Shown piece by piece: positions 1 through 64,000 of a stretch of DNA of 64,000 bases. A program made the translations under genes and the position numbers. The notes beneath the pieces were generated by a model. The model searched no databases. It had not been told where the DNA came from and worked only from the letters and a program-made list of their open reading frames with translations. Origin of the DNA: an uncultured Gammaproteobacteria bacterium (GTDB lineage: Bacteria > Patescibacteriota > Patescibacteriia > UBA9934); the NCBI GenBank assembly GCA_964552565.1, contig CAZKGL010000001.1:237113-301112 (forward strand). Direction: 5' to 3'. How positions within the stretch are numbered: position 1 is the first letter of the stretch; each line of letters begins with the position of its first letter.

Positions 1-1025
1 CCGGCGAGCGTCTTCAAGAGCGTCGTCTTGCCTTGGCCATTGTTGCCGACGATAACGACGCGCTCGCCGCGCGGGATCTCGAACGTGATGTCGCTTGCGA
101 CGACGCGGCAATCGCCCCGCCCAGCGGGGTCGCCATAGCCGATCGCGAGGTTGTCGACGCGCACGGCGGTGCCGGGTTTCGTGACGACCGGCGGGATGGC
201 GATGCGCGCCGTGGCGAGCGCATGGTCGATGGCGATCGTTTTCAGCCGCGCAATCTGCTTGAGTTTTGACTGCGCCTGCGTCGCCTTGCTCGCCTTGTAG
301 CGGAAGCGGTCGACGAATTCCTGGAGATGTTCCTTGTGCGCGAGGATCTTTTTGTTCGTCTTGGCAATGAAGTCCGCCTGCTCCTGCTTGTATGCGATGT
401 AGTCCTCGACCGGGCCGGGGAAGGTGGTGAGGCGTCCGCGTTCGATGTCGATGGTCGAGGTGCACGTGCGCTTTAAAAACTCGCGGTCGTGCGAGATGAC
501 GAGCATGCTGCCGCGGTAGGTGCGGAGGAAGCGCTCGAGGAGGAGGAGCGTCGCGAGGTCGAGGTAGTTTGTCGGTTCGTCGAGCAGCAAGAGGTTCGGT
601 TCGTCGAGCAGCATCGCGGCAAGTTTGACGCGCATGCGGTAACCGCCCGAGAGGTCGGCGGCCGGTGTCGTGAGGAGGTCGCGTTTCAGCTGGAACTGCG
701 CGGCCATCTTCGCGCACGCCCAGTCTTCTTTTCCGCTGACGCGCGTGAGGGAGGCGATGACCGTTTCGCCTGCGGGGAACTCCGCATGCTGTTCGACATA
801 GCCGATCCGCACGCCCGGCAGGTGGCGGATGGCGCCGCCGTCCGGTTCCTCCTGCCCAAGGATGAGTTTGAAGAGCGTCGATTTGCCTGCGCCGTTGCGT
901 CCGATGACCGCAGTTTTCTGCGCATCGGAAAGAACAACGCCCACCTCGTCAAAGATGACCTGGTGCCCGAATTTCTTGCTGAGGTTGGTAATCTCGACGA
1001 GGGGGCGCATGATGCGCAAGAGCAT
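1..1025 (-). CDS. ABC-F family ATPase with two ABC domains, 5' part; the 3' end runs off the window start
   Basis: Minus-strand translation from the ATG at 1025 (alternative at 1010) reads MLLRIMRPLVEITNLSKKFGHQVIFDE. A second Walker A (VVIVGNNGQGKTTLLKTLAG) is encoded at 1-60 on the minus strand. It is absent from the ORF track because the frame is open at the window edge. Confidence 0.75.
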   Translation of the reverse strand, partial: MLLRIMRPLVEITNLSKKFGHQVIFDEVGVVLSDAQKTAVIGRNGAGKSTLFKLILGQEEPDGGAIRHLPGVRIGYVEQHAEFPAGETVIASLTRVSGKEDWACAKMAAQFQLKRDLLTTPAADLSGGYRMRVKLAAMLLDEPNLLLLDEPTNYLDLATLLLLERFLRTYRGSMLVISHDREFLKRTCTSTIDIERGRLTTFPGPVEDYIAYKQEQADFIAKTNKKILAHKEHLQEFVDRFRYKASKATQAQSKLKQIARLKTIAIDHALATARIAIPPVVTKPGTAVRVDNLAIGYGDPAGRGDCRVVASDITFEIPRGERVVIVGNNGQGKTTLLKTLA

Positions 1026-1265
1026 ACACAATTGCCGCGCCTGCCGCCACGTCGCGCTTGACCGGGGGCGGGGAAGGCGTTCCCTGGAAGGTGAGGGGCT
1101 GCCAGCCCCATGTCCTTCCGCATAGGACGTCGCGCCTTGTCCGGCGAGCTGGCAGCGCCCTCTTCACCCCCTCGGCCCCAGGGATCACGGTTCCTGGGGT
1201 TTCCGATTGATTTTTTCTTGGATTTGCGCTACCATCGACGGGAAAACCCGTGCCATTCGTACCAC

Positions 1266-1339
1266 TCCGGGATCGTCTAACGGCAGGACAGCGGCCTTTG
1301 AAGCCGTGAATCTTGGTTCGATTCCAAGTCCCGGAACCA
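1266..1339 (+). tRNA. tRNA-Gln (anticodon TTG), CCA encoded
   Basis: Hand-folded cloverleaf: acceptor TCCGGGA/TCCCGGA, T-arm GGTTCGATTCC, anticodon loop CTTTGAA. Confidence 0.8.
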
Positions 1340-1345
1340 CAAGAG

Positions 1346-1384
1346 CCCCCGCAGCAAATGCTGGGGTTTTTGTGTATTTTTTGG
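1346..1384 (+). terminator. Intrinsic terminator after tRNA-Gln
   Basis: Hairpin CCCCGCAGC-aaat-GCTGGGG followed by TTTTTGTGTATTTTTT. Confidence 0.5.
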
Positions 1385-1393
1385 CCTATTTCA

Positions 1394-1422
1394 TTGACAA
1401 AACGTCATTTTTGTGCTATATT
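1394..1422 (+). promoter_or_regulatory. Sigma70-like promoter TTGACA-17-TATATT with TGc extended -10
   Basis: ttcaTTGACAaaacgtcatttttgtgcTATATT. A near-identical module occurs downstream of tRNA-Glu at 51016-51044. Confidence 0.5.
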
Positions 1423-1537
1423 GGATGGTTCCTTTCGGTGAAAAAGAGTCCCTCCAGAGGCCTGGAAATGTGCATTGCAGCGGCATATTTCCGGACCCAT
1501 GGAGGGAGTCTCCAGCTGTTCACCCCCGGAGGAACGG

Positions 1538-2392
1538 ATGAATTTCCACACGCACCCGAACGCCATCGAGGGCGCCGCCGCCCGCAGCTTCGGACGCCGC
1601 GCGTCGCCCCTGGCGTCGCAGCAGGCCGCCTCGCAGCCCTCGGGCAGCAAGCTCGTGTTCCGTGGCGGCAAGTTCGTCGACGCGGACGCGGCGCCGCCGA
1701 TGCCGGTGCCGCGCCGCACGACGAGCAAGCCCGTCGCCGCGAAGCCCGCGCCGAAGATCTCGCCCCCGCCGACCGTCATCGTCCCCGAGTCCGCCCCCGT
1801 GGTGGTCGCGAAGGTCGAGCCGGAGCCGGTGATCGACGTCGCGGCGGAGCTCGCGCGCATCGAGGCCGATCGCGCCACCGCGGAGCGGCGGAAGCGGGAG
1901 GAGCAGCGGCGGCGCGAGGAAGCGCACGCCGCGGCCGAGCAGGCCCGTCGTGACGAAGCCGAGCGCGAGGCCCGTCGCGCGGCCGAGGCCCTGCAGGTCC
2001 GACTGCGCGAGGAGGAGCGCCGCGCCGCGCAGGCCAAGGCCGAGAAGGAGGCGCAGCGCAAGCGCGACGAGGACCGCCGCAAGGAGCGCGCCCTGGCGCA
2101 GTCGCGGGCCCGCGAGGCCGAGCAGCGCAGCCGCGACCTGAACGGGTGTGTCAAGAACGCCCGGGTCGGCGTCCCGGCCGCGAAGGCGGGCGACGAGCGG
2201 CCGATCGGCGAGCGCATCGCGGCGCTCACCGACGCGGCGATCGCGCAGGCCTACGCGAACGAGCGCGAGCTCAAGTGGCGGTTCTCGGACCGCGCCAAGC
2301 TCGTGAACGCCGCGAAGAACCCGGCCGGCGCCAAGCACGTCGTCGCGTTCGTCGAGGCCTGCGAGCGCATCATGCGCCAGGCCATATCCTAG
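1538..2392 (+). CDS. Hypothetical protein with a charged Arg/Glu/Ala-rich coiled-coil segment
   Basis: GGAGG RBS 5 nt upstream of ATG 1538. In frame with track ORF 1475..2392. The C-terminal 80 aa are of normal composition. Confidence 0.45.
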   Translation: MNFHTHPNAIEGAAARSFGRRASPLASQQAASQPSGSKLVFRGGKFVDADAAPPMPVPRRTTSKPVAAKPAPKISPPPTVIVPESAPVVVAKVEPEPVIDVAAELARIEADRATAERRKREEQRRREEAHAAAEQARRDEAEREARRAAEALQVRLREEERRAAQAKAEKEAQRKRDEDRRKERALAQSRAREAEQRSRDLNGCVKNARVGVPAAKAGDERPIGERIAALTDAAIAQAYANERELKWRFSDRAKLVNAAKNPAGAKHVVAFVEACERIMRQAIS

Positions 2393-2525
2393 TACCCGGG
2401 AACGCCCGGGGAGCGGAACGTGAGGGGTCGGACGAGTCTCATCTCGCCCGGCCCCTTCACTGTTTTTTTTCATTGAAACGATGCGCCGCCCGTCTGGAAT
2501 CCAGCGGGCGGCGGAGGTTGTGCGG

Positions 2526-3060
2526 TCACGCGGTGGCGAGCGCGAGTACTTCTTCGCGCGTGGTCTCGATCCGTTCGAACGGGCACTTGGCGCGGATGAG
2601 GTGCAGCGTGACGCCACGGGCGATCTCCTCCGCACCGCTGAGGCGTCGCGCCGCGCACTCGCGCAGATGCAGCAGCAGGACATGCGCGCGCAGCACATCG
2701 AGGTTGCGCAGGAACGTCCAGACGTCGACCACCTCTGCGTAGGGCATGAGCGCGAGCACCATGTTACGGTGCATCGCGTCCTCCCAGCGGTCGAGGAGCG
2801 ACTCGTCCCACAGCCCGGCGTCGACGGCGACCGCCGCTTCGATGAGGAGCGCCACGAGACGCTGGTCGTGGACCGCCAGGAGGCTCTCGCGGAACGCCGC
2901 GAGATCGAACGGCGGCAGGGGTTCTCCTGGTCCGACGCGGGTCACGGCCTCGCGCAGCGATGCGCCGTCGCGCAGGCATCGGGTGCCGGTCGCGAGCGCC
3001 GCGTCGGTGCACGGGCACCCGCAGGTGATGCGGTGCGAACAGGTGGTCAGTGCGGTCATC
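2526..3060 (-). CDS. Hypothetical protein with N-terminal Cys cluster (CSHRITCGCPC)
   Basis: Minus-strand ORF with a GGAGG RBS 5 nt before the MTALTT start. Composition is more protein-like than the overlapping plus-strand ORF 2481..3098. A convergent bidirectional terminator hairpin lies at 2491-2521. Confidence 0.45.
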
Positions 3061-3176
3061 GGGGCCTCCGGGGGTGTGGAACGAACGGCGTACCCTAGCA
3101 AAAAAACCGCCCGATGTCAACGCAGCAACGGGCGTGTTGCCGAGGCGTCGGCTCGGCGGTACCATGGCCAGTACGT

Positions 3177-4094
3177 ATGCAGATGGCCAAGGTCGTCCTC
3201 ATCCAGGAACCGAACCGCCGCAAGGCCGTGCGCGAGGCCGTGCACCAGCTTGGTGACGCGTGGATCGATAAGGTCAAGTCCAGCCGGCGCATCATCGTCA
3301 AGGTGAACCTCGTGCACCACGAGACGCAGCTCGCGTCGACCCACGTCGATGCGGTGCGCGGGCTCCTCGACGAGATCCGCCAGCACAGCCGCGTCGACGT
3401 ATTCGTCGGCGACGCGTCGTACCACGGGACAAAGGCGGCGTTTGCGAATTTCGGTTACGAGCGTCTCATCGAGGAGTACGAGCACACGATCCTCGTCGAC
3501 CTCAACGACGACGATACCGTGCTCGGCCACAGCGTCCGCGCGGACGGCAGCCTGAACGAGATCCGCCGCTCGAGGCTCGCGAGCGAGTGCGACCTCCGTA
3601 TCTCGTTGACGCCCATGAAGACGCACCGCGACGCCGGCATCTCGCTGTCGGTGAAAAACTGGACGCTCGGCACATGGGTCGTCCCACCGCGCGTCGGGAC
3701 GCACGGAAGGGTGTGGGCGCGCTGGCCATGGTTGCACAACGAGGGCATGAAGGCGTTCCATGAGACGGTGACGACGCTGTATGAGGAGTTGCCGTGCCAC
3801 GTCGGCATCGTAGACGGGACCATTGCGATGGAAGGCGACGGGCCGACGCGCGGCGATGCCGTGCAGATGGGCGTCGTGCTCGCCGGCCTCGACGCGGTCG
3901 CGGTCGACGCGGTGGGGGCCACGCTCATGGGGTTCGATCCCGGGGAGATCGGCTATCTGGTAAAATGTAGCGAACGAGGGCTCGGCGTCGCGGAGATGAG
4001 CCGCATCGATGCCCCGCCGCTCGTCCTGGAGCAGTTGCGCCGTTCGTTTTTGCGCCCGCCGGAGTTGGCGGAGAAATTAACTGCTTGGAAATAA
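3177..4094 (+). CDS. DUF362 domain protein
   Basis: MAKVVLIQ start and the THxxAGISLSVKN and DGTIAMEGDGP motifs are typical of DUF362. Confidence 0.6.
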   Translation: MQMAKVVLIQEPNRRKAVREAVHQLGDAWIDKVKSSRRIIVKVNLVHHETQLASTHVDAVRGLLDEIRQHSRVDVFVGDASYHGTKAAFANFGYERLIEEYEHTILVDLNDDDTVLGHSVRADGSLNEIRRSRLASECDLRISLTPMKTHRDAGISLSVKNWTLGTWVVPPRVGTHGRVWARWPWLHNEGMKAFHETVTTLYEELPCHVGIVDGTIAMEGDGPTRGDAVQMGVVLAGLDAVAVDAVGATLMGFDPGEIGYLVKCSERGLGVAEMSRIDAPPLVLEQLRRSFLRPPELAEKLTAWK

Positions 4095-4098
4095 CCGT

Positions 4099-4578
4099 AT
4101 GTCTACCTGCATCTTTCCCGGTCGCTTCCAACCGTTCCACGAAGGGCACCTGATGGTCGTCCAGGGGATGGTGAAATCGTGCGGCAACGCCTGCATCGTC
4201 ATTTGTGACGAAGGAAAGGCCGGAGCGGACGCCCCGTTTACGGTCGAGCAGCGCCGCGAGATGATCAGCGCCGCGCTCCTTGCGAAAGACATCATGGACG
4301 CGACCATCGTCGTCGTGAAAGACGGCGGCGAAGACGCCCAGTGGGCGCACCGCGTGCTGGATGAGTGCGGCAACCCGGAGGGTGCGACGGTGTGGAGCGG
4401 ACGCGAAGAGGTCCGCGCGCTGTTCGAAGGCATGGGGGTCGCGACGAAAAAGGTCGTTCCGGTGCCGGGTATTTCGAGCGAGACGATCCGCGAGCAGATG
4501 GTGGCGAACAACCCCGAGTTCCGCAAGCATATCCCGAGCGGCGCTATCGATGTGGTGATGGATGCCATCAAAAAGTAA
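4099..4578 (+). CDS. nadM: Nicotinamide-nucleotide adenylyltransferase, archaeal/NadM type (cytidylyltransferase fold)
   Basis: The N-terminal FPGRFQPFHEGH motif is the (H/T)xGH nucleotidyltransferase signature of NadM-type NMNAT. Confidence 0.7.
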   Translation: MSTCIFPGRFQPFHEGHLMVVQGMVKSCGNACIVICDEGKAGADAPFTVEQRREMISAALLAKDIMDATIVVVKDGGEDAQWAHRVLDECGNPEGATVWSGREEVRALFEGMGVATKKVVPVPGISSETIREQMVANNPEFRKHIPSGAIDVVMDAIKK

Positions 4579-4650
4579 GTCATCACGCCCATCCTGAGGC
4601 GAAGCCGAAGGATCTCTTGCGAGAGATCCCTCGCTCGGCCCGGGATGGTT
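4579..4650 (+). terminator. Terminator-like repeat element of the 'catcctgagg' family
   Basis: cccatcctgaggcgaagccgaaggatctcttgcgagagatccctcgctcggcccgggatgg followed by TTTTTTGTTTG. Related copies occur at 32390-32440 and 45716-45767. Confidence 0.5.
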
Positions 4651-4656
4651 TTTTGT

Positions 4657-4685
4657 TTGACTTTTGCTTTTGTTTCTGCTAACTT
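4657..4685 (+). promoter_or_regulatory. Promoter TTGACT-17-TAACTT, with TGc before the -10
   Basis: gtTTGACTtttgcttttgtttctgcTAACTT. Confidence 0.4.
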
Positions 4686-4746
4686 TTCGCCGCCGGTTTC
4701 ACTACTCCGGACAACCCAAACGGCCATTGGCCACTGAGAGGACTGT

Positions 4747-5964
4747 TTGCCCATCGACCCCCTCGACCAGCGCTGGACCACCCCCGTCCGCACCACCCTC
4801 GTGCTCGCGGGCGGCGCGCGCACCTGCACGTGCATCGGTCTCACCGACAAGCCGCTCGCCTTCATCGAGGTCGACAGCCCGGACGGCAAGGGCGGCTACC
4901 CGCTCATCGTCGACTGGCGGATGACCAAGGCCGCGTTCGCGCGCGGCGACCACCACATGGTGTTCGCCGGGTACGACAACGTCTACGGCGCCGAACGCGC
5001 GCAGAACGGCCACGCGACGACGTGGGTCGCGCACCAACTCAAGGTGCACGGCGACTGTCGCGAGCTCTTCGCGGGCAGCCTCCTCGAGGCCTACGGCCGT
5101 CCCATCGACGACGCCGAGCGCTTCTACGCGCTGCAGGAGGAGTACGCGCGGGTCTTCGCCGACGGCGTGGATCCGAAGGACTACCCGGTGCACAACGCGG
5201 ACTTCGCCCGTTCGGTCGCGCTCATCCGCACCGCCCGCGGCGTGAAGGGGAGCCGCAAGTACCCCGGTACGGCCTCCGCGCTGCGGCGCATGACGCGCCA
5301 GCTCGTGGCGCTCCACGAGGACAAGGAGCGCGTCGTGCCGCTCGGCGCGGTGCTCGCGAGCTACATCGAGGCGGTGCTGTCGCGCATCATCCGCCACCGC
5401 GCCGCCATCGAGCAGCTCATGGCGCTCGAGCCGAAGAAGCTCCTGACGCCCAACCGTCCGGATCGGCTCAAGGAGCTGCGCGAGGCGCTCAAGGAGATCC
5501 TCGTCGCCCGCCCGTTCCGCCGGAGCCGCGACATGATCGTCGAGGAGCTCGACCAGGTCACCGAGCTCGTCATCTACGCGCTCCACAACCCGAGCGACGA
5601 GGTGCGCACGCACGTCGTCAACCTCTCCCGCAGCATCCTCGGGACGGTGCGCGACGCGCTCCTCCTGCGGGAGCGGCAGTACGAGATCGAGCGTATCCTG
5701 AAGCGCGTCGCGGTCTGGGAACGCTGGGACCAGCGTCCGACGGAGGCGCAGTGGCTCCGGCTGCACCGGGAGATCGACGACGTCCTCGACCGCACGGGGG
5801 CGGGCCTCGGCCACGGTTTCCGCCGCAACCGGGTGCACGAGATCCGCGCGTACCTCGAAGAGGCCCGTTCGGTCTCGCGTACGGTGCGGCAGTTCGAGCC
5901 CGAGCCGTCCCGGCAGCTCGCCGCCATCGGTGCCAAGCTCCGCGCCGTTTCGAAGCTCATCTAG
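4747..5964 (+). CDS. Hypothetical protein (405 aa)
   Basis: Long ORF with normal composition and a TTG start preceded by GAGAGGA. The start is uncertain. The antisense ORF 4702..5838 is Arg-rich junk. Confidence 0.5.
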   Translation: MPIDPLDQRWTTPVRTTLVLAGGARTCTCIGLTDKPLAFIEVDSPDGKGGYPLIVDWRMTKAAFARGDHHMVFAGYDNVYGAERAQNGHATTWVAHQLKVHGDCRELFAGSLLEAYGRPIDDAERFYALQEEYARVFADGVDPKDYPVHNADFARSVALIRTARGVKGSRKYPGTASALRRMTRQLVALHEDKERVVPLGAVLASYIEAVLSRIIRHRAAIEQLMALEPKKLLTPNRPDRLKELREALKEILVARPFRRSRDMIVEELDQVTELVIYALHNPSDEVRTHVVNLSRSILGTVRDALLLRERQYEIERILKRVAVWERWDQRPTEAQWLRLHREIDDVLDRTGAGLGHGFRRNRVHEIRAYLEEARSVSRTVRQFEPEPSRQLAAIGAKLRAVSKLI

Positions 5965-5968
5965 CGCG

Positions 5969-6010
5969 TCGTCATCGCGTCCCGCCCTGGGTTCATGCCT
6001 GGGGCGGGCG
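5969..6010 (+). repeat. Terminator-like repeat, copy 1 (catcgcgtcccgccc(t/g)gggttcatgcctggggcgggcgcttct)
   Basis: About 40 nt near-identical to 7040-7082. GC hairpin CCCGCCCNGG/CCTGGGGCGGG followed by a T-rich tract. Confidence 0.55.
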
Positions 6011-7032
6011 CTTCTGTTCTTGTTGAGCGAACGCGGCTGTGGTTAACTCATGTCGGCCGATTCACGGCAAGTACGACGGAAGGCTCGTCGCCCCGCAACG
6101 GTAGGGCGCCAACAGAGAGGGCCGTGCGTGCGACTCGTCGGCAGGACATGCGTGCCTGCAGCAGGGAGTGTGTGGTGAACCGCTTGCAGAAGATCGTTGA
6201 CAAGACGTCGTATAGCGCGGCCTGCGCGGCATGCAAGGCCGCGAAGGATGTAGGTCTCAACAACGAAAGCGATGTCGCGCTTCGTACGGGCCCGCTGTTC
6301 TTGCTCGTGGGTTGCGCGGTGGTGGCCTTGGGATTCCACGGCATCGAAGACGCCGACATCGCCGCGGTGATGTTGCTGGTCGGGGCCATTTTCGGACTTG
6401 TTGGTCCCATCGTGACGCTCGTTGGCGTGTGGGCAAAGCTTACCGGAGGGCCGCGGCGCTTTGACTTCCTTGTGCCCACGGAGGCTGGGCTCGAGTACCA
6501 CGCGCACCGCGAGAATCCGGTTGCGCACATCAACCTCCTCGCAAAGGGGAAGTGGCACGACGCGGCCATTGTCCTCGAGCTCGAGGGAGAACGCACGCGG
6601 TGCACGCTGCTGCGCGTGGGGTTCGCGGCGCCGTCGTGGAAGCTCTCCCGGGTGTCCGGGAATGCGATCATCCACATGTCGGACGAGTATGGCTGCAGCA
6701 TCGATACGTCGCCGCTGGAGTGCATGCGCATCCTGCTCGCCTACATCGGTTCGGTCGGCCGGATCGTCGACGAGTGCCTTGATGAGGTGCGCAACGACCA
6801 TCGCGTGGGGGTGCTCTCCCGCGGATTGGTCGCGATTGGGCTCCTCACCGGACCGGACCGCAAGTTCAGCATCACCCGCCTGGGTCCGTCGGGACGGATC
6901 GTACACGAACGCGTGCGGCAGACGCTCGCGGCTGCCGGCGACGACGTCGACCCGGCGATCGAAGGGATGGCGGAAGAGGACGCCATCAAGATCCGGGACG
7001 CCTTCAAGGAGTCTCACGGCAAGGCGTTGTAG
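5995..7032 (+). CDS. Hypothetical membrane protein
   Basis: ORF with hydrophobic segments (LFLLVGCAVVALGF, LLVGAIFGLVGPIVTLVGV). The true start is probably internal, for example M at about 6148. Confidence 0.4.
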   Translation: MPGAGASVLVERTRLWLTHVGRFTASTTEGSSPRNGRAPTERAVRATRRQDMRACSRECVVNRLQKIVDKTSYSAACAACKAAKDVGLNNESDVALRTGPLFLLVGCAVVALGFHGIEDADIAAVMLLVGAIFGLVGPIVTLVGVWAKLTGGPRRFDFLVPTEAGLEYHAHRENPVAHINLLAKGKWHDAAIVLELEGERTRCTLLRVGFAAPSWKLSRVSGNAIIHMSDEYGCSIDTSPLECMRILLAYIGSVGRIVDECLDEVRNDHRVGVLSRGLVAIGLLTGPDRKFSITRLGPSGRIVHERVRQTLAAAGDDVDPAIEGMAEEDAIKIRDAFKESHGKAL

Positions 7033-7039
7033 TATTTCG

Positions 7040-7082
7040 CATCGCGTCCCGCCCGGGTTCATGCCTGGGGCGGGCGCTTTCT
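7040..7082 (+). repeat. Terminator-like repeat, copy 2
   Basis: catcgcgtcccgcccgggttcatgcctggggcgggcgctttctcttg, matching 5969-6010. Confidence 0.55.
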
Positions 7083-7230
7083 CTTGTGGATAACTTACTG
7101 CGAAACTAAGTTTCGAAACTTCGTTTCGGGGTGTGGATGATCGCTTGCGTGTTCGTAATCTGTACGGTATCGTTCGAATACAAATTACGATAGGTACCCC
7201 TAGAGCCCCGGCTCTCGGGGCATTTGCGTT

Positions 7231-9294
7231 ATGGAGTTTTCTCTCCGCTCACAATACCAACCCGCAGGCGACCAGCCGAAGGCGATACAGGAACTCACGG
7301 ACGGCCTCCGCGAGGGTTTGTCGCGCCAAACGCTGCTCGGCGTCACCGGGTCGGGCAAGACGTTCACGATGGCGAACGTCATCCAGCGCGTGCAGAAGCC
7401 GACGCTCGTCATTGCGCATAACAAAACGCTTGCAGCGCAGCTGTGCCAAGAGTTCCGCGAGTTCTTTCCGGAAAACGCGGTCGAGTATTTCGTGAGCTAT
7501 TACGATTACTACCAGCCGGAGGCGTACTTGCCGCGCACCGACACGTACATCGAGAAGGACGCGCAGATCAACGAAGAGATCGACCGCTTGCGCCACGCCG
7601 CGACGCAGGCGCTCCTCACGCGGCGCGACGTCATCATCGTCGCGTCGGTGTCGTGCATCTACGGCCTTGGTTCGCCGGCCGAGTATAGCAAGAGCGGCAT
7701 GCGCATCATGATCGGTGACCCGCTGTCGCGCACCGAACTGCTGCGCCGCCTCGTCGACATGCAGTTCACGCGCACGACGACGGACCTGTCGCGCGGCCAG
7801 TTCCGCGCCCAGGGCGACGTCATCGAACTCATGCCGATGAACGAAGAGGTGTTGTACCGCCTCACCATCGAGGACAATCGCGTGCACGAGATGCTGCTGC
7901 TTGACCACGTCACGCGCATGGTGCGCGAACGGTTGACGCAGATGTGGCTCTTCCCGGCAAAGCACTACATGACCGATGCGCTCAGCCGTGAACGTGCGCT
8001 CCAGGACATCGAGGCCGAGCTCAAGGAGCAGCTTGCGCGGTTTGAGAAGGAGGGCAAAGTGCTCGAGTACGAGCGGTTGTCGCGCCGCACCCGGTACGAC
8101 GTCGAGATGATCCGCAACATCGGGTTCTGCAGCGGCATCGAGAACTACTCGCGCCATTTCGACGGTCGTCGCGAAGGCCAACCGCCGTACACGCTGCTTG
8201 ACTACTTCCCGGACGATTTCCTGACCGTCATCGACGAGTCACACGTCACGCTGCCGCAGATCGGCGGCATGTACGCCGGCGACCAGGCGCGCAAGTCGGT
8301 GCTCGTCGAGCACGGGTTCCGCCTGCCGTCCGCAAAGGACAACCGGCCGCTCCAATTCGATGAGTTCATCGACCGCATCGGCGCGATGGTGTACGTCTCG
8401 GCGACACCGGGGGCGTATGAAGCGACGACATCGCAGAAGGTCGTCGAGCAGATCATCCGCCCGACCGGCCTCGTGGACCCGGAGACCATCGTGCTCCCAG
8501 TGGTCGCGTCCGGCGACTACCCGGGGCAGATCGGCGATCTCATCGTGCGTATTGAAGACCGTATCGGCAAAGGCGAGCGCACGCTCGTGACGACGCTCAC
8601 GAAAAAGATGGCGGAGGACCTCACCGAGTATCTCAAAGAACGGAAGATCAAGGTGGCGTACTTGCACTCCGACGTCGAGACGCTGGAGCGCATCACGGTG
8701 TTGTCCGACTTGCGCAAGGGGACGTACGACGTGGTCGTCGGCGTCAACCTGCTGCGCGAGGGCCTCGACCTGCCGGAGGTATCGCTCATCGGCATCCTCG
8801 ACGCGGACAAGGAAGGGTTCCTGCGCTCCGAGACGTCGCTCATCCAGACCATCGGACGCGCGGCGCGCAACGTCAACGGCCAAGTCGTGCTCTACGCCGA
8901 CCAGATGACCGGGTCGCTCACGCGCGCGCTGAAGGAGACGGAACGCCGCCGCACCTTGCAGCTGGCGTACAACAAGGAGCACGGCATTACGCCGGAGACG
9001 ATTAAGAAAAAGATCGGCGACATCCGCGCCGAGCTCATGAACGAGCGGCCGGGCGACATCCAGCAGGTGCTGAAGATCGAAATGACCGCGTCGGCGAAGG
9101 AGCTGCGCGAAGTCATCGCGGAAAAGAAAGAGGAGATGGCGATGGCGTCGGCGAACCTCTTGTTCGAAACCGCCGCGATCCTCCGCGACGAGATTATTGC
9201 GCTCGAAGCCGAGCTCGCCCAAGAAAAAAAGCGGACCGCCCGCGCCTCCACGAAAGGGAAGCGGGGCGGTACACGGACGAAGACGGCGGGCTAG
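7231..9294 (+). CDS. uvrB: Excinuclease ABC subunit B
   Basis: MEFSLRSQYQPAGDQPKAIQEL, GVTGSGKTF Walker A, full-length helicase domains, C-terminal UvrB/UvrC interaction motif. Confidence 0.95.
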   Translation: MEFSLRSQYQPAGDQPKAIQELTDGLREGLSRQTLLGVTGSGKTFTMANVIQRVQKPTLVIAHNKTLAAQLCQEFREFFPENAVEYFVSYYDYYQPEAYLPRTDTYIEKDAQINEEIDRLRHAATQALLTRRDVIIVASVSCIYGLGSPAEYSKSGMRIMIGDPLSRTELLRRLVDMQFTRTTTDLSRGQFRAQGDVIELMPMNEEVLYRLTIEDNRVHEMLLLDHVTRMVRERLTQMWLFPAKHYMTDALSRERALQDIEAELKEQLARFEKEGKVLEYERLSRRTRYDVEMIRNIGFCSGIENYSRHFDGRREGQPPYTLLDYFPDDFLTVIDESHVTLPQIGGMYAGDQARKSVLVEHGFRLPSAKDNRPLQFDEFIDRIGAMVYVSATPGAYEATTSQKVVEQIIRPTGLVDPETIVLPVVASGDYPGQIGDLIVRIEDRIGKGERTLVTTLTKKMAEDLTEYLKERKIKVAYLHSDVETLERITVLSDLRKGTYDVVVGVNLLREGLDLPEVSLIGILDADKEGFLRSETSLIQTIGRAARNVNGQVVLYADQMTGSLTRALKETERRRTLQLAYNKEHGITPETIKKKIGDIRAELMNERPGDIQQVLKIEMTASAKELREVIAEKKEEMAMASANLLFETAAILRDEIIALEAELAQEKKRTARASTKGKRGGTRTKTAG

Positions 9295-9701
9295 GAGAAC
9301 TTCGGCCGACGCGGCACCTGGCTGGGGCCATCGATCTTGCAGCGCTGAAGGAGCTCCTTCAGCTCACCGGTCGACATGCTCCGCACGGTCGCCTCGTCGG
9401 GGACATCCGTGAGGCGCTTCGCGGCCGTGCCGTTGCCGATGATCTCGAGCATCACGTTCACGAGCTGGTGCTGCGTGAACGCGGCGAAGCTGCCGACCGT
9501 CGGGTCGCGCGACGTCCCTTCCGGGCGGTAGTCCTCGCTCTTCGGCGAATGCTGGCCGGGGATGCGGCGGATGCCCCGACGCATCATCGGGCCCTGGCCG
9601 GCCGGGTCGTTCGGCAGCTGCATGCTGCCGGACGTGGCGCCGGGCGCGGAACGCGGGTCGAGGTCGACGCTGCCGTCGACGCCACCCATGCCGGTGTCCA
9701 T
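9291..9701 (-). CDS. Hypothetical small protein between uvrB and uvrA
   Basis: Minus ORF whose C-terminal half is protein-like ([24 protein letters not shown]). No clear RBS. The start was chosen at MDTGMGG. Confidence 0.3.
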
Positions 9702-9762
9702 GGTGGGATCGCTTGGGTCGGTCGGACGGGTCAAGATACCTCCAAGAGCACATAAACCATAT

Positions 9763-12306
9763 ATGCAAGACCACATCATCGTCAAAGGCGCGCGGGAGCA
9801 CAACCTAAAGAACATCTCCGTGTCCATGCCGCGCAACCAACTCATTTGCATTACCGGGCTTTCCGGTAGCGGGAAGTCGAGTTTGGCGTTCGACACCATT
9901 TTCGCCGAAGGCCAGCGCCGCTACATTGAGTCGCTTTCGGCGTATGCGCGGCAGTTCCTTGGCGCCATGCAAAAACCGGACGTCGACGAGATCGAAGGCC
10001 TGTCGCCCGCGATCTCCATCGACCAGAAGGCGCACAGCCGAAATCCGCGCTCGACGATCGCGACGATCACGGAGATCTACGATTACTTGCGCGTCCTTTT
10101 TGCGCGCATCGGCGAGCCGCACTGCCCGAACTGCAGCACGCGCATCGAAAAGCTCACCGTCGACGAGATGGCGGATATTGTGGTGCGGGAGGCGGGGAAG
10201 CGGGGGGAGAAGAAGGGGAAGAAGTCGAAGCCGGAGGATCGCGAAGTGAGCATCTTGGCCCCGGTCATCCGCGGTCGCAAAGGTGAGTATTATCAATTGC
10301 TGTACGATTTGTATAACAGCGGCTTCGCGAAGGTGCGTATCGACGGCAACATGCACCGCTTGAGCGAAAAGATCAGCCTGTCGCGGTACATGCAGCATAC
10401 GATCGAGGTCGTCGTCGACACGATTCCTGTCGTCGATCTCCGGCAGCCGACGAAGGACACGCGCCAGCGCTTGAGCGAGGCGCTCGAGACCGCCACCGAC
10501 CGCGGCGACGGCGTGGCCGTCATCCTGTACGGCGAACAGGAGGAGCGCACGCTGTCCGCACGGTTCAGCTGCGTGCGGTGCGGGTTCTCGTTTCCCGAAA
10601 TCGAGCCGCGCCTGTTTTCGTTCAACAGCCCGTACGGCGCTTGCCAGGCGTGTTCCGGCCTGGGCACCGTCGACCTGTTTTCGGACGAGGTCTGCCCGAA
10701 GTGCAACGGCATGCGCCTGCGTCCCGAGGCGTTGTACGTGTGGATCGGCGAGCGCAACATCGTCGACGTCACTTCGATGTCGGTCGACGCTGCAGTTGCG
10801 TTTTTCCTTACCCTCGACCTCCAGGAACGGCAGCGCGAGATCGCGAGCACGGTATTGAAGGAGATCGAGGCGCGCTTGAGCTTTCTTTTGGACGTCGGCC
10901 TGCACTACCTGACGCTGAATCGCACTGCGGGCACGCTGTCGGGCGGCGAGGCGCAGCGCATCCGCCTCGCGTCGCAGATCGGCTCGCGGCTCACCGGCGC
11001 GCTCTACGTGCTCGACGAGCCGACCATCGGCTTGCACCAGCGCGACAACGAACGGCTCATCAAGACGCTCGAAGACTTGCGCGACCTCGGCAACACCGTG
11101 CTCGTCGTCGAACACGACGAAGACACGATCCGTCGTTCGGACTACATGGTGGAAATCGGTCCGGGGGCGGGCGTGCACGGCGGCCATGTTGTCGCGGCCG
11201 GCCCGGTGCCGGAGATTTTCAAGGACAAGAAGTCGCGGACGGCGGCGTATCTCCGTGGCGACGCGACGATTCCCGTTCCCGACACACGCCGCACAAAAGA
11301 ATCGGGCGCCATCAAAGTGCGCGGCGCGACCGAAAACAACTTGAAGAACGTCGACATCGACTTCCCGTTGCGGCGTTTCGTGTGCGTGACCGGCGTGTCG
11401 GGCAGCGGCAAGTCGTCGCTGGCGTATGACGTCATGTACAAAGCGGTCGCGAAGAAGTTGTACGGCGGCAAGGACAATCCGGGCAGCCACAAGGCGATCC
11501 TCGGCATCGAGTACATCGACAAGGCGATCCTCATCGACCAGTCCGCGATCGGCCGTACGCCGCGCAGCAACCCGGCGACCTACACCGGCGCGTGGGGCCC
11601 CGTTCGCGACCTGTTTGCGATGACCGAAGAGGCGCGCTTCCGCGGCTACAAGCCGGGGCGCTTCAGCTTCAACGTGCCGGGCGGGCGCTGCGACCATTGC
11701 GAAGGGCACGGCGTCATCGAGATCGAGATGCACTTCCTGCCGACGGTGTACGTGACGTGCGAGGTCTGCAAAGGCAAGCGCTTCAACCGCGAGACGCTCG
11801 AGGTGACATACAAGGAGAAGAACATCGCGCAAGTGCTCGAGATGACTATTGAAGAAGCGGCAACGTTCTTCGTCGACATCCCCGAAATCCACGACAAACT
11901 GAAGGCGCTGAACGACGTCGGCTTGAGCTATGTCACCCTCGGCCAGAGCGCGACGACGCTCTCCGGCGGCGAGGCGCAGCGCGTGAAGCTCGCGGCCGAA
12001 CTCAGCAAGCGCCAGACCGGCAAGACGCTGTATCTGCTTGACGAGCCGACGACCGGGCTCCATTTCGACGACGTCAAAAAGCTCCTTGAGGTGCTCCATT
12101 CGCTCGTCGACAAGGGCAACACGATCGTCGTCATCGAACATAACCTCGACGTCATCAAGACCGCGGACTACATTATCGACATGGGCCCCGAGGGCGGCGA
12201 CCAGGGCGGCACCGTCGTCGCGACCGGCACGCCGGAAGAAATTGCGCGCCGCGCGGACAGCCACACGGCGAAATACCTGCGGCCGATGCTGAAGAACAAA
12301 CGTTAG
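9763..12306 (+). CDS. uvrA: Excinuclease ABC subunit A
   Basis: [20 protein letters not shown], two ABC ATPase modules, zinc fingers CPNCSTRI and CEVCKGKRF. Confidence 0.95.
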
Positions 12307-12480
12307 CCGCGAATAACCTTCCTTGGGAGGATCTCTTCGAGGAGTTCGCGTAGATTGCTTCGTCATCGGACTCCTCCCAATGACGGATGAATAATGAGAT
12401 CTCGTATAAAGAACTTGTCGTTCTGATCCGGCGATTTACGAAAAATTCCTAGACAATATTGAAATTGACTAGGAAATACG

Positions 12481-12509
12481 TTGACGCGACGGCGTTTCGG
12501 TGCTAACCT
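12481..12509 (+). promoter_or_regulatory. Promoter TTGACG-17-TAACCT (TGc extended)
   Basis: Lies in an AT-richer intergenic region upstream of the 12597 gene. Confidence 0.35.
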
Positions 12510-12596
12510 GCACCGTTCCTTTCCTCCATCGGCGCGAGGCCTCGGGAGCTCTCAAAAGGGTTCCTGGGGCCTCGTTCTGAAGGAGGATGGAATCGC

Positions 12597-13316
12597 ATGC
12601 CCGAAGAGATCCCGATCGACGTCATGGGGGCGCTGCGCAAGGCGCCGCTCGTCGAGTTCACCCGGCACGGCCACGCCGACTACCCGGAGTACGGCCTGGC
12701 CTGCGGCCACGCCGGCGGACGGATGGTGTTCGCGCGCTACCGGTCCGGACGCATCGTGCTCGGCACGCTCGAGGCGAAGGAGGAGGTGCGCTTCATCAAC
12801 GGCGTCGGGCTTGGCGACCTCGTCGCCAAGGCGTACGACGACCCGCGTCGTCACGACGACTGGGTCCGCATCGAGTACCTCGACCCCGAGGACCAGGAGC
12901 GCGTCATCCGCCAGGTCGCCGACTTCAGCGCGTGGCGCGCTGCGGAGTTCGTGAAGTACGCGACCTTCAACGGCGCGCGCCGCATCGCGCGGAACGCTGC
13001 GCTGCCGGTCATCGTGCGCATCGCGGCTTACCCGAAGATCCGCACGCCCCGGCTGCGCGCGAAGCTCGAGGCGCTCGTCCACTCGAGCGCCTGGCCCGAG
13101 GGCGAGGCGCGGCACGAGTACATGGTTGGCGCGGCGGTCGTCGCGCTGGCGCAGATCCGCGCCGGGCAGCCGCTGACCGACCCGGATGCGCTGCCGGTCA
13201 TCGTGCAGCAGCAGATCGCGCTCAACGCGGCGGGCACGTACAAGCTTTTCGACGGCTCGTGGATGACGGAAGTCCGGGCGCTCCACGAAGCGGCGGGCGA
13301 CACGGGTATCGAGTGA
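12597..13316 (+). CDS. Hypothetical protein (239 aa)
   Basis: GGAGG RBS (gaaGGAGGatggaatcgcATG). No recognisable domain. Confidence 0.55.
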   Translation: MPEEIPIDVMGALRKAPLVEFTRHGHADYPEYGLACGHAGGRMVFARYRSGRIVLGTLEAKEEVRFINGVGLGDLVAKAYDDPRRHDDWVRIEYLDPEDQERVIRQVADFSAWRAAEFVKYATFNGARRIARNAALPVIVRIAAYPKIRTPRLRAKLEALVHSSAWPEGEARHEYMVGAAVVALAQIRAGQPLTDPDALPVIVQQQIALNAAGTYKLFDGSWMTEVRALHEAAGDTGIE

Positions 13317-13444
13317 ACGTCGGGGGTGCGGGGTTCGGGTCCATGCCCGACCTCGTACCCTCGCGAGACCAAAGATTCGAAGACCGCTTCGGTGCTTTGG
13401 CCTCGCCTGGACCAGATAGAAAGGCGCAGGGTAAGGAGGCGATC

Positions 13445-13597
13445 ATGACCCAGAAGGACAAGCTCGTGCCCACGGTGTGCCGTGGCCCCGAAGCGATTCG
13501 TGCGACGCCGCAGCCGCCGCCGAAGGGGTGCGAGCCGAAGGGATGTACGCGCGTGGGGTGCGGCCTCCGACGAGGCGTGAAGCGCGACGTCATGTAG
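13445..13597 (+). CDS. Small Cys-rich peptide (50 aa), pattern C-x16-C-x4-C-x4-C
   Basis: Strong RBS AAGGAGG 5 nt upstream. High GC3. Sequence MTQKDKLVPTVCRGPEAIRATPQPPPKGCEPKGCTRVGCGLRRGVKRDVM. It lies in a long open frame (12587..13597), so it could be spurious. Confidence 0.35.
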   Translation: MTQKDKLVPTVCRGPEAIRATPQPPPKGCEPKGCTRVGCGLRRGVKRDVM

Positions 13598-13743
13598 CGG
13601 AGGACGTTGCAGGCGCGAGGGAAGGCAATGCCTCCCTCGCGCCGCGAGACCGGACTGCTGAACCTGTTTCAGCCGCGCGGTCTCGCTGAGACGTTGGCGA
13701 GGAAATCACCAGTGTGTGGTCACCAAAGGGAGGGTATCGATCC

Positions 13744-14010
13744 ATGGTCAATCAATCCGTCGCGTCCCGTCGGGGGGACATCCAACACCGCGTGATCGAG
13801 GTCATGAACGGGTTCCGCAGCCCGGACGTCACCCGGTCGGTCACGCTCGAGGATGCGATCATCGACGTCGTCAACGATTCGATGGACTGGGTGGAGGCGT
13901 GCATGGATCTCGAGCAGCAGTTCAAGGTCACGCTCGAGATCGGCGACTACTACGAGAAGCGGAGGCCGATCCGCGACATCGTCGACGCGATCATGCAGGC
14001 CAACGCGTAG
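13744..14010 (+). CDS. Acyl carrier protein-like phosphopantetheine-binding protein (orphan)
   Basis: The DSMDWVEACMDLEQQFKVTLEI...IRDIVDAIMQ region matches the ACP helix II DSL motif and the helix III/IV pattern. GGAGG RBS 10 nt upstream. Confidence 0.6.
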   Translation: MVNQSVASRRGDIQHRVIEVMNGFRSPDVTRSVTLEDAIIDVVNDSMDWVEACMDLEQQFKVTLEIGDYYEKRRPIRDIVDAIMQANA

Positions 14011-14161
14011 GGCCGGGGTGCGGGGCAGGATGGGGTTCGCCCGTCCGCTCCGCACCCTCGCCAAGCATCTTTTTTTGTTTTAGGGTGCCTTGTTCAAAAA
14101 CTGACGATCGGCAGATTTTGAGCAGTTGCATGTGCCGTCTCTTTTCGGCAAACTGGAACGC

Positions 14162-15505
14162 ATGGTACGCGCAGATATTGTCATTAAAAACGGAGGCCTG
14201 CCCGACAATCCTGGGGTCTACTTTTATTACGACAAGAACGGCACGCTGCTGTACATCGGCAAGGCGACGAGTCTGCGGAAGCGTGTCGGGTCATACTTTG
14301 TGAAGGCGCACGACGCGCGCATCGAAGACCTTGTGCGCACCATTGCGCGTATCGAGTACATCGAGACGCCGACGGTCATCGAGGCGCTCGTGCTTGAGGC
14401 GAACCAGATCAAGAAGCACCAGCCGCCGTACAACGTCATGCAGCGGGACGACAAGAGCTTCTTGTACCTGTGCATCACGAATGAAGACTTTCCGAAGCCC
14501 GTGCTTTTGCGCGGCTTCGATCTCGAGCGCATGGGCATCAAGCCGTTCTCGCGGACGCTTTCGCTTGCGGCGCGCCGGAAGTTTCTTGGCGTCTACGGCC
14601 CCTACATCAGCGGCCGGTCGCTGCGCACCGCGCTTGAGCTCGTTCGGAAGTCGATTCCTTGGTCAACCTGCGCGCCCGGCCAGAACCGTCCGTGTTTTGA
14701 TGCGCAAATTGGGAAGTGCCCGGGCGTGTGCGTCGGTGTCGTATCCAAAAACGCATACCGCAAAACGATGCGCCAGCTCATGCTGTTCTTTTCCGGCAAG
14801 AAGGACCAACTGCTGCGCCAGCTGACGCGCGAGATGCAGCGTGCCGCAAAAGCGGGAAGGTTCGAAGAGGCCGCGAAACTGCGCGACCGTGTCTTTGCGC
14901 TCGAACACATTAAAGACATTTCGCTCATCACCCGTGAAGAGGAGGATTTGCGCGCGAAATGGCGCAGCGATAACGCGGTGCGCCCGTTCATCGACATCGA
15001 CGGGCGTATTGAGGCGTACGACATCGCGCATCTTTCCGGCACGTCGAACGTCGCGTCGATGGTCGTGTTTGAGGGTGGCCGCCCGAGCAAGAGCCAGTAC
15101 CGCCGGTTCCGCATCAAAGGGTTTGAGGGCGCGAACGATGTCGCCGCGATGGAGGAGGTGATTCGCCGTCGTGTCAAACGGAACGTGGTGACGCCGAATG
15201 CTTGGCCGCTGCCGGAGCTGATGGTGATCGATGGCGGCGAGTTGCAGGTGGCAGCGGCGCAGCACGTACTCGACGAACTCGGCGTGAAGGTGCCGGTCGT
15301 CGGCATTGCAAAGGGCGTTGACCGGAAACAGGATCGTTTGGTGTATGACGAGTCGGATGCAGAGTTGAAACGCGTCGTCACGAGTTTTAAAACCGTGCTG
15401 CAGGCCGCGCGCGACGAAGCGCACCGGTTTGCCGGGGCGTATCATCGCGTGCTCCGCAGCAAGCGCTCGCTGGGCATTTCGCCGATCAAAAAGAAGCGCG
15501 CATAA
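14162..15505 (+). CDS. uvrC: Excinuclease ABC subunit C, short form (447 aa) lacking the C-terminal HhH region
   Basis: GIY-YIG N-terminus (GVYFYYDKNGTLLYIGKATSLRKRVGSYF), UvrBC-interaction region and RNase H-like endonuclease domain. Ends at SKRSLGISPIKKKRA. Confidence 0.9.
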   Translation: MVRADIVIKNGGLPDNPGVYFYYDKNGTLLYIGKATSLRKRVGSYFVKAHDARIEDLVRTIARIEYIETPTVIEALVLEANQIKKHQPPYNVMQRDDKSFLYLCITNEDFPKPVLLRGFDLERMGIKPFSRTLSLAARRKFLGVYGPYISGRSLRTALELVRKSIPWSTCAPGQNRPCFDAQIGKCPGVCVGVVSKNAYRKTMRQLMLFFSGKKDQLLRQLTREMQRAAKAGRFEEAAKLRDRVFALEHIKDISLITREEEDLRAKWRSDNAVRPFIDIDGRIEAYDIAHLSGTSNVASMVVFEGGRPSKSQYRRFRIKGFEGANDVAAMEEVIRRRVKRNVVTPNAWPLPELMVIDGGELQVAAAQHVLDELGVKVPVVGIAKGVDRKQDRLVYDESDAELKRVVTSFKTVLQAARDEAHRFAGAYHRVLRSKRSLGISPIKKKRA

Positions 15506-15563
15506 CAACACCGAACCCCGCGCGAAGCGAGGTTCGGCGGGGTGGAGACGACGGAGGGGTGCG

Positions 15564-15872
15564 CTAGTGCGGAGGGTTGTTGCAGTCCTCGACGGCTTCG
15601 TCGAACGACCAGCCCTCGTTGCGGACGCGGTAGCTGACGCACGCCCGAGTCTTGCTCGACTCAGTGGAGCTGGTGAGCCAGGCGCTGAAGGCGGCATCTT
15701 CTTCCGGGACGAGCATCCCGTCCTCGTCGAGGAACGGGAGGCGATCCGCGCCGCCATCGGCGGTGGTGCCGTCGGCGTCGTGGTCGGGTTGCGTGGGGCA
15801 GGCGGCCAGGGTGCTGCCGAGGACGGTTCCCATGAACGCGATGAGCAGGAAGGAGCGGAGAAGCGAGGACAA
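15564..15872 (-). CDS. Small secreted lipoprotein (hypothetical)
   Basis: TTG start 7 nt after GGAGG. Lipoprotein signal peptide MSSLLRSFLLIAFMGTVLGSTLAAC with LAAC lipobox. Convergent with uvrC. Confidence 0.4.
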   Translation of the reverse strand: MSSLLRSFLLIAFMGTVLGSTLAACPTQPDHDADGTTADGGADRLPFLDEDGMLVPEEDAAFSAWLTSSTESSKTRACVSYRVRNEGWSFDEAVEDCNNPPH

Positions 15873-16037
15873 GACGGGGCCTCCGGAGTGCGCATACAGG
15901 ATACTGCTTCCACGTGAAAATGCAACGTCCGGTGGGGAATCGATGTCGGGAACGTTTATGCACAAGAACAAACGCCGAACGCGTTTTTTGTTTTGTGCCA
16001 GCGGAAAACTTCGTCGTGAGCAATTTGGAACGTTGTG

Positions 16038-16090
16038 TTGACCTTTGGAGTGTCGTGGGGTAAAGTGGTGTTGTTAGGCATGAAGTGGGG
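16038..16090 (+). promoter_or_regulatory. mraZ promoter (TTGACC-17-TAAAGT) with three GTGG(G/T)G MraZ-box-like direct repeats at 10/20-bp spacing
   Basis: GTGGGG 16055, GTGGTG 16065 and GTGGGG 16085 resemble the known MraZ autoregulatory arrangement. Confidence 0.45.
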
Positions 16091-16192
16091 CATGCGCCGG
16101 CAACTAGAGGCCGGACGTAGGCAACACTTCTTTTTGTGGAAAGAGCAGGGCGCTTCACCCCGGTGAGGAGTCCGAAGTAAGTCACGATCGCC

Positions 16193-16624
16193 ATGTTCCT
16201 TGGCGAATACCATCATTCCATCGACGACAAGGGGCGCGTCAGCGTCCCTACGAAGTTCCGCGACGACCTCGCAAAAGGGGCGGTCGTGACTCGAGGTCTC
16301 GACACTTCACTGTTCCTGCTTCCCTTGGAGGAGTGGGGCAAGCTTGCTGAGAAATTGGCAGGTTTGCCCCTGGGGCAGGCCAATTCACGTGCGTTCTCCC
16401 GACTCATGCTTGCGGGGGCAATGGACGTGCGGCTTGACGGGCAGGGACGGTTCGTCATTCCGGAGTACTTGCGAGAGTACGCCGGTCTCAAGAAGGACGT
16501 GGTGGTAGTAGGCGTCCACAACCGTTTGGAGTTGTGGGACGAGGAGGAGTGGAAGACGTACACCGCGAAGACAGAGGAGGATGCGGAAACGATCGCCGAA
16601 CAGCTCGGCGGCCTCGGCATCTAG
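16193..16624 (+). CDS. mraZ: Transcriptional regulator MraZ
   Basis: MFLGEYHHSIDDKGRVSVP. Duplicated MraZ domain. Confidence 0.9.
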   Translation: MFLGEYHHSIDDKGRVSVPTKFRDDLAKGAVVTRGLDTSLFLLPLEEWGKLAEKLAGLPLGQANSRAFSRLMLAGAMDVRLDGQGRFVIPEYLREYAGLKKDVVVVGVHNRLELWDEEEWKTYTAKTEEDAETIAEQLGGLGI

Positions 16625-16626
16625 CT

Positions 16627-17502
16627 ATGGAACACATCCCGGTACTTGCGAAGGAGGTTCTTGACGGTCTTGCGCTCCGCCCGGGCATGACGGTTCTTGA
16701 CGGCACCCTCGGCCTTGGCGGCCACGCGAACCTCATGCTCGACGCGACGGCGCCGGATGGGCAGTTGGTCGGCTTCGACCGTGACGCACGCAACCTTGCG
16801 CGGGCACAGGAACGGCTGGCGCGGTTCGCCGGACGGACGACGCTCGTCAACGACTCGTTTGGCAACGCCGCACAGTACGACATCCCCGCGCTCGACGCCG
16901 CACTGCTCGACCTTGGCTTCTCGTCGCTCCATGTGGACGACCCCGCACGCGGGTTCTCGTTCATGCACGACGGGCCGCTCGACATGCGGTACGACACGCG
17001 CCAGGAATTGACGGCCGAAGCGGTCGTCAACGGATGGTCGCGCGACGACCTTGCGCAGCTCTTCCGCGCATACGGCGAAGAACCGTACGCGAGCGGCATC
17101 GCGAAGGCGATCACCGAGGCGCGAAAGAAGCAGCGTATTGCGACGACGGGACAATTGGCAGACCTGATTTCATCACTCGCCGGAAGGCCCGCTGGGCGGG
17201 CCGGTGGAGGGCGCCGAACGCATCCTGCAACACGCGTGTTCCAGGCCCTGCGCATTGCGGTGAATGATGAGCTCGGAGAGCTCGCACGCGGACTCACGGC
17301 GCTTACCGAACGGTTGAAACCCGGCGGAAGGCTCGCGGTCATCACGTTCCATTCGCTCGAAGACCGGGCGGTGAAGCGGTTCATGAAGGAGACGGAGGGG
17401 CTCGCGACGTTGACGAAGAAACCGGTCGTCCCGTCCCGCGACGAAGTGGTCCGCAACCCGCGGTCGCGCAGCGCAAAGCTGCGGATCGCCATCAAGCAGT
17501 AA
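16627..17502 (+). CDS. rsmH: 16S rRNA (cytosine1402-N4)-methyltransferase
   Basis: MEHIPVL start and the DGTLGLGGH SAM motif. Adjacent to mraZ. Confidence 0.9.
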   Translation: MEHIPVLAKEVLDGLALRPGMTVLDGTLGLGGHANLMLDATAPDGQLVGFDRDARNLARAQERLARFAGRTTLVNDSFGNAAQYDIPALDAALLDLGFSSLHVDDPARGFSFMHDGPLDMRYDTRQELTAEAVVNGWSRDDLAQLFRAYGEEPYASGIAKAITEARKKQRIATTGQLADLISSLAGRPAGRAGGGRRTHPATRVFQALRIAVNDELGELARGLTALTERLKPGGRLAVITFHSLEDRAVKRFMKETEGLATLTKKPVVPSRDEVVRNPRSRSAKLRIAIKQ

Positions 17503-17519
17503 CGCATACGAAGGAGGAT

Positions 17520-17837
17520 ATGTCGGAGGCACGCACACGCATCGCCGTCTTACTCGGCAACAAAAAGCTCCTCAACACCGTCGTCGCCGGTCTCATCGTT
17601 GCGTTCGGCGTGTTGTACATCGCCCAAGTGAACGCCGCGGCGAGCAAGGGCTTGGCGTTGCGCGCCCTCGAAGAGCGGAACGACGCGCTGCGCGTTGAAG
17701 TGCAGATGACTGCGGCGAAAATCGATGAGCTGCGTTCGCTCGACAGCGTCATGCAGCGCGAACAATTGCTTGGCCTGGTAAAGGCGGAACGCGTTTCGTA
17801 CGTCAGCGTACCGAGCGGCGCCGTGGCGCTCCGTTAG
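17520..17837 (+). CDS. ftsL: Cell division protein FtsL-like (single TM plus coiled coil)
   Basis: Position after rsmH, AGGAGG RBS, TM helix, leucine-zipper-like segment. Confidence 0.6.
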   Translation: MSEARTRIAVLLGNKKLLNTVVAGLIVAFGVLYIAQVNAAASKGLALRALEERNDALRVEVQMTAAKIDELRSLDSVMQREQLLGLVKAERVSYVSVPSGAVALR

Positions 17838-17851
17838 GAAATGGTGCTACA

Positions 17852-19459
17852 ATGACGGCATCTATGCCGTCTGATGGTTCGAACACTCGACGACCGCGAC
17901 CGGCGGTTCTTGTTGTTCTCGACGGGTTTGGCGTTGCGCCGGACGGCGAAGGGAACGCCATCGCGCAGGCCGACGCACCGACGTTCGCCATGCTCACGTC
18001 GCGCTATCCTGTGATGACGCTGCGCGCATCCGGGGAGACCGTTGGGCTCTCATGGGGCGAGATGGGCAACTCGGAAGTCGGCCACCTCACGATCGGCGCG
18101 GGCCGCGTGTACTACCAGACGCTGCCGCGCATCAACCGCGCCATCCAAGACGGGAGTTTTGCGACGATGCCAGCGTTTCTCGGCGCGGTGGAGCACGTCA
18201 CACAGTCAAAAGGGACGCTGCACCTGCTTGGCATCGTGTCGGCCGGCAAGGTGCACGGGTTCGACGAACATTGCGTCGAGCTGTTGAAGGTTGCGAAGGC
18301 AAACGGGCTGAAGGACGTTGCGGTCCATGCCATCCTCGACGGCCGCGACACGCTGTACAACTCGGGCATCGATTTTCTCACTGCGCTCGAAGCGAAGATG
18401 GCGGAGATCGGCGTCGGGCGTATCGCGTCCTTGTCCGGCCGCTATTACGCGATGGATCGCGACAACCGTTGGGACCGCGTCGAAAAAGCGTATCACGCCA
18501 TCGCGCTCGGGCAGGGCAATACCGCGACGTCGGCGCGCCAGGCGATAACCGATTCCTACGCGAAAGAGGTCTACGACGAAGAGTTTGTCCCCACCGTGCT
18601 CACGGAGAGCGGGAAACCGGTCGCGCCCGTCGCGGAAGGCGATGCGGTCATCTTTTTCAATTTCCGTCCCGACCGCGCACGCGAACTCACGAAAGCGTTC
18701 GCGTTGCCGTCGTTCGACAAGTTTTCCCGCGCCTACATCAAGGACCTCATGTTCGTGACGTTTACGGAGTACGAAGAAGGGCTGCCGGTCACGGTCGCGT
18801 TCCCGCCGGTCGCGATTACGAATACGCTTGCCGAAGTGCTGTCGCAGCACGGGCTCGTGCAACTCCACATCGCCGAGACGGAAAAGTACGCCCACGTCAC
18901 GTTTTTCATGAACGGCACGCGGGAAGATCCGTTCCCGAACGAAGACCGCGTCATCATCCCGTCGCCGTCGGTCGCGAGTTATGACAAGGCTCCGGAGATG
19001 TCGGCGCGCGCCATTGCGGACCGCGTTGTCAAAGAGATCGGGACCGGCAACTACGACGCCATCATCATGAACCTCGCGAATCCCGACATGGTCGGCCACA
19101 CCGGCGACCTCCTCGCGACGAAGAAGGCGGTCGAGGTCGTCGACGGCTGCGTGCGCGACATCGTCGACGCGGCGCTTGCGGCGGACGGCGTGGTGTTCAT
19201 TACCGCCGACCACGGCAACGCGGAAGAGGTGCTCAACCTGCAAACGCGCGGCGTGGACAAGGAGCACAGCACGAACCCGGTGCCGTTTTGGATCGTCGGC
19301 AAGCAGTTTGAAGGGAAGACGTCGCCGAGCGGCGACGTCCCGAACGGCGACCTGTCGCTCGTCCCGCCGGTCGGTATGCTCGCCGACGTCGCCCCGACCA
19401 TCCTCAAGGTGCTTGGCATCCCCCAGCCGCCGGACATGACCGGCGCGCCACTGATTTGA
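17852..19459 (+). CDS. gpmI: 2,3-bisphosphoglycerate-independent phosphoglycerate mutase
   Basis: VLDGFG, SEVGHLTIGAGR and ADHGNAE motifs across the full length. Confidence 0.9.
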   Translation: MTASMPSDGSNTRRPRPAVLVVLDGFGVAPDGEGNAIAQADAPTFAMLTSRYPVMTLRASGETVGLSWGEMGNSEVGHLTIGAGRVYYQTLPRINRAIQDGSFATMPAFLGAVEHVTQSKGTLHLLGIVSAGKVHGFDEHCVELLKVAKANGLKDVAVHAILDGRDTLYNSGIDFLTALEAKMAEIGVGRIASLSGRYYAMDRDNRWDRVEKAYHAIALGQGNTATSARQAITDSYAKEVYDEEFVPTVLTESGKPVAPVAEGDAVIFFNFRPDRARELTKAFALPSFDKFSRAYIKDLMFVTFTEYEEGLPVTVAFPPVAITNTLAEVLSQHGLVQLHIAETEKYAHVTFFMNGTREDPFPNEDRVIIPSPSVASYDKAPEMSARAIADRVVKEIGTGNYDAIIMNLANPDMVGHTGDLLATKKAVEVVDGCVRDIVDAALAADGVVFITADHGNAEEVLNLQTRGVDKEHSTNPVPFWIVGKQFEGKTSPSGDVPNGDLSLVPPVGMLADVAPTILKVLGIPQPPDMTGAPLI

Positions 19460-19460
19460 T

Positions 19461-19592
19461 ATGTCCCCCCAAGATAAAAAAGTCCTCATTGTGTGCGGCA
19501 TCGTGCTCGTCGTCGGCGTTGTCATCCTCGCGGTCGCGGTGAGCGGCGGCGACTTCCGCTACGCCCCGGGCGGTTGGGTGCCGAACGCATAA
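19461..19592 (+). CDS. Small membrane peptide (43 aa), not in ORF track
   Basis: ATG 1 nt after the gpmI stop, single hydrophobic helix (VLIVCGIVLVVGVVILAVAV), high GC3. Confidence 0.35.
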   Translation: MSPQDKKVLIVCGIVLVVGVVILAVAVSGGDFRYAPGGWVPNA

Positions 19593-19594
19593 TT

Positions 19595-20314
19595 GTGCCC
19601 ACGCCTGCGCACATCGCCACGGCACTTAAGCGGCTCCGCGCGAGGTATCCCTCGAGCGGGGCGCTTGAAATCGGGACGCCGTACCACATGGTGTCGCTCG
19701 TCATCATGTCGGCGCGGACGCGCGACGACCAAGTGCTCAAACTCGCGCCGCGGTTTTTCCGCGCCTTCCCGACGGTGCACGACCTCGCAAGGGCCGACGT
19801 CGCGACGGTCGCGGCGACCATCAACACGATTGGCATGTACAAGCAGAAGGCGAAGAACCTCTGCGCGATGGCGCAGCGTCTCGTGAACGATTTCGGCGGC
19901 AAAGTTCCGAGTACGATGGACGAGCTCGTGTCGCTCCCGGGCGTGGGGCGCAAGACGGCGAGCGTCATCCTCGTTGCCGCGTTCGACGTCCCCGCGATCG
20001 CCGTCGACACGCATGTGCACCGCGTTACGAACCGTCTCGGCTGGGTGAAAACGAAAACGCCTGCGGAGACGGAACGGGAACTTCGCCGCCGTGTCGCGGA
20101 AAAGGACTGGCCGACCATCAACAAGGTCTTCGTCCCGTTCGGCCGCGCCATTTGCATTCCCGGGTCGCCGCGTTGCTCCCTGTGCCCGCTTGTCGATGTC
20201 TGCCAATTCAAGAAGAAAAACCTCGATGCGCCGCGCAATGTCGAGGCGATCACAGCCGCAATCGCACGCCAGGAGGCCGCACTTGCCCGGCTGAAAGCAA
20301 ATGCCGTACAGTAG
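19595..20314 (+). CDS. nth: Endonuclease III (DNA glycosylase/AP lyase)
   Basis: HhH-GPD (LPGVGRKTASVIL) and FeS cluster CxxxxxxCxxCxxxxxC (CIPGSPRCSLCPLVDVC). The start is uncertain (GTG assumed) because no in-frame ATG precedes the conserved N-terminus. Confidence 0.85.
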   Translation: MPTPAHIATALKRLRARYPSSGALEIGTPYHMVSLVIMSARTRDDQVLKLAPRFFRAFPTVHDLARADVATVAATINTIGMYKQKAKNLCAMAQRLVNDFGGKVPSTMDELVSLPGVGRKTASVILVAAFDVPAIAVDTHVHRVTNRLGWVKTKTPAETERELRRRVAEKDWPTINKVFVPFGRAICIPGSPRCSLCPLVDVCQFKKKNLDAPRNVEAITAAIARQEAALARLKANAVQ

Positions 20315-20323
20315 GGTCTCACT

Positions 20324-21076
20324 ATGGCAAAGATCCAGGCGGTTATTTTGGCCGGCGGGAAGGGGACGCGCCTTGCGCCGCTGACGGACAATCTCCCGAA
20401 ACCGTTGGTGCAGGTCGCGGGCGTGCCGATTCTTTGGTACGTGCTTGGCCATCTCCGCCGCGCCGGCATGACCGACGTCGCCATCTCCGTCGCGCACCTC
20501 GGGCACATGATTGAAGACGCGCTCGGCGACGGCGGCGCGTTTGGCATGCGGGTGACGTATCTGCGCGAACCGGAGCCGATGGGGACCGGTGGGTGGGCGA
20601 AGCTCGTCGATTGGGATGCGCTCGACGACCATTTCCTCGTGTTGAACGCCGACAACATGTTTTGGATCGACCTCCCGCAGTTCCTGGCGCGGCACCACGG
20701 CGAAGGCGGCGTCGCGACGCTCGCGGCGATCGAGCTGCCGGCGGGCGACATCATGAACTATGAAATCCTCCGGCCGTCAGACGCGAAGACACGGCTCGAC
20801 GCGTGGGTCGATCGTTCGCGCACCGCGGAGGAGCTTGCGGGGAAGGCGAGCGGGTTCATCAACTCCGGTTGGTATGTCATGACGCCGGCCGTGCGGCCGT
20901 TCGTGACGGACGTGTTGCCGTTCTCAAACGAAACGCATTTGTGGCCTGCGCTTGCCGCGTCCGGCGAAACGATTGGGTTCTACCACGCAACCGAACCGTG
21001 GTTTGATTCCGGCACGCACGAGCGGCTCGCCCGCATTGAAGAATTTTTGAAGAACAATCCGAACTATGGTGCGTAA
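20324..21076 (+). CDS. Sugar-phosphate nucleotidyltransferase (NTP_transferase domain)
   Basis: MAKIQAVILAGGKGTRLAPLT...PKPLV motif. Confidence 0.75.
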   Translation: MAKIQAVILAGGKGTRLAPLTDNLPKPLVQVAGVPILWYVLGHLRRAGMTDVAISVAHLGHMIEDALGDGGAFGMRVTYLREPEPMGTGGWAKLVDWDALDDHFLVLNADNMFWIDLPQFLARHHGEGGVATLAAIELPAGDIMNYEILRPSDAKTRLDAWVDRSRTAEELAGKASGFINSGWYVMTPAVRPFVTDVLPFSNETHLWPALAASGETIGFYHATEPWFDSGTHERLARIEEFLKNNPNYGA

Positions 21077-22085
21077 GATTTTGCTCGGACTTGTTGCGCT
21101 CGGCGCCGTCGTTCTCATCTTCATCGGCATCGCCGCGCGCCAAGCGTATCGGTTTTGGATCGCAACACCCGAATCGCTCGACACGGCGGAAATTATCGTC
21201 GAGGAAGGTGAGACGTTGTCGGAAGTCGTTCCCGAGCTCGCTGATGCCGGTCTCGTGAACCCGTTCTGGTTTAAAGTGTACGCAAAGCTTTTTGGCGGCA
21301 GTTATATCCAGGCCGGGGAGTACCAAGTCACGTATGGGACGAGCTACGCCGCTATCCTCGACACGCTGCAACACGCGACCGTGGGGGAGGTTTTTGTCAC
21401 GTTCCCCGAGGGCTTTACCATCGCGCAGATGGGGGAGCGAGTCGTCGCGAGTTTTCCGGAAATTACCCAAGAAGAATGGGCGAAGATGACCGGCCAGTTT
21501 TCGCCGCTAGAATCGCATGCCTTCATTGTTGCGGCGGAGAAGCCGGACGGCGTTGACCTCGAAGGATACCTCTTTCCGGACACCTACCAGTTCTTCGAAG
21601 ACGCGACGGCCGAGCAGATCGTCACGATCATGATCGACACGATGGCGGAGCGCGTGCGGACGGTCGGGCTCGCGGAACATCTGTCCGACGAGATCCCGAC
21701 GTTGCACGACGCGCTGACGCTCGCGTCCATCGTTGAGAAAGAGGTCCGCCAGCCCGAGACAATGGCGAACGTCGCCGACATTTTTTTGAAGCGCCTGGCG
21801 ATCGGCATGGCGTTGCAATCCGACGCGACCATCAACTACGTCACAGGCGGCGACGACCCGAGCGTGTCGCTTGCCGATCTCGAGATCGAATCCGAGTACA
21901 ACACGTACAAATATCCCGGCCTTCCGCCGGGCCCCATCAGCAACCCCGGACTGAACGCGCTTGCCGCGGTCGCAACGCCGGCGCAGAACAACTATTACTA
22001 CTTCCTCACGACCGACGACGGTGAGGTGTATTACGCGACAACGCACGACGAACACGTCGCCAACAAGGCGCGCTACTTGCGCTAA
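21066..22085 (+). CDS. mltG: Endolytic murein transglycosylase MltG (YceG family)
   Basis: N-terminal TM segment, YceG core and C-terminal motifs (EYNTYKYPGLPPGPISNPG). Confidence 0.85.
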   Translation: MVRKILLGLVALGAVVLIFIGIAARQAYRFWIATPESLDTAEIIVEEGETLSEVVPELADAGLVNPFWFKVYAKLFGGSYIQAGEYQVTYGTSYAAILDTLQHATVGEVFVTFPEGFTIAQMGERVVASFPEITQEEWAKMTGQFSPLESHAFIVAAEKPDGVDLEGYLFPDTYQFFEDATAEQIVTIMIDTMAERVRTVGLAEHLSDEIPTLHDALTLASIVEKEVRQPETMANVADIFLKRLAIGMALQSDATINYVTGGDDPSVSLADLEIESEYNTYKYPGLPPGPISNPGLNALAAVATPAQNNYYYFLTTDDGEVYYATTHDEHVANKARYLR

Positions 22086-22531
22086 TGGTTGACGCTGCTC
22101 GTACGGCGTGTAGGATAGAAACGCAGCCGTACCCGGCCTGGAAGGCGTGAGGGCTTTACTAGTGGGCCCGATCGACGACCTTGCTTGTGGTGAACCCCCG
22201 CGTCACATGTCTGCGCCTGTGGCGGGCGCATCCGGTAGTAGCATTGGGGACCGGCTCCCCCATGTGACGTGCCGTGCACTCCGGTGGCCGTGTCGTGTAA
22301 AGAAGCACGGTGGGAATGGTGAGGGTGTACGGCGCAAGAACGCCTGCATCCGGGAAGCGCCAGGGCTACCGTGGCGCGGTCGGTCCATCCGACTTGGGCA
22401 GTGCCGCACCGAGCGTCGATCCGTCTCCTCCATCTCGGCACGCCCACCCTCTCCTCGTCGACGAGCCCCTGTGCGCAGGGAATCGCGACCCAGTGCGGCG
22501 ACGTCCTTCGGGACGTCGCCGCTTCATTTTT
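22086..22531 (+). other. Long non-coding, structured region ending in a strong intrinsic terminator (candidate ncRNA or long 3' UTR)
   Basis: No credible ORF. Perfect terminator GCGGCGACGTCC-ttcg-GGACGTCGCCGC + TTCATTTTT at 22495-22531. No match recognised to RNase P, tmRNA or SRP consensus. Confidence 0.3.
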
Positions 22532-22593
22532 AGCCAAATTTTGTTCTGAATCCGGGTGACTTAGACACACGGGTGTGGTAAAATCCACGCATT

Positions 22594-24714
22594 ATGAAAG
22601 AGTTCGTGCTCAGCGGTGCCGGGTTCGGCAGCCGGAAGATCGACTACGCCGCGGAGCTGAACGACGAGCAGCGCGAACCGGTCGTGCACGGTGACGGCGC
22701 GACCCTGGTGCTCGCCGGCGCGGGAAGCGGCAAGACGCGCGTCATCACGTACCGCGTCGCATGGCTCCTCGAGCAGGGCGTGCCGCCGGAGCGCATCCTG
22801 CTCCTCACGTTTACCAACAAGGCGGCGCGCGAAATGGTGAGCCGCGTCGAAGCGCTGCTTGGCGTCTATCCGCACGGGCTGTGGGCCGGCACATTTCACT
22901 CCATCGCCAACCGCATCTTGCGCATGTACGGCAGCCGCGAGGGCTTTGCGCCGAACTTTTCTATCCTCGACGAAGAGGACGCGGGCGACCTCATCAAGTT
23001 GTGCACGAAGCACCTGAAGATCGACACCGCGGGCAAGCGCTTCCCGAGTCCGAACGTGCTGAAGGGCGTCATCTCGTACCGCCGCAACGCCGCCATGTCG
23101 ATGGAAGACGTGCTCAGCCGCAAGCATCCGCACCTCTTGCCGATGCTCGCGGACATCGAACGCGTCGCGGACATGTACGAACGCCAAAAGGCGGAGCAGC
23201 AGGCGATGGACTTCGACGACTTGCTGACGGTGCTCTTGCGCCTGCTCCGCAACCATCCGGACGTGCGCGAAAAACTCGCGGACCAGTTTGCGTACATCCT
23301 CGTCGACGAGTTCCAGGACACGAACGTCATCCAGGCGGACATCGTCCACGCGCTGGCCGGGACGCACGGCAATATCCTCGCGGTCGGCGACGACGCGCAG
23401 AGCATCTACTCGTTCCGCGCCGCGGAGATCCGCAACATCCTCGACTTCCCGCGCCGCTACCCGGACGCGAAGGTGTTCCGTTTGGTGACGAATTACCGCT
23501 CAACGCCGCAGATCCTCGCTATCGCGAACAGCGTCATCGCGCACAACGAAAATCAGTTTGCAAAAGAACTCGTCGCCGCGGTGCACGACGGGGAGAGGCC
23601 GCAGCTCGTCCCTGCGAACTCCGCGTCGCAAGAGGCGCAGTTCGTCGTGGAACAGATCTGTGCGCTGCTTGACGAGGGCGCGGCGCCATCGTCCGTCGCC
23701 GTGCTGTTCCGCGCGGCATTCCACTCGCAACAAGTGGAATTCGAACTCATGAAGCGCGGTATTCCGTACGAGTACCGCGGCGGCATGAAGTTTTTCGAAC
23801 GCGCCCATGTCAAAGACGCGTTGGCGCATCTGCGCACCATCCATAACGTCAAAGACCTCATGGCGTGGAACCGCGCGCTGACGCTCCAGCCCGGACTCGG
23901 CCTCACGACCGCAAACAAGATCGCGACGACGCTCGCGCAGGCGGCGACGATCGACGAGGCGGTCGCATCGACGCCGGTGACGGCGCCCAAAGCACGGGCC
24001 GGATGGGAGGGGACGCAGCGTATGCTCCGCGCCATGCTCGCGGCACGGCCGTCGGTCGCCGACGTGCTCCGTGCGTTCGCCGCAAGCGACGACTACCGCG
24101 CGTATCTCGAAGGGGAATACCCGAACTGGCGCGAGCGCCTCGATGACGTCGAACAGCTCGCCGTGTTTGCGGAGCAGTACCAGGAACTCGGCGGGTTCCT
24201 CGACGCGGTGAGCTTGACCGCGGAATTCGGGGCGCGCATCGACGACCCGGCGCAACCTGAGGATGAAGCGGAAGGCGACGCGCTCGTGCTTTCAACGATC
24301 CACCAGGCCAAGGGGCTCGAGTGGGACACCGTCTTCATCATCAACCTTTCGGAGGGCGGGTTCCCGAGCGGACGCGCGCTCGACGAAGAGGGTGGGCTTG
24401 AAGAAGAGCGTCGGCTGTTCTATGTTGCCGCCACGCGCGCGCGGAAAAAACTCTTCCTCACATACCCCATCACTGCGGGCTACGAGCACGTGGAGCTCCG
24501 CCAGCCGTCGACGTTCCTCACGGAGATTCCCAAGCACGAGCTCGAAGAAGTGCGCTTGCGGTACGGCGGATCATGGCAAGCGACACAAGAACATCGCCGG
24601 GGTCCCCGCACCCCGGCATGGGACGACGAACCGACGATCGTGCTCGACGACGACGGCGAGCGCGTCACGAAGCCTGCGCCGAAATCATTCTTGCGTGATC
24701 TCGATGACCTGTAG
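22594..24714 (+). CDS. uvrD: ATP-dependent DNA helicase UvrD/PcrA family
   Basis: Walker A LAGAGSGKT, helicase motifs I-VI, 706 aa. A REP-like palindrome is embedded in-frame near the C-terminus (24596-24617). Confidence 0.9.
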   Translation: MKEFVLSGAGFGSRKIDYAAELNDEQREPVVHGDGATLVLAGAGSGKTRVITYRVAWLLEQGVPPERILLLTFTNKAAREMVSRVEALLGVYPHGLWAGTFHSIANRILRMYGSREGFAPNFSILDEEDAGDLIKLCTKHLKIDTAGKRFPSPNVLKGVISYRRNAAMSMEDVLSRKHPHLLPMLADIERVADMYERQKAEQQAMDFDDLLTVLLRLLRNHPDVREKLADQFAYILVDEFQDTNVIQADIVHALAGTHGNILAVGDDAQSIYSFRAAEIRNILDFPRRYPDAKVFRLVTNYRSTPQILAIANSVIAHNENQFAKELVAAVHDGERPQLVPANSASQEAQFVVEQICALLDEGAAPSSVAVLFRAAFHSQQVEFELMKRGIPYEYRGGMKFFERAHVKDALAHLRTIHNVKDLMAWNRALTLQPGLGLTTANKIATTLAQAATIDEAVASTPVTAPKARAGWEGTQRMLRAMLAARPSVADVLRAFAASDDYRAYLEGEYPNWRERLDDVEQLAVFAEQYQELGGFLDAVSLTAEFGARIDDPAQPEDEAEGDALVLSTIHQAKGLEWDTVFIINLSEGGFPSGRALDEEGGLEEERRLFYVAATRARKKLFLTYPITAGYEHVELRQPSTFLTEIPKHELEEVRLRYGGSWQATQEHRRGPRTPAWDDEPTIVLDDDGERVTKPAPKSFLRDLDDL

Positions 24715-24890
24715 AAGTGGCCGGGTCCTGCCGCCTCGGACCCCGTCGCGCTAAGCGCGACCCCGCTGGGTGCTCGAGTCGCTTCGCTCCCTGTGCGCCC
24801 ATCGGGGGCCTCCCTCGGCGTCACCCCTTTATTGGTCGAGGCGCAGCGTTCATGTCTCGCATTGTCACGCGACCGCATACAAATTCTTCT

Positions 24891-26027
24891 ATGAACTACG
24901 CTGAACGATCCCTCGAAGCACACGCGACGCACCGCGGAAAGTGGACGATTGCGAGCAAGATGCCGCTCGAAACAAAGGATGATTTGTCGATCGCCTACAC
25001 GCCCGGCGTCGCGGAGCCGTGCCGCGCGATTGCCGCAGACCCCGCGAAGGCCATGACGCTCACTATGAAAGGGAATGCGGTTGCGGTGGTGAGCGACGGT
25101 TCGTCCGTGCTCGGGCTCGGCAACATCGGTCCCATGGCCGGGCTTCCGGTGATGGAAGGGAAGGCGGTGTTGTATAAAAAATATGCGGATATCGACGCGG
25201 TGCCGATCGTGCTTGCGTCGCAGGATGTGGACGACATCGTCCACGCCGTTGCAATGATTGCGCCGACGTTCGGCGGCATCCACCTCGAGGACATCGCCGC
25301 GCCCGCGTGTTTTGCCGTCGAGCGCCGGCTGTCGGAGATGCTCGACATCCCGGTGATGCATGACGACCAGCACGCGACCGCGATCGTGACCGTCGCCGCG
25401 CTCACGAACGCGCTCAAGGTCGTCGGCAAGGAGATGGCCGGCGTGCGCATCGTCGTGAACGGCGCGGGCGCAGCTGGCATTGCCATCACGAAGCTCCTCC
25501 TTGCCGCCAGTGCGACGCAACTCGTGCTTGTCGATTCGAAAGGCATTATCGCCACCGGCCGTGAAGGGATGAATGCGGAGAAAGAAGAGCTCGCGGCGCG
25601 GATCAATCCGTCTGCTGCGACAGGGACGCTTGCCGACGCGTTGGCGGGAGCCGACGTCTTCATCGGCGTCAGCAAGCCGAACCTCGTGACGCAAGAGATG
25701 GTGCGTTCGATGCGTCCGTCGCCGATCGTCTTCGCGCTCGCGAATCCCGATCCGGAGATCCGTCCCGAGGATGCAAAGGCTGCGGGCGCCGCCGTCGTCG
25801 CGACCGGCCGGTCGGACTTCCCGAACCAAGTGAACAACGTGCTCGTGTACCCCGGGCTGTTCCGCGGCTTGCTCGATACGCATCGGAAGCTCGACGACAC
25901 GGCACGCATCGCCGCAGCGCGGGCGCTTGCCGCGATGGTCGCCGAACCGACGGCGGAGCAGATCATTCCGTCTATTTTGGATGTGAACCCCGCGCCGGTT
26001 ATCGCCGACGCGATCCGCGGGCTATGA
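24891..26027 (+). CDS. NAD(P)-dependent malic enzyme (short, MaeB N-domain type)
   Basis: Malic enzyme N-terminal and NAD-binding domains (AYTPGVA, VNGAGAAG). Start chosen at MNYAERSLEAHATHRGK. Confidence 0.8.
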   Translation: MNYAERSLEAHATHRGKWTIASKMPLETKDDLSIAYTPGVAEPCRAIAADPAKAMTLTMKGNAVAVVSDGSSVLGLGNIGPMAGLPVMEGKAVLYKKYADIDAVPIVLASQDVDDIVHAVAMIAPTFGGIHLEDIAAPACFAVERRLSEMLDIPVMHDDQHATAIVTVAALTNALKVVGKEMAGVRIVVNGAGAAGIAITKLLLAASATQLVLVDSKGIIATGREGMNAEKEELAARINPSAATGTLADALAGADVFIGVSKPNLVTQEMVRSMRPSPIVFALANPDPEIRPEDAKAAGAAVVATGRSDFPNQVNNVLVYPGLFRGLLDTHRKLDDTARIAAARALAAMVAEPTAEQIIPSILDVNPAPVIADAIRGL

Positions 26028-26632
26028 ACTACATGTACCGTAGCTCGTATTCCGCAAACCGCGGCGGCCGAGGTCCGTCGCGGTTCGGTGCGATTGCGCG
26101 CATCGCCGCGCTCGTGCTGCTCGCCGTCGGCATCTTCGTGCTGGCGGTGTGGTGGTTCCGCCGCGACGCGTCCGACGCCGAGACCGCAGGTGCGGAATCG
26201 CCGGTGGAGGACGGCGCCGACGCGACGGTTGCAGAAGATGGTAATGCACTTCCAAATGGGAATGCATTACCATTTGCGGCCGCGTCCACTGTCGCGTTGA
26301 CCGCACGCGGGGGGAGCGGCGCAGCGGGCACGGCGATGCGGACGCAAGAGTCCGGCGCGTTCCGCATCACCATCGTGGCCGACATGCCTTCGATCGATAG
26401 CGCCACGACGACGTATGAAGCGTGGTACGTGAAGCCGGGCATCACGGATTTTTTCTCGCTGGGTGAATTGTTCCCGCGCGACGACGGCAAGTGGGGCTTG
26501 GTGTGGGAGACGACCGACGCCCTTGCGCGCACCGATATTTTGGAGTTCAATCGCATCCTTGTTACCCGGGAAGCGCGGGACGGAAATCCTGCGGTATCCG
26601 CGGACCAAGTGTTGGATGGGACGTTTGAATGA
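26024..26632 (+). CDS. Hypothetical membrane-anchored protein
   Basis: ATGA start/stop overlap with the upstream gene. N-terminal TM (IARIAALVLLAVGIFVLAVWWF). Confidence 0.5.
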   Translation: MNYMYRSSYSANRGGRGPSRFGAIARIAALVLLAVGIFVLAVWWFRRDASDAETAGAESPVEDGADATVAEDGNALPNGNALPFAAASTVALTARGGSGAAGTAMRTQESGAFRITIVADMPSIDSATTTYEAWYVKPGITDFFSLGELFPRDDGKWGLVWETTDALARTDILEFNRILVTREARDGNPAVSADQVLDGTFE

Positions 26633-26733
26633 GCGATGAAAGATGGAACCATCCCGAGGCGGCTGCCGAGGGACCTCGCAAACGCTCTAGGCCCCTCCTG
26701 GCGTCGGGGTGGTTGCATGGAGCGACGACCAAT

Positions 26734-28041
26734 ATGAAAATCGCAATTATTGGAACCGGCTATGTGGGACTCGTGTCCGGCGCGGATTTCGCGTCGCGGG
26801 GGTTTGACGTCGTCTGCGTTGACATTGACGCCGGACGTATCGCGGGACTGCAGCAGGGCGTCATGCCGTTTTTCGAAGAGGGGCTCGAGCGGTTGGTGAC
26901 GGACGGCGTTGCGGCGGGGACGCTGTCGTTTACGACGGACGGCGCGACGGCGATCGTCGGTGCCGACGTCGTCATGACCGCGGTTGGGACGCCGCTTGGC
27001 GCCGACGGACGCGCGGACCTTTCTGCGGTGTACGACGTTGCCGCGCAGTTTGGCGCATCGGTCACGGGCCGCGCCGTCCTCGTCAACAAGTCAACGGTCC
27101 CGGTCGGCACCGCGGAAGCGTGCGAGGCGATCGTCCGCGGCGCGCTCGCAAAACGCGGCGTCTCGTTCGATGTCGCCGTGGTGTCGAACCCGGAGTTTTT
27201 GAGCCAGGGGACTGCGGTACGCGACACGGCGCGACCGTCGCGCATCATCGTCGGTGCGGAAGAGGATTGGGCGCGCGAGGTCATGCGGGAGCTCAACGCA
27301 TCCTTCATCGATGCGGGCGTGCCGTACCGCGAGATGTCGCGCCGCAGCGCGGAGATGGCGAAGGTCGCGGCGAACGCGTTCCTTGCGACGAAAATCAGTT
27401 TCATTAATGAGATCGCGAACCTCTGCGAGCGGACCGGCGCCCGCGTCGACGAGGTCGCGGAGAGCATGGGCCTCGACAGCCGTATCGGCCCCGCATTTCT
27501 CCGTGCCGGCCTCGGCTACGGCGGCGGGTGCATCCCGAAGGACGCCGCGGCGCTCATTGCCGCCGGCCGCGACGTTGGCTACGACTTTCGCATCCTTCCG
27601 GCGGTCGAGGAAGTCAACGCGCTCCAGCGCGAACTGTTGTACGCCAAGTTGTGCGAGATGCTTCCGGAACGCAAAGGGACGCGCGTCGCGGTTTGGGGGC
27701 TGGCGTTCAAGCCGGGAACCGACGACCTGCGCCTTGCGCCGGCGCTTTCGCTTCTCGCCCACCTTCTCGACGACGGCGTCGACGTCGTCGCGTTCGACCC
27801 CGCCGCGGCGGCGAATGCGGCGAAGCGTTTCCCGTCCGTCACGTTTGTCGACGACCCGATGGCCGCGCTTGCGGGCGCCGATGCGCTCGCCATCTGTACG
27901 GAGTGGAATATGTTCTCTTCCTCTACGCTCTCCGACATCCGCGATGCGTTGCGCGGCGACATTGTGCTCGACGGCCGCGGAGTTTTTCGCACGCAAAAAC
28001 CGCCGCAAGGACTGCGCTATTGGAGCATCGGATGTGGATAA
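26734..28041 (+). CDS. ugd: UDP-glucose 6-dehydrogenase
   Basis: MKIAIIGTGYVGLV Rossmann motif and catalytic Cys region (GYGGGCIPKD). Confidence 0.9.
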   Translation: MKIAIIGTGYVGLVSGADFASRGFDVVCVDIDAGRIAGLQQGVMPFFEEGLERLVTDGVAAGTLSFTTDGATAIVGADVVMTAVGTPLGADGRADLSAVYDVAAQFGASVTGRAVLVNKSTVPVGTAEACEAIVRGALAKRGVSFDVAVVSNPEFLSQGTAVRDTARPSRIIVGAEEDWAREVMRELNASFIDAGVPYREMSRRSAEMAKVAANAFLATKISFINEIANLCERTGARVDEVAESMGLDSRIGPAFLRAGLGYGGGCIPKDAAALIAAGRDVGYDFRILPAVEEVNALQRELLYAKLCEMLPERKGTRVAVWGLAFKPGTDDLRLAPALSLLAHLLDDGVDVVAFDPAAAANAAKRFPSVTFVDDPMAALAGADALAICTEWNMFSSSTLSDIRDALRGDIVLDGRGVFRTQKPPQGLRYWSIGCG

Positions 28042-28113
28042 CTAACGTTGAAAAACGAGCAGGGCATTCGGAATAGAGGTATCATATGTCCAAGTAATAA
28101 ATGCCTTATTCCT

Positions 28114-31100
28114 ATGCTCGCACGTTTGTTGACGTTTCGGCAGGCCCGTCCTTTGGCCTACCTCCTCGCCATTCTTGGCGCAGGTATCGTGTTTCTCCTC
28201 ACCGCGCAAAGCGCGTTTGCGGCGAACACTATCAGCACGAGTAAGTACGAAGAGTCGGGTACCGCGGACGGTACGCTCGACCGCATCCGCTTCGCGATGG
28301 ACGAGAACGTCACGGCGTGCACGTACGAGTCGGGCGACTGGAGTATCGACGCAGCGGGTACCGTTGGCCTGACCGCGATCACCGCGGTCTCCTGCACGAC
28401 GCTCGACGTGAACCTCGACATCACCGCGACATTTACCGCGAACATCACGGGCGGCGCAGTGAACCCGCAGATTGACTATAACAACCAGGGTCAGCCAAAC
28501 AGCATCTACCTCACGAGCGGCGCGATGACGAACAAGTTGAACCAGGCGATCACGGACGGCGCCAAGCCGCAAGCGAACGCGTTCACCTATGCCGACAACG
28601 ACGGCGACGGGAAGATTGACCGCGTGACCATCACCTGGTCGGAAGAAGTAGCGGCAGGATCTGTCATTGCGAAAAACGACCTCACCTTCCAGAACGTCGG
28701 TGACTTCACGGGCATTGCATTCGGTACGGATAACACCGACCTCATCACCGGCTCGACGTCAACAACACTCCTCGACCTCACGGCAGGTGCCGGCGCCGCA
28801 GAAGCGACTGCGCTGGACACGGCCGATTCCGGCAGTATCCGTATCGACTCGCAGAACGCCTGGTCCATTACTGACGGTACGAACGCGAACACCACGCTCG
28901 GTTCGCAGTCGGCGATTGCGACATATACTGACGGTGCCAAACCGGTCATCTCGACATTCGACTATTCGGACGCGGACGATGACGGCAAGGTCGATACCAT
29001 CACCGTCAACTACACGGAAACGGTTACGGCCGCATCGGTGCTCGCGGCAAACGACCTTACGCTCTCCGCGGTCGGCGACTTTACCTCGCTCGCATTCGGC
29101 GCCAACTCCACGGACCTTATTACGGGTTCGGTGACCTCTACCGCAATTACGCTCGGCACCGAGTCGACGGTAAAGGATACCGAAGACAACGCCGGCACGC
29201 TCGCCATCACGTCGCAAAATCTCTTCTCGCTGACGGACGGTACCAACACGAACGCCGACCTCGAGGCGCAGGCGCAGGCGACTGCGGTGGACGAGGCGAA
29301 GCCGGTCATCACCGCCTTCGACTACCAGGACGCGGACGATGACGGCAAGATCGACACGATCGTTACGAACTTCTCTGAAGAAGTCGTCGCGGGTAGTGTG
29401 TTGCGTCCGGCAGACTTGACGTTCTCGGCGGTCGGCGACTTTACGGCCGCGGCATTCGGCGCGAACACGACCGATGCGATCACCGGTACGGTCACCTCCG
29501 CGACGCTGACGCTCGGTACGGAATCCACGGCGAAGGACACTGCGGAAGGCGCCGGAACCATCGCCATTACCGCGCAAAACAACTTCTCCCTTGTCGACAC
29601 CGCGACGGCCGCGAACACGAACAACACCCTCGATGCACAGAGTTCGAGCGCGACGTTCGTGGACGAAGCCGCTCCGCAAATTGCGACGGTTACTTACTCT
29701 GATGCGGACGGCGATGCCAAAGTCGACACGCTAACCCTCGCCTACACCGAAACCGTGACTGCCGCGAGCGTCCTTGGCCAAAACGACCTCACGCTCTCCG
29801 CAGTCGGCGACTTCACGGCGCTCGCGTTCAGCAACTCGGCGACGGACCTTATTACCGGTTCGGTCTCGAGCACGGCGATCACCATGGGTACCGAATCGTC
29901 CGCGCAGGATACGGGTGACGATAGCCCGGCGCTCGCGATGACGAGCCAGAACCTCTTCTCCCTTACGGACGGCACGAACGCGAACGCCGAACTCGAGGCG
30001 CAGATGTCGAGCAGCGCGACGGTCGCCGACGGCGCACGTCCGATGCTCCTCACCACGTCGCCGGTAAACGGCGCCACGGGCGTCTCGGCCACGGCGAACA
30101 CGGTGCTCACGTTCTCCGAACCGATCAGCACCGGCTCGTTCACCTGGACCTCGACCGGCGGCCCTGCAATGGCAGACTTCGCGGCGGCGTGGACGGTTGG
30201 CGACACGGTCGTTACGCTGAACCCGCCGGGCAACATGGGCGGCGGCCTCCATACGGTCGACGTCACCGCAGCGCCGGACACTGGGAGTAACACGTATAAC
30301 GGCGCGGTCGCAGCGATCGCCGATCCATTCACTTTCACGGTGTCGACAAGCGGCACCACGAGCACGGGCACCTCGAGCACGGTTGGTGGCTCGGCAAACT
30401 ACTCGGTCCTCGTCGAGGCGCCGAACGGCGGCGAGACGCTGACTCCGGGCGAGAGCTACGACATCCGCTGGTCGACCGACGGCGGTTCGACAATGAGCGC
30501 GATGAACATTGCATACTCGACGAACAACGGCGACAGCTACACGGCGATCGTCTCTGACACGGCAAACGACGGCAGCTACACCTGGACCGTGCCGGACATC
30601 GATTCCGACCAGGTCTTCATCCGCATCCAGGGCACCGACCTTGCGACCGTCCTCGCGTACGACCGCTCGGACAGCGAGTTCACCATCGGTACCGTCGCGG
30701 CATCCGATGACGAGGATACGACGGACGAAGATGAGGACACGTCGAGCGACGACTCGGATACGGCGGAAACGTCGGATGATGTCACGGTCCCGTCGAGCGG
30801 TGAAACCGGCGCGTCGCCGGTGACCGGCGAGACGGAAGAGATCTCCGCGGTCGAGGCCGGCATGTACGTGCGCAGCGTGTACTTCGACACCGTCTACTAC
30901 CTGGAAGGCCAGGATGACGGTTCGATCGTCCGCCGCCCGTTCATGGACTCCCAGACCTACTTCACCTACTTCGACAGCTGGGATGAAGTGGAGACGGTGA
31001 CCGACGCCACGCTTCCGACCTTGACCCTCGGCGCCCCGATGCTTCCGCAGGCCGGCGTGGTCCTGGTCAAGATCCAGAGCGTCGCCAAGGTCTACGCCAT

Positions 31101-31293
31101 CGAAGGCGACGGCGAGCTCCGCTGGGTCACCAGCGAGTCGGTCGCCGAGGAGATCTACGGCGAAGACTGGGCCGACTACGTCATCGACATCCCGGACACG
31201 CTCTGGCCGCGGTTCGACCAGGGTGATGACATCGACTCGGATGAAGGCTTTGACACGAGCAACATGAAGACCCGCATGGAGGTGAACTCCTAG
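28114..31293 (+). CDS. Giant secreted surface protein with four tandem ~122-aa repeats, an Ig-like region, a Kre9/KNH-like beta-sandwich, an acidic linker and a conserved C-terminal domain
   Basis: Signal peptide MLARLL...SAFA. Repeats begin AFTYADNDGDGKIDRVTITWSEEV, AKPVISTFDYSDADDDGKVDTITVNYTETV, AKPVITAFDYQDADDDGKIDTIVTNFSEEV and AAPQIATVTYSDADGDAKVDTLTLAYTETV. The C-terminal module is shared with the 31389 gene. Confidence 0.8.
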   Translation: MLARLLTFRQARPLAYLLAILGAGIVFLLTAQSAFAANTISTSKYEESGTADGTLDRIRFAMDENVTACTYESGDWSIDAAGTVGLTAITAVSCTTLDVNLDITATFTANITGGAVNPQIDYNNQGQPNSIYLTSGAMTNKLNQAITDGAKPQANAFTYADNDGDGKIDRVTITWSEEVAAGSVIAKNDLTFQNVGDFTGIAFGTDNTDLITGSTSTTLLDLTAGAGAAEATALDTADSGSIRIDSQNAWSITDGTNANTTLGSQSAIATYTDGAKPVISTFDYSDADDDGKVDTITVNYTETVTAASVLAANDLTLSAVGDFTSLAFGANSTDLITGSVTSTAITLGTESTVKDTEDNAGTLAITSQNLFSLTDGTNTNADLEAQAQATAVDEAKPVITAFDYQDADDDGKIDTIVTNFSEEVVAGSVLRPADLTFSAVGDFTAAAFGANTTDAITGTVTSATLTLGTESTAKDTAEGAGTIAITAQNNFSLVDTATAANTNNTLDAQSSSATFVDEAAPQIATVTYSDADGDAKVDTLTLAYTETVTAASVLGQNDLTLSAVGDFTALAFSNSATDLITGSVSSTAITMGTESSAQDTGDDSPALAMTSQNLFSLTDGTNANAELEAQMSSSATVADGARPMLLTTSPVNGATGVSATANTVLTFSEPISTGSFTWTSTGGPAMADFAAAWTVGDTVVTLNPPGNMGGGLHTVDVTAAPDTGSNTYNGAVAAIADPFTFTVSTSGTTSTGTSSTVGGSANYSVLVEAPNGGETLTPGESYDIRWSTDGGSTMSAMNIAYSTNNGDSYTAIVSDTANDGSYTWTVPDIDSDQVFIRIQGTDLATVLAYDRSDSEFTIGTVAASDDEDTTDEDEDTSSDDSDTAETSDDVTVPSSGETGASPVTGETEEISAVEAGMYVRSVYFDTVYYLEGQDDGSIVRRPFMDSQTYFTYFDSWDEVETVTDATLPTLTLGAPMLPQAGVVLVKIQSVAKVYAIEGDGELRWVTSESVAEEIYGEDWADYVIDIPDTLWPRFDQGDDIDSDEGFDTSNMKTRMEVNS
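28560..30040 (+). repeat. Intragenic tandem repeats (4 copies, period about 366-375 bp) in the surface protein gene
   Basis: Visible periodicity of DxDxDGKxD-containing units at the protein level. Confidence 0.7.
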
Positions 31294-31388
31294 CGGCCAC
31301 AACCAAGAGACGGGGGACGCGTCCCCCGTCTCTTGTGTTTTTGATCGCGTTCAGGTAAAAAATCACCGTCATTTTTCTTTCTCACCTT

Positions 31389-32375
31389 ATGATGTCGCGT
31401 TGGATACTCTTGGGAGGAGTTATTGCGCTGTCATTCGCGCTTGTGCCGCACGCGTTCGCCGCAGACACGGTGGACCATGACACCTCGGTCGACCTCATCG
31501 GCAACGATGCGAGCGGCCATACCACCCAGGTGGAGGGTGAGCTCGCGAAGCCGTTCACGGTCGTCTCCTCAATCTCATTCCGGACGTTCAAGGACGCCAC
31601 GGTGACGGTGTTCGCACCGGCCACGGGCGACGCGTTCGTCCCGGGCACGTCGCATGACATCCGTTGGGAGTGGGACAGTCAGGCGATGTCCGCGGTCAAC
31701 CTTTTCTACTCGAAAGATGGCGGCGCGACGTACACGGCTATCGCCACGAACGTCCCGAACCGCGGCTACTACGCGTGGAACGTCCCGGATGTCGTGACGG
31801 AGCACGCGAAGGTCCTGGTGCAGGGCACGGACGGCCTCGACGTCTTCGTGGAGGACGTTTCCGACGAGTTCACGATCCTCGGCACGGTCGAGTACGGCAC
31901 GTCGCCGGTCGACGGCACGACCGAGGAGCTCGCCGACGTCGATGCGGGACAAGTCGTCATGAGCCCGTCGTTCAGCGAAACGTATTACGTCGCCGAAGAC
32001 GGGACGCGCCGGCCGTTCATCGACACGCAGAGCATGTACACCTACATCCGCCATGCCGATGACGTCGCCATGGTGACCGACGCGACGGTCGCCTCGCTCG
32101 CGCTCGGCGCGCCGATGCTTCCGAAGTCCGGGACCGTGCTCGTCAAAGAGGCCATCTCGCCGGATGTGTACCTTGTGACGGGCGATGTCGAATCGCCGGT
32201 CATTCGCCACATCACGAGCGAACGGATCGCCGCCGAGATGTTCGGCGAGGATTGGGCCGACTACGTCATCGATGTACCGCCGACGGTCCTCGTCCGCTAC
32301 GCGCGCGGCGAAGCCATCGATCGCGCGATCATGGTGGATACCTCCGGCATGCGGAAACGAGAGACATTGCAGTAA
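31389..32375 (+). CDS. Secreted protein, paralog of the C-terminal half of the giant surface protein
   Basis: Signal peptide MMSRWILLGGVIALSFALVPHAFA. Shares the Kre9-like domain and the C-terminal domain (FGEDWADYVIDVPPTVL versus YGEDWADYVIDIPDTLW). Confidence 0.8.
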   Translation: MMSRWILLGGVIALSFALVPHAFAADTVDHDTSVDLIGNDASGHTTQVEGELAKPFTVVSSISFRTFKDATVTVFAPATGDAFVPGTSHDIRWEWDSQAMSAVNLFYSKDGGATYTAIATNVPNRGYYAWNVPDVVTEHAKVLVQGTDGLDVFVEDVSDEFTILGTVEYGTSPVDGTTEELADVDAGQVVMSPSFSETYYVAEDGTRRPFIDTQSMYTYIRHADDVAMVTDATVASLALGAPMLPKSGTVLVKEAISPDVYLVTGDVESPVIRHITSERIAAEMFGEDWADYVIDVPPTVLVRYARGEAIDRAIMVDTSGMRKRETLQ

Positions 32376-32389
32376 CGCTCCGAGCAACA

Positions 32390-32440
32390 CACCCATCCTG
32401 AGGCCGTCGGCTGACGCCTCCTCAGGATGGGTGTTTGGTG
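32390..32440 (+). terminator. Intrinsic terminator (14-bp stem CACCCATCCTGAGG/CCTCAGGATGGGTG), member of the 'catcctgagg' repeat family
   Basis: Hairpin followed by TTTGG. Shares the catcctgagg core with 4579 and 45716. Confidence 0.5.
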
Positions 32441-32447
32441 CTATACT
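32439..32447 (+). promoter_or_regulatory. Extended -10 TGcTATACT only 9 nt before the LOG start codon (leaderless-type)
   Basis: tgcTATACTggagcaagtATG. Confidence 0.4.
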
Positions 32448-32456
32448 GGAGCAAGT

Positions 32457-33212
32457 ATGGACATCTTCACGCAGCGCAAGAACGGCGCGACCGGGGTGAA
32501 AGACCCGTCGCGTGTTTGCCGCATCCCGCTGACGCCGGAGGAGCGCGCCATGTGCGCGACGCCGGACCAGGCGCCGAAGATGTCGGACATCACGTGGCGC
32601 ATCTTCCGCATCATGGCGGAGTTCGTCGAGGGCTTTCAGTTCTTGTCGACCACGACGCGCGAAGTCACGGTGTTCGGGTCCGCGCGCCTGCCGCCGACGA
32701 ACCGTTGGTACCAAGAGGCGGTGAAGTTCGGGCGGTTGCTTGGCGAGCACGGGTTCAGCGTCATCACCGGCGGCGGTCCGGGCATCATGGAGGGCGCGAA
32801 CAAGGGCGTATACGAGGTCGGCGGGGAATCCATCGGCCTGAATATCCAGTTGCCGCACGAACAGCGCATCAACCCGTACGTCACCCGGTCGCGCGCGTTT
32901 TACTACTTCTTCACGCGCAAGGTCATGCTCGCGGCGAGCGCCCAGGCCTACGTCTATTTCCCCGGCGGGTTCGGCACGCTTGACGAGCTGTTTGAAATTT
33001 TGACGCTCATCCAGACCAAGAAGTCCGAGAAGATCGCCGTCGTGCTCGTCGGCCATGCGTTTTGGGATCCGATGGTCGAATGGATCCGCGAGACCATGCT
33101 CGGCACCTTTGATGCGATTTCCGCCGAGGACCTGCATCTGTTCACCGTGGTCGATACCGCGGAGGAGGCCTTCGAACTTGTGAAGACCTCCCAGGAACGG
33201 TCATTCTTCTGA
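32457..33212 (+). CDS. LOG family protein (cytokinin riboside 5'-monophosphate phosphoribohydrolase-like, TIGR00730)
   Basis: TVFGSARL...GGGPGIMEGANKG...PGGFGTLDELFE motifs. Confidence 0.85.
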   Translation: MDIFTQRKNGATGVKDPSRVCRIPLTPEERAMCATPDQAPKMSDITWRIFRIMAEFVEGFQFLSTTTREVTVFGSARLPPTNRWYQEAVKFGRLLGEHGFSVITGGGPGIMEGANKGVYEVGGESIGLNIQLPHEQRINPYVTRSRAFYYFFTRKVMLAASAQAYVYFPGGFGTLDELFEILTLIQTKKSEKIAVVLVGHAFWDPMVEWIRETMLGTFDAISAEDLHLFTVVDTAEEAFELVKTSQERSFF

Positions 33213-33216
33213 TGCT

Positions 33217-34788
33217 ATGGCAGAACGCTTGCGCGCCCTGGCCCACGTGTTTGAAAAGCCCGACGGCTTTTCCGCGGCGGTCGGCGAAGAAGTCATCGAA
33301 GTCAGCGTGCCGGTGAGCACGGCTGCCGTGTTATACGAGAAGGTCCGCAACACGCTCGAATACCAGGAGGAGCATCTCCTCCGGCGCGGCGCCATCGAAC
33401 GGTTCTTCCAGCGCCACCTCGGAGAGCAGACCGCGCTGTCGTCGCTGTCGGGCGACCTCTTGCGGGAGCTCGTGTGGGCGAAGTACCTTCCGAACAAGGC
33501 GGTGCCGACGCACCTTGCGGACAAGGTCGCCGCGGTCGTCGCGAAGTACGACACGCTATTCAAGGCGGCAGAAGGGAAAGGCGATGCGCGGGAGCGCATT
33601 TCGGGCTTCGTGCTCGACACGCTTGCGACCGAAGTCGAGTACACCATCGCCCCGCCGCACCACGACGAGGCGTTGGCGAGTTACATGTACGAGGAGATGC
33701 GCGAGCGGACGGAATGGGATCCGGCGTACGGACTTTCGGACGAGGCGAAGGACCTCCGGCTGTTTATTGCCGTGCACCGCACGCTCCTCAAGTCGAACCA
33801 AGAAACGCTCCGGTTCCGCGTCCTGTCGCTGTACTACCCCGACTGGCCGGGCGCGAGCACGCCGGAACGTATCAACGAGATCGCGGCCAACCTGGTGAAG
33901 GTCGCGGACATGGTGGACGGCGAAAGCATGCATCCGTTGACCGACCGCGTGTCGCGCATGCTGCGCCGACGCGCAGGCGTGTTCCGCGTCGTCCGCGACG
34001 TCATCGACCATCACCCGGAGCACTTCCACGAACTCCTCGAAGACCCGGATGCGCTCGACCGGCAGGTCGGGGAAGCGCTGCACCACCGCACGGACCTCTT
34101 CCGCACCAGGCTCCGCCGTACCGTCGTCCGCGCCATCCTTTTCCTGTTCATCACGAAGATGCTGTTGGCGCTTGTCATGGAAGTCCCGTACGACCTCCTC
34201 GTCGTCGGCGAACTGGCGATGGGCCCGCTCCTCATTAACATCCTGTTCCCGCCGTTCTTCCTCGCGCTCCTCAGCCTGACGGTGACGATCCCGGAGAAGC
34301 GCAACACGGACGACTACCGGGCCGCCGTGCGCGCACTCGTCGTCCATGCCGACCATCCGGTCCTGAACCTCCGCATCAAGAAGGAGACGCGAAGCGCGTG
34401 GGCGACGATCTTTAACGTGCTTTACGCCGGGACGTTCATCTTCGTGTACGGCGTGATTGCGAGTTTCCTCCATAACGTCGGTTTCCATGCGCTGTCCATC
34501 GGGCTGTTCCTGTTTTTCCTCTCGCTCGTCACGTTCTTCGGCATCCGCATCCGCAGTTCCACCCGCGATATCGTCGCGCTCGACGCGCGCAGCGGCATCA
34601 TCGGCACGGCGTTCGACATCTTCATGCTCCCGATCGTCCGCGCCGGCTCCTGGCTTTCGGTGAAGGTCGCGAAGATCAACGTGTTCATCTTCTTCTTCGA
34701 CTTCATCATCGAGGCGCCGTTCAAGGTCGCGATCCGATTCATGGAAAGCTGGCTGAACTTCGTCCGCGAAAAGAAGGAAGAAATTTAA
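33217..34788 (+). CDS. Hypothetical membrane protein (about 300-aa soluble N-domain plus C-terminal TM bundle)
   Basis: ORF of 523 aa with normal composition and several C-terminal hydrophobic helices. Confidence 0.55.
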   Translation: MAERLRALAHVFEKPDGFSAAVGEEVIEVSVPVSTAAVLYEKVRNTLEYQEEHLLRRGAIERFFQRHLGEQTALSSLSGDLLRELVWAKYLPNKAVPTHLADKVAAVVAKYDTLFKAAEGKGDARERISGFVLDTLATEVEYTIAPPHHDEALASYMYEEMRERTEWDPAYGLSDEAKDLRLFIAVHRTLLKSNQETLRFRVLSLYYPDWPGASTPERINEIAANLVKVADMVDGESMHPLTDRVSRMLRRRAGVFRVVRDVIDHHPEHFHELLEDPDALDRQVGEALHHRTDLFRTRLRRTVVRAILFLFITKMLLALVMEVPYDLLVVGELAMGPLLINILFPPFFLALLSLTVTIPEKRNTDDYRAAVRALVVHADHPVLNLRIKKETRSAWATIFNVLYAGTFIFVYGVIASFLHNVGFHALSIGLFLFFLSLVTFFGIRIRSSTRDIVALDARSGIIGTAFDIFMLPIVRAGSWLSVKVAKINVFIFFFDFIIEAPFKVAIRFMESWLNFVREKKEEI

Positions 34789-34797
34789 CCCACGCCC

Positions 34798-35787
34798 GTG
34801 ACGCGGAGGACCGCAGCACTTCGGATCGTCTTTACGCTGACGCTCGCCCTCTCGGCCTTCGCGTCAACCGTGTTCGTATTGACGCGCCGGGTGGTTATAC
34901 CGGATGCGGCGACCGAGTTTGGCATCACGTTTTCTCCCCGTACCGCGTCGTACTACGGCGTCGACCCCCGCGCGGCATACACCGCGGCGCTCGACGAACT
35001 CGACGTGCGGCTCGTCCGCCTGCCCGTGTATTGGGACGACGTCGAGCCGTCCGACGACGCGTACGCATTCACGGACACGGATTGGTACATGGACGAGGCG
35101 GCGGCGCGCGGGGCGAAGGTGACGCTCGTCATCGGCATGAAGGTTCCGCGCTGGCCCGAGTGCCACGTGCCGGACTGGGTGCCGAGTGATGCGCCGCGCG
35201 AAGCGCTCCTGGATTACCTCGAAGCCGCCGTCGTGCGCTACGCGCACCATCCGGCATTGTATCGTTGGCAGGTCGAGAACGAGGTGCGGTTCCCGTTTGG
35301 GGAATGCCCCGCGCCCGACCTCGCGTTGTTCGCGGACGAGGTCGCGCTCGTCCGGAGTCTCGATGCCGATACGCCGATCCAGCTCACGGTGAGCGGCGAG
35401 CAAGAGGCATGGGCGGCGACCGCGGAGGACGCGGACGTGCTCGGTGCGAGCCTCTACCGATTTGCCTGGAACTCGACGTTCGGGCTCGTCGTCTTCCCGC
35501 ACCCGCCGTCGTATTACCGGTTGCAGTGGCGTACGCTTGGCGACCGCGTCGACACCGCGGTCATCTCCGAGCTGCAGGCGGAACCGTGGTTTGACGGCGA
35601 TGTCCCTGCGGACGTTGCGGAGCGGTATGCGCTCTTCCCTGAAGAGCGGCTGCGCGACCATGCGCGGTTTGCCGAGGCGACGGAGTTCCCCGAGGTGTAC
35701 CTCTGGGGGGCCGAATGGTGGTATGCTTTGCGTATCGCGGGCGAACCGCGGCTTTGGGATACGGCAAGGGATATTTTGCAGGAGTAA
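34798..35787 (+). CDS. Putative glycoside hydrolase (TIM barrel, GH5-like) with N-terminal membrane anchor
   Basis: WQVENE motif (catalytic acid/base NE(P)-like), GTG start, TM segment IVFTLTLALSAFASTVFVL. Confidence 0.5.
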   Translation: MTRRTAALRIVFTLTLALSAFASTVFVLTRRVVIPDAATEFGITFSPRTASYYGVDPRAAYTAALDELDVRLVRLPVYWDDVEPSDDAYAFTDTDWYMDEAAARGAKVTLVIGMKVPRWPECHVPDWVPSDAPREALLDYLEAAVVRYAHHPALYRWQVENEVRFPFGECPAPDLALFADEVALVRSLDADTPIQLTVSGEQEAWAATAEDADVLGASLYRFAWNSTFGLVVFPHPPSYYRLQWRTLGDRVDTAVISELQAEPWFDGDVPADVAERYALFPEERLRDHARFAEATEFPEVYLWGAEWWYALRIAGEPRLWDTARDILQE

Positions 35788-35788
35788 C

Positions 35789-37186
35789 ATGCCAAGGAGG
35801 ATTCCGACGACATTCGATGTCATCGTCATCGGCGGCGGTTCCGCAGGGATCGCCGCGGCTGATGTTGCGCGCCAAAACGGTGCGCGCGTGTGCATGATTG
35901 AGGCAGACCGCCTTGGCGGCGAGTGCCCAAATTGGGCGTGCGTCCCGACGAAGGCGATGCTGCGCGCGGCGATGCTCTATGACGAGATCCGGCACGCCGC
36001 GCCCGAGGCCGGCATCCGCACCGGCGACGTACAGTTCCATTTCGGCCGGCTCATGGCGCGCAAGGACGCGGTCGTCGATGCGGTGACGGGACATGGCAAA
36101 CGGCTTGCGGCATGGGCGAAGGCGAACGACATCGAGGTCGTGCGCGGCGACGCGGCGTTCGCCGACCCGCATGCGATCCGCGTCGGGACCATGAAGCTCC
36201 GGGCGCGCGCGTTTGTCATCGCGACCGGTTCGGTTGACGCCATCCCGCCCATCGCGGGCATCGAGGACGTCGACTATGCGACGTCGCGCGACGTCGTGTC
36301 GCTGAAGACGCTGCCCGACCGCATCGCCGTCATCGGCGGCGGCCCGGTCGGCATGGAATTCGCCACGTTCTTCTCGCTCTTGCGCAGGAAGGTGACGCTC
36401 ATTGAAGCCGGCAAGGCGGTGCTGCCGCGCGAGGATGCGGAGGTCGCGGCGCTCGCCGCAGCGGCGCTGCGCGGGCACGGCGCCGCGGTGTATGAGCATG
36501 CAAAGGTCCTTGCCGTGCGCCGCAAAGGGAAAACGACGGAGATCACGTTCCAGCGGGGGACGAAGCGGCGGGAAACGCTCCGGGCCGACCTGCTGCTTGT
36601 GGCGACCGGCAAGCGGCCGAATGTCGCCCACCTCGGCCTTGATGTCGCGGGCGTCCGGCGGGATGACCGCGGGCGGCTCGTCCTCAACCGCAACCTCCAG
36701 ACATCGGTACCGCACATTTATGCCGCGGGCGACGTGACATCGGGATATCTCTTTACGCACACGGCGCATGCGGAGGGGGCGTTTGTCGGCGCGTTGGCCG
36801 CCGGCGCGCCGGCGCCGCGCACCACAAAGCCGCTCTTGCCGGTTGTGCCGCGCGTCACGTTCGTCGTGCCCGAGGTCGCGTCGGTCGGCATGACGGAAGC
36901 CGCGGCGCGCAAGGCCGGAAAGAAGGTCGCCGTCGCGCGGTTCCCGATCGGCGCATTGAGCCGAGCGGTGATCGACGACACGCGTGACGGCCTCGTGAAG
37001 GTCGTCATGGAAACACGGACCGGAAAAATCCTCGGTGCCCACATCATCGGCAGCCGGGCGGGGGAGTGCATCCACGAACTTGCGCTCGCAATTCATGCGG
37101 GCATCCCATTTGACGAGGTCGCGGCCATGCTGCACGCTTTTCCCACGTATTCGGAGGGCATTGCCGCCGCGGCGGGGTCGCTATGA
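35789..37186 (+). CDS. FAD-dependent pyridine nucleotide-disulfide oxidoreductase, dihydrolipoyl dehydrogenase family
   Basis: FDVIVIGGGSAGIAAA FAD motif, redox-active GGECPNWACVPTK, C-terminal HAFPTYSE interface motif. Confidence 0.8.
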   Translation: MPRRIPTTFDVIVIGGGSAGIAAADVARQNGARVCMIEADRLGGECPNWACVPTKAMLRAAMLYDEIRHAAPEAGIRTGDVQFHFGRLMARKDAVVDAVTGHGKRLAAWAKANDIEVVRGDAAFADPHAIRVGTMKLRARAFVIATGSVDAIPPIAGIEDVDYATSRDVVSLKTLPDRIAVIGGGPVGMEFATFFSLLRRKVTLIEAGKAVLPREDAEVAALAAAALRGHGAAVYEHAKVLAVRRKGKTTEITFQRGTKRRETLRADLLLVATGKRPNVAHLGLDVAGVRRDDRGRLVLNRNLQTSVPHIYAAGDVTSGYLFTHTAHAEGAFVGALAAGAPAPRTTKPLLPVVPRVTFVVPEVASVGMTEAAARKAGKKVAVARFPIGALSRAVIDDTRDGLVKVVMETRTGKILGAHIIGSRAGECIHELALAIHAGIPFDEVAAMLHAFPTYSEGIAAAAGSL

Positions 37187-37680
37187 AGGAACACTTTCCG
37201 ACAATCTGGTCGCTCGTGACGCGCACAAGGCCGATGTGGGGCATGATCCCGCTCCGCGTCATGTTCGGCGTCATTATCATCCTCCAGGGCGTCGACCGCT
37301 TGACCGGCGTCCGCGAGGCGGGGAGCATCCTCGAGTCGTTGTCGCACGAGTGGCAGCTTGCGGTCGTGCTGATATTCAGCATCATCGAGATCCTTGCCGG
37401 CGTCATGGCGATCCCGGGGATCCTTGTCCGGCTCGTCGGTTTTGCCATCGTCATCGAGATGGCGGTCGCCATCTTCTTCGAGCGTATCCCGCTCGAGTTC
37501 AGCGGCAACCTCCAGGCGCAGCTCCTCATGACGGCCATCGCGGCCATGATGGTGTTTAGCGGCGCAGGACGGCATTCCGTCGACCATTGGCTGGCGTGCC
37601 GGCATTTGGTACGGTACCCGAATAAGAAATGGGAGTTGTACTGCCTCGCCGAGACGCCGTATACGAAGTGGTGGGAATAA
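37183..37680 (+). CDS. DoxX family membrane protein
   Basis: Four TM helices with a DoxX-like pattern. ATGA overlap with the upstream gene. Confidence 0.6.
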   Translation: MKEHFPTIWSLVTRTRPMWGMIPLRVMFGVIIILQGVDRLTGVREAGSILESLSHEWQLAVVLIFSIIEILAGVMAIPGILVRLVGFAIVIEMAVAIFFERIPLEFSGNLQAQLLMTAIAAMMVFSGAGRHSVDHWLACRHLVRYPNKKWELYCLAETPYTKWWE

Positions 37681-37731
37681 GGATTCCTCCACTCGGCCGT
37701 TTGGCGGCCTCGGTCGGAATGACATCATGTC

Positions 37732-38349
37732 ATGCCGAGCGCAGTCGAGGCATCCTTGCATCCTATGGATAGCGTCATGCTTACCGCTCTTGTCATTTTG
37801 CTCGTCATCCAACTTGTCGTGCTTTTCGTGCTGCTGAGCTTTGGCATCACGTTGTTTTTTGGCTCTCCATGGGTGCCGACGCATCCGTCGCGCGCAAAGC
37901 GCATGTTTGCATTTGCCGCATTGCAGCCGGGGGAGACGGTGCTTGACCTCGGAAGCGGCGACGGCGCCATCCTCATCTGCGCCATTGAAGACTTCGGCGC
38001 GCGGCATGCGTTCGGCTATGAGATTAACCCCGTGCTCATCGCCATGGCGCGCGTCCGCGCGAAGCTGCGCGGCATCCGCGACCGGGTGACGACCATCCGG
38101 GCGAACATCTTCACGGACAAAATCATCCACGCCGACGTCATCACGACGTTCCTTATTCCGAGCACCATGAAGCGCCTCCTGCCGCGCCTCGCCGCCCTGC
38201 CGCCGGAAACCCGCATCGTCTCGCGCGGGTTCCAAATCCCTGGCGTCGCTGCGACGAAGAAACAAGAAGGCCCGGAGGAGTGGCTGTACCTGTACACAGC
38301 GGGGGATTTGGCGGGAAGCGTGGGGCTGGAAGCGAAGGATGGGGTTTGA
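37732..38349 (+). CDS. Class I SAM-dependent methyltransferase with N-terminal TM helix
   Basis: VLDLGSGDGAI motif I. Confidence 0.6.
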   Translation: MPSAVEASLHPMDSVMLTALVILLVIQLVVLFVLLSFGITLFFGSPWVPTHPSRAKRMFAFAALQPGETVLDLGSGDGAILICAIEDFGARHAFGYEINPVLIAMARVRAKLRGIRDRVTTIRANIFTDKIIHADVITTFLIPSTMKRLLPRLAALPPETRIVSRGFQIPGVAATKKQEGPEEWLYLYTAGDLAGSVGLEAKDGV

Positions 38350-38941
38350 TAAACTGCCGCCAGCTATGTCGAATGAAATCGTCCTGGACATCGAGACCCA
38401 GAACACGTTTGAAGAGGTCGGTGGGTACTTTACGGACAAGCTGAAGGTCTCGCTCGTCGGCGTCTATTTTTACGAGACCGATGCGTACGAGAGCTTCCTC
38501 GAGCCCGACTTGCCGGCGCTGTTCCAGCGGCTGGAGAAGGGCGGGCGCATCATCGGCTATAACTCGATCGGCTTCGACATGCCGGTCATGAATAACTATT
38601 ACTCCGGCGACCTCCTCAAGCTGCCGCAGCTCGACATTCTCCGTGAGATTGAGAAGGCCCTCGGGCACCGCATCAAGCTCGACGATGTTGCGAAGGCGAC
38701 GCTCGGCACGCAAAAATCCGGCCATGGGCTCCAGGCCGTGACGTGGTGGAAACAGGGAAACATCGACGCCATCCGGGAGTACTGTTTGCAGGACGTAAAA
38801 GTGACCAGGGAGGTCTACGAGTTCGGATTGAAAAACGGGTTTGTGTTGTTTGACGACCGCATGGGCGAGCGCCGCGCCGTGACGGTCGATTTCCGCGCGC
38901 CGATCGCCGCGTCCCAGTTCAACATGACGATGGGGTTTTAG
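38339..38941 (+). CDS. 3'-5' exonuclease, DEDDy (DnaQ-like) family
   Basis: VLDIETQN (Exo I), YNSIGFDMPV (Exo II), YCLQDVKVTREVY (Exo III with Tyr). Confidence 0.65.
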   Translation: MGFDKLPPAMSNEIVLDIETQNTFEEVGGYFTDKLKVSLVGVYFYETDAYESFLEPDLPALFQRLEKGGRIIGYNSIGFDMPVMNNYYSGDLLKLPQLDILREIEKALGHRIKLDDVAKATLGTQKSGHGLQAVTWWKQGNIDAIREYCLQDVKVTREVYEFGLKNGFVLFDDRMGERRAVTVDFRAPIAASQFNMTMGF

Positions 38942-39417
38942 AGCCTTCCCGCGAACCAAAGCGCGGCCAGGATGCCGAGGATGCCGACGAGGCCGACGAG
39001 CGGAATCCAGGTCGGGTTGGGGAAGAGATGGCTTTTCGTCGGGTCGTCGGTCTGGTAGGTGACGGTCACCGTGGTGCCGACCGGATGCGTTTCGACGTAC
39101 GTCCGGAGCCCCGATGAGTTCATTGGGTTGTAGTAGACGTCGGAACCCTCGAATGTTTGCCCGTCTTCGGCCATGAACGTGTAGCGGAACGTCGCTTTCA
39201 TGGCGATGTCGCTGTTGGCGCCGGTCCATGGGTCGCGTCCTTCGGGAATGTCGGCCCACGAGCGGGTGTGGAGTGCGACGCTCGTGACGGTCGCTTCCGC
39301 CTTGGCGCGTTTTGCGAAGAGGTCGGAGAAATACCCGCTCCGTGCGGTCGTCACAAGTCCGAAGACGACGGCGACGGCGGCGATGCCGAGGGCGATGAAC
39401 GGGAGCTTGTCTTCCAT
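38938..39417 (-). CDS. DUF3592-like membrane protein (TM, beta-rich domain, C-terminal TM), paralog 1
   Basis: MEDKLPFIALGIAAVAVVFGLV start. Same architecture as the paralog directly upstream. Confidence 0.5.
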   Translation of the reverse strand: MEDKLPFIALGIAAVAVVFGLVTTARSGYFSDLFAKRAKAEATVTSVALHTRSWADIPEGRDPWTGANSDIAMKATFRYTFMAEDGQTFEGSDVYYNPMNSSGLRTYVETHPVGTTVTVTYQTDDPTKSHLFPNPTWIPLVGLVGILGILAALWFAGRL

Positions 39418-39418
39418 A

Positions 39419-40033
39419 CTATTTTCCGAGCGCGCCGGACACGATTCGATAGACGATGCCGAGCATGACCGCGGTGGCGAGTACGACGAACACGATATAG
39501 CCGGTCCCGTTGCCGCTCCGCAGCGCTTCTTTGATGATGACATGATAGACGAGGCCGCCGATCATTACGATGCCGAAAAGCGACAGGAAGATGGACCACG
39601 CGATGTGGCGCTCCCGGAAGAGCATGTGGTTGTACGGGTCTGCGGGGTCGTACTGCACGGTGATCGTCGAAGCGGGGGGGTGCGCGTCCGCATAATTCTC
39701 CGCGGTGAACGCCCATGCGAATTTCCTGCTGTCCGTGCCCTGCAGCATGATTGAGGCATTCTCCGGATTGGGGAACGTGTAGCTGACGTACACGTCGTAG
39801 TTGTGCCCAGTGCCCCACGTTGGTTTGCCGGTCGGCGCAGGCACGCTGGTTTCGACGATGCGGACATCCGTGACGGTCGCGGTTGCGGTCGCCGTGAGGT
39901 CCGCGCCCTCCGATGCGTCTTGGAAGCCGCCCCAGACGAGGATGCCCATGGGGACGGACACGATGCCAATGATGAGGAGCACGACGAGGAACATGATGAC
40001 GTCGCCCATACGAGATCCCTTGGGGGTGTGCAT
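39419..40033 (-). CDS. DUF3592-like membrane protein, paralog 2
   Basis: N-TM, about 110-aa domain, two C-terminal TMs. Alternative start at 40009 (MGDVIMF). Its stop abuts the paralog 1 start. Confidence 0.5.
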   Translation of the reverse strand: MHTPKGSRMGDVIMFLVVLLIIGIVSVPMGILVWGGFQDASEGADLTATATATVTDVRIVETSVPAPTGKPTWGTGHNYDVYVSYTFPNPENASIMLQGTDSRKFAWAFTAENYADAHPPASTITVQYDPADPYNHMLFRERHIAWSIFLSLFGIVMIGGLVYHVIIKEALRSGNGTGYIVFVVLATAVMLGIVYRIVSGALGK

Positions 40034-40170
40034 AGGTGAAAGATTGTTCCTCCCCAGTATACATCGCGCGGTTCTCGCGACGAAAATGCGCTGTGCGCAC
40101 GACCCCGTTTGTCGTCTTGCCGCGGACGGTTCCCGTTATCCCCATCCCCCTCCTTCACCACAACCGCTAG

Positions 40171-40206
40171 TGGTATACTTTGGGGTACGGACACAACATG
40201 TTGTGT
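40171..40206 (+). promoter_or_regulatory. nrdJ promoter (extended -10 TGgTATACT) followed by a perfect 16-bp palindrome ACACAACATGTTGTGT (NrdR-box-like operator)
   Basis: The palindrome at 40191-40206 matches the NrdR box consensus acaCwAtATaTwGtgt. It sits about 12 nt downstream of the -10, overlapping the likely transcription start. Confidence 0.5.
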
Positions 40207-40337
40207 TCGGATGGAATGGTGGAGGGACAAAGCAAAACCCCTCGGTCGGGTTATTTTTTTCCCAAATTCACGGTTTTTTCACGAAACACGAGTCCGGGTA
40301 ATCTCATAAACCCATAAGATTACTTCCTTCACGGGCT

Positions 40338-43300
40338 ATGTCAGAAATCACAGCGCGCGTCGCCCCCCAGGCGGCGTCGGAAGGTCAGATTGCAGGTGCG
40401 GTTTGGCAGTTTATGACCTCGGTCAAAGAAGTGAAAAAACGCGACGGAGCAAGCCAGGCGTTTTCCGCTGACAAGCTTCGTGCGTCCGTCGAGAAGGCGC
40501 TCGCCGCAGCCGGGCAGAACAATGCCGACGCCTATGCCGGCCGCATCACGTCGCAGGTCGTGTCCCGCCTGACGCGCCAGTTTGACGGACACCGCGTTCC
40601 GACCACGTCGGAGATCCGCGAAGTCGTGTCCGTTGCCATCATCGACAACAACCTGATCCACGTCGCGAAGGCGTACATGGGGTTCAAGGCGCGGACGGAG
40701 GCTGCGGTGCCGGGCGAGAAGTACGGCAAGGGCCTTCCGTTCAGCCGCTACTTTACGAAGGACGGCGTGGCGCCGTACGCCATGCTCGAGTGGGAGAAGC
40801 GCAGCGCGGTCATCACGAACGAGAAGGGCAAGGTCGTGTTCGAACAGCACGACATCGAGGTTCCGAAGGGGTGGTCGCAGACCGCCACGAACATCGTCGC
40901 CCAGAAGTATTTCCGCGGGAAGGTCGGCACGCCGGAGCGCGAGACGTCCATGAAGCAGCTCATCGACCGCGTGGCCAAGACCATGGCGAACTGGGGCCGC
41001 AAGGACGGTTATTTCGCGACGAAAGAGGATGCGCAGGTTTTTGAAGATGAACTGACGTGGATTCTCATTAACCAGATGGCCGCGTTCAACAGCCCGGTCT
41101 GGTTCAATGTGGGCATTAATCCGCACCCGCAGTGTTCCGCGTGCTTCATCAACTCCGTGCAGGACGACATGCGTTCGATTTTGAACCTCGCGGTCACGGA
41201 AAGCATGCTCTTCAAGCAGGGCTCGGGCACGGGCAGCAACCTCTCCAAGCTCCGCTCGTCGCAGGAATACCTCGGCGGCAGCAACGGCAAGTCGTCCGGC
41301 CCCGTATCGTTCATGAAGGGCCTCGATGCCTTCGCGGGCATCGTCAAGAGCGGCGGCAAGACGCGCCGCGCGGCGAAGATGGTCATCTTGAACGTCGACC
41401 ATCCCGATGTCATGCAGTTCATCGAGTGCAAGGCGAAGGAGGAGCGGAAGGCCTGGACGCTGGTCGACGCCGGCTACGACAGCAGCATGGACGGCGAGGC
41501 GTACTCGAGTATTTTCTTCCAGAACGCGAACAACTCGGTGCGCGTGACGGATGGCTTCATGCGTGCGGTGGAGAAGGACGAGGAGTGGGTGACGAAGGAG
41601 ATTACGACCGGTAAGGATTCGCTGAAGTACAAGGCGCGCGACCTTTTCCGCGCCATGGCCGAGGCGGCGTGGCAGTGCGGCGACCCGGGCATCCAGTACG
41701 ACACGACCGTGAACCTCTGGCACACGAGCAAGAATACGGACCGCATCAACGCGTCGAACCCGTGCTCGGAATACATGTTCCTCGACGACACCGCCTGCAA
41801 CCTTTCGTCGCTCAACCTCATGAAGTTCCGCAAGGAAGCAAACGGCGTCATGGAGTTCGACGTGGAGGCGTTCACGAAGGCGTCGGAGGTCATGATTACC
41901 GCGATGGAGATCACGGTCGGCAACTCGAGCTACCCGACGCCGGCCATCGAGCAGAACAGCCACGACTTCCGCCCGCTCGGTATCGGCTACGCGAACTTGG
42001 GCGCGCTCCTCATGAGCCGGGGCCTTGCATACGACTCGGACGAGGGACGCAACCTCGCCGCCGCGATTACCGCGCTCCTTTCGGGCGCGACCTATGCGCA
42101 GTCGGCGCGCATCGCCGAGAAGATCGGCGCGTTCTCGGCCTTTGCCGTGAACCGCGAGCCGTGCATGGGCGTCATGGAGATGCACCGCCGCGCGTCCTAC
42201 GAGATGGCGCCCGCGGGCGTCCCGGCAGACCTCATGGCGGCGGCGAAGAAGAGCTGGGACGAGGTCGTCGACCGCGGCTACCAGCACGGGCTGCGTAACG
42301 CGCAGATTTCGGTCATCGCCCCGACCGGCACCATTTCGTTCCTCATGGATTGCGACACGACCGGCATCGAGCCGGACATCGCGCTCGTGAAGTACAAGTG
42401 GCTTGTGGGCGGCGGCATGCTGAAAATCGTGAACAATACCGTCCCGGAGGCGCTGACCCGCCTTGGCTACGGCGAGGCGGAGTGCAAGGATATCCTCGCC
42501 TACATCGACGAGAAGGACACCATTGAAGGCGCCCCGCACCTGAAGCCGGAGCACGTCGGCGTGTTTGACTGCGCGTTCAAGGCGAAGAACGGGACGCGCA
42601 CCATCCACCACATGGCGCACATCAACATGATGGCCGCGGTGCAGCCGTTCGTGTCCGGGGCCATCTCGAAGACGGTCAACATGCCGAACGAGGCGACGGT
42701 CGAAGATATCATGGACGTCTACATGAAGGGCTGGAAGCTCGGCTTGAAGGCGATCGCCATCTACCGCGACGGCAGCAAGCGCCAACAGGCACTTACCACG
42801 TCGAAAGAAAAAGACTCTGCGAAGGCGAATGCGAAAGAACTAGGCGGGGCCACCGCGCCCCGCCCGGAAGAGAAGAAGGATGAAACGGTCGCCGCGGCGA
42901 TCGAAACCGTAAAGGTGCAGGTGAACCCCGCAACCGCGTCGCGCCGCCGCCGCTTGCCGGACGAGCGCCGCGCCCTCACGCACAAGTTTGCGATCGGCAG
43001 CCACGAGGGCTATATCACCATCGGCCTCTACGACGACGGGACGCCGGGCGAGCTCTTCGTCACCATGTCGAAGGAAGGTTCGGTCATCAGCGGCCTCATG
43101 GATGCGTTCTCGACCAGCGTGTCGATTGGCCTGCAATACGGCGTGCCGCTCCACGTGCTCGTGAACAAGTTCGCGCACATGCGCTTTGAGCCGTCGGGCT
43201 TCACGAACAATCCCAACATCCGCATCGCGAAGTCCATCATCGACTACATCTTCCGCTACCTCGCCATGAAGTTCCTCCCGGTCGATGCACAGCTCCAGGT

Positions 43301-43601
43301 CGGCATCAACGTCGTCGAGACGCATGGCAATGACATAGGCGGGGTCACCGCGCCCCGCCAGGAAACGGTCGTGCAGCCGATCACCGACGCACAGCCGACG
43401 ATCTTCGCCTCACCGCTCGCGACCGACACGAACCCCGTCATGTCGCCGGGCACTGCGCCCGCGAAGACGACGCCCGGCCTCACGGCGACGTTCGACAACC
43501 AGTCGGACGCCCCGACGTGCGACACGTGCGGCAGCATGATGGTCCGCAACGCCGCGTGCTACAAGTGCCTGAATTGTGGGAGTACGAGTGGATGCAGTTA
43601 A
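40338..43601 (+). CDS. nrdJ: Ribonucleotide reductase class II (adenosylcobalamin-dependent), with N-terminal ATP cone and C-terminal zinc ribbon
   Basis: ATP cone, NPCSEY active-site motif, C-terminal CDTCGSMMVRNAACYKCLNC. Two REP-variant palindromes are embedded in-frame (42843-42864 and 43338-43359). Confidence 0.9.
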   Translation: MSEITARVAPQAASEGQIAGAVWQFMTSVKEVKKRDGASQAFSADKLRASVEKALAAAGQNNADAYAGRITSQVVSRLTRQFDGHRVPTTSEIREVVSVAIIDNNLIHVAKAYMGFKARTEAAVPGEKYGKGLPFSRYFTKDGVAPYAMLEWEKRSAVITNEKGKVVFEQHDIEVPKGWSQTATNIVAQKYFRGKVGTPERETSMKQLIDRVAKTMANWGRKDGYFATKEDAQVFEDELTWILINQMAAFNSPVWFNVGINPHPQCSACFINSVQDDMRSILNLAVTESMLFKQGSGTGSNLSKLRSSQEYLGGSNGKSSGPVSFMKGLDAFAGIVKSGGKTRRAAKMVILNVDHPDVMQFIECKAKEERKAWTLVDAGYDSSMDGEAYSSIFFQNANNSVRVTDGFMRAVEKDEEWVTKEITTGKDSLKYKARDLFRAMAEAAWQCGDPGIQYDTTVNLWHTSKNTDRINASNPCSEYMFLDDTACNLSSLNLMKFRKEANGVMEFDVEAFTKASEVMITAMEITVGNSSYPTPAIEQNSHDFRPLGIGYANLGALLMSRGLAYDSDEGRNLAAAITALLSGATYAQSARIAEKIGAFSAFAVNREPCMGVMEMHRRASYEMAPAGVPADLMAAAKKSWDEVVDRGYQHGLRNAQISVIAPTGTISFLMDCDTTGIEPDIALVKYKWLVGGGMLKIVNNTVPEALTRLGYGEAECKDILAYIDEKDTIEGAPHLKPEHVGVFDCAFKAKNGTRTIHHMAHINMMAAVQPFVSGAISKTVNMPNEATVEDIMDVYMKGWKLGLKAIAIYRDGSKRQQALTTSKEKDSAKANAKELGGATAPRPEEKKDETVAAAIETVKVQVNPATASRRRRLPDERRALTHKFAIGSHEGYITIGLYDDGTPGELFVTMSKEGSVISGLMDAFSTSVSIGLQYGVPLHVLVNKFAHMRFEPSGFTNNPNIRIAKSIIDYIFRYLAMKFLPVDAQLQVGINVVETHGNDIGGVTAPRQETVVQPITDAQPTIFASPLATDTNPVMSPGTAPAKTTPGLTATFDNQSDAPTCDTCGSMMVRNAACYKCLNCGSTSGCS

Positions 43602-43610
43602 ACGAGAGAG

Positions 43611-43640
43611 CATAGACGGGGTCCCCGCACCCCGTCTATG
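43611..43640 (+). repeat. REP palindrome, copy 1 (catagacggggtccccgcaccccgtctatg)
   Basis: Perfect 10-bp stem ATAGACGGGG/CCCCGTCTAT with loop TCCCCGCA. Confidence 0.8.
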
Positions 43641-43650
43641 ATTTTCCTGT

Positions 43651-44049
43651 ATGCGCCAAATCACCAAGCGTCTCCTACCAGGACAGGATCTTCGCGATGA
43701 AATCGAGAAGGTCGTCCATGACCATGATGTGAAAGCAGGAGTTCTGCTTTCCATCGTCGGATGTCTTACGTCCTTACGGCTTCGCGTCGCTGACGGGGTG
43801 ACGGTCAAGGAATGGAGCGAGAAGTTTGAAATCGTATCCGGCACCGGGACGGTATCGGTCAACGATAGCCACATCCATATCGCGGCCGCAAACCAGGAGG
43901 GCATGACGATTGGCGGGCATCTTAAACAGGGCTGCATCGTGGGAACGACGGTAGAGCTCGTGGTTCTTGCGTTCGATGACATTGCATATGTTCGCGAACC
44001 GGATGCTGCGACCGGATACGATGAGCTCGTTATCCGCGAAAAACCATAG
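43651..44049 (+). CDS. PPC/DUF296 domain protein (PD1-like DNA-binding)
   Basis: DUF296 fold pattern (IHIAAANQEGMTIGGHL...GTTVELVVLAFDD). The stop codon lies inside REP copy 2. Confidence 0.55.
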   Translation: MRQITKRLLPGQDLRDEIEKVVHDHDVKAGVLLSIVGCLTSLRLRVADGVTVKEWSEKFEIVSGTGTVSVNDSHIHIAAANQEGMTIGGHLKQGCIVGTTVELVVLAFDDIAYVREPDAATGYDELVIREKP

Positions 44050-44075
44050 ACGGGGGTCCCCGCACCCCGTCTATG
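44045..44075 (+). repeat. REP palindrome, copy 2
   Basis: catagacgggggtccccgcaccccgtctatg. Confidence 0.8.
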
Positions 44076-44082
44076 CTGTTCT

Positions 44083-44553
44083 ATGCGAACCTTTCGATGG
44101 CACGACGAACTGAAAAACGATAACGCGATTCATTTTGTTACTTCGGTGACGAAGGGGCGTACGCGGACTTTTGATGACGTGGCGCTCGCACTGTTACTGC
44201 TCGGAGAGATTCACGGATATGCGGAGAGATACTCGATGACGTTGTTTGCGTCGGTGGTCATGCCCGACCACTTCCATGCAATCCTTTGGCCGCAAGGGAA
44301 ACGGACTGTTCCGGAGTTTATGAAAGGGGTGAAGGGTTTTACCGCAAAGAAGGTCGCCGAGTATAGGCGGGGTGCGGGGACCCCGCCTATGGACGTGTGG
44401 CAAGACGAGTATTTTGATCACCTGATTACAGATGAGACTACGCTTGAAGAAAAGATTTGGTACATCATCCGCAATCCGATTGAGGACAACCTCATTGCCG
44501 AAGGCGGCGAGTACCCGTACCTTTTCGTCCAGCCCGATTACGATCCTCGCTAA
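44083..44553 (+). CDS. REP-associated tyrosine transposase (RAYT; IS200/IS605-like Y1 HUH transposase)
   Basis: HUH motif PDHFHAIL and C-terminal WQDEYFDHLI matching the RAYT WQxxY(F/W)DH motif. It contains an in-frame inverted REP copy (44363-44392) and is flanked by REPs. Confidence 0.75.
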   Translation: MRTFRWHDELKNDNAIHFVTSVTKGRTRTFDDVALALLLLGEIHGYAERYSMTLFASVVMPDHFHAILWPQGKRTVPEFMKGVKGFTAKKVAEYRRGAGTPPMDVWQDEYFDHLITDETTLEEKIWYIIRNPIEDNLIAEGGEYPYLFVQPDYDPR

Positions 44554-44579
44554 AGGCGGGGTGCGGGACCCCGCCTATG
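44552..44579 (-). repeat. REP palindrome, copy 4 (inverted), spanning the RAYT stop and the ATG of the next gene
   Basis: aaaggcggggtgcgggaccccgcctATGa. Confidence 0.7.
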
Positions 44580-45176
44580 AAAAAGAACGAACAGCCGGTT
44601 CTCGACGAACGCATCAAAGGCTTCCAAGGTTACGGCTTGGTGCAGCTCATCCATGGCACGGGGAAGGGGAAGACGACCGCTGCGCTCGGGCAGGCTATCC
44701 GGTGCGTGGGTTCCGGCCGGCGCGTCTGCATCGTCTACTTCGACAAAGGCGGAACGACGCACTACAGCGAACGGAAGGTGCTCGATGCGCTGGATGGCAT
44801 CGACTATGTCGCGTCCGGTCGTGACCGCATCGACCCGGTGACGGGACGATTTGATTTTTCGATCACCGACGAGGACAAGGCCGAGGCGGCGCGGGGGCTT
44901 GCTGCGGCGCGCGATGCATTGGCGGGCGACCACGAGGGTCGCCCCTACGATCTCGTTATTCTCGATGAGATCAATTCCACCGTCGCGCTCGGCATGCTTG
45001 GCGAGCAGGATGTGCTCGATGTGCTCGCGAAGAAGCGTCCGGACGTCGAAGTCATCCTCACGGGACGCAATCCGCCCCAGGCGTTCATCGACGCCGCACA
45101 TCTTGTCACCGAAATGACACTGCAGCGTCACTACTTCTATTCCGGCGTGAAGGCGCGGGAGGGGCTTGACTACTAG
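44577..45176 (+). CDS. Cob(I)yrinic acid a,c-diamide / cob(I)alamin adenosyltransferase (CobA/CobO/BtuR type)
   Basis: P-loop HGTGKGKTTAALG, conserved DE and TGR motifs. About 200 aa, typical of this family. Confidence 0.8.
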   Translation: MKKNEQPVLDERIKGFQGYGLVQLIHGTGKGKTTAALGQAIRCVGSGRRVCIVYFDKGGTTHYSERKVLDALDGIDYVASGRDRIDPVTGRFDFSITDEDKAEAARGLAAARDALAGDHEGRPYDLVILDEINSTVALGMLGEQDVLDVLAKKRPDVEVILTGRNPPQAFIDAAHLVTEMTLQRHYFYSGVKAREGLDY

Positions 45177-45282
45177 CCCACCGCCCGCTACAACTCCGCG
45201 CGAACGGTGTGGATATCCGGCCGCTGGCCAAAATCCGCGAGCCGGGTATACTCAGCACCAGCATATTTTTCGCAACGGAATT

Positions 45283-45714
45283 ATGACCATCAACGAAGTG
45301 CTCGAGGCGCTGCAGAATGACTGCGCAGTCGTCGTCGGGGACAGCACGTTTGACCCGCGCGGGCTCGACGCCGTGACGCTGGAAACGGGCGAGACCGTGT
45401 ACTGGGCGTACGAAAAGGACGGCAGCTGGTTGTCCATCGACCCGTCTGGCGAAGAGATCATCCTGTTTGAAGACATCGATGAGGAACTCGAGCCCGAGGA
45501 TGACGTCGTGGTGTACGGCGGGGAGGACTACGAGTTCTCCTACGAAGGGACGGCGACGATTACGAGCGAAGACGGCGAAGAGACGGTCATGACGTTCCGC
45601 GAGTTCGAGTCGCCGGAAGGGGAGATCATCCGTCTGACCGAATCGGAATCGACTGGGGACACGCGTGTTTCCGTCGGCACGAAGCTGACGGAGGACGAAC
45701 TCCAGCCGGCCTAA
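45283..45714 (+). CDS. Hypothetical acidic protein
   Basis: ORF with Asp/Glu-rich sequence. TATACT -10 at 45247. Confidence 0.4.
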   Translation: MTINEVLEALQNDCAVVVGDSTFDPRGLDAVTLETGETVYWAYEKDGSWLSIDPSGEEIILFEDIDEELEPEDDVVVYGGEDYEFSYEGTATITSEDGEETVMTFREFESPEGEIIRLTESESTGDTRVSVGTKLTEDELQPA

Positions 45715-45715
45715 A

Positions 45716-45807
45716 CCATCCTGAGGAGCGTTAGCGACGAAGGATCCCTGGCGAGAGGTCCATCACTTCAACTTGGAAGCTGAGCTTCGAAGCTCAGCTT
45801 CCAAGTT
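45716..45807 (+). repeat. 'catcctgagg' family element followed by a perfect 38-bp palindrome (AACTTGGAAGCTGAGCTTCGAAGCTCAGCTTCCAAGTT)
   Basis: The palindrome at 45770-45807 sits immediately upstream of the GGAGG at the 5' end of the PBP2 gene. Confidence 0.6.
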
Positions 45808-45838
45808 CAGGAGGGATTTATGGTAAAATGGTCCCGGT

Positions 45839-47689
45839 ATGGCATACGAGCGTATGGCCACGCGGGGACCGGGAGCGTGGCGCCTGAGGGCGCTTCGCTT
45901 TTTCTTTCTCGCGTTCCTGTGCCTGATCGGCGTGCGCCTGTTCGTGCTCCAGGTCGTCGATGCGGCATGGTACCAGGCGCTGTCGCAGGGGCAGCACTCT
46001 ATCTACGAAGAATTGGTTCCGAAACGCGGAAGTATCTACGCAAAAGATTATGGCGACGATACGGAGTACGCGGTTGCGACAAACGAACCGCGTGCATTCG
46101 TCTATGCCGACCCGCGGCTCATCCTTGAACCGATCAACACCGGCCTTGCCATCGCAAAGATATTGCAGCTGGAAGGGTGGGATACGTACGGAAACGACCC
46201 CCTGGCCCCCATGAATGGGGGTAGCCTCGATGGTCAGGAAACCCCCTCCATTGATGGAGGGGGCACGGGGGTGGTCCCGACCGATACGGAAGTGCTCATC
46301 GAGCGCCTGTCGAAAGTCGATGACCCCTACGAACCGGTTGCGCGCGATGTCCACCAGGACGCGCTCGACCAGATTATCGCGCTCGACATCGACGGCATCG
46401 ACTACGTGCTCGAAGAGGCGCGCGATTACCCGGAGGAGAACTTTGGGGGGCATGTCCTCGGTTTTTTGGGACGCGATGACGAGGCCCGCCGCATCGGGTT
46501 GTATGGGCTTGAGGGATATTTCGACGAGTTCCTCGCCGGGCGCGCAGGGTCGCTCTACTCGCAGACCGACGCGACCGGCCGCTGGACCGGCGTCGGCGCG
46601 CGCAGCTTCACCCCGGCCGTGGACGGCGGCGACCTCCTCCTCACCATCGACCGCACCGTGCAGTATATGGCGTGCGCCATGCTGCGCGAGGGCATCGAGC
46701 AATTTGACGCGGACGGCGGCGCGCTTGTCATCTTGGAGCCGTCGACAGGGCGCGTGCTCGCCATGTGCGGCGGGCCGGACTTCGACCCGAACGAGTATGG
46801 CAACGTCGAGGATGTCAGCGTGTACAACAACCCGGCGATTTTTGAGCCGTACGAGCCGGGTTCCATCTTCAAGCCGGTGACGATGGCCGCGGCGATCGAC
46901 GCGGGCGTGGTCACGCCGCACACGACGTTCGAGGATACGGGCGAAGTGAAAGTCGACGACCGCACGATCCGCAACTCGGACCTCAAGGCGCACGGCGTGG
47001 TGACGATGACCGAGGTGCTCGACGAGTCGCTGAACACCGGCATGGTGTGGGTCATGCGCAAGATGGGGCGCGACGTGTTTGAAGCCTATGTGCGGAAATT
47101 CCACTTCGGCGACCTGTTCGGCATCGAGCTCGACACCGAAGTCGCCGGCACCATCGCGTCGCTCGACGAGTCCGCGGAAGTGTATGCGGCGACCGCGAGT
47201 TTCGGCCAAGGTATCACGGTGACGCCGCTCCAGATCGCCGCGGCGTATGCGGCGATCGCGAACGGCGGCGCACTCATGAAGCCGTACATCGTCGAGGAAG
47301 TGCGGTATGCGGATGGCACGGTGGAGACGCGGCGGCCGGAAAAAGTCGAGCAAGTCATTTCGCAAAAGGCCGCCACGACCGCGAGCGCGATGCTGGTCTC
47401 TGTGGTCGAGAACGGGCACGGCAAGCGCGCCGCGGTGCCCGGCTACTATATTGCCGGCAAAACCGGTACCGCGCAGGTTGCGGGCCAGGGCGGGTACCTC
47501 GAAGGGGTGACGAACGGCTCGTTCGCCGGCTTTGGGCCGGTCGGTAACCCGCGGTTCGCCATGGTGGTCAAACTTGAGAATCCGAAGACGGTTGAATGGG
47601 CCGAGTCGTCCGCCGCCCCGATCTTCGGCCGCATCGCCGATTTCCTTCTCGAATATTACGACATCGCTCCTGAACGGCCCTTGCCATAA
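45839..47689 (+). CDS. Penicillin-binding protein 2 / FtsI-type transpeptidase
   Basis: N-terminal TM (LRALRFFFLAFLCLIGVRLFVLQV), dimerisation domain, transpeptidase motifs SxxK (SIFK), SxN and KTG(T). The start is uncertain because the GGAGG is 24 nt upstream. Confidence 0.85.
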   Translation: MAYERMATRGPGAWRLRALRFFFLAFLCLIGVRLFVLQVVDAAWYQALSQGQHSIYEELVPKRGSIYAKDYGDDTEYAVATNEPRAFVYADPRLILEPINTGLAIAKILQLEGWDTYGNDPLAPMNGGSLDGQETPSIDGGGTGVVPTDTEVLIERLSKVDDPYEPVARDVHQDALDQIIALDIDGIDYVLEEARDYPEENFGGHVLGFLGRDDEARRIGLYGLEGYFDEFLAGRAGSLYSQTDATGRWTGVGARSFTPAVDGGDLLLTIDRTVQYMACAMLREGIEQFDADGGALVILEPSTGRVLAMCGGPDFDPNEYGNVEDVSVYNNPAIFEPYEPGSIFKPVTMAAAIDAGVVTPHTTFEDTGEVKVDDRTIRNSDLKAHGVVTMTEVLDESLNTGMVWVMRKMGRDVFEAYVRKFHFGDLFGIELDTEVAGTIASLDESAEVYAATASFGQGITVTPLQIAAAYAAIANGGALMKPYIVEEVRYADGTVETRRPEKVEQVISQKAATTASAMLVSVVENGHGKRAAVPGYYIAGKTGTAQVAGQGGYLEGVTNGSFAGFGPVGNPRFAMVVKLENPKTVEWAESSAAPIFGRIADFLLEYYDIAPERPLP

Positions 47690-47699
47690 AAAAGAACGC

Positions 47700-47727
47700 G
47701 CCGCCCGGTAGAGCCGGGCGGCGAGGT
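47700..47727 (-). terminator. Intrinsic terminator of glmS (minus strand)
   Basis: GCGCCGCCCGG-tagag-CCGGGCGGCG with a T-run on the minus strand (plus-strand aaaaagaac). Confidence 0.5.
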
Positions 47728-47849
47728 GTTGGCGCACATGCGGTTGCCGGGAAGGAGCAGCTGTGCACAGGGCCCGAGCGTGCTTATCCGGATTGTGCCC
47801 ACGTACGCCAACCCCCTATCTTCCACGTCCAGATTCTCCTGTCAAGGGT

Positions 47850-49673
47850 CTAGTCGACGGTCACGGCTTTTGCGAGGTTTCTGGGCTTATCTGGGTTAAG
47901 GCCTTTCATGACCGCGAGTTCGTAGGCGATGCATTGGAAGGGGACGACGGCGAGGAGCGGGGTCAGCACCCCGTCGTGCGGGATGACGATGGTGGCATCG
48001 GCAACGCCCTCGGCGAGCGCGGGCTTGTCCGTGACGACGATGGTGCGCGCCCCGCGCGCACGGACCTCTTCCGCCGCAGTGCGCATGAGACCGGCGTGGT
48101 TGTCGTCGATGATGATCAGGAAGACCGGCGTGCCATGCTCGATAAGCGCAAACGGGCCGTGCTTGAGTGCGCCGGCGGCGTACCCTTCGGCATGGATGTA
48201 CGTAATCTCTTTTATTTTCAGTGCGGCCTCGTGTGCGATCGGCTCCGCCGCGCCTTTGCCGAGTATGAAGCAATGCGCCGCGCCGCGGAGCGTTTCGGCG
48301 ATCGCGCGGTACCGGTCCCGGGATTGGAGTGCGAGCCCGATGTTCGTCGGCAGGCGATGGAGGTCTTCGATGACTTTGCGCCGCCGCCCCTCTTCGGCGC
48401 CGCGCCGCTCCGCAAACCATGCCGCAACAAGCTCGAGCGCCGTGACTTGCGTGACGAACGCCTTCGTTGACGCCACGCCGAACTCGCGGCCCGCGTTCAG
48501 GTAGACGCCGCACTGCGTGGTGCGGGCGATGAGCGATCCGACCGCGTTCACGACGGAGAAGACGGGCACATTCCGTTTTTCCGCAAGCATGAGCGCGCGG
48601 TGCACGTCCTTCGTCTCGCCGGACTGGGAAATGACGAGGAGTCCTGCGCCTTCGGGGGCGAAGTGATGGAACGTGAGCTCCGACGCATCGACGACCTGCA
48701 CGGTATCGAACGCCTTCATGGCGCGCATGGCGAGCGCGCCGAACAGTCCGGCGTGGTACGACGTGCCGCACGCCGCGATGACGAGGTGTCGGATGCCGCG
48801 CAACCGTTCCTCCGCGCGTTCAAGGCCTCCGAGTTTGACCCCGCTCTCGCCGTTGATGCGCGCGCCGTGGTTCAGGGTACGGAGCACGGCGTCGGGTTGC
48901 TCCATGATTTCTTTTTCGGTCCAGTGGGTGTATGGGGCGGGGGAGAGCGCGACCGTTTCTTCCGGTGCGCGTTCCATGCGCGTCGTCGCAAGCGAGTGGC
49001 CGTCTTGCGTGATGCATGCGAGTTCGCCGTTTTCGAGCGCAATGAAGTTGCGCGTGGATGGGCCGAACGCGACCGGTTCGGACGCGATGAACATCTTGCC
49101 CTCGCCGACGCCGATGACGAGCGGGCTACCGTTGCGCGCAGCCATGATCGTACCCGGCATCGTCGTCGAAAGGATGCCGAGGCCCCATGTGCCTTCCAGC
49201 CGGGCGATTGCGCGGCGCACGGCGTCGGTCAGCGGGTCGCCGTGGTCAAGGTAGTGTCCGATGAGCTGGGCGATGACTTCGGTGTCGGTTTCGGACCGGA
49301 ACGCGACGCCGAACCCCTCGAGCTCGCGCCGCAGCGCGTGGGAGTTTTCGATGACGCCGTTATGCACGACGGCGACGCGATTGTTCGCGTCGAGGTGGGG
49401 GTGGGCGTTCGGGTCGGTCTTGCCGCCATGGGTCGCCCAACGGGTGTGCCCGATGCCGATGGTGTGGCCGACGTGGCGCGCCGCTTCGCCTTTGCAGCGG
49501 GCGATCGCGTCCGAGGTCCCCTGGCTTGCGTATTTGGTTACGACAAATCGGTTTTCAGGCGCGAGCGTAGCGATACCGGCAGAGTCATAGCCGCGGTTTT
49601 CGAGTATGGTAAGACCGTCAAGAATAACATTGACAGCATCTTCCCGTCCTACGAATCCGATAATGCCACACAT
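47850..49673 (-). CDS. glmS: Glutamine--fructose-6-phosphate aminotransferase
   Basis: MCGIIGFVG N-terminal nucleophile, two SIS domains, 607 aa. Confidence 0.95.
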   Translation of the reverse strand: MCGIIGFVGREDAVNVILDGLTILENRGYDSAGIATLAPENRFVVTKYASQGTSDAIARCKGEAARHVGHTIGIGHTRWATHGGKTDPNAHPHLDANNRVAVVHNGVIENSHALRRELEGFGVAFRSETDTEVIAQLIGHYLDHGDPLTDAVRRAIARLEGTWGLGILSTTMPGTIMAARNGSPLVIGVGEGKMFIASEPVAFGPSTRNFIALENGELACITQDGHSLATTRMERAPEETVALSPAPYTHWTEKEIMEQPDAVLRTLNHGARINGESGVKLGGLERAEERLRGIRHLVIAACGTSYHAGLFGALAMRAMKAFDTVQVVDASELTFHHFAPEGAGLLVISQSGETKDVHRALMLAEKRNVPVFSVVNAVGSLIARTTQCGVYLNAGREFGVASTKAFVTQVTALELVAAWFAERRGAEEGRRRKVIEDLHRLPTNIGLALQSRDRYRAIAETLRGAAHCFILGKGAAEPIAHEAALKIKEITYIHAEGYAAGALKHGPFALIEHGTPVFLIIIDDNHAGLMRTAAEEVRARGARTIVVTDKPALAEGVADATIVIPHDGVLTPLLAVVPFQCIAYELAVMKGLNPDKPRNLAKAVTVD

Positions 49674-49778
49674 AGCTCTTACGCCATTAATAGTGTCAGC
49701 ATTTATTTTGACACATGTGAGGCTCTTCCGGAAGTGGAAAACAAAACTCCGCGAGCACTCGCGGAGTTTTGTTGTTTG

Positions 49779-50552
49779 TTACGCGGCCTCTTTGTCAAAC
49801 CACGCTTTTTCTTGAGGTTCAAAGTCCTTTGTTTCGTCGAGTGGCATCATTGCGGCCGCATCAAGCGCCGCCGCGCCCCGTACCTCGCGCTTCGGCTGTT
49901 CGAAGAGCGCTGCTGCCACCGCGCCGACCGGGGAGGTGGTTACGAGTTTTGACCGCATCTGGAGGGCTTCGTTGCGGGAACGGAGGTTTGCGAGCTGCGC
50001 GTCGATGTCGCGGATGCGCCCCCAGTGGAACGGGTTCCAAAGTTTCAGCTTGCTGCGTTCTTCCTGCATGCGCCCAATCTGACTCTGGATGCGCGTTGTG
50101 TCTTTGCGGATTTTTTCGCGTTCGCGTTCGACCCGCAATCGCTTGGAAAGATGGCTCTCGTCGCCGTAGGGCGTCGCCGCCGACGGGGCGAGCTCTTTGT
50201 CGAGCGCCATCTGCTTCATGCGAAGGAACGCGAGCTCCTTCATCTCCTCGTCGCTCAGGTCTTCCTGATCCTTTTCGAGCTTCTTGATCTTCTTGTCGAG
50301 CGCTTTGCGGTAGGTGTCAATAGAAAAATTCGCAAGCTCGCGGTGCACCTCGTGGCGCGCCTCCGCGAGATCGATGTCGCGATTGACGGCGGCGGTGTCG
50401 GCGAAATGTTGCCGCTGCTCGAATTCGTCGAGCGCCTTGAGCTCCGGCGTCAACTCCACCGCGCCGCGACGGTGCACATCCGTCGCGCGGACGCCGCGTT
50501 CTGTGCGCGTCGTTTCGCGCTCAATCCTCCCTTCGCGCAGGAACTCGTTCAT
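49779..50552 (-). CDS. Hypothetical coiled-coil protein
   Basis: Start MNEFLREG. A TGCTATACT extended -10 lies only 9 nt upstream of the ATG (leaderless-type). Confidence 0.5.
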   Translation of the reverse strand: MNEFLREGRIERETTRTERGVRATDVHRRGAVELTPELKALDEFEQRQHFADTAAVNRDIDLAEARHEVHRELANFSIDTYRKALDKKIKKLEKDQEDLSDEEMKELAFLRMKQMALDKELAPSAATPYGDESHLSKRLRVEREREKIRKDTTRIQSQIGRMQEERSKLKLWNPFHWGRIRDIDAQLANLRSRNEALQMRSKLVTTSPVGAVAAALFEQPKREVRGAAALDAAAMMPLDETKDFEPQEKAWFDKEAA

Positions 50553-50576
50553 AGTGCTTGCAGTATAGCATGCGCG

Positions 50577-50618
50577 GAACTGAAAACGCACCCGAGGGCA
50601 GTGCGCCTTCAGGGTGCG
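50577..50618 (-). terminator. Terminator repeat, copy A (42 nt identical to 53106-53147 in inverted orientation)
   Basis: aactgaaaacgcacccgagggcagtgcgccttcagggtgcgt. On the minus strand it reads ACGCACCC...GGGTGCGTTTTCAGTT, immediately after the stop of the 50641 gene. Confidence 0.6.
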
Positions 50619-50640
50619 TGCGTCGCAACCGGACGTTCGT

Positions 50641-50991
50641 CTAGCCCTCCTCGGCCAGCTTCTTCAGGATCTCGCGGACCTGGCCGTCAGTCCTGAAGTT
50701 GGTGTGGAACATGTCGCCGCTGTCGATGACGACGTAGTAGGACATGAGCCCCTCGATGACGCGCGGGTTGTCGTCCTTGATGGACTCCCAGCCCTGCGGG
50801 GTCTGGATGAGCGTCGACTCGCCCTGGTCGTTGAAGAGGTTGCCATCGAGGCGCCAGCGCGCGACCTCCTGATCGACGATCATGACGAGCACGCAGAGCG
50901 CCGCGGGCGCGCCGGCGAGGATTGCGACAGTGTTGACGATGTCTGCGATCGACATCTTCTGCCGCGGCGAGGCGGAACGGGAAATGGACAT
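50641..50991 (-). CDS. Small hypothetical membrane-anchored protein
   Basis: Start MSISRSASP. Hydrophobic segment IVNTVAILAGAPAALCVLVMIV. GGAG RBS. Confidence 0.45.
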   Translation of the reverse strand: MSISRSASPRQKMSIADIVNTVAILAGAPAALCVLVMIVDQEVARWRLDGNLFNDQGESTLIQTPQGWESIKDDNPRVIEGLMSYYVVIDSGDMFHTNFRTDGQVREILKKLAEEG

Positions 50992-51015
50992 GTAAAGGCT
51001 CCGGGTTGCAGGAGA

Positions 51016-51044
51016 ACTGTAGCATAAAAATGGTGTTTTGTCAA
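51016..51044 (-). promoter_or_regulatory. Promoter TTGACA-17-TACAGT (minus strand), near-identical to the one after tRNA-Gln
   Basis: Minus-strand ttcaTTGACAaaacaccatttttatgcTACAGT, to be compared with 1394-1422. Confidence 0.45.
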
Positions 51045-51060
51045 TGAAATTTCCATAAAT

Positions 51061-51103
51061 TCTGCAAAACAAAAGCGCCCTCGGCCGAAGCCGATGGCGC
51101 TTT
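51061..51103 (-). terminator. Bidirectional terminator hairpin following tRNA-Glu
   Basis: GCGCCCTCGGC-cgaa-GCCGATGGCGC flanked by A-run and T-run. Confidence 0.45.
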
Positions 51104-51178
51104 TGGTGACCCTACGGGGATTCGAACCCCGATTTGATCCGTGAGAGGGATCCGTCCTAGCCCTTAGACGATAGGGCC
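51104..51178 (-). tRNA. tRNA-Glu (anticodon CTC), CCA encoded
   Basis: Hand-folded: acceptor GGCCCTA/TAGGGTC (one G-U pair), T-arm CGGGGTTCGAATCCCCG, anticodon stem GATCC/GGATC with loop CTCTCAC. Confidence 0.7.
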
Positions 51179-51209
51179 GCACTTTTGCGGCGGAATCATA
51201 ACAAAATGA

Positions 51210-51593
51210 TCACCGCCCGTCAACGATCGGGTCTCCGGTTTCCGGAGTCCGCCACCCACGGCTGATTTCTTCGTGCTCGAGCGCATCGTCGTCCCAGCCG
51301 AGATGATGGCCGATTTCGTGCCAGAGCGTGCGGCGGATTTCTTCACGAATTGCCTCAGGATCGTCGCCGCATTCGTTTTCGATGGCGCGTTGGTAGATGG
51401 CGATTTTGTCCGGCAGCATGCCGGTCGGGTCGCCGATTCGGTCCACGCGCGGCGTGCCGAAATACTCGCCAAGCGGCCCGTCGTCCGTCCCCGGTTCCGC
51501 GCAGAACGCCACGTTATCGAGCGCGGAAAGCACATCGGGAGGTAGTTCATTTACTGCGCGTTCAACTTCGGCAAGGAATGCGTCGGGGGACAT
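51210..51593 (-). CDS. Small zinc metallopeptidase family protein (Zincin_1 / DUF1025-like)
   Basis: HExxH motif in LWHEIGHHLG. About 127 aa from MSPDAFLAEVERAV. Confidence 0.55.
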   Translation of the reverse strand: MSPDAFLAEVERAVNELPPDVLSALDNVAFCAEPGTDDGPLGEYFGTPRVDRIGDPTGMLPDKIAIYQRAIENECGDDPEAIREEIRRTLWHEIGHHLGWDDDALEHEEISRGWRTPETGDPIVDGR

Positions 51594-51636
51594 AGTAAGA
51601 CTATTTTTCCGAATTCGGATGAAAAGGGAAAGAGAC

Positions 51637-51665
51637 TTGCAAAAAGTGCAAAAACTTGCTAGTAT
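51637..51665 (+). promoter_or_regulatory. Promoter TTGCAA-17-TAGTAT for the B12-rSAM gene
   Basis: cTTGCAAaaagtgcaaaaacttgcTAGTAT. Confidence 0.4.
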
Positions 51666-51727
51666 TCGGACAGTTCTTTGGGACGAGAGTCCCGTTTTTC
51701 GTATCAACCCAAACCATAGGAGGCGAC

Positions 51728-53095
51728 ATGAAGGTCGTCCTGGTCCAGCCTCGCTCCCCATGGGGCAAGCAACCGTACCTCCCGAACGGCCTCCTCATGG
51801 TGGCCGCGCAGCTCATGTCCGTGGGCGTCAAGGTCGTCATCCTCGACGAGAACCTCGGCGACCGCATCGACGCGCTCGGCATGTGCGAGCACTTCGCGGA
51901 TGCGGACGCCATCGGCATCGGCGCGCTCGGCGCGCCGTACGTCCCGGAGGCGATCCGCGTGGCGGAGCGGCTGCGCAACCGTTACGGCACCCCGATCTTC
52001 GTGGGCGGTGAGGTCATCAACAACCTCGCGCCGGCGCAGTTCGTCCGCATGTTCGGCCACGTCGGGAGCATCGTGCAGATCAACGGCGACGCCGTGCTCG
52101 GCGAGAAGCTCGGGCTGGCGCTGCCGTCGATGTACGACACCTCGATGGCGCCGGCGATCGCCGCGCTTCCCGAGCGCGCCAAGGAGGCCTACTTCCGCAA
52201 GGAGTGGTGCCTCTTCACCTCGCAGGGCTGCATCTTCAACTGCAACTTCTGCGCGGCGGCGAAGGACCGGCGCGAGCGTTTCCGCGACCTGGATGCCTTC
52301 CGCGACGAGGTCACGTACCTCGCGCAGATGGTGCGGCGCTACGCCGGCCGCACGCCGCGGTACGAGGTGTACTGCTCCACGCTCGACGGGTGTCAAAACC
52401 CGGACGAGATGGAGCAGACGCTCGCGACCGTCACGGAAGTCTGCGCCGATGTCGACGTGTTCTTCCCGTTGCGGTTCCTCGCGACGGCGACGTGCACGGC
52501 GCGGGCGGTCCGCAAGGACCCGGACGTACTCCGGCGCTGGGGCGGCTACGGGCTCGGGTGCATCGGCATCGGCGTCGACGGCAACGACCCCGCGGTGTGG
52601 GCTCGCGAGAACAAGCGGCACAACACCGAGTCGGTCATCGCCGAGGCGCTCGCGCAGATCGCCCGTGCCGGGATCCAGCCCGAGGCCTTCATGGTCATGG
52701 GACTCCCCGGGGATGACATCGACGCGGTGGCCCGCGGCATGCGTGCGTGCTTCCGCTTCGCGGCGGAAGGCATCCGTCCCCGGCCGTACCTCGGCAAAGG
52801 GCATGCGCCGGGATCGGTGGGCTGGAAGGCGGGTGGGGCGGTCGTGGACGAGTTCCTGGAGCGCCCCGAGCGCCTGCTCGAGCTCGACTACGGCGGCCTC
52901 GCGTCGCCGGCCACCCACCCGGAGAGCCGCGCGAAGCGCTGGGCCGCGAACGCCGCGTTCCTCGCGACGTGCTACGGCCTCAAGCTCACCGAGGTCGGGT
53001 GCCCGACCCAGCCGCTGTTCCCGACCGAGAGCGTGTCGTTGCCCTGGCGCATGTTTGGCCGCGTAGCGAACCGCTTCGCCGGGCAGGACCGATAG
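51728..53095 (+). CDS. Cobalamin (B12)-binding domain radical SAM protein (class B radical SAM)
   Basis: N-terminal B12-binding Rossmann-like domain (MKVVLVQPRSPW...) and radical SAM CxxxCxxC (SQGCIFNCNFCAA). GGAGG RBS. Confidence 0.7.
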   Translation: MKVVLVQPRSPWGKQPYLPNGLLMVAAQLMSVGVKVVILDENLGDRIDALGMCEHFADADAIGIGALGAPYVPEAIRVAERLRNRYGTPIFVGGEVINNLAPAQFVRMFGHVGSIVQINGDAVLGEKLGLALPSMYDTSMAPAIAALPERAKEAYFRKEWCLFTSQGCIFNCNFCAAAKDRRERFRDLDAFRDEVTYLAQMVRRYAGRTPRYEVYCSTLDGCQNPDEMEQTLATVTEVCADVDVFFPLRFLATATCTARAVRKDPDVLRRWGGYGLGCIGIGVDGNDPAVWARENKRHNTESVIAEALAQIARAGIQPEAFMVMGLPGDDIDAVARGMRACFRFAAEGIRPRPYLGKGHAPGSVGWKAGGAVVDEFLERPERLLELDYGGLASPATHPESRAKRWAANAAFLATCYGLKLTEVGCPTQPLFPTESVSLPWRMFGRVANRFAGQDR

Positions 53096-53105
53096 GACAA
53101 TCCGT

Positions 53106-53147
53106 GACGCACCCTGAAGGCGCACTGCCCTCGGGTGCGTTTTCAGT
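53106..53147 (+). terminator. Terminator repeat, copy B (inverted duplicate of 50577-50618)
   Basis: ACGCACCCtgaaggcgcactgccctcGGGTGCGTTTTCAGTT directly after the rSAM stop. Confidence 0.6.
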
Positions 53148-53258
53148 TTCCACTGAGCCAATAAGGCCCCGATCGGCCCGTTATTGGATACGAGGCTCTC
53201 CACAAAAGAAGAACCGCCCGACGAAGCGCCGGGCGGTGCTTCATCGGACGGGAGGAGT

Positions 53259-53783
53259 TCAGCTCGCGCGCAGGAGGCCGGGGCGGGTGATGCCGTCGGT
53301 CGCGTGGCGGACGGCGTTCAGCTCGGCGATGATCTGCGAGGTCATCCAGCGGCGGCCGTCGACCATCAGGCGTTCGAGGACCGCGGGAACCTCCGCGGGG
53401 ATCGAGTTCGCGAAGAGCTCGTGCCAGCTCGAGTGCCAGCCTCGCGGCAGCACGACGATGTTTCCATCGCGGGTGCCGCCTCGCGAATCGGGCCGGATGT
53501 GGTGGTCCGTCGGCTTCGTGTCGAGTCCCTCGCTGCACGTGATGCGACGACGGATGACGCGCTGGCCGACGCCCGCCACCGCGTAGCGCGCTTCGAGCAG
53601 GCGCGCCACGTCCCATTTCTTGCCAGGGGTCATCACCTCCGTGACGTATGGCATGACGAGAGAGAGGGGGAGATCGCCGAAGACGCGAGCCCATTCGAGT
53701 GCGAACCGGGGCGGAACCCACATGACGAGGGTATCCTGGTCATCGGCGGTGCGGGAGATGGCGAACTTTTCGAAATCCTGCAA
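53259..53783 (-). CDS. Hypothetical protein with HNH-nuclease-like motif
   Basis: DHHIRPDSRGGTRDGNIVVLPRGWHSSWHELF resembles HNH (H-H...N...H) but lacks the Cys zinc ligands. Confidence 0.35.
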   Translation of the reverse strand: MQDFEKFAISRTADDQDTLVMWVPPRFALEWARVFGDLPLSLVMPYVTEVMTPGKKWDVARLLEARYAVAGVGQRVIRRRITCSEGLDTKPTDHHIRPDSRGGTRDGNIVVLPRGWHSSWHELFANSIPAEVPAVLERLMVDGRRWMTSQIIAELNAVRHATDGITRPGLLRAS

Positions 53784-53854
53784 AGAGCCTCCGCATGGCG
53801 CGTTTCTAGTCTGTCGAATTTTCCTCAGGTTGGCAACTCAACCGTTCCACAGGG

Positions 53855-53863
53855 TGGTATACT
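53855..53863 (+). promoter_or_regulatory. Extended -10 TGgTATACT 16 nt before the antiporter ATG
   Basis: agggTGgTATACTgaaggcaaccatcggtATG. No SD sequence. Confidence 0.4.
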
Positions 53864-53879
53864 GAAGGCAACCATCGGT

Positions 53880-55541
53880 ATGGAGGGCTATTTGTTCGTG
53901 GAAGTCGGAGCGGTCATCGTCGTCGCAGGGCTCTTTTCGGTATTGGCGTACCGGCTCCGGCAGCCGCTGATCATTGCATACATCCTGACCGGCGTCCTCG
54001 TGGGGCCGGGCGTGTTCGGGCTCGTCCATTCGCCCGAGATCTTCGCCGGGCTCTCGCAGATCGGCATCGCGTTCCTCTTGTTCATCGTCGGCCTCAACCT
54101 GAACTGGCGCAACGTGCGTGAAGTCGGCGGCGTGGCGTTCCTCGGCGGCGTCTCGCAGGTCGTCTTCACCTCGCTCCTCGGGTACGCCATCGCGCGGCTC
54201 CTCGACTTCGACGCGACGACCAGCATCTTCCTCGCTATCGCGTTCTCGTTCTCGTCGACCATCATCATCGTCAAGCTGCTCTCGGACAAGGAGGACCTCG
54301 ACCGGCTGTACGGACGCATCGCCGTCGGCATGCTCATCGTGCAGGACATCATCGCGATGTTCCTGCTCCTCGGTATCGCCGCATTACGCGACGGCGGCGC
54401 GCTCACGACGGTCCTCACGGTGTCGCTCGGCAAAGGCGCGCTGGTCCTCGTCGCGCTTTTCGTCATTACGCGGTTCATGCTCCCGCCGCTCTTCAAGTTC
54501 GCCGCACGGTCGCAGGAGCTGCTCTTCCTTATCGCCATCGCGTGGTGTTTCGCCATCGCGTCCGCGCTCCTTGCGGTCGGCTTCGGCATCGAGATCGGCG
54601 CGCTCATGGCCGGCATCAGCCTCGCGGGGACCGGGTTCCAGCACGACATCGAGGCGAAGGTGCGCCCGCTGCGCGACTTCTTCCTCATCATCTTCTTCAT
54701 CGTGCTCGGCACGCAGCTCACCGTGTCCGCGGTGGCGACGCTGTGGCTGCCGGCGCTCATCATGAGCCTCTACGTCCTCATCGGGAACCCGCTGATCGCC
54801 ATGGCCATCATGCGCCTCATGGGCTACCACCCGCGCAGCGCGTTTTTGACCGGTACGACCGTCGCGCAGATCAGCGAGTTCTCGTTCATCTTGCTCTCCG
54901 GCGGCATGGCGGCCGGGCTTGTCGCGCAGGAGTCCATCCCGCTCGCGACCGCCGTGGCCCTCGTGACGATTACGCTTTCGTCGTACCTCATCGAATACAA
55001 CGAACAGGTCTACGAGCGCCTCGCATTCGTCTTTGAGCGGTTCGGCCTCGGTCACCGCGCCGAAGGGCATCGCGCGAAAGTCCCGGACTATATCCTCTTC
55101 GGGTACAACCGCATGGGCAGGCGGCTCTTGCCGCAGCTCGAGGCGTTGCCGGGGCAGACGGTCGTCGTCGACTACAACCCTACGGTCATCGACGAGCTTG
55201 CGGAACACGGCGTCCCGAGCATGTACGGCGACGCGGGCAGCGAGGACGTGCTGCGGTTCCTCCACGCGGAGAAAGCGAAGCTCCTTGTGTCGACCGTGCC
55301 CGACATCGAAGTGACGAAGGACATGTTGGACTATTTCCGCGCCCACCGCGCGCGCGGCACCATTATCGTCACGGCGCGCAGCGCCGACGAAGCGGCGCAG
55401 TGCTACGGCCTTGGCGCAACGTACGTGGTTATCCCCAGCGTGCTTGGCGGCGAGGCCTTGGGGCAGTACCTTAAGGCGAAGAAGACGACAAAGTCGGGCT
55501 GGCAGGCGCTGGCGCGAAAGCAAGAACATCATGAACGATAG
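53880..55541 (+). CDS. Monovalent cation:proton antiporter-2 (CPA2, Kef-type) with C-terminal TrkA-N/RCK domain
   Basis: Twelve to thirteen TM helices with Na_H_Exchanger motifs, then an RCK Rossmann domain (ILFGYNRMGRRL). Confidence 0.85.
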   Translation: MEGYLFVEVGAVIVVAGLFSVLAYRLRQPLIIAYILTGVLVGPGVFGLVHSPEIFAGLSQIGIAFLLFIVGLNLNWRNVREVGGVAFLGGVSQVVFTSLLGYAIARLLDFDATTSIFLAIAFSFSSTIIIVKLLSDKEDLDRLYGRIAVGMLIVQDIIAMFLLLGIAALRDGGALTTVLTVSLGKGALVLVALFVITRFMLPPLFKFAARSQELLFLIAIAWCFAIASALLAVGFGIEIGALMAGISLAGTGFQHDIEAKVRPLRDFFLIIFFIVLGTQLTVSAVATLWLPALIMSLYVLIGNPLIAMAIMRLMGYHPRSAFLTGTTVAQISEFSFILLSGGMAAGLVAQESIPLATAVALVTITLSSYLIEYNEQVYERLAFVFERFGLGHRAEGHRAKVPDYILFGYNRMGRRLLPQLEALPGQTVVVDYNPTVIDELAEHGVPSMYGDAGSEDVLRFLHAEKAKLLVSTVPDIEVTKDMLDYFRAHRARGTIIVTARSADEAAQCYGLGATYVVIPSVLGGEALGQYLKAKKTTKSGWQALARKQEHHER

Positions 55542-55546
55542 ACCAT

Positions 55547-56080
55547 ATGGAACGACAAGAATGGCGCGGCGCGCCGCCGATTGACCTGCGCAAGCAAGAA
55601 GTCCGCGAATGGGCGGAGGAGCGCGGGCCCGAAGACGAACCGACGAACGTGGAGGAGTTGCCTGCGGCCGAACCGGAGCCGACGTCTGAAGCGGATGCAC
55701 TCGAGGAGTTGCGGCAGGACGAGGACTTCGCACATGCCGAGCGCTACCATGAAGGTCTTGAGCACTTCCGTGGTGACTTGCAGCACATCGTCGAAACCGG
55801 ATCGCTTGGTTCGTATGACAATGAAGGCAACCTCTCGTCTGTCGTCAACAAGGATTTGTCGAAGCAGGTTGCGGAGGTCATGAAATCGCGCGACTGGGAC
55901 GAGGCCGCCGCGGCGCTGTACGTCGCTGCGCAATGGCGCCAACATGCGCTCGAGTCGTATAGCGCCATCCTTGACCGTGCGAATGACGCGACCATGCGCC
56001 GGATCATTATCGAAAAGATGCATGCAGTCGAGAAGATGGTCGTCCACGGAGCCGACCAGAAACGCGTGTCCAGCATGTAG
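55547..56080 (+). CDS. Hypothetical acidic protein
   Basis: ORF of 177 aa with normal composition. Confidence 0.4.
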   Translation: MERQEWRGAPPIDLRKQEVREWAEERGPEDEPTNVEELPAAEPEPTSEADALEELRQDEDFAHAERYHEGLEHFRGDLQHIVETGSLGSYDNEGNLSSVVNKDLSKQVAEVMKSRDWDEAAAALYVAAQWRQHALESYSAILDRANDATMRRIIIEKMHAVEKMVVHGADQKRVSSM

Positions 56081-56107
56081 TTTCCGCGGCGCTTGACGAC
56101 GGTTCAG

Positions 56108-56134
56108 TTAGCACTCTATAATCCCGAGTGCTAA
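56108..56134 (+). promoter_or_regulatory. CIRCE operator (TTAGCACTC-N9-GAGTGCTAA), HrcA binding site
   Basis: Perfect match TTAGCACTCtataatcccGAGTGCTAA ending 2 nt before the hrcA ATG. The spacer contains TATAAT. Confidence 0.9.
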
Positions 56135-56136
56135 CT

Positions 56137-56850
56137 ATGTTGAACGATCGTCAAGCGAAAATTTTGCGCGCCGTCGTCGAGGAGTACATCCGTACTGCCG
56201 AGCCGGTGGCGTCAAAGACGATTACGGACAAGTACGTGTCGGCGGTATCGCCGGCCACGGTTCGCAATGATTTGATGGCCTTGACTGAGGCCCTCTTTTT
56301 GTTGCAGCCACACACCTCTGCCGGCCGCGTGCCGACGGAGCAGGGGTACCGCTATTACCTCGACAACTTCCTCAAGGTGGAGCGCGCCGAACGTGTCGCC
56401 GCGGAGCTGAAAGCTGCGGTGACGCATGCGCAGACGCCGGAAGCCGTGCTCCGCGCCGTGTCGCGCGCACTCGTCGACCTGTCCGGGGAGACCGCGTTCG
56501 TGGCGAGCGACGAACACGGCTCGCAGTATGCCGGCCTGGCGAACCTCATGCGCAAGCCCGAGTTCGAGGACGCGGAGCGGCGCGAGAAGATTGCGCACGC
56601 CATCGACCACGTCGATCACGCCGTGGCCGAACTGCTGGAACTCGCCGGCGAAGACGTCCGCGTGTGGATGGGAAACGAAAATCCGTTGTCTGCCGAAATG
56701 GCGACCGTCGTCGTGCGCGTCCGCCTGCCGGACGGCAGCATCGGCCTCCTCGGCCTCCTCGGCCCCTTGCGTATGCGCTACGGCCGCAACATCGGCCTCC
56801 TCCAAGAGGTGAAACGCATGCTCGATACCACATTTGAAGAACGTGAATAG
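56137..56850 (+). CDS. hrcA: Heat-inducible transcription repressor HrcA (short, 237 aa)
   Basis: N-terminal wHTH (DRQAKILRAVVEEYIRTAEPVASKTI), CIRCE upstream, followed by grpE-dnaK. Confidence 0.85.
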   Translation: MLNDRQAKILRAVVEEYIRTAEPVASKTITDKYVSAVSPATVRNDLMALTEALFLLQPHTSAGRVPTEQGYRYYLDNFLKVERAERVAAELKAAVTHAQTPEAVLRAVSRALVDLSGETAFVASDEHGSQYAGLANLMRKPEFEDAERREKIAHAIDHVDHAVAELLELAGEDVRVWMGNENPLSAEMATVVVRVRLPDGSIGLLGLLGPLRMRYGRNIGLLQEVKRMLDTTFEERE

Positions 56851-56852
56851 CT

Positions 56853-57350
56853 ATGACGGATGAACAGCACAACACAATAGACGGGGTCCCCGCACCCCGT
56901 CCGAGCGATGACCTCCAAGCGAAGTGCGACGAGTATCTCGCCGGATGGAAACGCGCGCTGGCCGACTACGAAAACTTGCAAAAGCATAACGCACAGGAAC
57001 GCGAGAACGACCGACGCCGCATCCGCACGAACCTCGCGCTCGACCTCCTGCCCGTCGTCGACAACTTCGACCAGGCGCTCAAGTTCGCTCCGAAGGACGT
57101 CGATGCGAACTGGTTCGCCGGCGTCGCGCACATCGCGCGGCAGTTCGCGGAGGCGCTCAAGAACATGGGCATCGAACCCATCGAGTCCGTCGGCCATGTC
57201 TTTGACCCGAACCTCCACGAGAGCGGCGGGTCGCGCTGGGAGGACGACACGCCGGAGGGCGTGGTCATCGAAGAAGTCATCCGCGGATGGAAGATGGGCG
57301 ATATGGTCATCCGTCCTGCAAAAGTCATCGTGAACCAAAAATCCGAATAA
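56853..57350 (+). CDS. grpE: Nucleotide exchange factor GrpE
   Basis: GrpE coiled coil and C-terminal beta domain. A REP palindrome (56887-56913) is embedded in-frame near the N-terminus ([12 protein letters not shown]). Confidence 0.9.
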
Positions 57351-59249
<1,899 letters not shown>

Positions 59250-59252
59250 CCT

Positions 59253-59849
59253 ATGCGCAAATTAAGTAGTGAGACAAAGATGGGCCAGGTTCTAGAAACC
59301 GCAAATTATATCTCACGCTTAATTTCTCAGATAGAACAGGGGGATCTTGATGCGGCAAGAAGTCTTGCGACAAACGTCTCGAAAGTTCTTCTTAAGGACA
59401 AGTATGCCAGGACATCACGCCTGTCCGACCTTGCAACCGAAGTTGGTGTCCCGTTGAACGTTTTCTTCAAGCCACCCGTCGATACCGTGCAAAAACTTGC
59501 AAGGATTGGGATCCCGGCCCCTACGATTGTGTACGAAGGAGAAACGTTCTCGTGTGAGCCCACTGAACCGTGGCAGGTCCAGACTTCCCTTGAAGAATTC
59601 CTGGGTTCGCGTTGCTTCTGGATTAAAGGAACAGAGATTTCATTCGAAACGGTTCTGAAGACTGTGCGAGATAAGTTGGATGCGCACTTAGACGACGCAC
59701 TACCCGATGAGTACATTCTTATGCAGGGGGTCGGCATCGGAGGTGCGCAAGGTTACGGGAGGCCTATCTACGCCCTGGGTAAATTGACCCTTGAGTTAAT
59801 CGATGTGGTGTATGGAGGATGGAAGATGCGCTACGGCGAGCTTCGATAG
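59253..59849 (+). CDS. Hypothetical protein encoded in a low-GC (about 50%) segment inserted after dnaK
   Basis: ORF of 198 aa. Its nucleotide composition is clearly lower in GC than the flanking sequence. Alternative start at 59280. Confidence 0.5.
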   Translation: MRKLSSETKMGQVLETANYISRLISQIEQGDLDAARSLATNVSKVLLKDKYARTSRLSDLATEVGVPLNVFFKPPVDTVQKLARIGIPAPTIVYEGETFSCEPTEPWQVQTSLEEFLGSRCFWIKGTEISFETVLKTVRDKLDAHLDDALPDEYILMQGVGIGGAQGYGRPIYALGKLTLELIDVVYGGWKMRYGELR

Positions 59850-60321
59850 ACAACCTACGGAGATTCACAGGCGCATCATCGCGTTATTAGATGAGAAGGA
59901 CGTCCAGTACACGACGGCGCATCATGACCCGACGTATACGAGCGAGCAAGCGTCACAGATGCGCAACGTCCCGATGCATGCCGGCGCAAAGGCGCTGGTG
60001 ATGCGCGGGAAGAAAACCGGGGCGCACTGGCTGTTCGTCATGCCGGCCGACCTTCGGCTCGACACGAAAAAGGCGCAAGCGGTCGTTGGCGAACCTGTCT
60101 GCTTTGCACCGGAACCCGAGGAAGTGACCGGGTGCGTGAAGGGGAGCGTGCCGCCGTTCGGGAGCGCCATCGGCCTGAAAACGTACTGCGACACGCGACT
60201 CGCCGAGAACGAAACGATCCATTTCAACGCCGGCAGCCTCACGGATTCCGTCTCGATGCGTTATCATGACTACGTCGCCATCGAGCAGCCGACACTTGTC
60301 GAGATTGCCGCAGCGGCCTAA
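59812..60321 (+). CDS. YbaK/ProX-type aminoacyl-tRNA deacylase domain protein
   Basis: YbaK domain pattern (HHDPTYTSEQAS...GAKALVMRGKKTG...GSVPPFG). The start is uncertain: no in-frame ATG after the upstream stop, so the overlapping ATG at 59812 was used. Confidence 0.6.
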   Translation: MEDGRCATASFDRQPTEIHRRIIALLDEKDVQYTTAHHDPTYTSEQASQMRNVPMHAGAKALVMRGKKTGAHWLFVMPADLRLDTKKAQAVVGEPVCFAPEPEEVTGCVKGSVPPFGSAIGLKTYCDTRLAENETIHFNAGSLTDSVSMRYHDYVAIEQPTLVEIAAAA

Positions 60322-60332
60322 GGTCCCTCTCT

Positions 60333-61295
60333 ATGCGCAGATTCGAAACCGGAGGTTTCCTCCTCGGTGTCGTCGCCGTCATGGCGGTCGCCACCTTCGC
60401 GTACATCGGCTTCATGCTTGCCCGTGACCCGCAGAAGGCGGAGACGGTGTCGGAAGGCATTGAAGAGGCGACCGAGACCACCGAGGTCGTGGCGGCGACG
60501 GAGGCGACTGCGGAGTCGCAGGCGCTCCACGACCGGTATGTCGCACTCGGGTACCCGGACGACGCCGCATTGCCGGCGGAGTTCGTTGCGGAAATCCTCG
60601 TCGCGTACGAGTCTGGGAAGCTCCCGGTGGTCGACCAGCTCGCGCACGGCGACGACGGCAATTACGCCGTCATCGTCTCGGCGGCGGAGATCGGTGCGCC
60701 CAATCCGAATTACTGCGGCCTCTACGGCCAAGATGTCTGCTTCTTGCTCTACCATGATGACGAGGGGACCGAGGTATTGACGGTATTCGACGCGATCCGC
60801 GGAAGCCCGCAGGCGACCATGGGCAGCCCGATCCTCGAAGAGTTCCTTGGCGACGGCTCGTTGCTTGTCGTCGCGGCGTCCGGCGACGGACCGGAGGTGA
60901 ACGAAAAGGGATATGCGGTCGTGCCGGGGTCGCCGGGGAACGTGTTCGAAGTCGCTGCGGTCAGCATGACGCTGTCGCCGCCGCTGCGGGCCACCGTCTC
61001 GGTTCGCGGCGAGGCCGAGCACGCGCTGACATTCGCCATGGAAGAAACCGGGCAGAAAGTCGCCGGCGACCTCGTCATCACCGACATGCGCATTGCGGTG
61101 TCCGATGACAGCGGCGACCTTGGCGTTCTCGAAGGTTCGTACAACGCGGACACGGAGACCGCAGTCAGCGTCGACTACGCGAAGACGTTTTCGGACAGTC
61201 TGTTCGTCATCGACGACCGCTTCGGCATCAACGTCTGGGTGCTCGGCACCCTGTACCGGTACGACGGCAGTACGTTTACTGAAGTCACTGAATAA
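60333..61295 (+). CDS. Hypothetical membrane-anchored protein
   Basis: N-terminal TM (FLLGVVAVMAVATFAYIGFML), acidic linker, about 250-aa extracytoplasmic domain. Confidence 0.5.
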   Translation: MRRFETGGFLLGVVAVMAVATFAYIGFMLARDPQKAETVSEGIEEATETTEVVAATEATAESQALHDRYVALGYPDDAALPAEFVAEILVAYESGKLPVVDQLAHGDDGNYAVIVSAAEIGAPNPNYCGLYGQDVCFLLYHDDEGTEVLTVFDAIRGSPQATMGSPILEEFLGDGSLLVVAASGDGPEVNEKGYAVVPGSPGNVFEVAAVSMTLSPPLRATVSVRGEAEHALTFAMEETGQKVAGDLVITDMRIAVSDDSGDLGVLEGSYNADTETAVSVDYAKTFSDSLFVIDDRFGINVWVLGTLYRYDGSTFTEVTE

Positions 61296-61303
61296 TCTCT
61301 CGC

Positions 61304-61690
61304 ATGAACCCGCAAAAAGAATACGCGCTCCTGTGTGAATTCCTGACGCAGTCCGCGAACGGCTTGTACAGTTACCTGCATGTGTTCGACCGCACCAACT
61401 TCAAGGAGGGCGCGCCGCTCATGCTGAACGCCAACCTCGCGGTGCGCTTCCGTGGCATGCCGGACGGCGCGAACCTCGAAATCTACATGACCGACGACAC
61501 GAACACGCTGCTCGACAAAGGCACGGTGTTCAAACAGCAGGTGAAGGGCAGCAACGTGCATATCATCGCGAAGATCCGCGGTCTCGTCGTGCCGCGTCAC
61601 GGCGAGTACCGCTTCGCCGCGCGCATCGACGGGGGCGAGCCGGTCGCGTTGTGCGCGTGGATGGCGGACAAAGCCCCGGTGTCCTCGTGA
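61304..61690 (+). CDS. Hypothetical protein (128 aa)
   Basis: ORF with normal composition. Confidence 0.45.
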   Translation: MNPQKEYALLCEFLTQSANGLYSYLHVFDRTNFKEGAPLMLNANLAVRFRGMPDGANLEIYMTDDTNTLLDKGTVFKQQVKGSNVHIIAKIRGLVVPRHGEYRFAARIDGGEPVALCAWMADKAPVSS

Positions 61691-61691
61691 T

Positions 61692-61853
61692 ATGCTGATC
61701 CGCCGTCTGCTTGTTCGTACATTCTCGGCAATCTTCTCGGCGCTGTTGTGGTTGCTGACATTCAAGCGCGTCCGCTCCTGGCTTTGGCGCCGGGTGACGC
61801 GTCCGCCAAAGGCAGGGAAGGTGATCGATGCGGAAGGAAAGGTCATCGAGTAG
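61692..61853 (+). CDS. Small membrane peptide (53 aa), not in ORF track
   Basis: ATG 1 nt after the upstream stop. Hydrophobic helix FSAIFSALLWLLTF. Confidence 0.3.
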   Translation: MLIRRLLVRTFSAIFSALLWLLTFKRVRSWLWRRVTRPPKAGKVIDAEGKVIE

Positions 61854-61871
61854 GACACCCGCTCGTTTGCT

Positions 61872-62927
61872 ATGGCAAAAGATTATTACGCAATGTTGGG
61901 TATCACGAAGTCCGCGAGTCAGGACGAGATTAAGGCCGCGTTTCGCAAGCTCGCGCACCAGCATCACCCGGACAAGGGCGGCGACGAGGCGAAGTTTAAG
62001 GAGATCAACGAGGCATACCAGATTCTTGGCGACGAAAAGAAGCGCGCACAGTACGACCAGTTTGGCGGTGCGGCGTTTGACGGTACCGGCAACTTCAACG
62101 GGGGTTTCGGCGGTTTCGGCCAAGGATTCGACCCCTCGATGTTTGGCGACCTCGGCGATATCCTGGGCGGCATGTTTGGCGGCATGGGGGGCGGGACGCG
62201 GCGCGCACGCGGCGGCGACATCGCGGTCGACGTCGCGCTGAGTTTTAAGGAGGCGGTGTTCGGCGTGGAAAAAGAGATCCCGCTCAACAAGTCGTTTGCG
62301 TGCGACCGTTGCGGCGGCGTCGGCGCGGAGCCGGGGACGGGCATGAAGAAATGCCACACCTGCAACGGCCAAGGCTACACCGTCGGTGCGCAGCGCACGG
62401 TGTTTGGCACCATGCAAACGCGCAGCGCATGCGGTACGTGCCACGGCCGCGGCGAAATCCCGGAAAAGCCGTGCAGCACCTGCAGCGGCAGCGGCGTCGT
62501 GCACACCCGCAAGACGATCCGCGTCGACATCCCACCTGGCGTCGAGGACGGCGTGCAGATCCGCGTGCGCGGGCAAGGAGAGGCGATCGGGGCGGCAGGC
62601 GAACCGGGCGACCTGTACCTGCAGGTCCACGTGCAGTCCGACCCGCGCTTCACGCGGGAAGGTGCTACAATTTACGTCACGAAGCCGGTTGGCTTTACGC
62701 AGGCCGCGCTCGGCGACGAGGTCGAAGTCGACACGGTTGACGGGAAGGTCAGCATGAAGATCCCGCCCGGAACGCAATCCGGCGACGAGTTGCGCTTGCG
62801 CGGCAAGGGCGTTGCAATCGGACGCGGGCGCGGCGACCAGATCGTCGTCATCCAGGTCGTGACCCCGAAAAAGCTTGGACGCAAGGAGCGGGAACTGCTC
62901 GAAGCATTGAATCTGCGCGAATCGTAA
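61872..62927 (+). CDS. dnaJ: Molecular chaperone DnaJ (short, 351 aa)
   Basis: J domain with HPD (HHPDKGG), G/F region, four CxxCxGxG zinc-finger repeats, C-terminal domains. Confidence 0.95.
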   Translation: MAKDYYAMLGITKSASQDEIKAAFRKLAHQHHPDKGGDEAKFKEINEAYQILGDEKKRAQYDQFGGAAFDGTGNFNGGFGGFGQGFDPSMFGDLGDILGGMFGGMGGGTRRARGGDIAVDVALSFKEAVFGVEKEIPLNKSFACDRCGGVGAEPGTGMKKCHTCNGQGYTVGAQRTVFGTMQTRSACGTCHGRGEIPEKPCSTCSGSGVVHTRKTIRVDIPPGVEDGVQIRVRGQGEAIGAAGEPGDLYLQVHVQSDPRFTREGATIYVTKPVGFTQAALGDEVEVDTVDGKVSMKIPPGTQSGDELRLRGKGVAIGRGRGDQIVVIQVVTPKKLGRKERELLEALNLRES

Positions 62928-62928
62928 T

Positions 62929-63630
62929 ATGGCGACACTGCTCGTCCTGCACGGCTGGGGGCACCACAAAGGAATGTGGACGTCGTTTGCGTCCATGATG
63001 CAGCCGGCGCTCCCGACGGTCGTCCTCGACCTGCCGGGTTTCGGCGACGAGCCGCTTGTTGACGCGAACTGGCAGATTCCCGACTACGCCCGTTGGGTCG
63101 CGGACGAGGTTGCGAAGCGCGGGCTCACGGATGTCATCATGCTCGGTCATTCGTTTGGCGGGCGGATCGCCGCATCTCTCGCCGCACAGCGACCGTCATG
63201 GCTCTGCGGACTCATCTTGTACGGCGCGCCGTGCCTGTACCGGCCGACTGCGCGCGTCGCGCTCCAAAATAGCGTTGCCCGGGTTCTCGGCCGCTTGCCG
63301 ATCCCCGCGTCGCTGCGCGCGATGGCGCGGAACGACGAAGACCGGGCGGCGCATGACGGCGGCCTCGGCGCCGTCTTCCGCAACACCGTGCGCTTCGACC
63401 AGACGTCGACCTTGCCGCGCATCGCCGTGCCGACGCTCCTCGTGTGGGGCGCGGAGGACGCGGACGTACCGCTTGGCATCGCGCGTGCAATGCTGGCGCT
63501 CATCCCGGGCGCAGCACTCGAGGTCATCGACCGCGCCGGTCACAACGCCCACCTTGACCAACCCGTGCTGTTTTACGGCATCATCACCCGCTATGTCGAA
63601 GCGCTCACGTCCGCTCATCCCGCTGCGTGA
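62929..63630 (+). CDS. Alpha/beta hydrolase fold protein
   Basis: LVLHGWG, nucleophile elbow GHSFGG. ATG overlaps the dnaJ stop region. Confidence 0.7.
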   Translation: MATLLVLHGWGHHKGMWTSFASMMQPALPTVVLDLPGFGDEPLVDANWQIPDYARWVADEVAKRGLTDVIMLGHSFGGRIAASLAAQRPSWLCGLILYGAPCLYRPTARVALQNSVARVLGRLPIPASLRAMARNDEDRAAHDGGLGAVFRNTVRFDQTSTLPRIAVPTLLVWGAEDADVPLGIARAMLALIPGAALEVIDRAGHNAHLDQPVLFYGIITRYVEALTSAHPAA

Positions 63631-64000
63631 TTTTCTCTACATCCTGCAGCTTGAGGAATACGAGACGCTGCAGTACGCGCGGAGCGCCCGCCGGCTGTGG
63701 TGGGGGCATCATTTCGAGCGGCGTGACCGGCTCCGCTTTACCGCCCGCGCCAAGGCGACGTTCGCGGTTTCCGTCGTGCTCTTTATCGCGCTTGTGCTCC
63801 TGGCGGGCGTTCTTGCGAAAGGCCATGGTCTTGTCATGCTGGGATCGGCGGTCATTGGGTCGCTCCTGACGCCGCTCATCGTTGGCGTTGCCAACGTCCT
63901 GCTCCTGCCGGTGACCGCCGTCGCGAAGTGGCGCGTCGTCCGCGCGGCGTCGAAACGCATGGCGCACGCCGGCGGCAAGGCGACGGTCGTCGCGGTGGCG
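63593..64000 (+). CDS. Hypothetical membrane protein, N-terminal part; the 3' end runs off the window
   Basis: Open frame from ATG 63593 (MSKRSRPLIPLRDFLYILQLEEYETLQY...) to the window end, with hydrophobic helices. Not in the track because it is truncated. Confidence 0.4.
   Translation, partial: MSKRSRPLIPLRDFLYILQLEEYETLQYARSARRLWWGHHFERRDRLRFTARAKATFAVSVVLFIALVLLAGVLAKGHGLVMLGSAVIGSLLTPLIVGVANVLLLPVTAVAKWRVVRAASKRMAHAGGKATVVAVA

Follow-up and report, generated by a model that had tools for sequence, protein, structure and literature searches.

The three genes between uvrA and uvrC in this member of Candidatus Uhrbacteria (CPR/Patescibacteria), an ultra-small bacterium, are on balance best regarded as a lineage-specific, fast-evolving accessory operon that occupies a variable slot flanked by DNA-repair genes, is probably controlled by mRNA structure, and counts an ACP-like carrier among its interchangeable cargo genes. 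In the analyzed stretch of 64,000 nucleotides (hereafter the window) the gene order is uvrA -> hyp239 -> pep50 -> ACP88 -> uvrC, and the three intervening ORFs, present at the positions given in the original prediction, are all located on the + strand. The 5' neighbor of hyp239, uvrA, occupies the ORF 9562-12306; its start codon is probably at 9760, given that the alignment with homologs begins at residue 67. The 3' neighbor of ACP88, uvrC, spans positions 14126-15505. Another ORF in this region, 9291-9899 on the opposite strand, was discarded, as its conserved N-terminal part (ca. 46 aa) is the antisense shadow of the uvrA N-terminus.

Coding potential was scored as log-odds per codon, for which 50-codon windows of known genes yield 0.58 +/- 0.27, as compared to a 95th percentile of 0.18 for off-frame windows. 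Codon usage supports coding for hyp239 (12597-13316, score 0.73), pep50 (13445-13597, score 0.29, i.e. the lowest of the three, yet above the off-frame 95th percentile), and ACP88 (13744-14010, score 0.71); each of them is the best of its own six frames, and the codon usage of the locus is that of the host. Ribosome-binding sites are present upstream of all three ORFs: AAGGAGG at 12580-12586, 10 nt ahead of the ATG of hyp239, AAGGAGG at 13433-13439, 5 nt ahead of the ATG of pep50, and GGGAGGG at 13728-13734 for ACP88, in which the ATG start (88 aa) outscores the alternative GTG start (98 aa) according to the codon score. The codon scores, ribosome-binding sites, and homologs led us to reject the explanation that these are spurious ORFs in high-GC DNA.

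Comparison with other Uhrbacteria MAGs, to which the UvrC protein exhibits 75% identity, reveals that the uvrB-uvrA-uvrC-mraZ synteny is kept across relatives, while the gap between uvrA and uvrC ranges from an overlap up to several kb and its gene content is unrelated between genomes. Some relatives have no uvrA within 10 kb upstream of uvrC, and in the closest MAGs the contig breaks at this very slot. In the closest relative, L081 (UvrC 84% identical), two unrelated ORFans (141 aa and 159 aa) come after the hyp239 homolog, in place of pep50 and the ACP gene. The description of the locus as orphan turned out to be apt: ACP88 matches only itself among 5.8 billion proteins, with no relative at E <= 0.001, and pep50 is a single-member cluster in an exact-sequence look-up. 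With the exception of a protein from L005 (22% identical, see below), no ortholog of ACP88 was found in Uhrbacteria loci with UvrC identity of 63-84%.

The first gene of the operon encodes hyp239, a cytoplasmic protein of 239 aa that was initially reported to lack an assignable function; in agreement with this, it has no match in Pfam, NCBIfam, PADLOC, PHROG, or the PDB. A query of the 5.8-billion-protein index returned only hyp239 itself, and an exhaustive HMMER search of 1.84 billion representatives returned three homologs (P0003, E-value 8e-36; P0004, 1e-22; P0005, 3e-10). A search with the family profile added no new members, and the family comprises 4 proteins in about 15 billion, each of them encoded just downstream of uvrA. 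Despite the 84% identity of UvrC, the homolog from L081 is only about 40% identical. Residues that could point to a catalytic role (Cys, His, Ser or Asp) are nowhere invariant in the family alignment, and the AF2 single-sequence model (pLDDT 40.6) is unusable.

ACP88 is an acidic protein of 88 aa (pI 4.56) with the sequence DSMDWVEACMDLEQQF...IRDIVDAI and a putative phosphopantetheine site, Ser46, in the motif D45-S46-M47-D48. The original prediction assigned to it a clear signature of an ACP-like protein; the similarity and the serine motif stand, but the signature is not clear, as all scores fall below the curated cut-offs. The match to the Pfam family PF00550 (PP-binding), proposed earlier as a check, is present at 17.8 bits, under the gathering cut-off of 20.8, and covers only residues 45-83, while NCBIfam ACP models give 14-25 bits (best 25.2) against cut-offs of 66-146 (71 for the best model). 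The best-scoring family in any library is PHROG 5934 'acyl carrier protein' (30.3 bits, E-value 7e-7), in which residues 15-84 align with profile positions 17-85 of 93. A phmmer search of the PDB yielded 71 matches at E <= 10, nearly all of them ACPs or D-alanyl carrier proteins, with residues 8-85 aligned to residues 2-78 of an ACP in the best one (E-value 2e-4). Two of the printed alignments have a chain that retains the serine, and in both of them Ser46 falls on the ACP serine position (NSLD, DSLD). The AF2 single-sequence model of medium confidence (pLDDT 66) comprises four helices, the second long one beginning at residue 49; a Foldseek search of the PDB with this model returned no match at E <= 0.001, and ACP chains appear at TM-scores of ca. 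0.33-0.36 among unrelated helical proteins. Judging from the agreement of sub-threshold matches in four libraries, ACP88 is most likely a genuine, highly divergent member of the carrier-protein superfamily, which would carry a phosphopantetheine arm on Ser46 and most likely serve an accessory pathway rather than housekeeping fatty-acid synthesis.

A second, equally divergent ACP-like gene was found in a related species, L005, where a protein of 94 aa (pI 4.62) with the serine motif DSVD is encoded directly upstream of uvrC, without hyp239 and without a peptide gene. In L005 and L211-L214, recJ and uvrC enclose a solitary ACP-like gene, preceded by a promoter-like TTGACG-N17-TAATCT that was identified by eye and followed by a hairpin with a T-run. 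All 15 PDB matches of the L005 protein are carrier proteins, and its match to the NCBIfam AmcB ACP model is at 22.6 bits (cut-off 80). The two proteins have little in common beyond the DSxD motif and helix II: phmmer detects no homology between them, and BLASTP gives a marginal match (E-value 0.029 over 25 residues). Their chromosomal position and common ACP features nevertheless suggest that they may be orthologs. With a joint profile of both proteins, PDB matches at E <= 1 number 107 instead of 30, the best E-value drops from 2e-4 to 7.7e-5, and the best 60 of the 107 matches are all carrier proteins.

ACP88 resembles AcpP-type ACPs, i.e. those of bacterial type II FAS and of mitochondria, in size (about 80-90 aa), acidity (pI 4.6), the four predicted helices, the D-S-(L/M)-D motif where helix II begins, and the full-length alignment to solved ACPs, and its helix II pattern (DSMDWVEACMDLEQQF) is close to DSLDTVELVMALEEEF of E. 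coli; it differs from them by falling under every curated cut-off, by the lack of fab, pls, and acpS genes nearby, and by its location in the variable uvrA-uvrC slot. The housekeeping AcpP ranks among the most conserved bacterial proteins, unlike ACP88 with its lack of relatives at E <= 0.001, and the window lacks the fab, plsX, and acpS genes that, together with high conservation, would mark a housekeeping FAS II acpP locus. The ACPs of phages (PHROG 5934), which are moron or auxiliary metabolic genes, are similar to ACP88 as stand-alone ACPs in an accessory context, but the locus studied here has no adjoining phage genes and exhibits host-type codon usage. Although ACP88 scores highest against a phage family, phage origin was rejected as the main explanation, since there is no significant tblastn match in 50,697 phage genomes and there are no relatives in IMG/VR contigs. 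The best matches of the L005 protein are free-standing carriers of secondary metabolism (such as AmcB, the ACP of cispentacin, and PDB 6lk3, a 'putative free-standing ACP'), i.e. small, stand-alone proteins that work with enzymes in trans; the L005 score is, however, far under the AmcB cut-off, and neither the L005 locus nor that of ACP88 encodes nearby biosynthetic enzymes.

The middle gene, pep50, encodes a basic 5.4-kDa peptide of 50 aa (pI 9.95) with cysteines at positions 12, 29, 34, and 39. Both the spacing C-x16-C-x4-C-x4-C and the AAGGAGG ribosome-binding site had been pointed out before and are correct, the latter with the 5-nt spacing given above. A 15-nt tandem duplication inside the gene gave rise to the repeat PKGCE/PKGCT. 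The peptide is a called protein in the NCBI record, and was left uncalled by the gene caller of the Logan contig. It has no match in Pfam, NCBIfam, PADLOC or PHROG; conservation in relatives, suggested earlier as a check, was not observed, as none of the relatives' loci examined contains a homolog.

The operon appears to be delimited by regulatory elements at both ends. A promoter-like sequence TTGACG-N17-TAACCT, read from the sequence, is located at 12481..12509 (+ strand); its -10 hexamer is weak and it is not called by a consensus scanner, and a TTGAC[GC]-N17-TA..CT motif is likewise located ahead of the L081 and L082 homologs and of the L005 ACP-like gene. It is followed by a 5' leader (12510..12596, + strand) with a long hairpin, in which the upstream CCUUUCCUCCAUC pairs with GAAGGAGGAUGG of the hyp239 Shine-Dalgarno region. 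The folding energy of the leader RNA is -60.5 kcal/mol, as compared to -31.1 +/- 3.4 for shuffled sequences (z = -8.7). Similar leaders are present in L081 (20 bits) and L082, and the model of hp2, one of the hairpins described below, matches the leader weakly (12530-12579, 15.9 bits). With its CCUCC-containing strand paired to the GGAGG of the first gene, the leader is similar to Shine-Dalgarno-sequestering 5' UTRs, which include RNA thermometers and riboswitch expression platforms; it is, however, far more stable (-60 kcal/mol) than known RNA thermometers and has neither a recognizable ligand-binding architecture nor an Rfam match. At the 3' end, the hairpin hp1c with a T-run (TTTTTTTGTTTT, 14070-14081) forms a probable operon terminator at 14014..14081 (+ strand) ahead of uvrC (fold -52.2 kcal/mol, z = -6.0; 61.3 bits with the model R2, see below). 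The consensus scanner does not call it, since the T-run begins 7 nt past the stem and is non-canonical; the equivalent hairpins in L081 and L005 have T-runs in the canonical position.

Conserved stem-loops, not mentioned in the original prediction, bracket every cistron. Two kinds can be distinguished, hp1 and hp2, for which we built covariance models R2 and R1 from 6 and 4 copies, respectively, originating from three loci (the window, L081, and L082), which makes the covariation counts small. The GC-rich stem-loop hp1a (13322..13362, + strand) lies directly past the hyp239 stop codon and scores 47.6 bits with R2 on the + strand and 24.7 bits on the - strand; the 18-bp stem-loop hp2a (13359..13410, + strand) lies 23 nt 5' of the pep50 Shine-Dalgarno sequence and scores 69.8 (+) and 38.2 (-) bits with R1. 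L081 has an identical hp1/hp2 junction, CCTCGTACCCTCGCGAGAC. Past the pep50 stop codon there is a diverged GC-rich stem-loop, hp1b (13609..13646, + strand), which matches R2 weakly (17.9 bits on the + strand and 19.7 on the - strand) and appears as a strong hairpin when 13598-13746 is folded (-72.7 kcal/mol, z = -4.1 for this region), followed by a second copy of hp2, hp2b (13640..13690, + strand), 5' of the ACP88 Shine-Dalgarno sequence, whose R1 scores (58.3 bits on the + strand, 35.7 on the - strand) reflect a match partly by construction, as hp2b is one of the four sequences behind the model. Scores of the models on their own training sequences (48-70 bits) are likewise matches by construction; neither model exceeds 20 bits elsewhere in the 64-kb window or in 594 kb of Uhrbacteria loci, and the window contains no further copies. 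In the hp1 consensus, compensatory changes affect 5 of the 19 pairs and G-U pairs are numerous, while hp2 has a conserved 2x2 internal loop and compensatory changes in 5 of its 18 pairs across the four copies. The + strand scores are about twice those of the - strand and G-U pairs are frequent, which argues for RNA rather than double-stranded DNA. When the window is compared with L081, identity in the hp1a-hp2a spacer amounts to 76.5%, which equals that of uvrA and uvrC (75%) and is higher than that of the hyp239 coding sequence (61%).

Searches of Rfam returned only sub-threshold, chance hairpin-like matches. A metagenome scan with the pattern of the hp2 left arm identified at least 120 stretches, which we interpret as chance matches since the right arm is present in none of the matches listed, and the same pattern gave 7 chance matches in viral contigs. 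The closest parallels are the RNase III processing sites that separate the cistrons of phage T7 and the REP/BIME elements that act as mRNA stabilizers, both being, like hp1 and hp2, stable hairpins between cistrons of one operon. It is hp2, with its ca. 18 bp and conserved internal loop, that can be likened to these elements, while hp1 resembles 3' stabilizers in being located directly past each stop codon. In the window and the Uhrbacteria loci scanned, hp1 and hp2 are confined to this locus type rather than dispersed, and they match no Rfam family.

Among ca. 55 ORFs scanned across the 64-kb window, which is part of an 839-kb contig, there is no FAS, NRPS/PKS or Dlt gene, as stated earlier for the immediate neighborhood, and no ACPS-family protein; neither a PPTase nor an adenylating enzyme is encoded in the operon or adjacent to it. 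CPR bacteria in general are reported to lack the ACP synthase (PMC7242380). A cytidylyltransferase-like protein of 159 aa (4099-4575) was considered as CoaD and rejected, because it resembles NMN adenylyltransferase. No peptide maturase is encoded in or next to the operon, which contains no radical-SAM, YcaO or Lan enzyme; the sole radical-SAM gene of the window, at 51656-53095, lies at a distance of 38 kb. Moreover, pep50 has no match to a RiPP precursor family (for example SCIFF/ranthipeptide, lanthipeptide, thiopeptide) in Pfam, NCBIfam, PADLOC or PHROG and has no adjacent maturase. A known anti-phage defense system was rejected as well, as PADLOC models gave no match at E <= 1 with hyp239, pep50, ACP88, the three hyp239 homologs, and the cargo proteins of L081 and L083.

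Against this background several other explanations have to be weighed. Carrier and Cys-rich peptide were originally suggested to be parts of a small modification or carrier system; in a three-gene version of this model, the acyl or aminoacyl group of ACP88 would be transferred to pep50 or used in its maturation, with hyp239 as an enzyme or scaffold. The adjacency of three cistrons of equal orientation, separated by nothing but hairpins and closed by a single terminator-like element, the Cys-rich character that pep50 shares with many RiPP precursors, the conserved carrier serine, and a hyp239 whose missing function leaves room for an enzymatic role would all fit such a self-contained ACP-peptide system. 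However, relatives split the genes: in L081 the hyp239 homolog precedes unrelated ORFans of 141 and 159 aa, and the ACP-like gene of L005 and L211-L214 is solitary between recJ and uvrC, so that the three genes are not inherited as a unit. In addition, the hyp239 family lacks invariant residues of catalytic type (Cys, His, Ser, Asp), pep50 has neither a family-model match nor a relative in the loci examined, and no adenylating enzyme, PPTase or RiPP maturase accompanies the operon, the radical-SAM gene being 38 kb distant. This system is not supported, and we regard it as quite improbable. Slightly less doubtful, though still distinctly unlikely, is that pep50 has no functional product and either is an upstream ORF with a regulatory role or arose by chance in a GC-rich spacer, its translation only modulating hp1b/hp2b and hence the expression of ACP88. 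Its coding score is the weakest of the three, it lacks family-model matches and relatives in the loci examined, and the Logan gene caller skipped it; since hp1b begins 12 nt past its stop codon, a ribosome terminating there would touch the 5' edge of the stem. On the other hand, pep50 has a strong AAGGAGG with 5-nt spacing, is the best of its six frames and exceeds the off-frame 95th percentile, is called in the NCBI record, and with 50 codons is long for an attenuator leader; it also fills a complete hp2-SD-ORF-hp1 unit, equivalent to those of the 141-aa and 159-aa proteins in L081.

As for ACP88 itself, it may have the ACP fold without being a carrier and instead be a small acidic interaction partner, in the way the mitochondrial ACP scaffolds LYR proteins, or an inhibitor or decoy, which would evolve fast because of a role in conflict or host interaction; we consider this unlikely, though less so than the two preceding alternatives. 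It would agree with family scores that are all below cut-off, with 22% identity to the L005 copy at 75% identity of UvrC, with a gene placed amid ORFans in a hypervariable slot, with the reported lack of ACP synthase and FAS in CPR bacteria, and with the presence of mitochondrial ACP subunits of large complexes among the best PDB matches. Yet mitochondrial scaffolding ACPs are themselves acylated holo-proteins, and two divergent copies have retained exactly the D-S-x-D motif and the helix II recognition surface, as predicted by selection for recognition by a PPTase and partner enzymes. The least probable explanation, in our opinion very improbable, takes the hp2-SD-ORF-hp1 units for mobile cassettes and the hairpins for single-stranded DNA recombination sites (attC-like or REP/RAYT-related). 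It would account for cargo that differs between close relatives, as the same conserved hairpins bracket different cargo in the window and in L081, and the slot is variable, with contig breaks there in the closest MAGs. Furthermore, the window encodes a REP-associated tyrosine transposase (RAYT, 44083-44550), the REP of which has the 11-mer GGGGTGCGGGG in common with hp1, in reverse orientation. However, the REP flanking the RAYT is a different sequence of 28-30 nt in 3-4 copies, the remainder of the window is devoid of hp1 and hp2, there is no integrase in the window and no integrase or recombinase in or next to the locus, and the units have neither attC R/L boxes nor a GTTRRRY core at their boundaries. 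Each unit possesses two different hairpins instead of one attC; they are always on the sense strand, exactly between the stop codon and the Shine-Dalgarno sequence, and their many G-U pairs and much lower opposite-strand scores are those expected of RNA.

According to the accessory-operon explanation that we favor, the locus would be expressed as one transcript, running probably from near 12510 to the hairpin and T-run at 14014-14081, with each of the three cistrons packaged as an hp2 stem-loop, a Shine-Dalgarno sequence, an ORF, and an hp1 stem-loop. The leader hairpin would sequester the ribosome-binding site of hyp239, and expression would be set post-transcriptionally by mRNA structure: hp1 may be a 3' stabilizer or a partial terminator, and hp2 may be a processing or protein-binding site, by analogy to the RNase III sites of phage T7. 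The sequence features thus described predict co-transcription, RNA processing, and translation of pep50. The enzymes that would load or modify ACP88 are presumably encoded elsewhere in the genome, and hyp239 and pep50 would be co-expressed neighbors rather than obligate partners of the carrier protein. The ORFs with their ribosome-binding sites and coding signal, the ACP-like similarity, the conserved hairpins, the synteny, and the variability of the cargo are direct observations; co-transcription, phosphopantetheinylation of ACP88, and the roles of the hairpins are inferred.

If neither the carrier function nor the regulatory role of the hairpins holds, the locus is one more ORFan cluster in a variable slot, ordinary for CPR genomes. 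A bolder proposal, for which we see only a slim chance, is that some Uhrbacteria possess, beside uvrA and uvrC, an array of small, fast-diverging genes in a new modular hp2-SD-ORF-hp1 unit, in which RNA structures serve to express, process or exchange cargo that includes an orphan carrier; if it is true, an orphan phosphopantetheine carrier would exist in an organism thought to have neither lipid synthesis nor ACP-processing enzymes. By current understanding, CPR/Patescibacteria have neither fatty-acid synthesis nor the ACP-processing machinery, and a carrier that keeps its serine motif and occurs in two very divergent forms at one chromosomal position suggests a previously unrecognized phosphopantetheine-dependent accessory function in these episymbionts. 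ACP88 would also be a concrete target for asking whether CPR episymbionts have any PPTase. To our knowledge, gene regulation in the CPR phylum is almost unstudied; the hairpin pair and the leader sequestering the ribosome-binding site are candidates for new cis-regulatory RNA motifs.

The interval between uvrA (ORF 9562-12306) and uvrC (14126-15505) in the window, which has 63% GC and was drawn from a source contig of 838,942 bp, contains three ORFs on the + strand exactly as originally predicted: a 239-aa protein (hyp239, 12597-13316), a 50-aa Cys-rich peptide (pep50, 13445-13597), and an 88-aa ACP-like protein (ACP88, 13744-14010). All three are preceded by a GGAGG-type ribosome-binding site: AAGGAGG 10 nt ahead of the start codon in hyp239, AAGGAGG at 5 nt in pep50, in agreement with the strong site claimed for it, and GGGAGGG at about 9 nt in ACP88. 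The predicted C-x16-C-x4-C-x4-C pattern of pep50 is also borne out (Cys 12, 29, 34 and 39). In a codon log-odds score trained on 26 window genes with Pfam support (genes 0.58 +/- 0.27 in 50-codon windows; 95th percentile of off-frame windows 0.18), hyp239, ACP88 and pep50 reach 0.73, 0.71 and 0.29, respectively, each outscoring its other five frames. At 70-74% GC the segment exceeds its flanks, and it has the codon preferences of the host, whose UvrC is 75% identical to UvrC from Candidatus Uhrbacteria MAGs. No homologue matches the initial 66 codons of the uvrA ORF, alignments beginning at residue 67, hence the true start is probably 9760. With this start, about 465 nt (9295-9760; 69-71% GC) separate uvrB from uvrA; relatives, too, show a gap here, of 500-650 nt. 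An antisense ORF at 9291-9899 was rejected, as its N-terminal ~46 aa are a mere shadow of the conserved uvrA N-terminus.

The carrier signature of ACP88, originally called clear, stands as to the consistency of its ACP matches and its serine motif, but not as to score, since no curated cut-off is reached in any library searched (Pfam PP-binding, 17.8 bits against 20.8; best NCBIfam ACP model, 25.2 against 71). PHROG 5934, "acyl carrier protein", is matched with E 7e-7, and a phmmer search of all PDB sequences returned 71 matches, nearly all of them acyl or D-alanyl carrier proteins, the best with E 2e-4 (residues 8-85 on 2-78) and with Ser46 of the D-S-M-D motif aligned to the phosphopantetheine-serine position. 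We regard these matches as specific and consistent despite the sub-cut-off scores. The protein is acidic (pI 4.56); its single-sequence AF2 model has four helices and is imprecise (pLDDT 66), and Foldseek gave no decisive result with it. Because no relative with E <= 0.001 was found among 5.8 billion proteins, a conserved housekeeping acpP is ruled out, and by its sequence ACP88 is a very divergent variant of known carrier proteins.

In the closest relatives, a reading of the sequence ahead of uvrC revealed a second ACP-like gene, encoding 94 aa directly 5' of uvrC in Uhrbacteria LJ_bin-3226 (L005, 3419-3703; contains LDSVDTAELAILCEQRFG). All 15 PDB matches of its product (pI 4.62) are carrier proteins, and it scores 22.6 bits with the NCBIfam ACP AmcB. 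At least 10 contigs, from several samples, encode the identical protein, each time in the order recJ, ACP-like gene, uvrC, and the C-terminus of an orthologue is encoded at the start of contig L004. phmmer finds no link between this protein and ACP88; they are 22% identical and have little in common beyond DSxD and helix II, which argues that what is retained under such extreme divergence is the ACP part recognised by PPTases and partner enzymes. When the two are combined in one profile, the PDB matches at E <= 1 rise from 30 to 107 (best E-value 7.7e-5). The retained recognition part is the strongest argument that both are probably functional carriers, and also that the place of the ACP-like gene beside uvrC is ancestral in the sub-clade; that ACP88 has the ACP fold and is no carrier we consider rather doubtful. 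Between the ACP-like gene and uvrC of the closest MAGs, inverted repeats of ~20-25 nt enclose roughly 120-170 bp (L005 3770-3945; L004 150-390; L002 1-126, 9799-10003; L003 9658-9755; L006 9608-9689). L002 begins with the segment in reverse and carries it again elsewhere, and it is found at contig ends or close to them; it resembles a MITE-like repeat or invertible segment and probably explains the assembly breaks just upstream of uvrC in several MAGs.

Among ~55 ORFs scanned across the window, with functions in DNA repair, cell division, glycolysis, nucleotide-sugar metabolism, chaperoning and other housekeeping, there is no PPTase, AMP-dependent ligase, ketosynthase or acyltransferase, no RiPP maturase near the operon and, as originally noted, no FAS, NRPS/PKS or Dlt protein. 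A cytidylyltransferase-like gene (4099-4575) was rejected as CoaD, as it resembles NMN adenylyltransferase. FAS and ACP-processing enzymes have been reported to be lacking in CPR bacteria (PMC7242380), and acpP to be among the genes acquired horizontally by Patescibacteria (PMC12455944). Elsewhere, three B12-dependent or B12-handling genes lie within 13 kb (40338-43601, 44577-45176, 51656-53095), namely a class II (B12-dependent) ribonucleotide reductase, a corrinoid adenosyltransferase and a B12-binding radical-SAM enzyme (no subfamily assigned, GC3 0.92).

For hyp239 there is no match in Pfam, NCBIfam, PADLOC, PHROGs or PDB, and its AF2 model is too poor for use. Searching 1.84 billion representatives exhaustively with HMMER yielded three homologues (P0003, P0004 and P0005; 41%, 35% and 29% identity), the gene of each lying shortly downstream of uvrA, so that the family has four members, its function unassigned. 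In the closest relative (L081), UvrC is 84% identical and the hyp239 homologue, P0003, only about 40%; 3' of it, unrelated 141-aa and 159-aa ORFans take the place of pep50 and ACP88. The cargo genes beside hyp239 homologues (L081 5293-5718, 5846-6325; relative locus L083 917-1273, 184-789 on the - strand) are all ORFans, the two L081 proteins forming single-member clusters and the others having no family match; the sole signal in the 141-aa protein is a faint HEAT-repeat (E 0.068). Across 40 Uhrbacteria loci the order uvrB-uvrA-uvrC-mraZ is kept, and the uvrA-uvrC gap ranges from an overlap to several kb, with contents unrelated between genomes (most commonly an M23 peptidase); in some relatives the 10 kb upstream of uvrC contain no uvrA. 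Since the cargo differs in L081 and the slot contents vary, the three genes are tenants of a variable slot, not a co-inherited unit. A second variable slot lies between uvrC and mraZ, its length running from about 200 bp to about 4 kb in L002-L037; in the window it holds a 135-aa ORFan (15564-15971, - strand) without family match or homologue in any fetched locus.

Every stop codon of the cistrons in the window and L081 is followed by a GC-rich stem-loop, hp1 (GGGTGCGGGG...CCYCGCACCC), and between cistrons by a second one, hp2 (CGAGACC-AAAG-AU-UCGAAG-loop-CUUCGG-UG-CUUU-GGUCUCG), the order being hp1, hp2, Shine-Dalgarno, start codon. RNAalifold gave 19 pairs in hp1 and 18 in hp2, with compensatory changes at 5 pairs in each. 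The 19-nt hp1/hp2 junction is identical in both genomes, and the spacer between the first copies (hp1a-hp2a) is 76.5% identical, equalling uvrA and uvrC (75%) and exceeding the hyp239 coding sequence (61%). With covariance models the copies reach 48-70 bits, a comparable match occurring nowhere else in the 64-kb window nor in 594 kb from other Uhrbacteria loci; beyond them the models respond only weakly, to the leader 5' of hyp239 (15.9 bits), to that of P0003 (20 bits) and to the second hp1 copy, which has diverged. Sense-strand scores about twice the antisense ones and common G-U pairs point to RNA rather than double-stranded or bottom-strand DNA; together with the absence of a recombinase at or beside the locus, this strand asymmetry makes DNA-level cassette mobility of the hairpin-bracketed units very improbable. 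The 5' leader (12510-12596) folds at -60.5 kcal/mol (z = -8.7), a CCUCC strand being predicted to pair with the hyp239 Shine-Dalgarno sequence, and the last hp1 (14014-14059), with T7GT4 beginning 7 nt after it, is the probable operon terminator. No Rfam family matches hp1, hp2, the leader or the terminal element; the hp1/hp2 unit and leader are candidate new RNA motifs, so far from three loci. A REP-associated tyrosine transposase (RAYT) is encoded at 44083-44550 (NCBIfam 97.4 bits, cut-off 80), with REP-like palindromes of 28-30 nt (ATAGACGGGGTCCCCGCACCCCGTCTAT) at 43612-43639, about 44048-44076, 44363-44390 (- strand) and 56877-56904, two of them bracketing the neighbouring PCC-domain gene. 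The palindrome and hp1 have the 11-mer GGGGTGCGGGG in common, in reverse orientation.

That pep50 is purely regulatory or a chance ORF is unlikely: the complete hairpin-bracketed unit that it fills, its ribosome-binding site and its coding score together speak for real translation, and it is called as a protein in the NCBI record. A 15-nt tandem duplication (GCCGAAGGGGTG / GCCGAAGGGATG, 13519-13545) yields the repeated PKGCE/PKGCT, therefore two of the four cysteines derive from a recent internal duplication. In the original prediction the carrier protein next to the Cys-rich peptide could belong to a small modification or carrier system; a self-contained ACP-peptide system of this kind has become decidedly improbable, as the three genes are not co-inherited and no enzyme is found at the operon. 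We lean slightly towards a rapidly evolving accessory operon within a variable slot, whose expression would be governed by mRNA structure, with a divergent, probably functional carrier as one item of cargo, the partner enzymes of which would be encoded elsewhere in the genome. Since CPR genomes often contain clusters of ORFans, we rate the present locus as moderately interesting; it would be weightier if the modular hairpin-bracketed units were dedicated to expressing or exchanging genes, or if these organisms had a phosphopantetheine-dependent pathway.

Follow-up and report, generated by a model that had tools for sequence, protein, structure and literature searches.

The locus considered here raises the question of what two adjacent genes for related secreted proteins, placed directly after a gene of nucleotide-sugar metabolism, do for the cell that encodes them and, above all, what the C-terminal domain (CTD) common to both proteins is for. 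The window, that is, the whole stretch of 64,000 nucleotides that was analyzed, derives from an uncultivated ultra-small groundwater bacterium assigned to Candidatus Uhrbacteria (Patescibacteria/CPR). In this part of the window almost all genes share one strand, and ugd, gene A, and gene B are consecutive open reading frames (ORFs) of the plus strand, as the initial annotation had placed them:

26024..26632, plus strand, gene for a 202-aa protein that spans the membrane once and has an ectodomain weakly similar to RskA_C, the anti-sigma-K C-terminal domain (Pfam RskA_C, E 1.2e-5)
26734..28041, plus strand, ugd, UDP-glucose 6-dehydrogenase family, 435 aa, three UDPG_MGDP_dh domains
28042..28113, plus strand, AT-rich spacer of 72-73 bp between ugd and gene A, possibly the promoter region of A itself (sequence reading)
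28114..31293, plus strand, gene A, secreted protein of 1059 aa (ORF from the ATG at 28114)
31304..31335, plus strand, hairpin resembling an intrinsic terminator (stem of 14 bp, 9 of them G-C, then a T-run), 11 bases past the stop codon of A
31389..32375, plus strand, gene B, secreted paralog of 328 aa (ORF)

The three UDPG_MGDP_dh domains of the ugd product (Pfam, E 2.5e-55, 9.3e-36, and 1.6e-26) are matched over practically their full length (PF03721, 1-187 of 187; PF00984, 1-93 of 94; PF03720, 1-102 of 103), and a score of 402.7 bits against TIGR03026 (cut-off 189.8) places the protein in the nucleotide-sugar dehydrogenase subfamily. The more specific name TuaD (teichuronic acid) was considered and should not be used, since the NCBIfam equivalog NF047673 gives 438.4 bits against a cut-off of 700. 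The 202-aa membrane protein scores below the cut-offs of both RskA_C (26.1 versus 29.4 bits) and the NCBIfam anti-sigma model (E 7.5e-6). An RskA_C-like gene lies upstream of the genes for CTD proteins in all syntenic genomes (L002, L006, L012, L018, L037, and L050). The ugd gene directly precedes the A-type gene in four of the eight syntenic Uhrbacteria loci (the window, L002, L037, and L050); no adjacent ugd occurs in L006, L012, or L018, and in L001 the sequence upstream of the A-type gene lies beyond the contig. The AT-rich spacer may hold a promoter for gene A. A scan for consensus sigma-70 sites found none upstream of A or B; its sole match, at chance level, is inside gene A.

Protein A is built from the following parts, all encoded on the plus strand:

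28114..28221, plus strand, signal peptide, aa 1-36, ...AQSAFA/ANT with cleavage at the slash (sequence reading)
28222..28551, plus strand, R0, aa 37-146, degenerate fifth repeat copy lacking the acidic loop, 25-30% identical to R1-R4
28552-28926, plus strand, R1, aa 147-271, tandem repeat
28927-29286, plus strand, R2, aa 272-391, tandem repeat
29287-29658, plus strand, R3, aa 392-515, tandem repeat
29659-30030, plus strand, R4, aa 516-639, tandem repeat
30031..30339, plus strand, canonical Big_5 (SbsA-type bacterial Ig-like), aa 640-742 (PF13205)
30421..30630, plus strand, Kre9/KNH-like Ig sandwich, aa 770-839 (PF10342)
30664..30813, plus strand, poly-acidic Asp/Ser/Thr/Glu linker, aa 851-900 (composition)
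30814..31290, plus strand, CTD, aa 901-1059 (159 aa), conserved and unmodelled (family alignments)

The mature protein has a pI of about 4.05 and a net charge of -123, is rich in T, A, D, and S, and contains 2 Cys. Judged by eye from the sequence, the signal peptides of A and B are of the classic Sec type, ending in AFA followed by A, and the orthologs in L002 and L005 have N-termini equivalent to that of A. Both recognizable Ig-like domains exceed their Pfam cut-offs, Big_5 with 29.5 bits (E 1.3e-6; cut-off 23.6) and Kre9_KNH with 26.8 bits (cut-off 24.6), and the linker consists of 24% D, 18% S, 18% T, and 12% E.

Repeats R1-R4 measure 120-125 aa, share 48-70% pairwise identity, and each open with Y-x-D-x-D-x-D-G/A-K-x-D, which puts the motif D-x-D-x-D-x-K-x-D at residues 161, 286, 406, and 530. 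The first three of these sites have a D-x-D-x-D-G loop with a further Asp three residues on, and the loop of R4 has Ala for Gly (DADGDAKVD); the DxDxDG-type loops of R1-R4 are predicted to bind Ca2+. The very low E values of R1-R4 against the repeat profile (1e-57 to 1e-63) are circular, as the profile was built from these four copies; independent support comes from their pairwise identity and from matches of the profile in other proteins, namely, in L050 (E 4.5e-44), L002, L003, L005, and P0044. R0 was recognized by the iterated repeat profile with iE 5.9e-5. In L002 and L005 the first repeat copy is weak, too. Copy number differs among the syntenic orthologs, with five in L002 and L005, one in L050, and at least two in L003. 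In DNA sequence, the copies in A share only about 72% identity per column, which indicates an old duplication rather than an assembly artifact and explains why Tandem Repeats Finder reports no long-period array in gene A. Recent expansion or misassembly was thus rejected, because the copies are old and the architecture is common to the orthologs. When the repeat profile was used in a word-indexed homology search, a single protein was returned, P0044, a 163-aa fragment labeled Ekhidna sp.; local HMM searches of the fetched loci were far more informative.

The Pfam Big_5 model does not match R1-R4. A jackhmmer profile seeded with the Big_5 domain of A and iterated on family members matches all four (iE 3e-8 to 4e-6) over nearly its full length (positions 1-108 of 112) and detects, in total, five further copies in A besides the canonical domain. 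As far as sequence profiles can define a fold, R1-R4 are thus likely to be divergent Big_5-type Ig-like domains; the AF2 model of R2-R3, made from a 6-row alignment, has a pLDDT of 44.8 and is unusable.

Protein B, identical in sequence to NCBI HYS28_02705, is a shortened counterpart of A:

31389-31460, plus strand, signal peptide, aa 1-24 (sequence reading)
31617-31808, plus strand, Kre9-like sandwich, aa 77-140 (alignment with A)
31902-32372, plus strand, CTD, aa 172-328 (alignment with A)

Alignment of the two proteins covers the Kre9-like domain plus CTD, with 42% identity (E 1e-62), and the acidic linker of A corresponds to a gap of 45 residues. On its own, the Kre9_KNH match of B reaches 19.1 bits, under the Pfam cut-off of 24.6. 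The AF2 model of B (m69b0ff0346b5) has a mean pLDDT of 88.7, with blocks of 92-98 from mature residue 50 on and low confidence in the N-terminal segment. These results agree with the initial annotation on every testable point of anatomy: it had described A as a secreted 1059-aa protein with an SbsA-type Ig segment, a Kre9/KNH sandwich, an acidic linker, a CTD, and four tandem repeats of about 122 aa with D-x-D-x-DGK-x-D cores, and B as a downstream paralog that shares the last two domains of A and has its own signal peptide. The degenerate fifth copy R0 and the probable Big_5-like character of the repeats had escaped it.

The central finding is the CTD, whose family had likewise gone unremarked in the initial annotation. 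In A it carries the motifs SPVTGE, TVYY, RRPF, GxPMLPKxG, VLVK, WADYVID, and MKTR. The AlphaFold model of the domain (pLDDT about 96-98) displays a duplicated beta-beta-beta-alpha-beta-alpha unit, whose secondary structure elements follow the same order in both halves; the halves also align in register (hhalign P 0.004). Among 28 diverse CTDs with mutual identity under 60%, each sharing 48-59% identity with the CTD of A, 10 columns are invariant and 13 nearly so, including the aromatic residues Y28, W119, and Y122 (invariant) and F43 and Y94 (nearly invariant). The domain is strongly acidic, with a median pI of 4.4. By its model, its conserved columns, and the matching halves, the CTD is a real and autonomously folded domain. 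The CTDs of A and B match nothing in Pfam or NCBIfam at E<=0.1, and when the 28 diverse CTDs were compared with Pfam at E<=10, no family was matched by more than one of them. No match was found to the known noncovalent wall anchors in Pfam-A (SLH, CWB2, LysM, SH3b, choline-binding, WxL, SLAP, and others), and sequence and profile searches of the PDB with A, B, the CTD, and the repeat gave only noise (E>=0.4), those with the CTD profile being empty. The initial annotation had named assignment of the shared module to an enzymatic family as the finding that would speak against its structural reading; the profile searches of Pfam, NCBIfam, and PDB assign the CTD to no such family. Furthermore, neither the C-termini of A and B (...NMKTRMEVNS and ...GMRKRETLQ, free of any hydrophobic stretch) nor those across the family alignment contain an LPXTG-sortase or PEP-CTERM-type sorting signal.

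An exhaustive search with the CTD collected 4425 clusters at E<=1e-3, 3471 of them at E<=1e-10; A and B are members of a large family of Sec-secreted paralogs in Candidatus Uhrbacteria. The domain ends within 10 residues of the C-terminus in 135 of 143 occurrences (94%), and signal-peptide-like N-termini were present in 103 of the 121 full-length proteins. Its partners in 53 genome loci include Big_5 (17), Peptidase_S8 (9), Kre9_KNH (7), and fn3 (4), together with a DUF5122 propeller, FG-GAP, GDSL lipase, PKD, CARDB, and LTD; according to the consensus of a family alignment, a Kre9-like domain regularly precedes the CTD. A role as protease pro-domain or chaperone was dismissed, as the CTD is found on nonenzymes as well. 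In a few members the CTD is followed by a thrombospondin-3-like DxDGDG tail. Individual MAGs with a size of about 1 Mb encode at least 3-5 copies, often in tandem. In L052 the CTD directly follows the signal peptide, and in P0078 it occupies both ends of the protein.

The terminal position, the exchangeable partners, and the number of copies per genome resemble those of the SLH and CWB2 modules, and on this ground A and B are read as surface proteins. The reading favored here, with middling confidence, is that the CTD would serve as a noncovalent anchor to the cell's own envelope and that A and B would be proteins associated with the wall or the S-layer; the argument is one of analogous behavior, not of homology. 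Each family member combines a variable "working" part with a conserved terminal module, the latter often taking the form of a cassette of Big_5, Kre9-like Ig domain, flexible linker, and CTD. In A, the working part would be a rod made up of R0, R1-R4, and the canonical Big_5, six Ig-like domains of Big_5 type, where the DxDxDG-type loop at the start of four domains may bind Ca2+ and so stiffen a very acidic array. B is a minimal member, made of a short N-terminal segment and the cassette. The CTD, of ~155 residues, might hold these proteins on peptidoglycan, a secondary wall polymer, an S-layer lattice, or a membrane-bound receptor. Protein A, whose gene has an AT-rich leader and a strong terminator to itself, would be a candidate for a major surface or S-layer-type protein, and B, along with the protease, lipase, and propeller fusions of other genomes, would be an accessory protein of the envelope. 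Ca2+ binding, surface retention, the ligand of the CTD, and lattice formation are elements that we infer.

Several observations are consistent with this scheme. Cryo-TEM of CPR cells shows that they possess an S-layer and lack an outer membrane (bioRxiv 10.1101/2020.05.14.094862). The proteins of S-layer lattices are typically bipartite, with an anchor domain and an Ig-like array, and their anchor domains recur on numerous other proteins encoded by the same genome (bioRxiv 10.1101/2025.04.02.646754). Protein A has traits of such proteins that are necessary, not specific, being Sec-secreted, acidic, low in Cys, and divided into anchor and surface domain. Its gene has a terminator of its own, which for an abundant S-layer protein is suggestive only. 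The initial proposal of "cell-surface, S-layer or adhesin" components is strengthened by the family-wide behavior of the CTD and is kept here in conditional form. The acidity of the CTD counts against the anchor, as many wall-polymer-binding modules are basic, and C-terminal modules common to secreted enzymes can equally bind substrates or hosts. A bolder version, in which the CTD would found a new Uhrbacteria-specific anchoring system, with a fold unrelated to SLH, CWB2, LysM, or SH3b, and A would be the Ca2+-dependent Ig-array lattice protein of the S-layer that cryo-TEM reveals on CPR cells, seems unlikely.

The same acidity bears on ugd. The suggestion that this gene points to coupled glycan or uronic acid chemistry at the surface gains a little from its adjacency in four of the eight loci and loses by the score below the TuaD cut-off, the 72-73 bp spacer, and the acidic CTD, whose pI speaks against attachment to a uronic-acid polymer by simple electrostatics.

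Alternatively, the CTD could recognize something outside the cell, such as a host surface or an environmental polymer, in the manner of a carbohydrate-binding module or the tip of an adhesin. In that case A and B would serve an episymbiont as adhesins for attachment to its host, and the fusions with protease and lipase would bring these enzymes to the target. CPR bacteria are indeed commonly episymbionts on hosts (bioRxiv 10.1101/2020.05.14.094862). S8 proteases, GDSL lipases, and Ig arrays also occur with C-terminal carbohydrate-binding modules in secreted enzymes, the conserved aromatic residues of the CTD are of a kind frequent in sugar-binding sites, and its acidity fits as well. However, the CTD is highly conserved over divergent genomes and paralogs while the rest of the protein varies, which suits a ligand of the cell itself better than a diversity of hosts; moreover, no other anchor is recognizable, so an adhesin with its tip at the C-terminus would have nothing to hold it to the cell. 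External targeting is unlikely.

Another role compatible with an acidic, well-folded, and internally duplicated domain, features found in many docking modules, is protein-protein assembly, either by self-association through lattice or crystallization contacts or by docking to a scaffold or membrane receptor in the style of cohesin and dockerin. The RskA_C-like membrane protein encoded upstream would be the candidate receptor, its gene adjoining in every syntenic locus even though UvrD is only about 57% identical among these genomes. Yet this adjacency is confined to one conserved block, which also holds the housekeeping gene uvrD, and the RskA-like gene is absent from the other 40 or more CTD loci; we regard this role as distinctly unlikely.

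It is very unlikely that A and B are plain soluble secretion products with no special organization, in a neighborhood, ugd included, that is coincidental: the common strand of nearly all genes here, and the lack of adjacent ugd in three of the eight syntenic loci, with the fourth, L001, not assessable, would be expected of such a case, but a family so large, so conserved, and so often reused in modular fashion demands that the CTD have a common function. Weakest of all, and highly improbable, is a sorting or export signal for a dedicated machinery, perhaps removed afterward like the type IX secretion CTD or the sortase and exosortase signals, to which the terminal position in 94% of occurrences on otherwise unrelated secreted proteins and the conserved ...MKTR... 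motif near the very end would correspond, but the placement of the domain in L052 (N-terminal) and P0078 (both ends) argues against a purely C-terminal signal, the CTD has neither hydrophobic tail nor LPXTG- or PEP-like motif, its ~155 residues form a duplicated alpha/beta structure in contrast to signals that are short or beta-sandwiches, and CPR cells, devoid of an outer membrane, offer no second membrane to cross (bioRxiv 10.1101/2020.05.14.094862).

The CTD is also of practical use. It is a terminal module on thousands of secreted Uhrbacteria proteins that has no counterpart in Pfam, NCBIfam, or, at the sequence level, the PDB, and in the literature on surface and anchor proteins of Uhrbacteria and Patescibacteria we found no paper that names the proteins building or decorating the envelope. 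A single CTD profile defines the likely "surfaceome" of Uhrbacteria and puts forward candidates both for the S-layer protein and for proteases bound to the envelope; the domain is small and expressible, and its ligand can be tested. As an anchor, it would add a new type of module to the swappable surface anchors of bacteria, and if the bolder version held, the S-layer protein and its anchor would be named for a major uncultivated lineage. Should the CTD bind host surfaces instead, it would point to the machinery by which an episymbiont attaches.

What is new is the domain; systems of this kind are already known. In the SLH and CWB2 families (Sap, EA1, and the BSLs of B. anthracis; SlpA and Cwp paralogs such as the protease Cwp84 in C. 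difficile), as in the CTD family, one terminal module, at either end of the protein, recurs on many Sec-secreted paralogs of a genome and is combined with exchangeable Ig-like arrays, proteases, and other enzymes, and the pattern of one major bipartite protein with accessory proteins would apply to both. Unlike SLH and CWB2, to which it has no sequence match, the CTD is acidic and belongs to a Patescibacteria lineage. SLH is a helical trimer and CWB2 has its own fold, both different from the duplicated beta-beta-beta-alpha-beta-alpha arrangement predicted for the CTD. Tandem Ig arrays of variable copy number, as in A, are known from the Big_5/SbsA-type arrays (PF13205) of S-layer and other surface proteins; in contrast to the usual Big_5, R1-R4 start with the acidic loop Y-x-D-x-D-x-DGK-x-D. 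Such loops reportedly fall in the DxDxDG calcium-binding class of Rigden and Galperin and occur in EF-hand-like, dockerin, and thrombospondin type 3 contexts; R1-R3 carry the motif, R4 in its Ala variant, and R0 does not. Finally, the Kre9/KNH N-terminal Ig-like domain (PF10342) takes its name from a fungal family of cell-wall glucan synthesis, whereas in A and B nothing suggests such a role, and the domain resembles a spacer set before the CTD.

The new element here is the C-terminal domain (CTD) common to the 1059-aa secreted protein A and its 328-aa secreted paralogue B; this widespread domain family, specific to a CPR lineage, has no existing model in the libraries and a confidently predicted fold. 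The initial annotation had placed a UDP-glucose dehydrogenase family gene (ugd) ahead of A and of a B with its own signal peptide; the ORF list and translations bear this out, and the observation as a whole is confirmed. The genes, the first three co-directional, and a hairpin lie as follows.

26734-28041, forward strand: ugd
28114-31293, forward strand: gene A, 1059 aa; the chosen ATG gives a canonical signal peptide
31304-31335: strong intrinsic-terminator-like hairpin, 11 bases past the stop of A (14-bp stem, 9 G-C pairs, then the T-run TGTTTTTGAT)
31389-32375, forward strand: gene B, 328 aa, with signal peptide
32427-33212: LOG-family gene, downstream of the CTD genes
33217-34788: gene for a 523-aa protein
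34798-35787: GH42/GH35-like gene, downstream of the CTD genes

Gene A is complete in the window, whereas public contig JACOUU010000026.1 (locus L054, GCA_016177675.1, bases 1-4892) opens within the gene and the public annotation is a 263-aa C-terminal fragment only (HYS28_02700, P0002); no homology search returned the full-length 1059-aa protein. NCBI HYS28_02705 from the same assembly, a Candidatus Uhrbacteria bacterium MAG, has exactly the sequence of protein B. The 72-base, AT-rich spacer ahead of A and the terminator-like hairpin after it suggest that A and B are separate transcription units; no consensus promoter was found.

The mature chain of A has a pI of ~4.05, a net charge of -123, 15.6% Thr, 12.5% Ala and two Cys, and is divided as follows.

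aa 37-146: fifth, degenerate repeat copy, without the acidic loop
aa 147-271, 272-391, 392-515 and 516-639: repeats R1-R4, 48-70% pairwise identity
aa 640-742: Big_5 domain (Pfam, above gathering score)
aa 770-839: Kre9_KNH domain (Pfam, above gathering score; sub-threshold in B)
aa 851-900: acidic linker (D 24%, S 18%, T 18%, E 12%)
aa 901-1059 (aa 172-328 of B): CTD

The Big/SbsA-type and Kre9/KNH domains and the four ~122-aa tandem repeats with D-rich cores that had been proposed for A are thus recovered, the D-x-D-x-D-x-K-x-D motif occurring in four copies spaced 125, 120 and 124 residues apart. The shared C-terminal part is likewise found by BLASTP: residues 71-324 of B match residues 764-1054 of A with 42% identity (E 1e-62), and a 45-residue gap opens where A has its acidic linker.

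The ~122-aa repeats are predicted to be divergent Big_5-type Ig-like modules, because a jackhmmer profile seeded on the Pfam-recognised Big_5 of A and iterated over family members detects R1-R4 (iE 3e-8 to 4e-6) over almost its whole length; the matches of R1-R4 to a profile made from those four copies (E 1e-57 to 1e-63) are circular. An AF2 model of two repeats from a shallow alignment reached a pLDDT of only 44.8, so the repeat fold rests on the sequence profiles only. On these profiles, A probably consists of six Big_5-like modules in a row and then a Kre9/Fn3-like sandwich; the first strand-loop of the repeats has been turned into Y-x-D-x-D-x-DGK-x-D, a putative Ca2+ loop of the DxDxDG type. 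Calcium binding is established for the DxDxDG motif class and is a prediction for these repeats.

Because the DNA of the repeat copies is only ~72% identical per column and TRF found no array in it, the duplication is ancient and mis-assembly an unlikely source. The repeat profile also matches proteins of other loci with CTD genes (L050, E 4.5e-44; L002, L003 and L005) and the retrieved protein P0044. Copy number, a check proposed at the outset, varies among relatives from 1 to 5: the syntenic orthologues carry five (L002, L005), one (L050) or at least two (L003), and 47 of 142 newly retrieved proteins, from the 150 best CTD matches, carry 1-5. P0044 (NCBI RLP12_03700, "Ekhidna sp.", 1995-bp contig), the sole word-index match to the profile, is a partial protein with a Bacteroidota label and two tandem copies, 58% identical to the Uhrbacteria repeat; either the short contig was mis-binned or the module has spread laterally.

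The CTD has no Pfam or NCBIfam match in either A or B, PDB sequence and profile searches returned nothing for it, and 28 diverse CTDs (<60% identical to one another) scanned at E<=10 gave singleton noise only. These 28 sequences share 10 invariant and 13 nearly invariant columns, and the conserved motifs are SPVTGE, TVYY, RRPF, GxPMLPKxG, VLVK, WADYVID and MKTR. AF2 modelled mature B from 43 sequences with a mean pLDDT of 88.7 (blocks of 92-98 from residue 50 on), and the CTD runs beta-beta-beta-alpha-beta-alpha, twice. An internal duplication is suggested, since hhalign places the halves in the same register as this modelled repeat (56 columns, P 0.004, probability only 8%).

Searched exhaustively with HMMER, 1.84 billion representatives yielded 4425 CTD clusters at E<=1e-3, of which 3471 reach E<=1e-10 and 341 reach E<=1e-30. 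In the best-scoring set, the domain stops no more than 10 residues short of the C-terminus in 135 of 143 cases, and a crude test finds a signal-peptide-like N-terminus in 103 of 121 Met-starting proteins. The 53 loci from a pattern-limited scan of GTDB species genomes belong, where records are credibly named, to Uhrbacteria or Patescibacteria. Uhrbacteria-type CTD genes and uvrD/RskA-like synteny also occur in many TPA records under the title "uncultured Gammaproteobacteria bacterium" (L002, L004, L006, L007, L009, L010, L014, L016, L018, L019, L021-L025 and others, one being the 1.0-Mb chromosome OZ246408.1); this naming appears to be a placeholder or an incorrect taxonomy.

Pfam partners in the 53 encoded proteins are Big_5 (17), Peptidase_S8 (9), Kre9_KNH (7) and fn3 (4), with single cases of a DUF5122 propeller, DUF285, CarboxypepD_reg, FG-GAP, Flg_new_2, CARDB, GDSL lipase, LTD and PKD. 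By the majority consensus of the alignment, most members have a Kre9-like segment ahead of the CTD; in the S8 fusions the CTD is joined directly. In P0095, P0099, P0127, P0167 and P0178, 50-100 residues of thrombospondin-3-like DxDGDGxxDxxE calcium-binding-type repeats are appended after it. Several MAGs yield 3-5 CTD copies each, often in tandem. Most Peptidase_S8-CTD loci have a second, divergent CTD gene (31-37% identity) at a constant ~6 kb upstream (~1850-3060 in each of L014, L019, L041, L042, L043, L045 and L047, the last with a main gene lacking a subtilase motif at its start), which points to a further conserved block of genes in the family.

A block of uvrD, (malic enzyme), RskA_C-like membrane protein, (ugd) and CTD protein(s) recurs in L002, L006, L012, L018, L037 and L050, where UvrD is only ~57% identical to that of the window; the window, L002, L037 and L050 include ugd, and L006, L012 and L018 lack it. 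Downstream, L001 and L002 keep the LOG and GH-like genes and the unannotated 523-aa membrane protein (62-71% identity), for which Pfam and NCBIfam give no match. The RskA_C-like gene (26024-26632; 202 aa, single-pass, weak RskA_C-like ectodomain) stands immediately upstream of the (ugd-)CTD genes in the window and in the six syntenic Uhrbacteria loci above, and no sigma-factor gene was seen beside it in the window; its product may partner the CTD proteins, or the arrangement may simply reflect conserved gene order.

The favoured reading is that the CTD would be a non-covalent envelope-retention module. It draws on the combination of Sec secretion, a conserved autonomous terminal module, multiple copies, position independence and a flexible linker of acidic or Ser/Thr type. 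The main alternatives are a module that targets a host or a substrate, one for protein docking or lattice contacts (for which the RskA-like neighbour would be a speculative partner) and a sorting signal. The sorting signal is disfavoured by N-terminal occurrences and by the lack of a hydrophobic tail: a CTD-like module directly follows the signal peptide in L052 (2607-6809; residues 53-196 of 1401) and sits at both ends of P0078. Another stretch resembling a half-unit may follow the module in L052. The coupled surface chemistry initially read from ugd is reduced to a weak hint, because synteny is partial, the TuaD score sub-threshold and the CTD acidic; its median pI of 4.4 argues against simple electrostatic binding to a uronic-acid polymer.

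With envelope retention, A would be a surface protein built as a Ca2+-stabilised Ig array and possibly belonging to the S-layer type, with B as its minimal paralogue; the proposed surface role is thus plausible and strengthened, if unproven. CPR cells carry an S-layer but no outer membrane (bioRxiv 10.1101/2020.05.14.094862). The CTD is reused on unrelated functional parts, proteases included, in several copies per small genome. With the properties named above, this gives a combination that also marks anchor domains such as SLH and CWB2, which are common to, and swapped among, many proteins of a single genome (framework: bioRxiv 10.1101/2025.04.02.646754).

Follow-up and report, generated by a model that had tools for sequence, protein, structure and literature searches.

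The nrdJ-cobO unit of an Uhrbacteria-like CPR bacterium is predicted to be driven by an extended -10 promoter that lies inside a canonical two-box NrdR operator, with an input from DnaA and with cobO as the ancestral partner of the reductase gene. We assign this reading a probability of about 0.8. It was derived from the window, by which we mean the whole 64-kb stretch of DNA that was analysed, and from the orthologous loci of its relatives. The data support the prediction that the palindrome upstream of nrdJ belongs, as one of two boxes, to an ordinary NrdR site and, since dozens of uncultured relatives of Uhrbacteria-like type share this site, the predicted operator appears to be real but unsurprising.

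The reductase gene, nrdJ, occupies 40338-43601 on the plus strand and was identified by Pfam and by NCBIfam NF005122 as encoding a class II (adenosylcobalamin-dependent) ribonucleotide reductase. Its product carries an N-terminal ATP-cone, a class II N domain, a barrel and a C-terminal TSCPD domain (Pfam), with matches to PF08471 and PF02867, and exceeded the cut-offs of the family models NF005122 (1453 bits, cut-off 859) and TIGR02504 (600 bits, cut-off 400). The N terminus of the protein could be aligned from residue 1 with those of the related loci L002 and L005. This domain set, together with the NF005122 score, bears out the class II identity proposed from the sequence alone. Downstream of nrdJ, on the same strand, are a PCC-domain (DUF296) gene at 43651-44049 (Pfam PF03479, 92.6 bits) with REPs on both sides, a gene for a REP-associated tyrosine transposase (RAYT) at 44083-44553 (NCBIfam NF047646, 97.4 bits, cut-off 80; Pfam Y1_Tnp), and a cobO/btuR-type ATP:corrinoid adenosyltransferase gene at 44577-45176 (Pfam PF02572). 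The last of these had previously been called CobA/CobO-type. Consistent with this assignment, the protein matched PF02572 over its full length at 165 bits (cut-off 25.7) and contains the P-loop GTGKGKT; its scores fell below the NCBIfam equivalog cut-offs (TIGR00708, 126 versus 167.75; NF004637, 143 versus 185). Judged by these matches, the product of 44577-45176 is a member of the CobA/CobO/BtuR family, and its exact function is presumptive. An exact look-up gave no record of nrdJ and located cobO on a 2-kb Logan contig only (SRR12113420).

The promoter that had been proposed upstream of nrdJ was found as an extended -10 element, TGGTATACT, read directly from the plus strand at 40171-40179. 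Its hexamer, TATACT, occupies 40174-40179, and no recognisable match to a -35 element was found upstream. The perfect 16-nt palindrome ACACAACATGTTGTGT (NrdR box 2) was also present as described, at 40191-40206, although it follows the hexamer by 11 nt rather than by the 12 nt given earlier; the nrdJ start lies 131 nt downstream. Box 2 agreed with 14 of the 16 positions of the NrdR consensus. It was the sole site in the 64 kb with three or fewer mismatches to ACACWATATATWGTGT, against 0.07 expected. The claimed likeness to an NrdR box was thus confirmed, and the palindrome did not recur at random loci in the window. A weight matrix built only from the boxes of relatives (32 training sites) likewise gave box 2 the top score in the window (26.1 bits), and the identical sequence was found in L088 and L113. 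Transcription is predicted to start near 40186-40188. The palindrome had been placed over the presumed start; it is indeed close to it, but would cover about +4 to +20.

The sequence-only reading had held that only one box was present. The matrix revealed a second, degenerate box, CCACAACCGCTAGTGG (box 1), at 40158-40173, exactly 33 bp upstream of box 2 (8.0 bits, rank 3 of 63,985 positions), and the same spacing was found in the closest relatives, L002 and L113. The site that ranked second, at 20650, is located within a coding sequence, lacks a partner and was dismissed as a chance match. Box 1 adjoins the -10 hexamer, and the TG of the extended element comes from the TGG at the 3' end of this box. 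The hexamer is contained in the 17-bp spacer between the boxes. NrdR binds spacers of 14-18 bp well in vitro (PMC12051234), and the spacer in the window falls within this range, which supports the interpretation of the pair as a two-box NrdR operator. The central AT, otherwise invariant, is replaced by CG in box 1, which scored below all 32 training sites and is the weakest in the family. Damage to either NrdR box sharply lowers affinity in E. coli (PMC12051234), so the loss of the central AT may render this operator weak.

Since a start near 40186 would place the palindrome within the transcript, where it would fold as the first hairpin of the leader, box 2 could instead serve mainly as a 5' RNA stem-loop that stabilises the nrdJ mRNA, or as the site of another protein, its resemblance to an NrdR box being coincidental. 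Perfect 16-nt palindromes are not rare in the window (6, against 2.8 expected from Markov simulations), and a palindrome of this kind is unremarkable as such. It is the match to the NrdR consensus that is remarkable: the consensus is followed position by position, and the same motif precedes nrdR in other lineages. Further, box 1 precedes the start, where it would not be transcribed, yet it is conserved at a fixed spacing of 32-33 bp. We therefore regard a stem-loop or a coincidental likeness as highly improbable.

Of the orthologous nrdJ promoters, 18 of 19 from GTDB and 26 of 30 from metagenomes carry two palindromes that match the NrdR consensus; together these loci comprise about 40 distinct Uhrbacteria-type sequences. 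The shared layout of these loci consists of a DnaA-box 9-mer, NrdR box 1, a -10 hexamer and NrdR box 2. Measured between their starts, the boxes are usually 32-33 bp apart. The hexamer in the spacer directly follows box 1 and reads TATACT, TACAAT, TATAAT or TAGAAT. Because the boxes are conserved across about 40 divergent loci in which the surrounding intergenic DNA is not alignable, they are probably under ongoing selection. In nrdR-nrdJ operons of CPR lineages and of other phyla, where NrdR is visibly encoded at the locus, the matrix built from these relatives also placed tandem boxes in front of nrdR. Three relatives (L009, L109 and L110) were devoid of NrdR boxes altogether, which suggests that NrdR control is dispensable in some lineages.

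No nrdR was detected in the 64-kb window by tblastn with the E. coli and Streptomyces proteins or by a search of six-frame open reading frames with an HMM built from 19 NrdRs. Similarly, tblastn revealed no nrdR within 10 kb of nrdJ in the Uhrbacteria-type GTDB loci, and the HMM produced only weak matches in their flanks, to the ATP-cone of NrdJ. Large protein searches with the NrdR of Saccharibacteria and of Kerfeldbacteria recovered many Patescibacteria NrdRs and none labelled Uhrbacteria; three of these hits, picked for a high-GC amino-acid composition, came from other samples and showed the order ftsZ-nrdR-nrdJ. No papers that deal with Patescibacteria NrdR or with nrdJ-cobO of CPR bacteria were found in the literature. 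Other CPR lineages encode NrdR in the gene order ftsZ-nrdR-nrdJ, in contrast to the Uhrbacteria-type loci, where nrdR is not adjacent to nrdJ. This difference, the extra N-terminal ATP-cone of uhrbacterial NrdJ, the degenerate box 1 of the window and the three relatives without boxes would all fit a history in which nrdR was lost, an ATP-cone moved onto NrdJ for allosteric control, and the boxes persist as relics of a decaying operator. The likelihood of such a history appears very small, given the strong conservation of the boxes amid non-aligning intergenic DNA and the identity of only about 30% between the NrdJ ATP-cone and those of NrdR. At so low an identity a recent fusion of NrdR to NrdJ is not apparent, and this origin of the cone was rejected.

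A DnaA-box-like 9-mer, TTATCCCCA, is present on the plus strand at 40136-40144, starting 22 nt upstream of box 1. It matches TTATCCACA (TTWTNCACA) at 8 of 9 positions, with its one mismatch in the CACA core, and the same variant was found in L007, L008, L014, L108 and L114. Within 60 nt upstream of box 1, a DnaA 9-mer was present in 40 of 40 distinct related loci, perfect in 26 of them and with a single mismatch in the other 14; by chance, that stretch would hold about 0.2 exact copies. The offsets from box 1 cluster around -15, -25, -35 and -45 and are thus helically phased, and the orientation of the 9-mer varies among relatives. DnaA 9-mers are known at E. coli nrd (PMC2500167). From its position, the 9-mer in the window would probably add a DnaA input, as at E. 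coli nrdAB.

The nrdJ leader contains a further, terminator-like element at 40219-40263 (plus strand), composed of the purine tract GGTGGAGGGACAAAG, a hairpin with the stem AACCC/GGGTT (40236-40252), a U-run and CCC. With its hairpin and T-run in the 5' leader, the element has the form of an intrinsic terminator or attenuator of putative function, and it is alignable and conserved with that of L002. Of 39 distinct leaders, 23 have a hairpin and T-run within 100 nt after box 2, where 5.0 would be expected (P ~4e-9). The stem sequences differ and the pairing is kept, and two conserved motifs, CGTCGTCGAT-GGAGGG and TTTTTTGTCCC, flank the hairpin. It is conceivable, though unlikely, that CGTCGTCGAT-GGAGGG, the variable hairpin, the U-run and GTCCC make up an undescribed attenuator or riboswitch-like RNA peculiar to Uhrbacteria-type nrdJ-cobO operons; if so, the leader RNA would add a second input (nucleotide supply, translation coupling or corrinoid status) to those of NrdR and DnaA. 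In a stronger version, the element would be the main control of nrdJ, as a transcription attenuator that is coupled to translation or senses a ligand or nucleotide, and the decayed box pair would play a minor part, as the standing of the window's box 1 as the weakest in its family might suggest. We consider this unlikely, since the stem in the window is only 5 bp long, no alternative antiterminator pairing was demonstrated, and the element is missing from 16 of 39 leaders. RNAalifold on a simple alignment of the leaders yielded no consensus structure, and the hairpins were out of register in a MAFFT alignment. In addition, box 2 is perfect, and conservation of the boxes extends further than that of the hairpin. 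Attenuation in the leader and control by NrdR are not mutually exclusive. A leader peptide was rejected as a general explanation because start codons and reading frames are not conserved.

No cobalamin riboswitch had been seen earlier, and covariance-model searches agreed: RF00174 had no hit at its gathering score anywhere in the window, nor any with E <= 10 in 39950-40500. Neither a cobalamin riboswitch nor any other known riboswitch was found in 11 related loci. No Rfam family matched the leader, and the only matches in the whole window were two tRNAs.

The presence of cobO downstream of nrdJ in 16 relatives supports the earlier proposal that the two genes were adjacent before the REPtron inserted. 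In the closest relative, L002 (NrdJ 81% identical), the gap between nrdJ and cobO measures 48 bp and contains one REP of the same family, which argues that the PCC gene and the RAYT gene are a lineage-specific insertion. Both genes are absent from the flanks of all relatives, and the PCC gene had no tblastn match in any related locus.

Six of the 8 REP copies in the 64 kb lie at the nrdJ-cobO locus. On the plus strand, the REP CATAGACGGGGTCCCCGCACCCCGTCTATG separates nrdJ from the PCC gene (43611-43640), and another lies between the PCC gene and the transposase gene (44046-44076). Inverted copies are found in frame inside the RAYT gene (44363-44392) and, on the minus strand, at 44553-44580, where the last bases of the REP give the cobO start codon. 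The designation of this segment as a REPtron was upheld by the NF047646 match and by the single orientation of the upstream REPs and the inversion of those downstream. Two REP-like palindromes also lie in frame in the nrdJ coding sequence on the plus strand, at 42841-42866 (peptide LGGATAPRP) and 43334-43360 (peptide IGGVTAPRQ). Opposite the first, within a variable linker, L002 NrdJ has a gap of some 10 residues, and the pair, with the flanks of the second, forms a 47-nt direct repeat of 81% identity. As an observation in its own right, in-frame REP palindromes in an essential gene and a conserved leader hairpin are more unusual than an NrdR operator.

We propose that nrdJ, the inserted PCC and transposase genes, and cobO would be transcribed together from TGGTATACT. 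By analogy with characterised members of the family, an NrdR tetramer carrying dATP and ATP would bind both boxes across the 17-bp spacer and block RNA polymerase, so that the reductase would be shut off when deoxynucleotides are plentiful. Because box 1 has lost the conserved central AT, repression is probably weaker here than in relatives. As the ancestral downstream partner, cobO would supply adenosylcobalamin to NrdJ, and the PCC gene, the transposase gene and their REPs would have been inserted between nrdJ and cobO in this lineage. Such an arrangement would give an uncultured CPR lineage the textbook NrdR layout, in which two boxes at three helical turns straddle the -10 element. The linkage of the reductase to the cofactor-activating cobO and to a DnaA box suggests that layered control over the supply of deoxynucleotides is retained even in very small genomes. 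These results may be of use for annotation and regulon reconstruction in Patescibacteria; the understanding of NrdR itself is unchanged.

NrdR operators consist of two 16-bp palindromes with the consensus acaCwAtATaTwGtgt, whose centres are separated by about three helical turns (PMC9110341, PMC12051234). As in the operators of Streptomyces coelicolor nrdRJ, of E. coli nrdAB, nrdHIEF and nrdDG, and of Listeria nrdDG, the box pair in the window overlaps the -10 element and the predicted transcription start of a ribonucleotide reductase gene and, as in Streptomyces, the target is a class II nrdJ. Unlike in these systems, the operon does not include nrdR, which was not found in the 64 kb, the spacer measures 17 bp where 15-16 bp is usual, the centre of box 1 is degenerate, the host belongs to the CPR, and cobO is part of the same apparent transcription unit. 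The window also resembles E. coli nrdAB in having a DnaA 9-mer just upstream of a reductase promoter with NrdR boxes (PMC2500167). It differs in that there is a single 9-mer, TTATCCCCA, with one mismatch in the window and variable orientation among relatives, and the role of DnaA here is presumptive. A REPtron is a REP-associated tyrosine transposase flanked by inverted REPs; that of the window conforms to this plan, with a Y1 transposase recognised by NF047646, upstream REPs in one orientation and inverted REPs downstream. It departs from it in the in-frame REP within the transposase gene, the two within nrdJ, and the PCC-domain gene enclosed between REPs. Finally, in genomes with nrdJ, a B12 riboswitch is found upstream of nrdAB or nrdDG and ties B12 to the choice of reductase. 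At the nrdJ locus of the window B12 is again tied to the reductase, but without a riboswitch, the connection consisting of gene linkage to cobO.

Upstream of nrdJ, the sequence-only reading had described an extended -10 element and a perfect palindrome, and both are present: the -10 is TGGTATACT (40171-40179, plus strand), with the hexamer TATACT read directly at 40174-40179, and the palindrome, termed box 2, is ACACAACATGTTGTGT (40191-40206), which starts 11 nt after the hexamer rather than the 12 nt proposed. We infer that transcription of nrdJ starts from this promoter. Being a perfect 16-nt palindrome is not, by itself, unusual in the window, which contains 6 of them versus 2.8 expected. 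The claimed match to the NrdR consensus was borne out, as box 2 is the sole site in the window within 3 mismatches of ACACWATATATWGTGT (0.07 expected). Recurrence of the palindrome at random loci had been named as a refuting outcome; no other site in the window lay within 3 mismatches of its own sequence. The divergent gene for a DUF3592 membrane protein (40033 down to 39419, minus strand) has its own extended -10, TGTATACT, at 40057-40064.

A weight matrix was trained on 32 sites of related loci, with the window left out, and then run over the window. Box 2 received the top score of the 64 kb (26.1 bits). The earlier claim of a single box did not hold, since the scan also detected CCACAACCGCTAGTGG (box 1, 40158-40173; rank 3, 8.0 bits), which precedes box 2 by exactly 33 bp, as in the nearest relatives, L002 and L113. 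This rank and the spacing shared with relatives indicate that the operator has two boxes. In box 1 the otherwise invariant central AT is gone, and its score lies under those of all 32 training sites; in repaired form the box would read ACACTACATCTTGTGG. The rank-2 site, at 20650, was rejected as an NrdR box, lying inside a coding sequence without a partner. The 17-bp spacer between the boxes is acceptable because NrdR binds well across spacers of 14-18 bp, and because affinity drops sharply on damage to either box (PMC12051234), the decay of box 1 predicts a weaker operator here.

The layout of the operator and its conservation are what the sequences show. The best NrdJ relatives (81-60% identity) belong to metagenome-assembled genomes of Candidatus Uhrbacteria and other Patescibacteria, and consensus scans of their nrdJ upstream regions revealed NrdR-like palindromes in pairs, 32-33 bp apart. 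Side-by-side comparison yielded a common promoter order of a TTATCCACA 9-mer, box 1, a -10-like hexamer and box 2. The hexamer directly after box 1 is TATAAT, TACAAT or TATACT, and the TG of the extended -10 forms part of the GTGG end of box 1. On re-inspection, L013 and L015 proved to have the layout too, so that L009 is the one locus of that set without boxes. A metagenome scan added 30 further loci with the Uhrbacteria-type N-terminus, 26 of which have the layout. A small subgroup (L009, L109 and L110) has no NrdR boxes upstream of nrdJ; its members share a leader (GGAAAGGAGGACCATTTCGG) and a canonical TTGACAC-17-TAAAAT promoter with TGTGGACAA ahead of it, so that the NrdR-controlled promoter appears to have been swapped for another. 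Some clearly Uhrbacteria-type loci, with the same promoter layout and NrdJ 62-69% identical, are labelled "uncultured Gammaproteobacteria bacterium" in TPA assemblies; these labels are probably wrong.

The same loci were compared for the genes downstream, where nrdJ and cobO are presumably co-transcribed. Family models agreed with the gene identities first proposed for nrdJ (40338-43601; ATP-cone, class II N domain, barrel and TSCPD; NCBIfam NF005122, 1453 bits versus 859), the REP-associated tyrosine transposase (44083-44553; NF047646, 97 versus 80) and the predicted adenosyltransferase, a CobA/CobO/BtuR protein (44577-45176; Pfam, 165 bits) that scores under the equivalog cut-offs of NCBIfam. 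N-terminal alignment with relatives supports 40338 as the start of nrdJ. Downstream of nrdJ, cobO was found in 16 relatives, including one Saccharibacteria locus. In L002, nrdJ and cobO stand 48 bp apart, with one REP, or short palindromic repeat, of the window's family between them; in other relatives the slot is filled by a NUDIX-like or HAD-like gene. Neither the transposase gene nor the PCC-domain (DUF296) gene that precedes it (43651-44049) was found in the flanks of any relative. The proposal that nrdJ and cobO were once adjacent and were then separated by insertion is supported. Six of the window's 8 REP copies lie at the nrdJ-cobO locus. Two are in frame within nrdJ (42841-42866, peptide LGGATAPRP; 43334-43360, peptide IGGVTAPRQ), where they sit in variable linkers flanking the TSCPD domain, each as an insertion of ~10 residues relative to L002. 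Another (44363-44392) is in frame within the Y1 transposase gene, just ahead of its WQDEYFDH motif, and one copy supplies the start codon of cobO. The gene after cobO, in the window (45166-45714) and in L004, L005 and L061 alike, is a DUF4178 gene that may be part of the unit. The nrdJ, PCC, transposase and cobO genes all lack a recognisable Shine-Dalgarno sequence ahead of the start codon.

In the 131-nt leader that runs from box 2 to the start codon of nrdJ, an element at 40219-40263 consists of GGTGGAGGG, a short hairpin at 40236-40252, a run of U and then CCC. A hairpin and T-run after box 2 occurred in 23 of 39 distinct leaders, versus 5.0 expected (P about 4e-9). Stems vary in sequence, while the flanks CGTCGTCGAT-GGAGGG and TTTTTTGTCCC are kept among relatives. 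The element in relatives, comprising a GGAGG-like purine tract, a variable-stem hairpin, a U-run and GTCCC, was seen in L002, L003, L004, L005, L013, L025, L061, L071, L085-L091, L099-L104 and L113. It resembles an attenuator, and may act as an attenuator or as a bidirectional terminator within the 5' UTR. No antiterminator was found for the hairpin and no conserved leader peptide among the leaders. The element has no Rfam match; in line with the sequence-only reading, no cobalamin riboswitch was detected in the leader, the window or 11 related loci, nor was any other Rfam family in the leader, in those loci or, apart from two tRNAs, in the window.

Assignment of the boxes to NrdR draws on loci in which nrdR lies directly upstream of nrdJ, as in Armatimonadota, Chthonomonadales, Saccharibacteria and others; there, the matrix from relatives places sites in tandem ahead of nrdR, at a spacing of 31-33 bp. 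By tblastn and HMM searches, no nrdR was found in the 64-kb window or within 10 kb of nrdJ in Uhrbacteria-type loci of GTDB genomes. NrdR is annotated in many Patescibacteria, among them Kerfeldbacteria and Doudnabacteria. High-GC contigs of the candidate phyla radiation (CPR) and L034 have the order ftsZ-nrdR-nrdJ, which in L034, L082, L083 and L084, from other CPR lineages, extends to ftsZ-nrdR-nrdJ(-nudix)-cobO; NrdJ in all of these lacks the N-terminal ATP-cone. The window and the Uhrbacteria-type loci L002-L015, by contrast, have no adjoining nrdR, an extra ATP-cone of ~125 residues on NrdJ and their own boxed promoter. Derivation of this cone from a recent NrdR fusion was rejected, as its identity to NrdR cones is ~30%. 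That the boxes are so strongly conserved speaks for a protein that recognises them, and we infer that the repressor is present and binds them.

The promoter also carries a DnaA-box-like 9-mer, TTATCCCCA (40136-40144), a variant of TTATCCACA, upstream of box 1. All 40 distinct Uhrbacteria-type loci, from the range L002-L114, have a TTATCCACA-type 9-mer, in either orientation, no more than 60 nt upstream of box 1 (26 exact, 14 with one mismatch; ~0.2 exact copies expected). Offsets from box 1 group at about -15, -25, -35 and -45, and these ~10-bp steps suggest helical phasing of the 9-mer with the promoter. Elsewhere in the window, which holds 10 DnaA-box-like sites with at most one mismatch versus 4.2 expected, four such 9-mers cluster at 6038-7140, just upstream of uvrB (7231-9294), one of them an exact copy (7085-7093); another exact copy lies at 28033-28041. 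The uvrB gene of E. coli is likewise a DnaA target.

Taken together, the sequence comparisons indicate that the nrdJ-cobO unit carries a genuine, conserved two-box NrdR operator. DnaA 9-mers are established at the E. coli nrd promoter (PMC2500167), and two boxes overlapping the transcription start are bound by NrdR tetramers (PMC9110341). By analogy with the well-characterised NrdR family, high dATP would lead NrdR to repress by occluding the nrdJ promoter.
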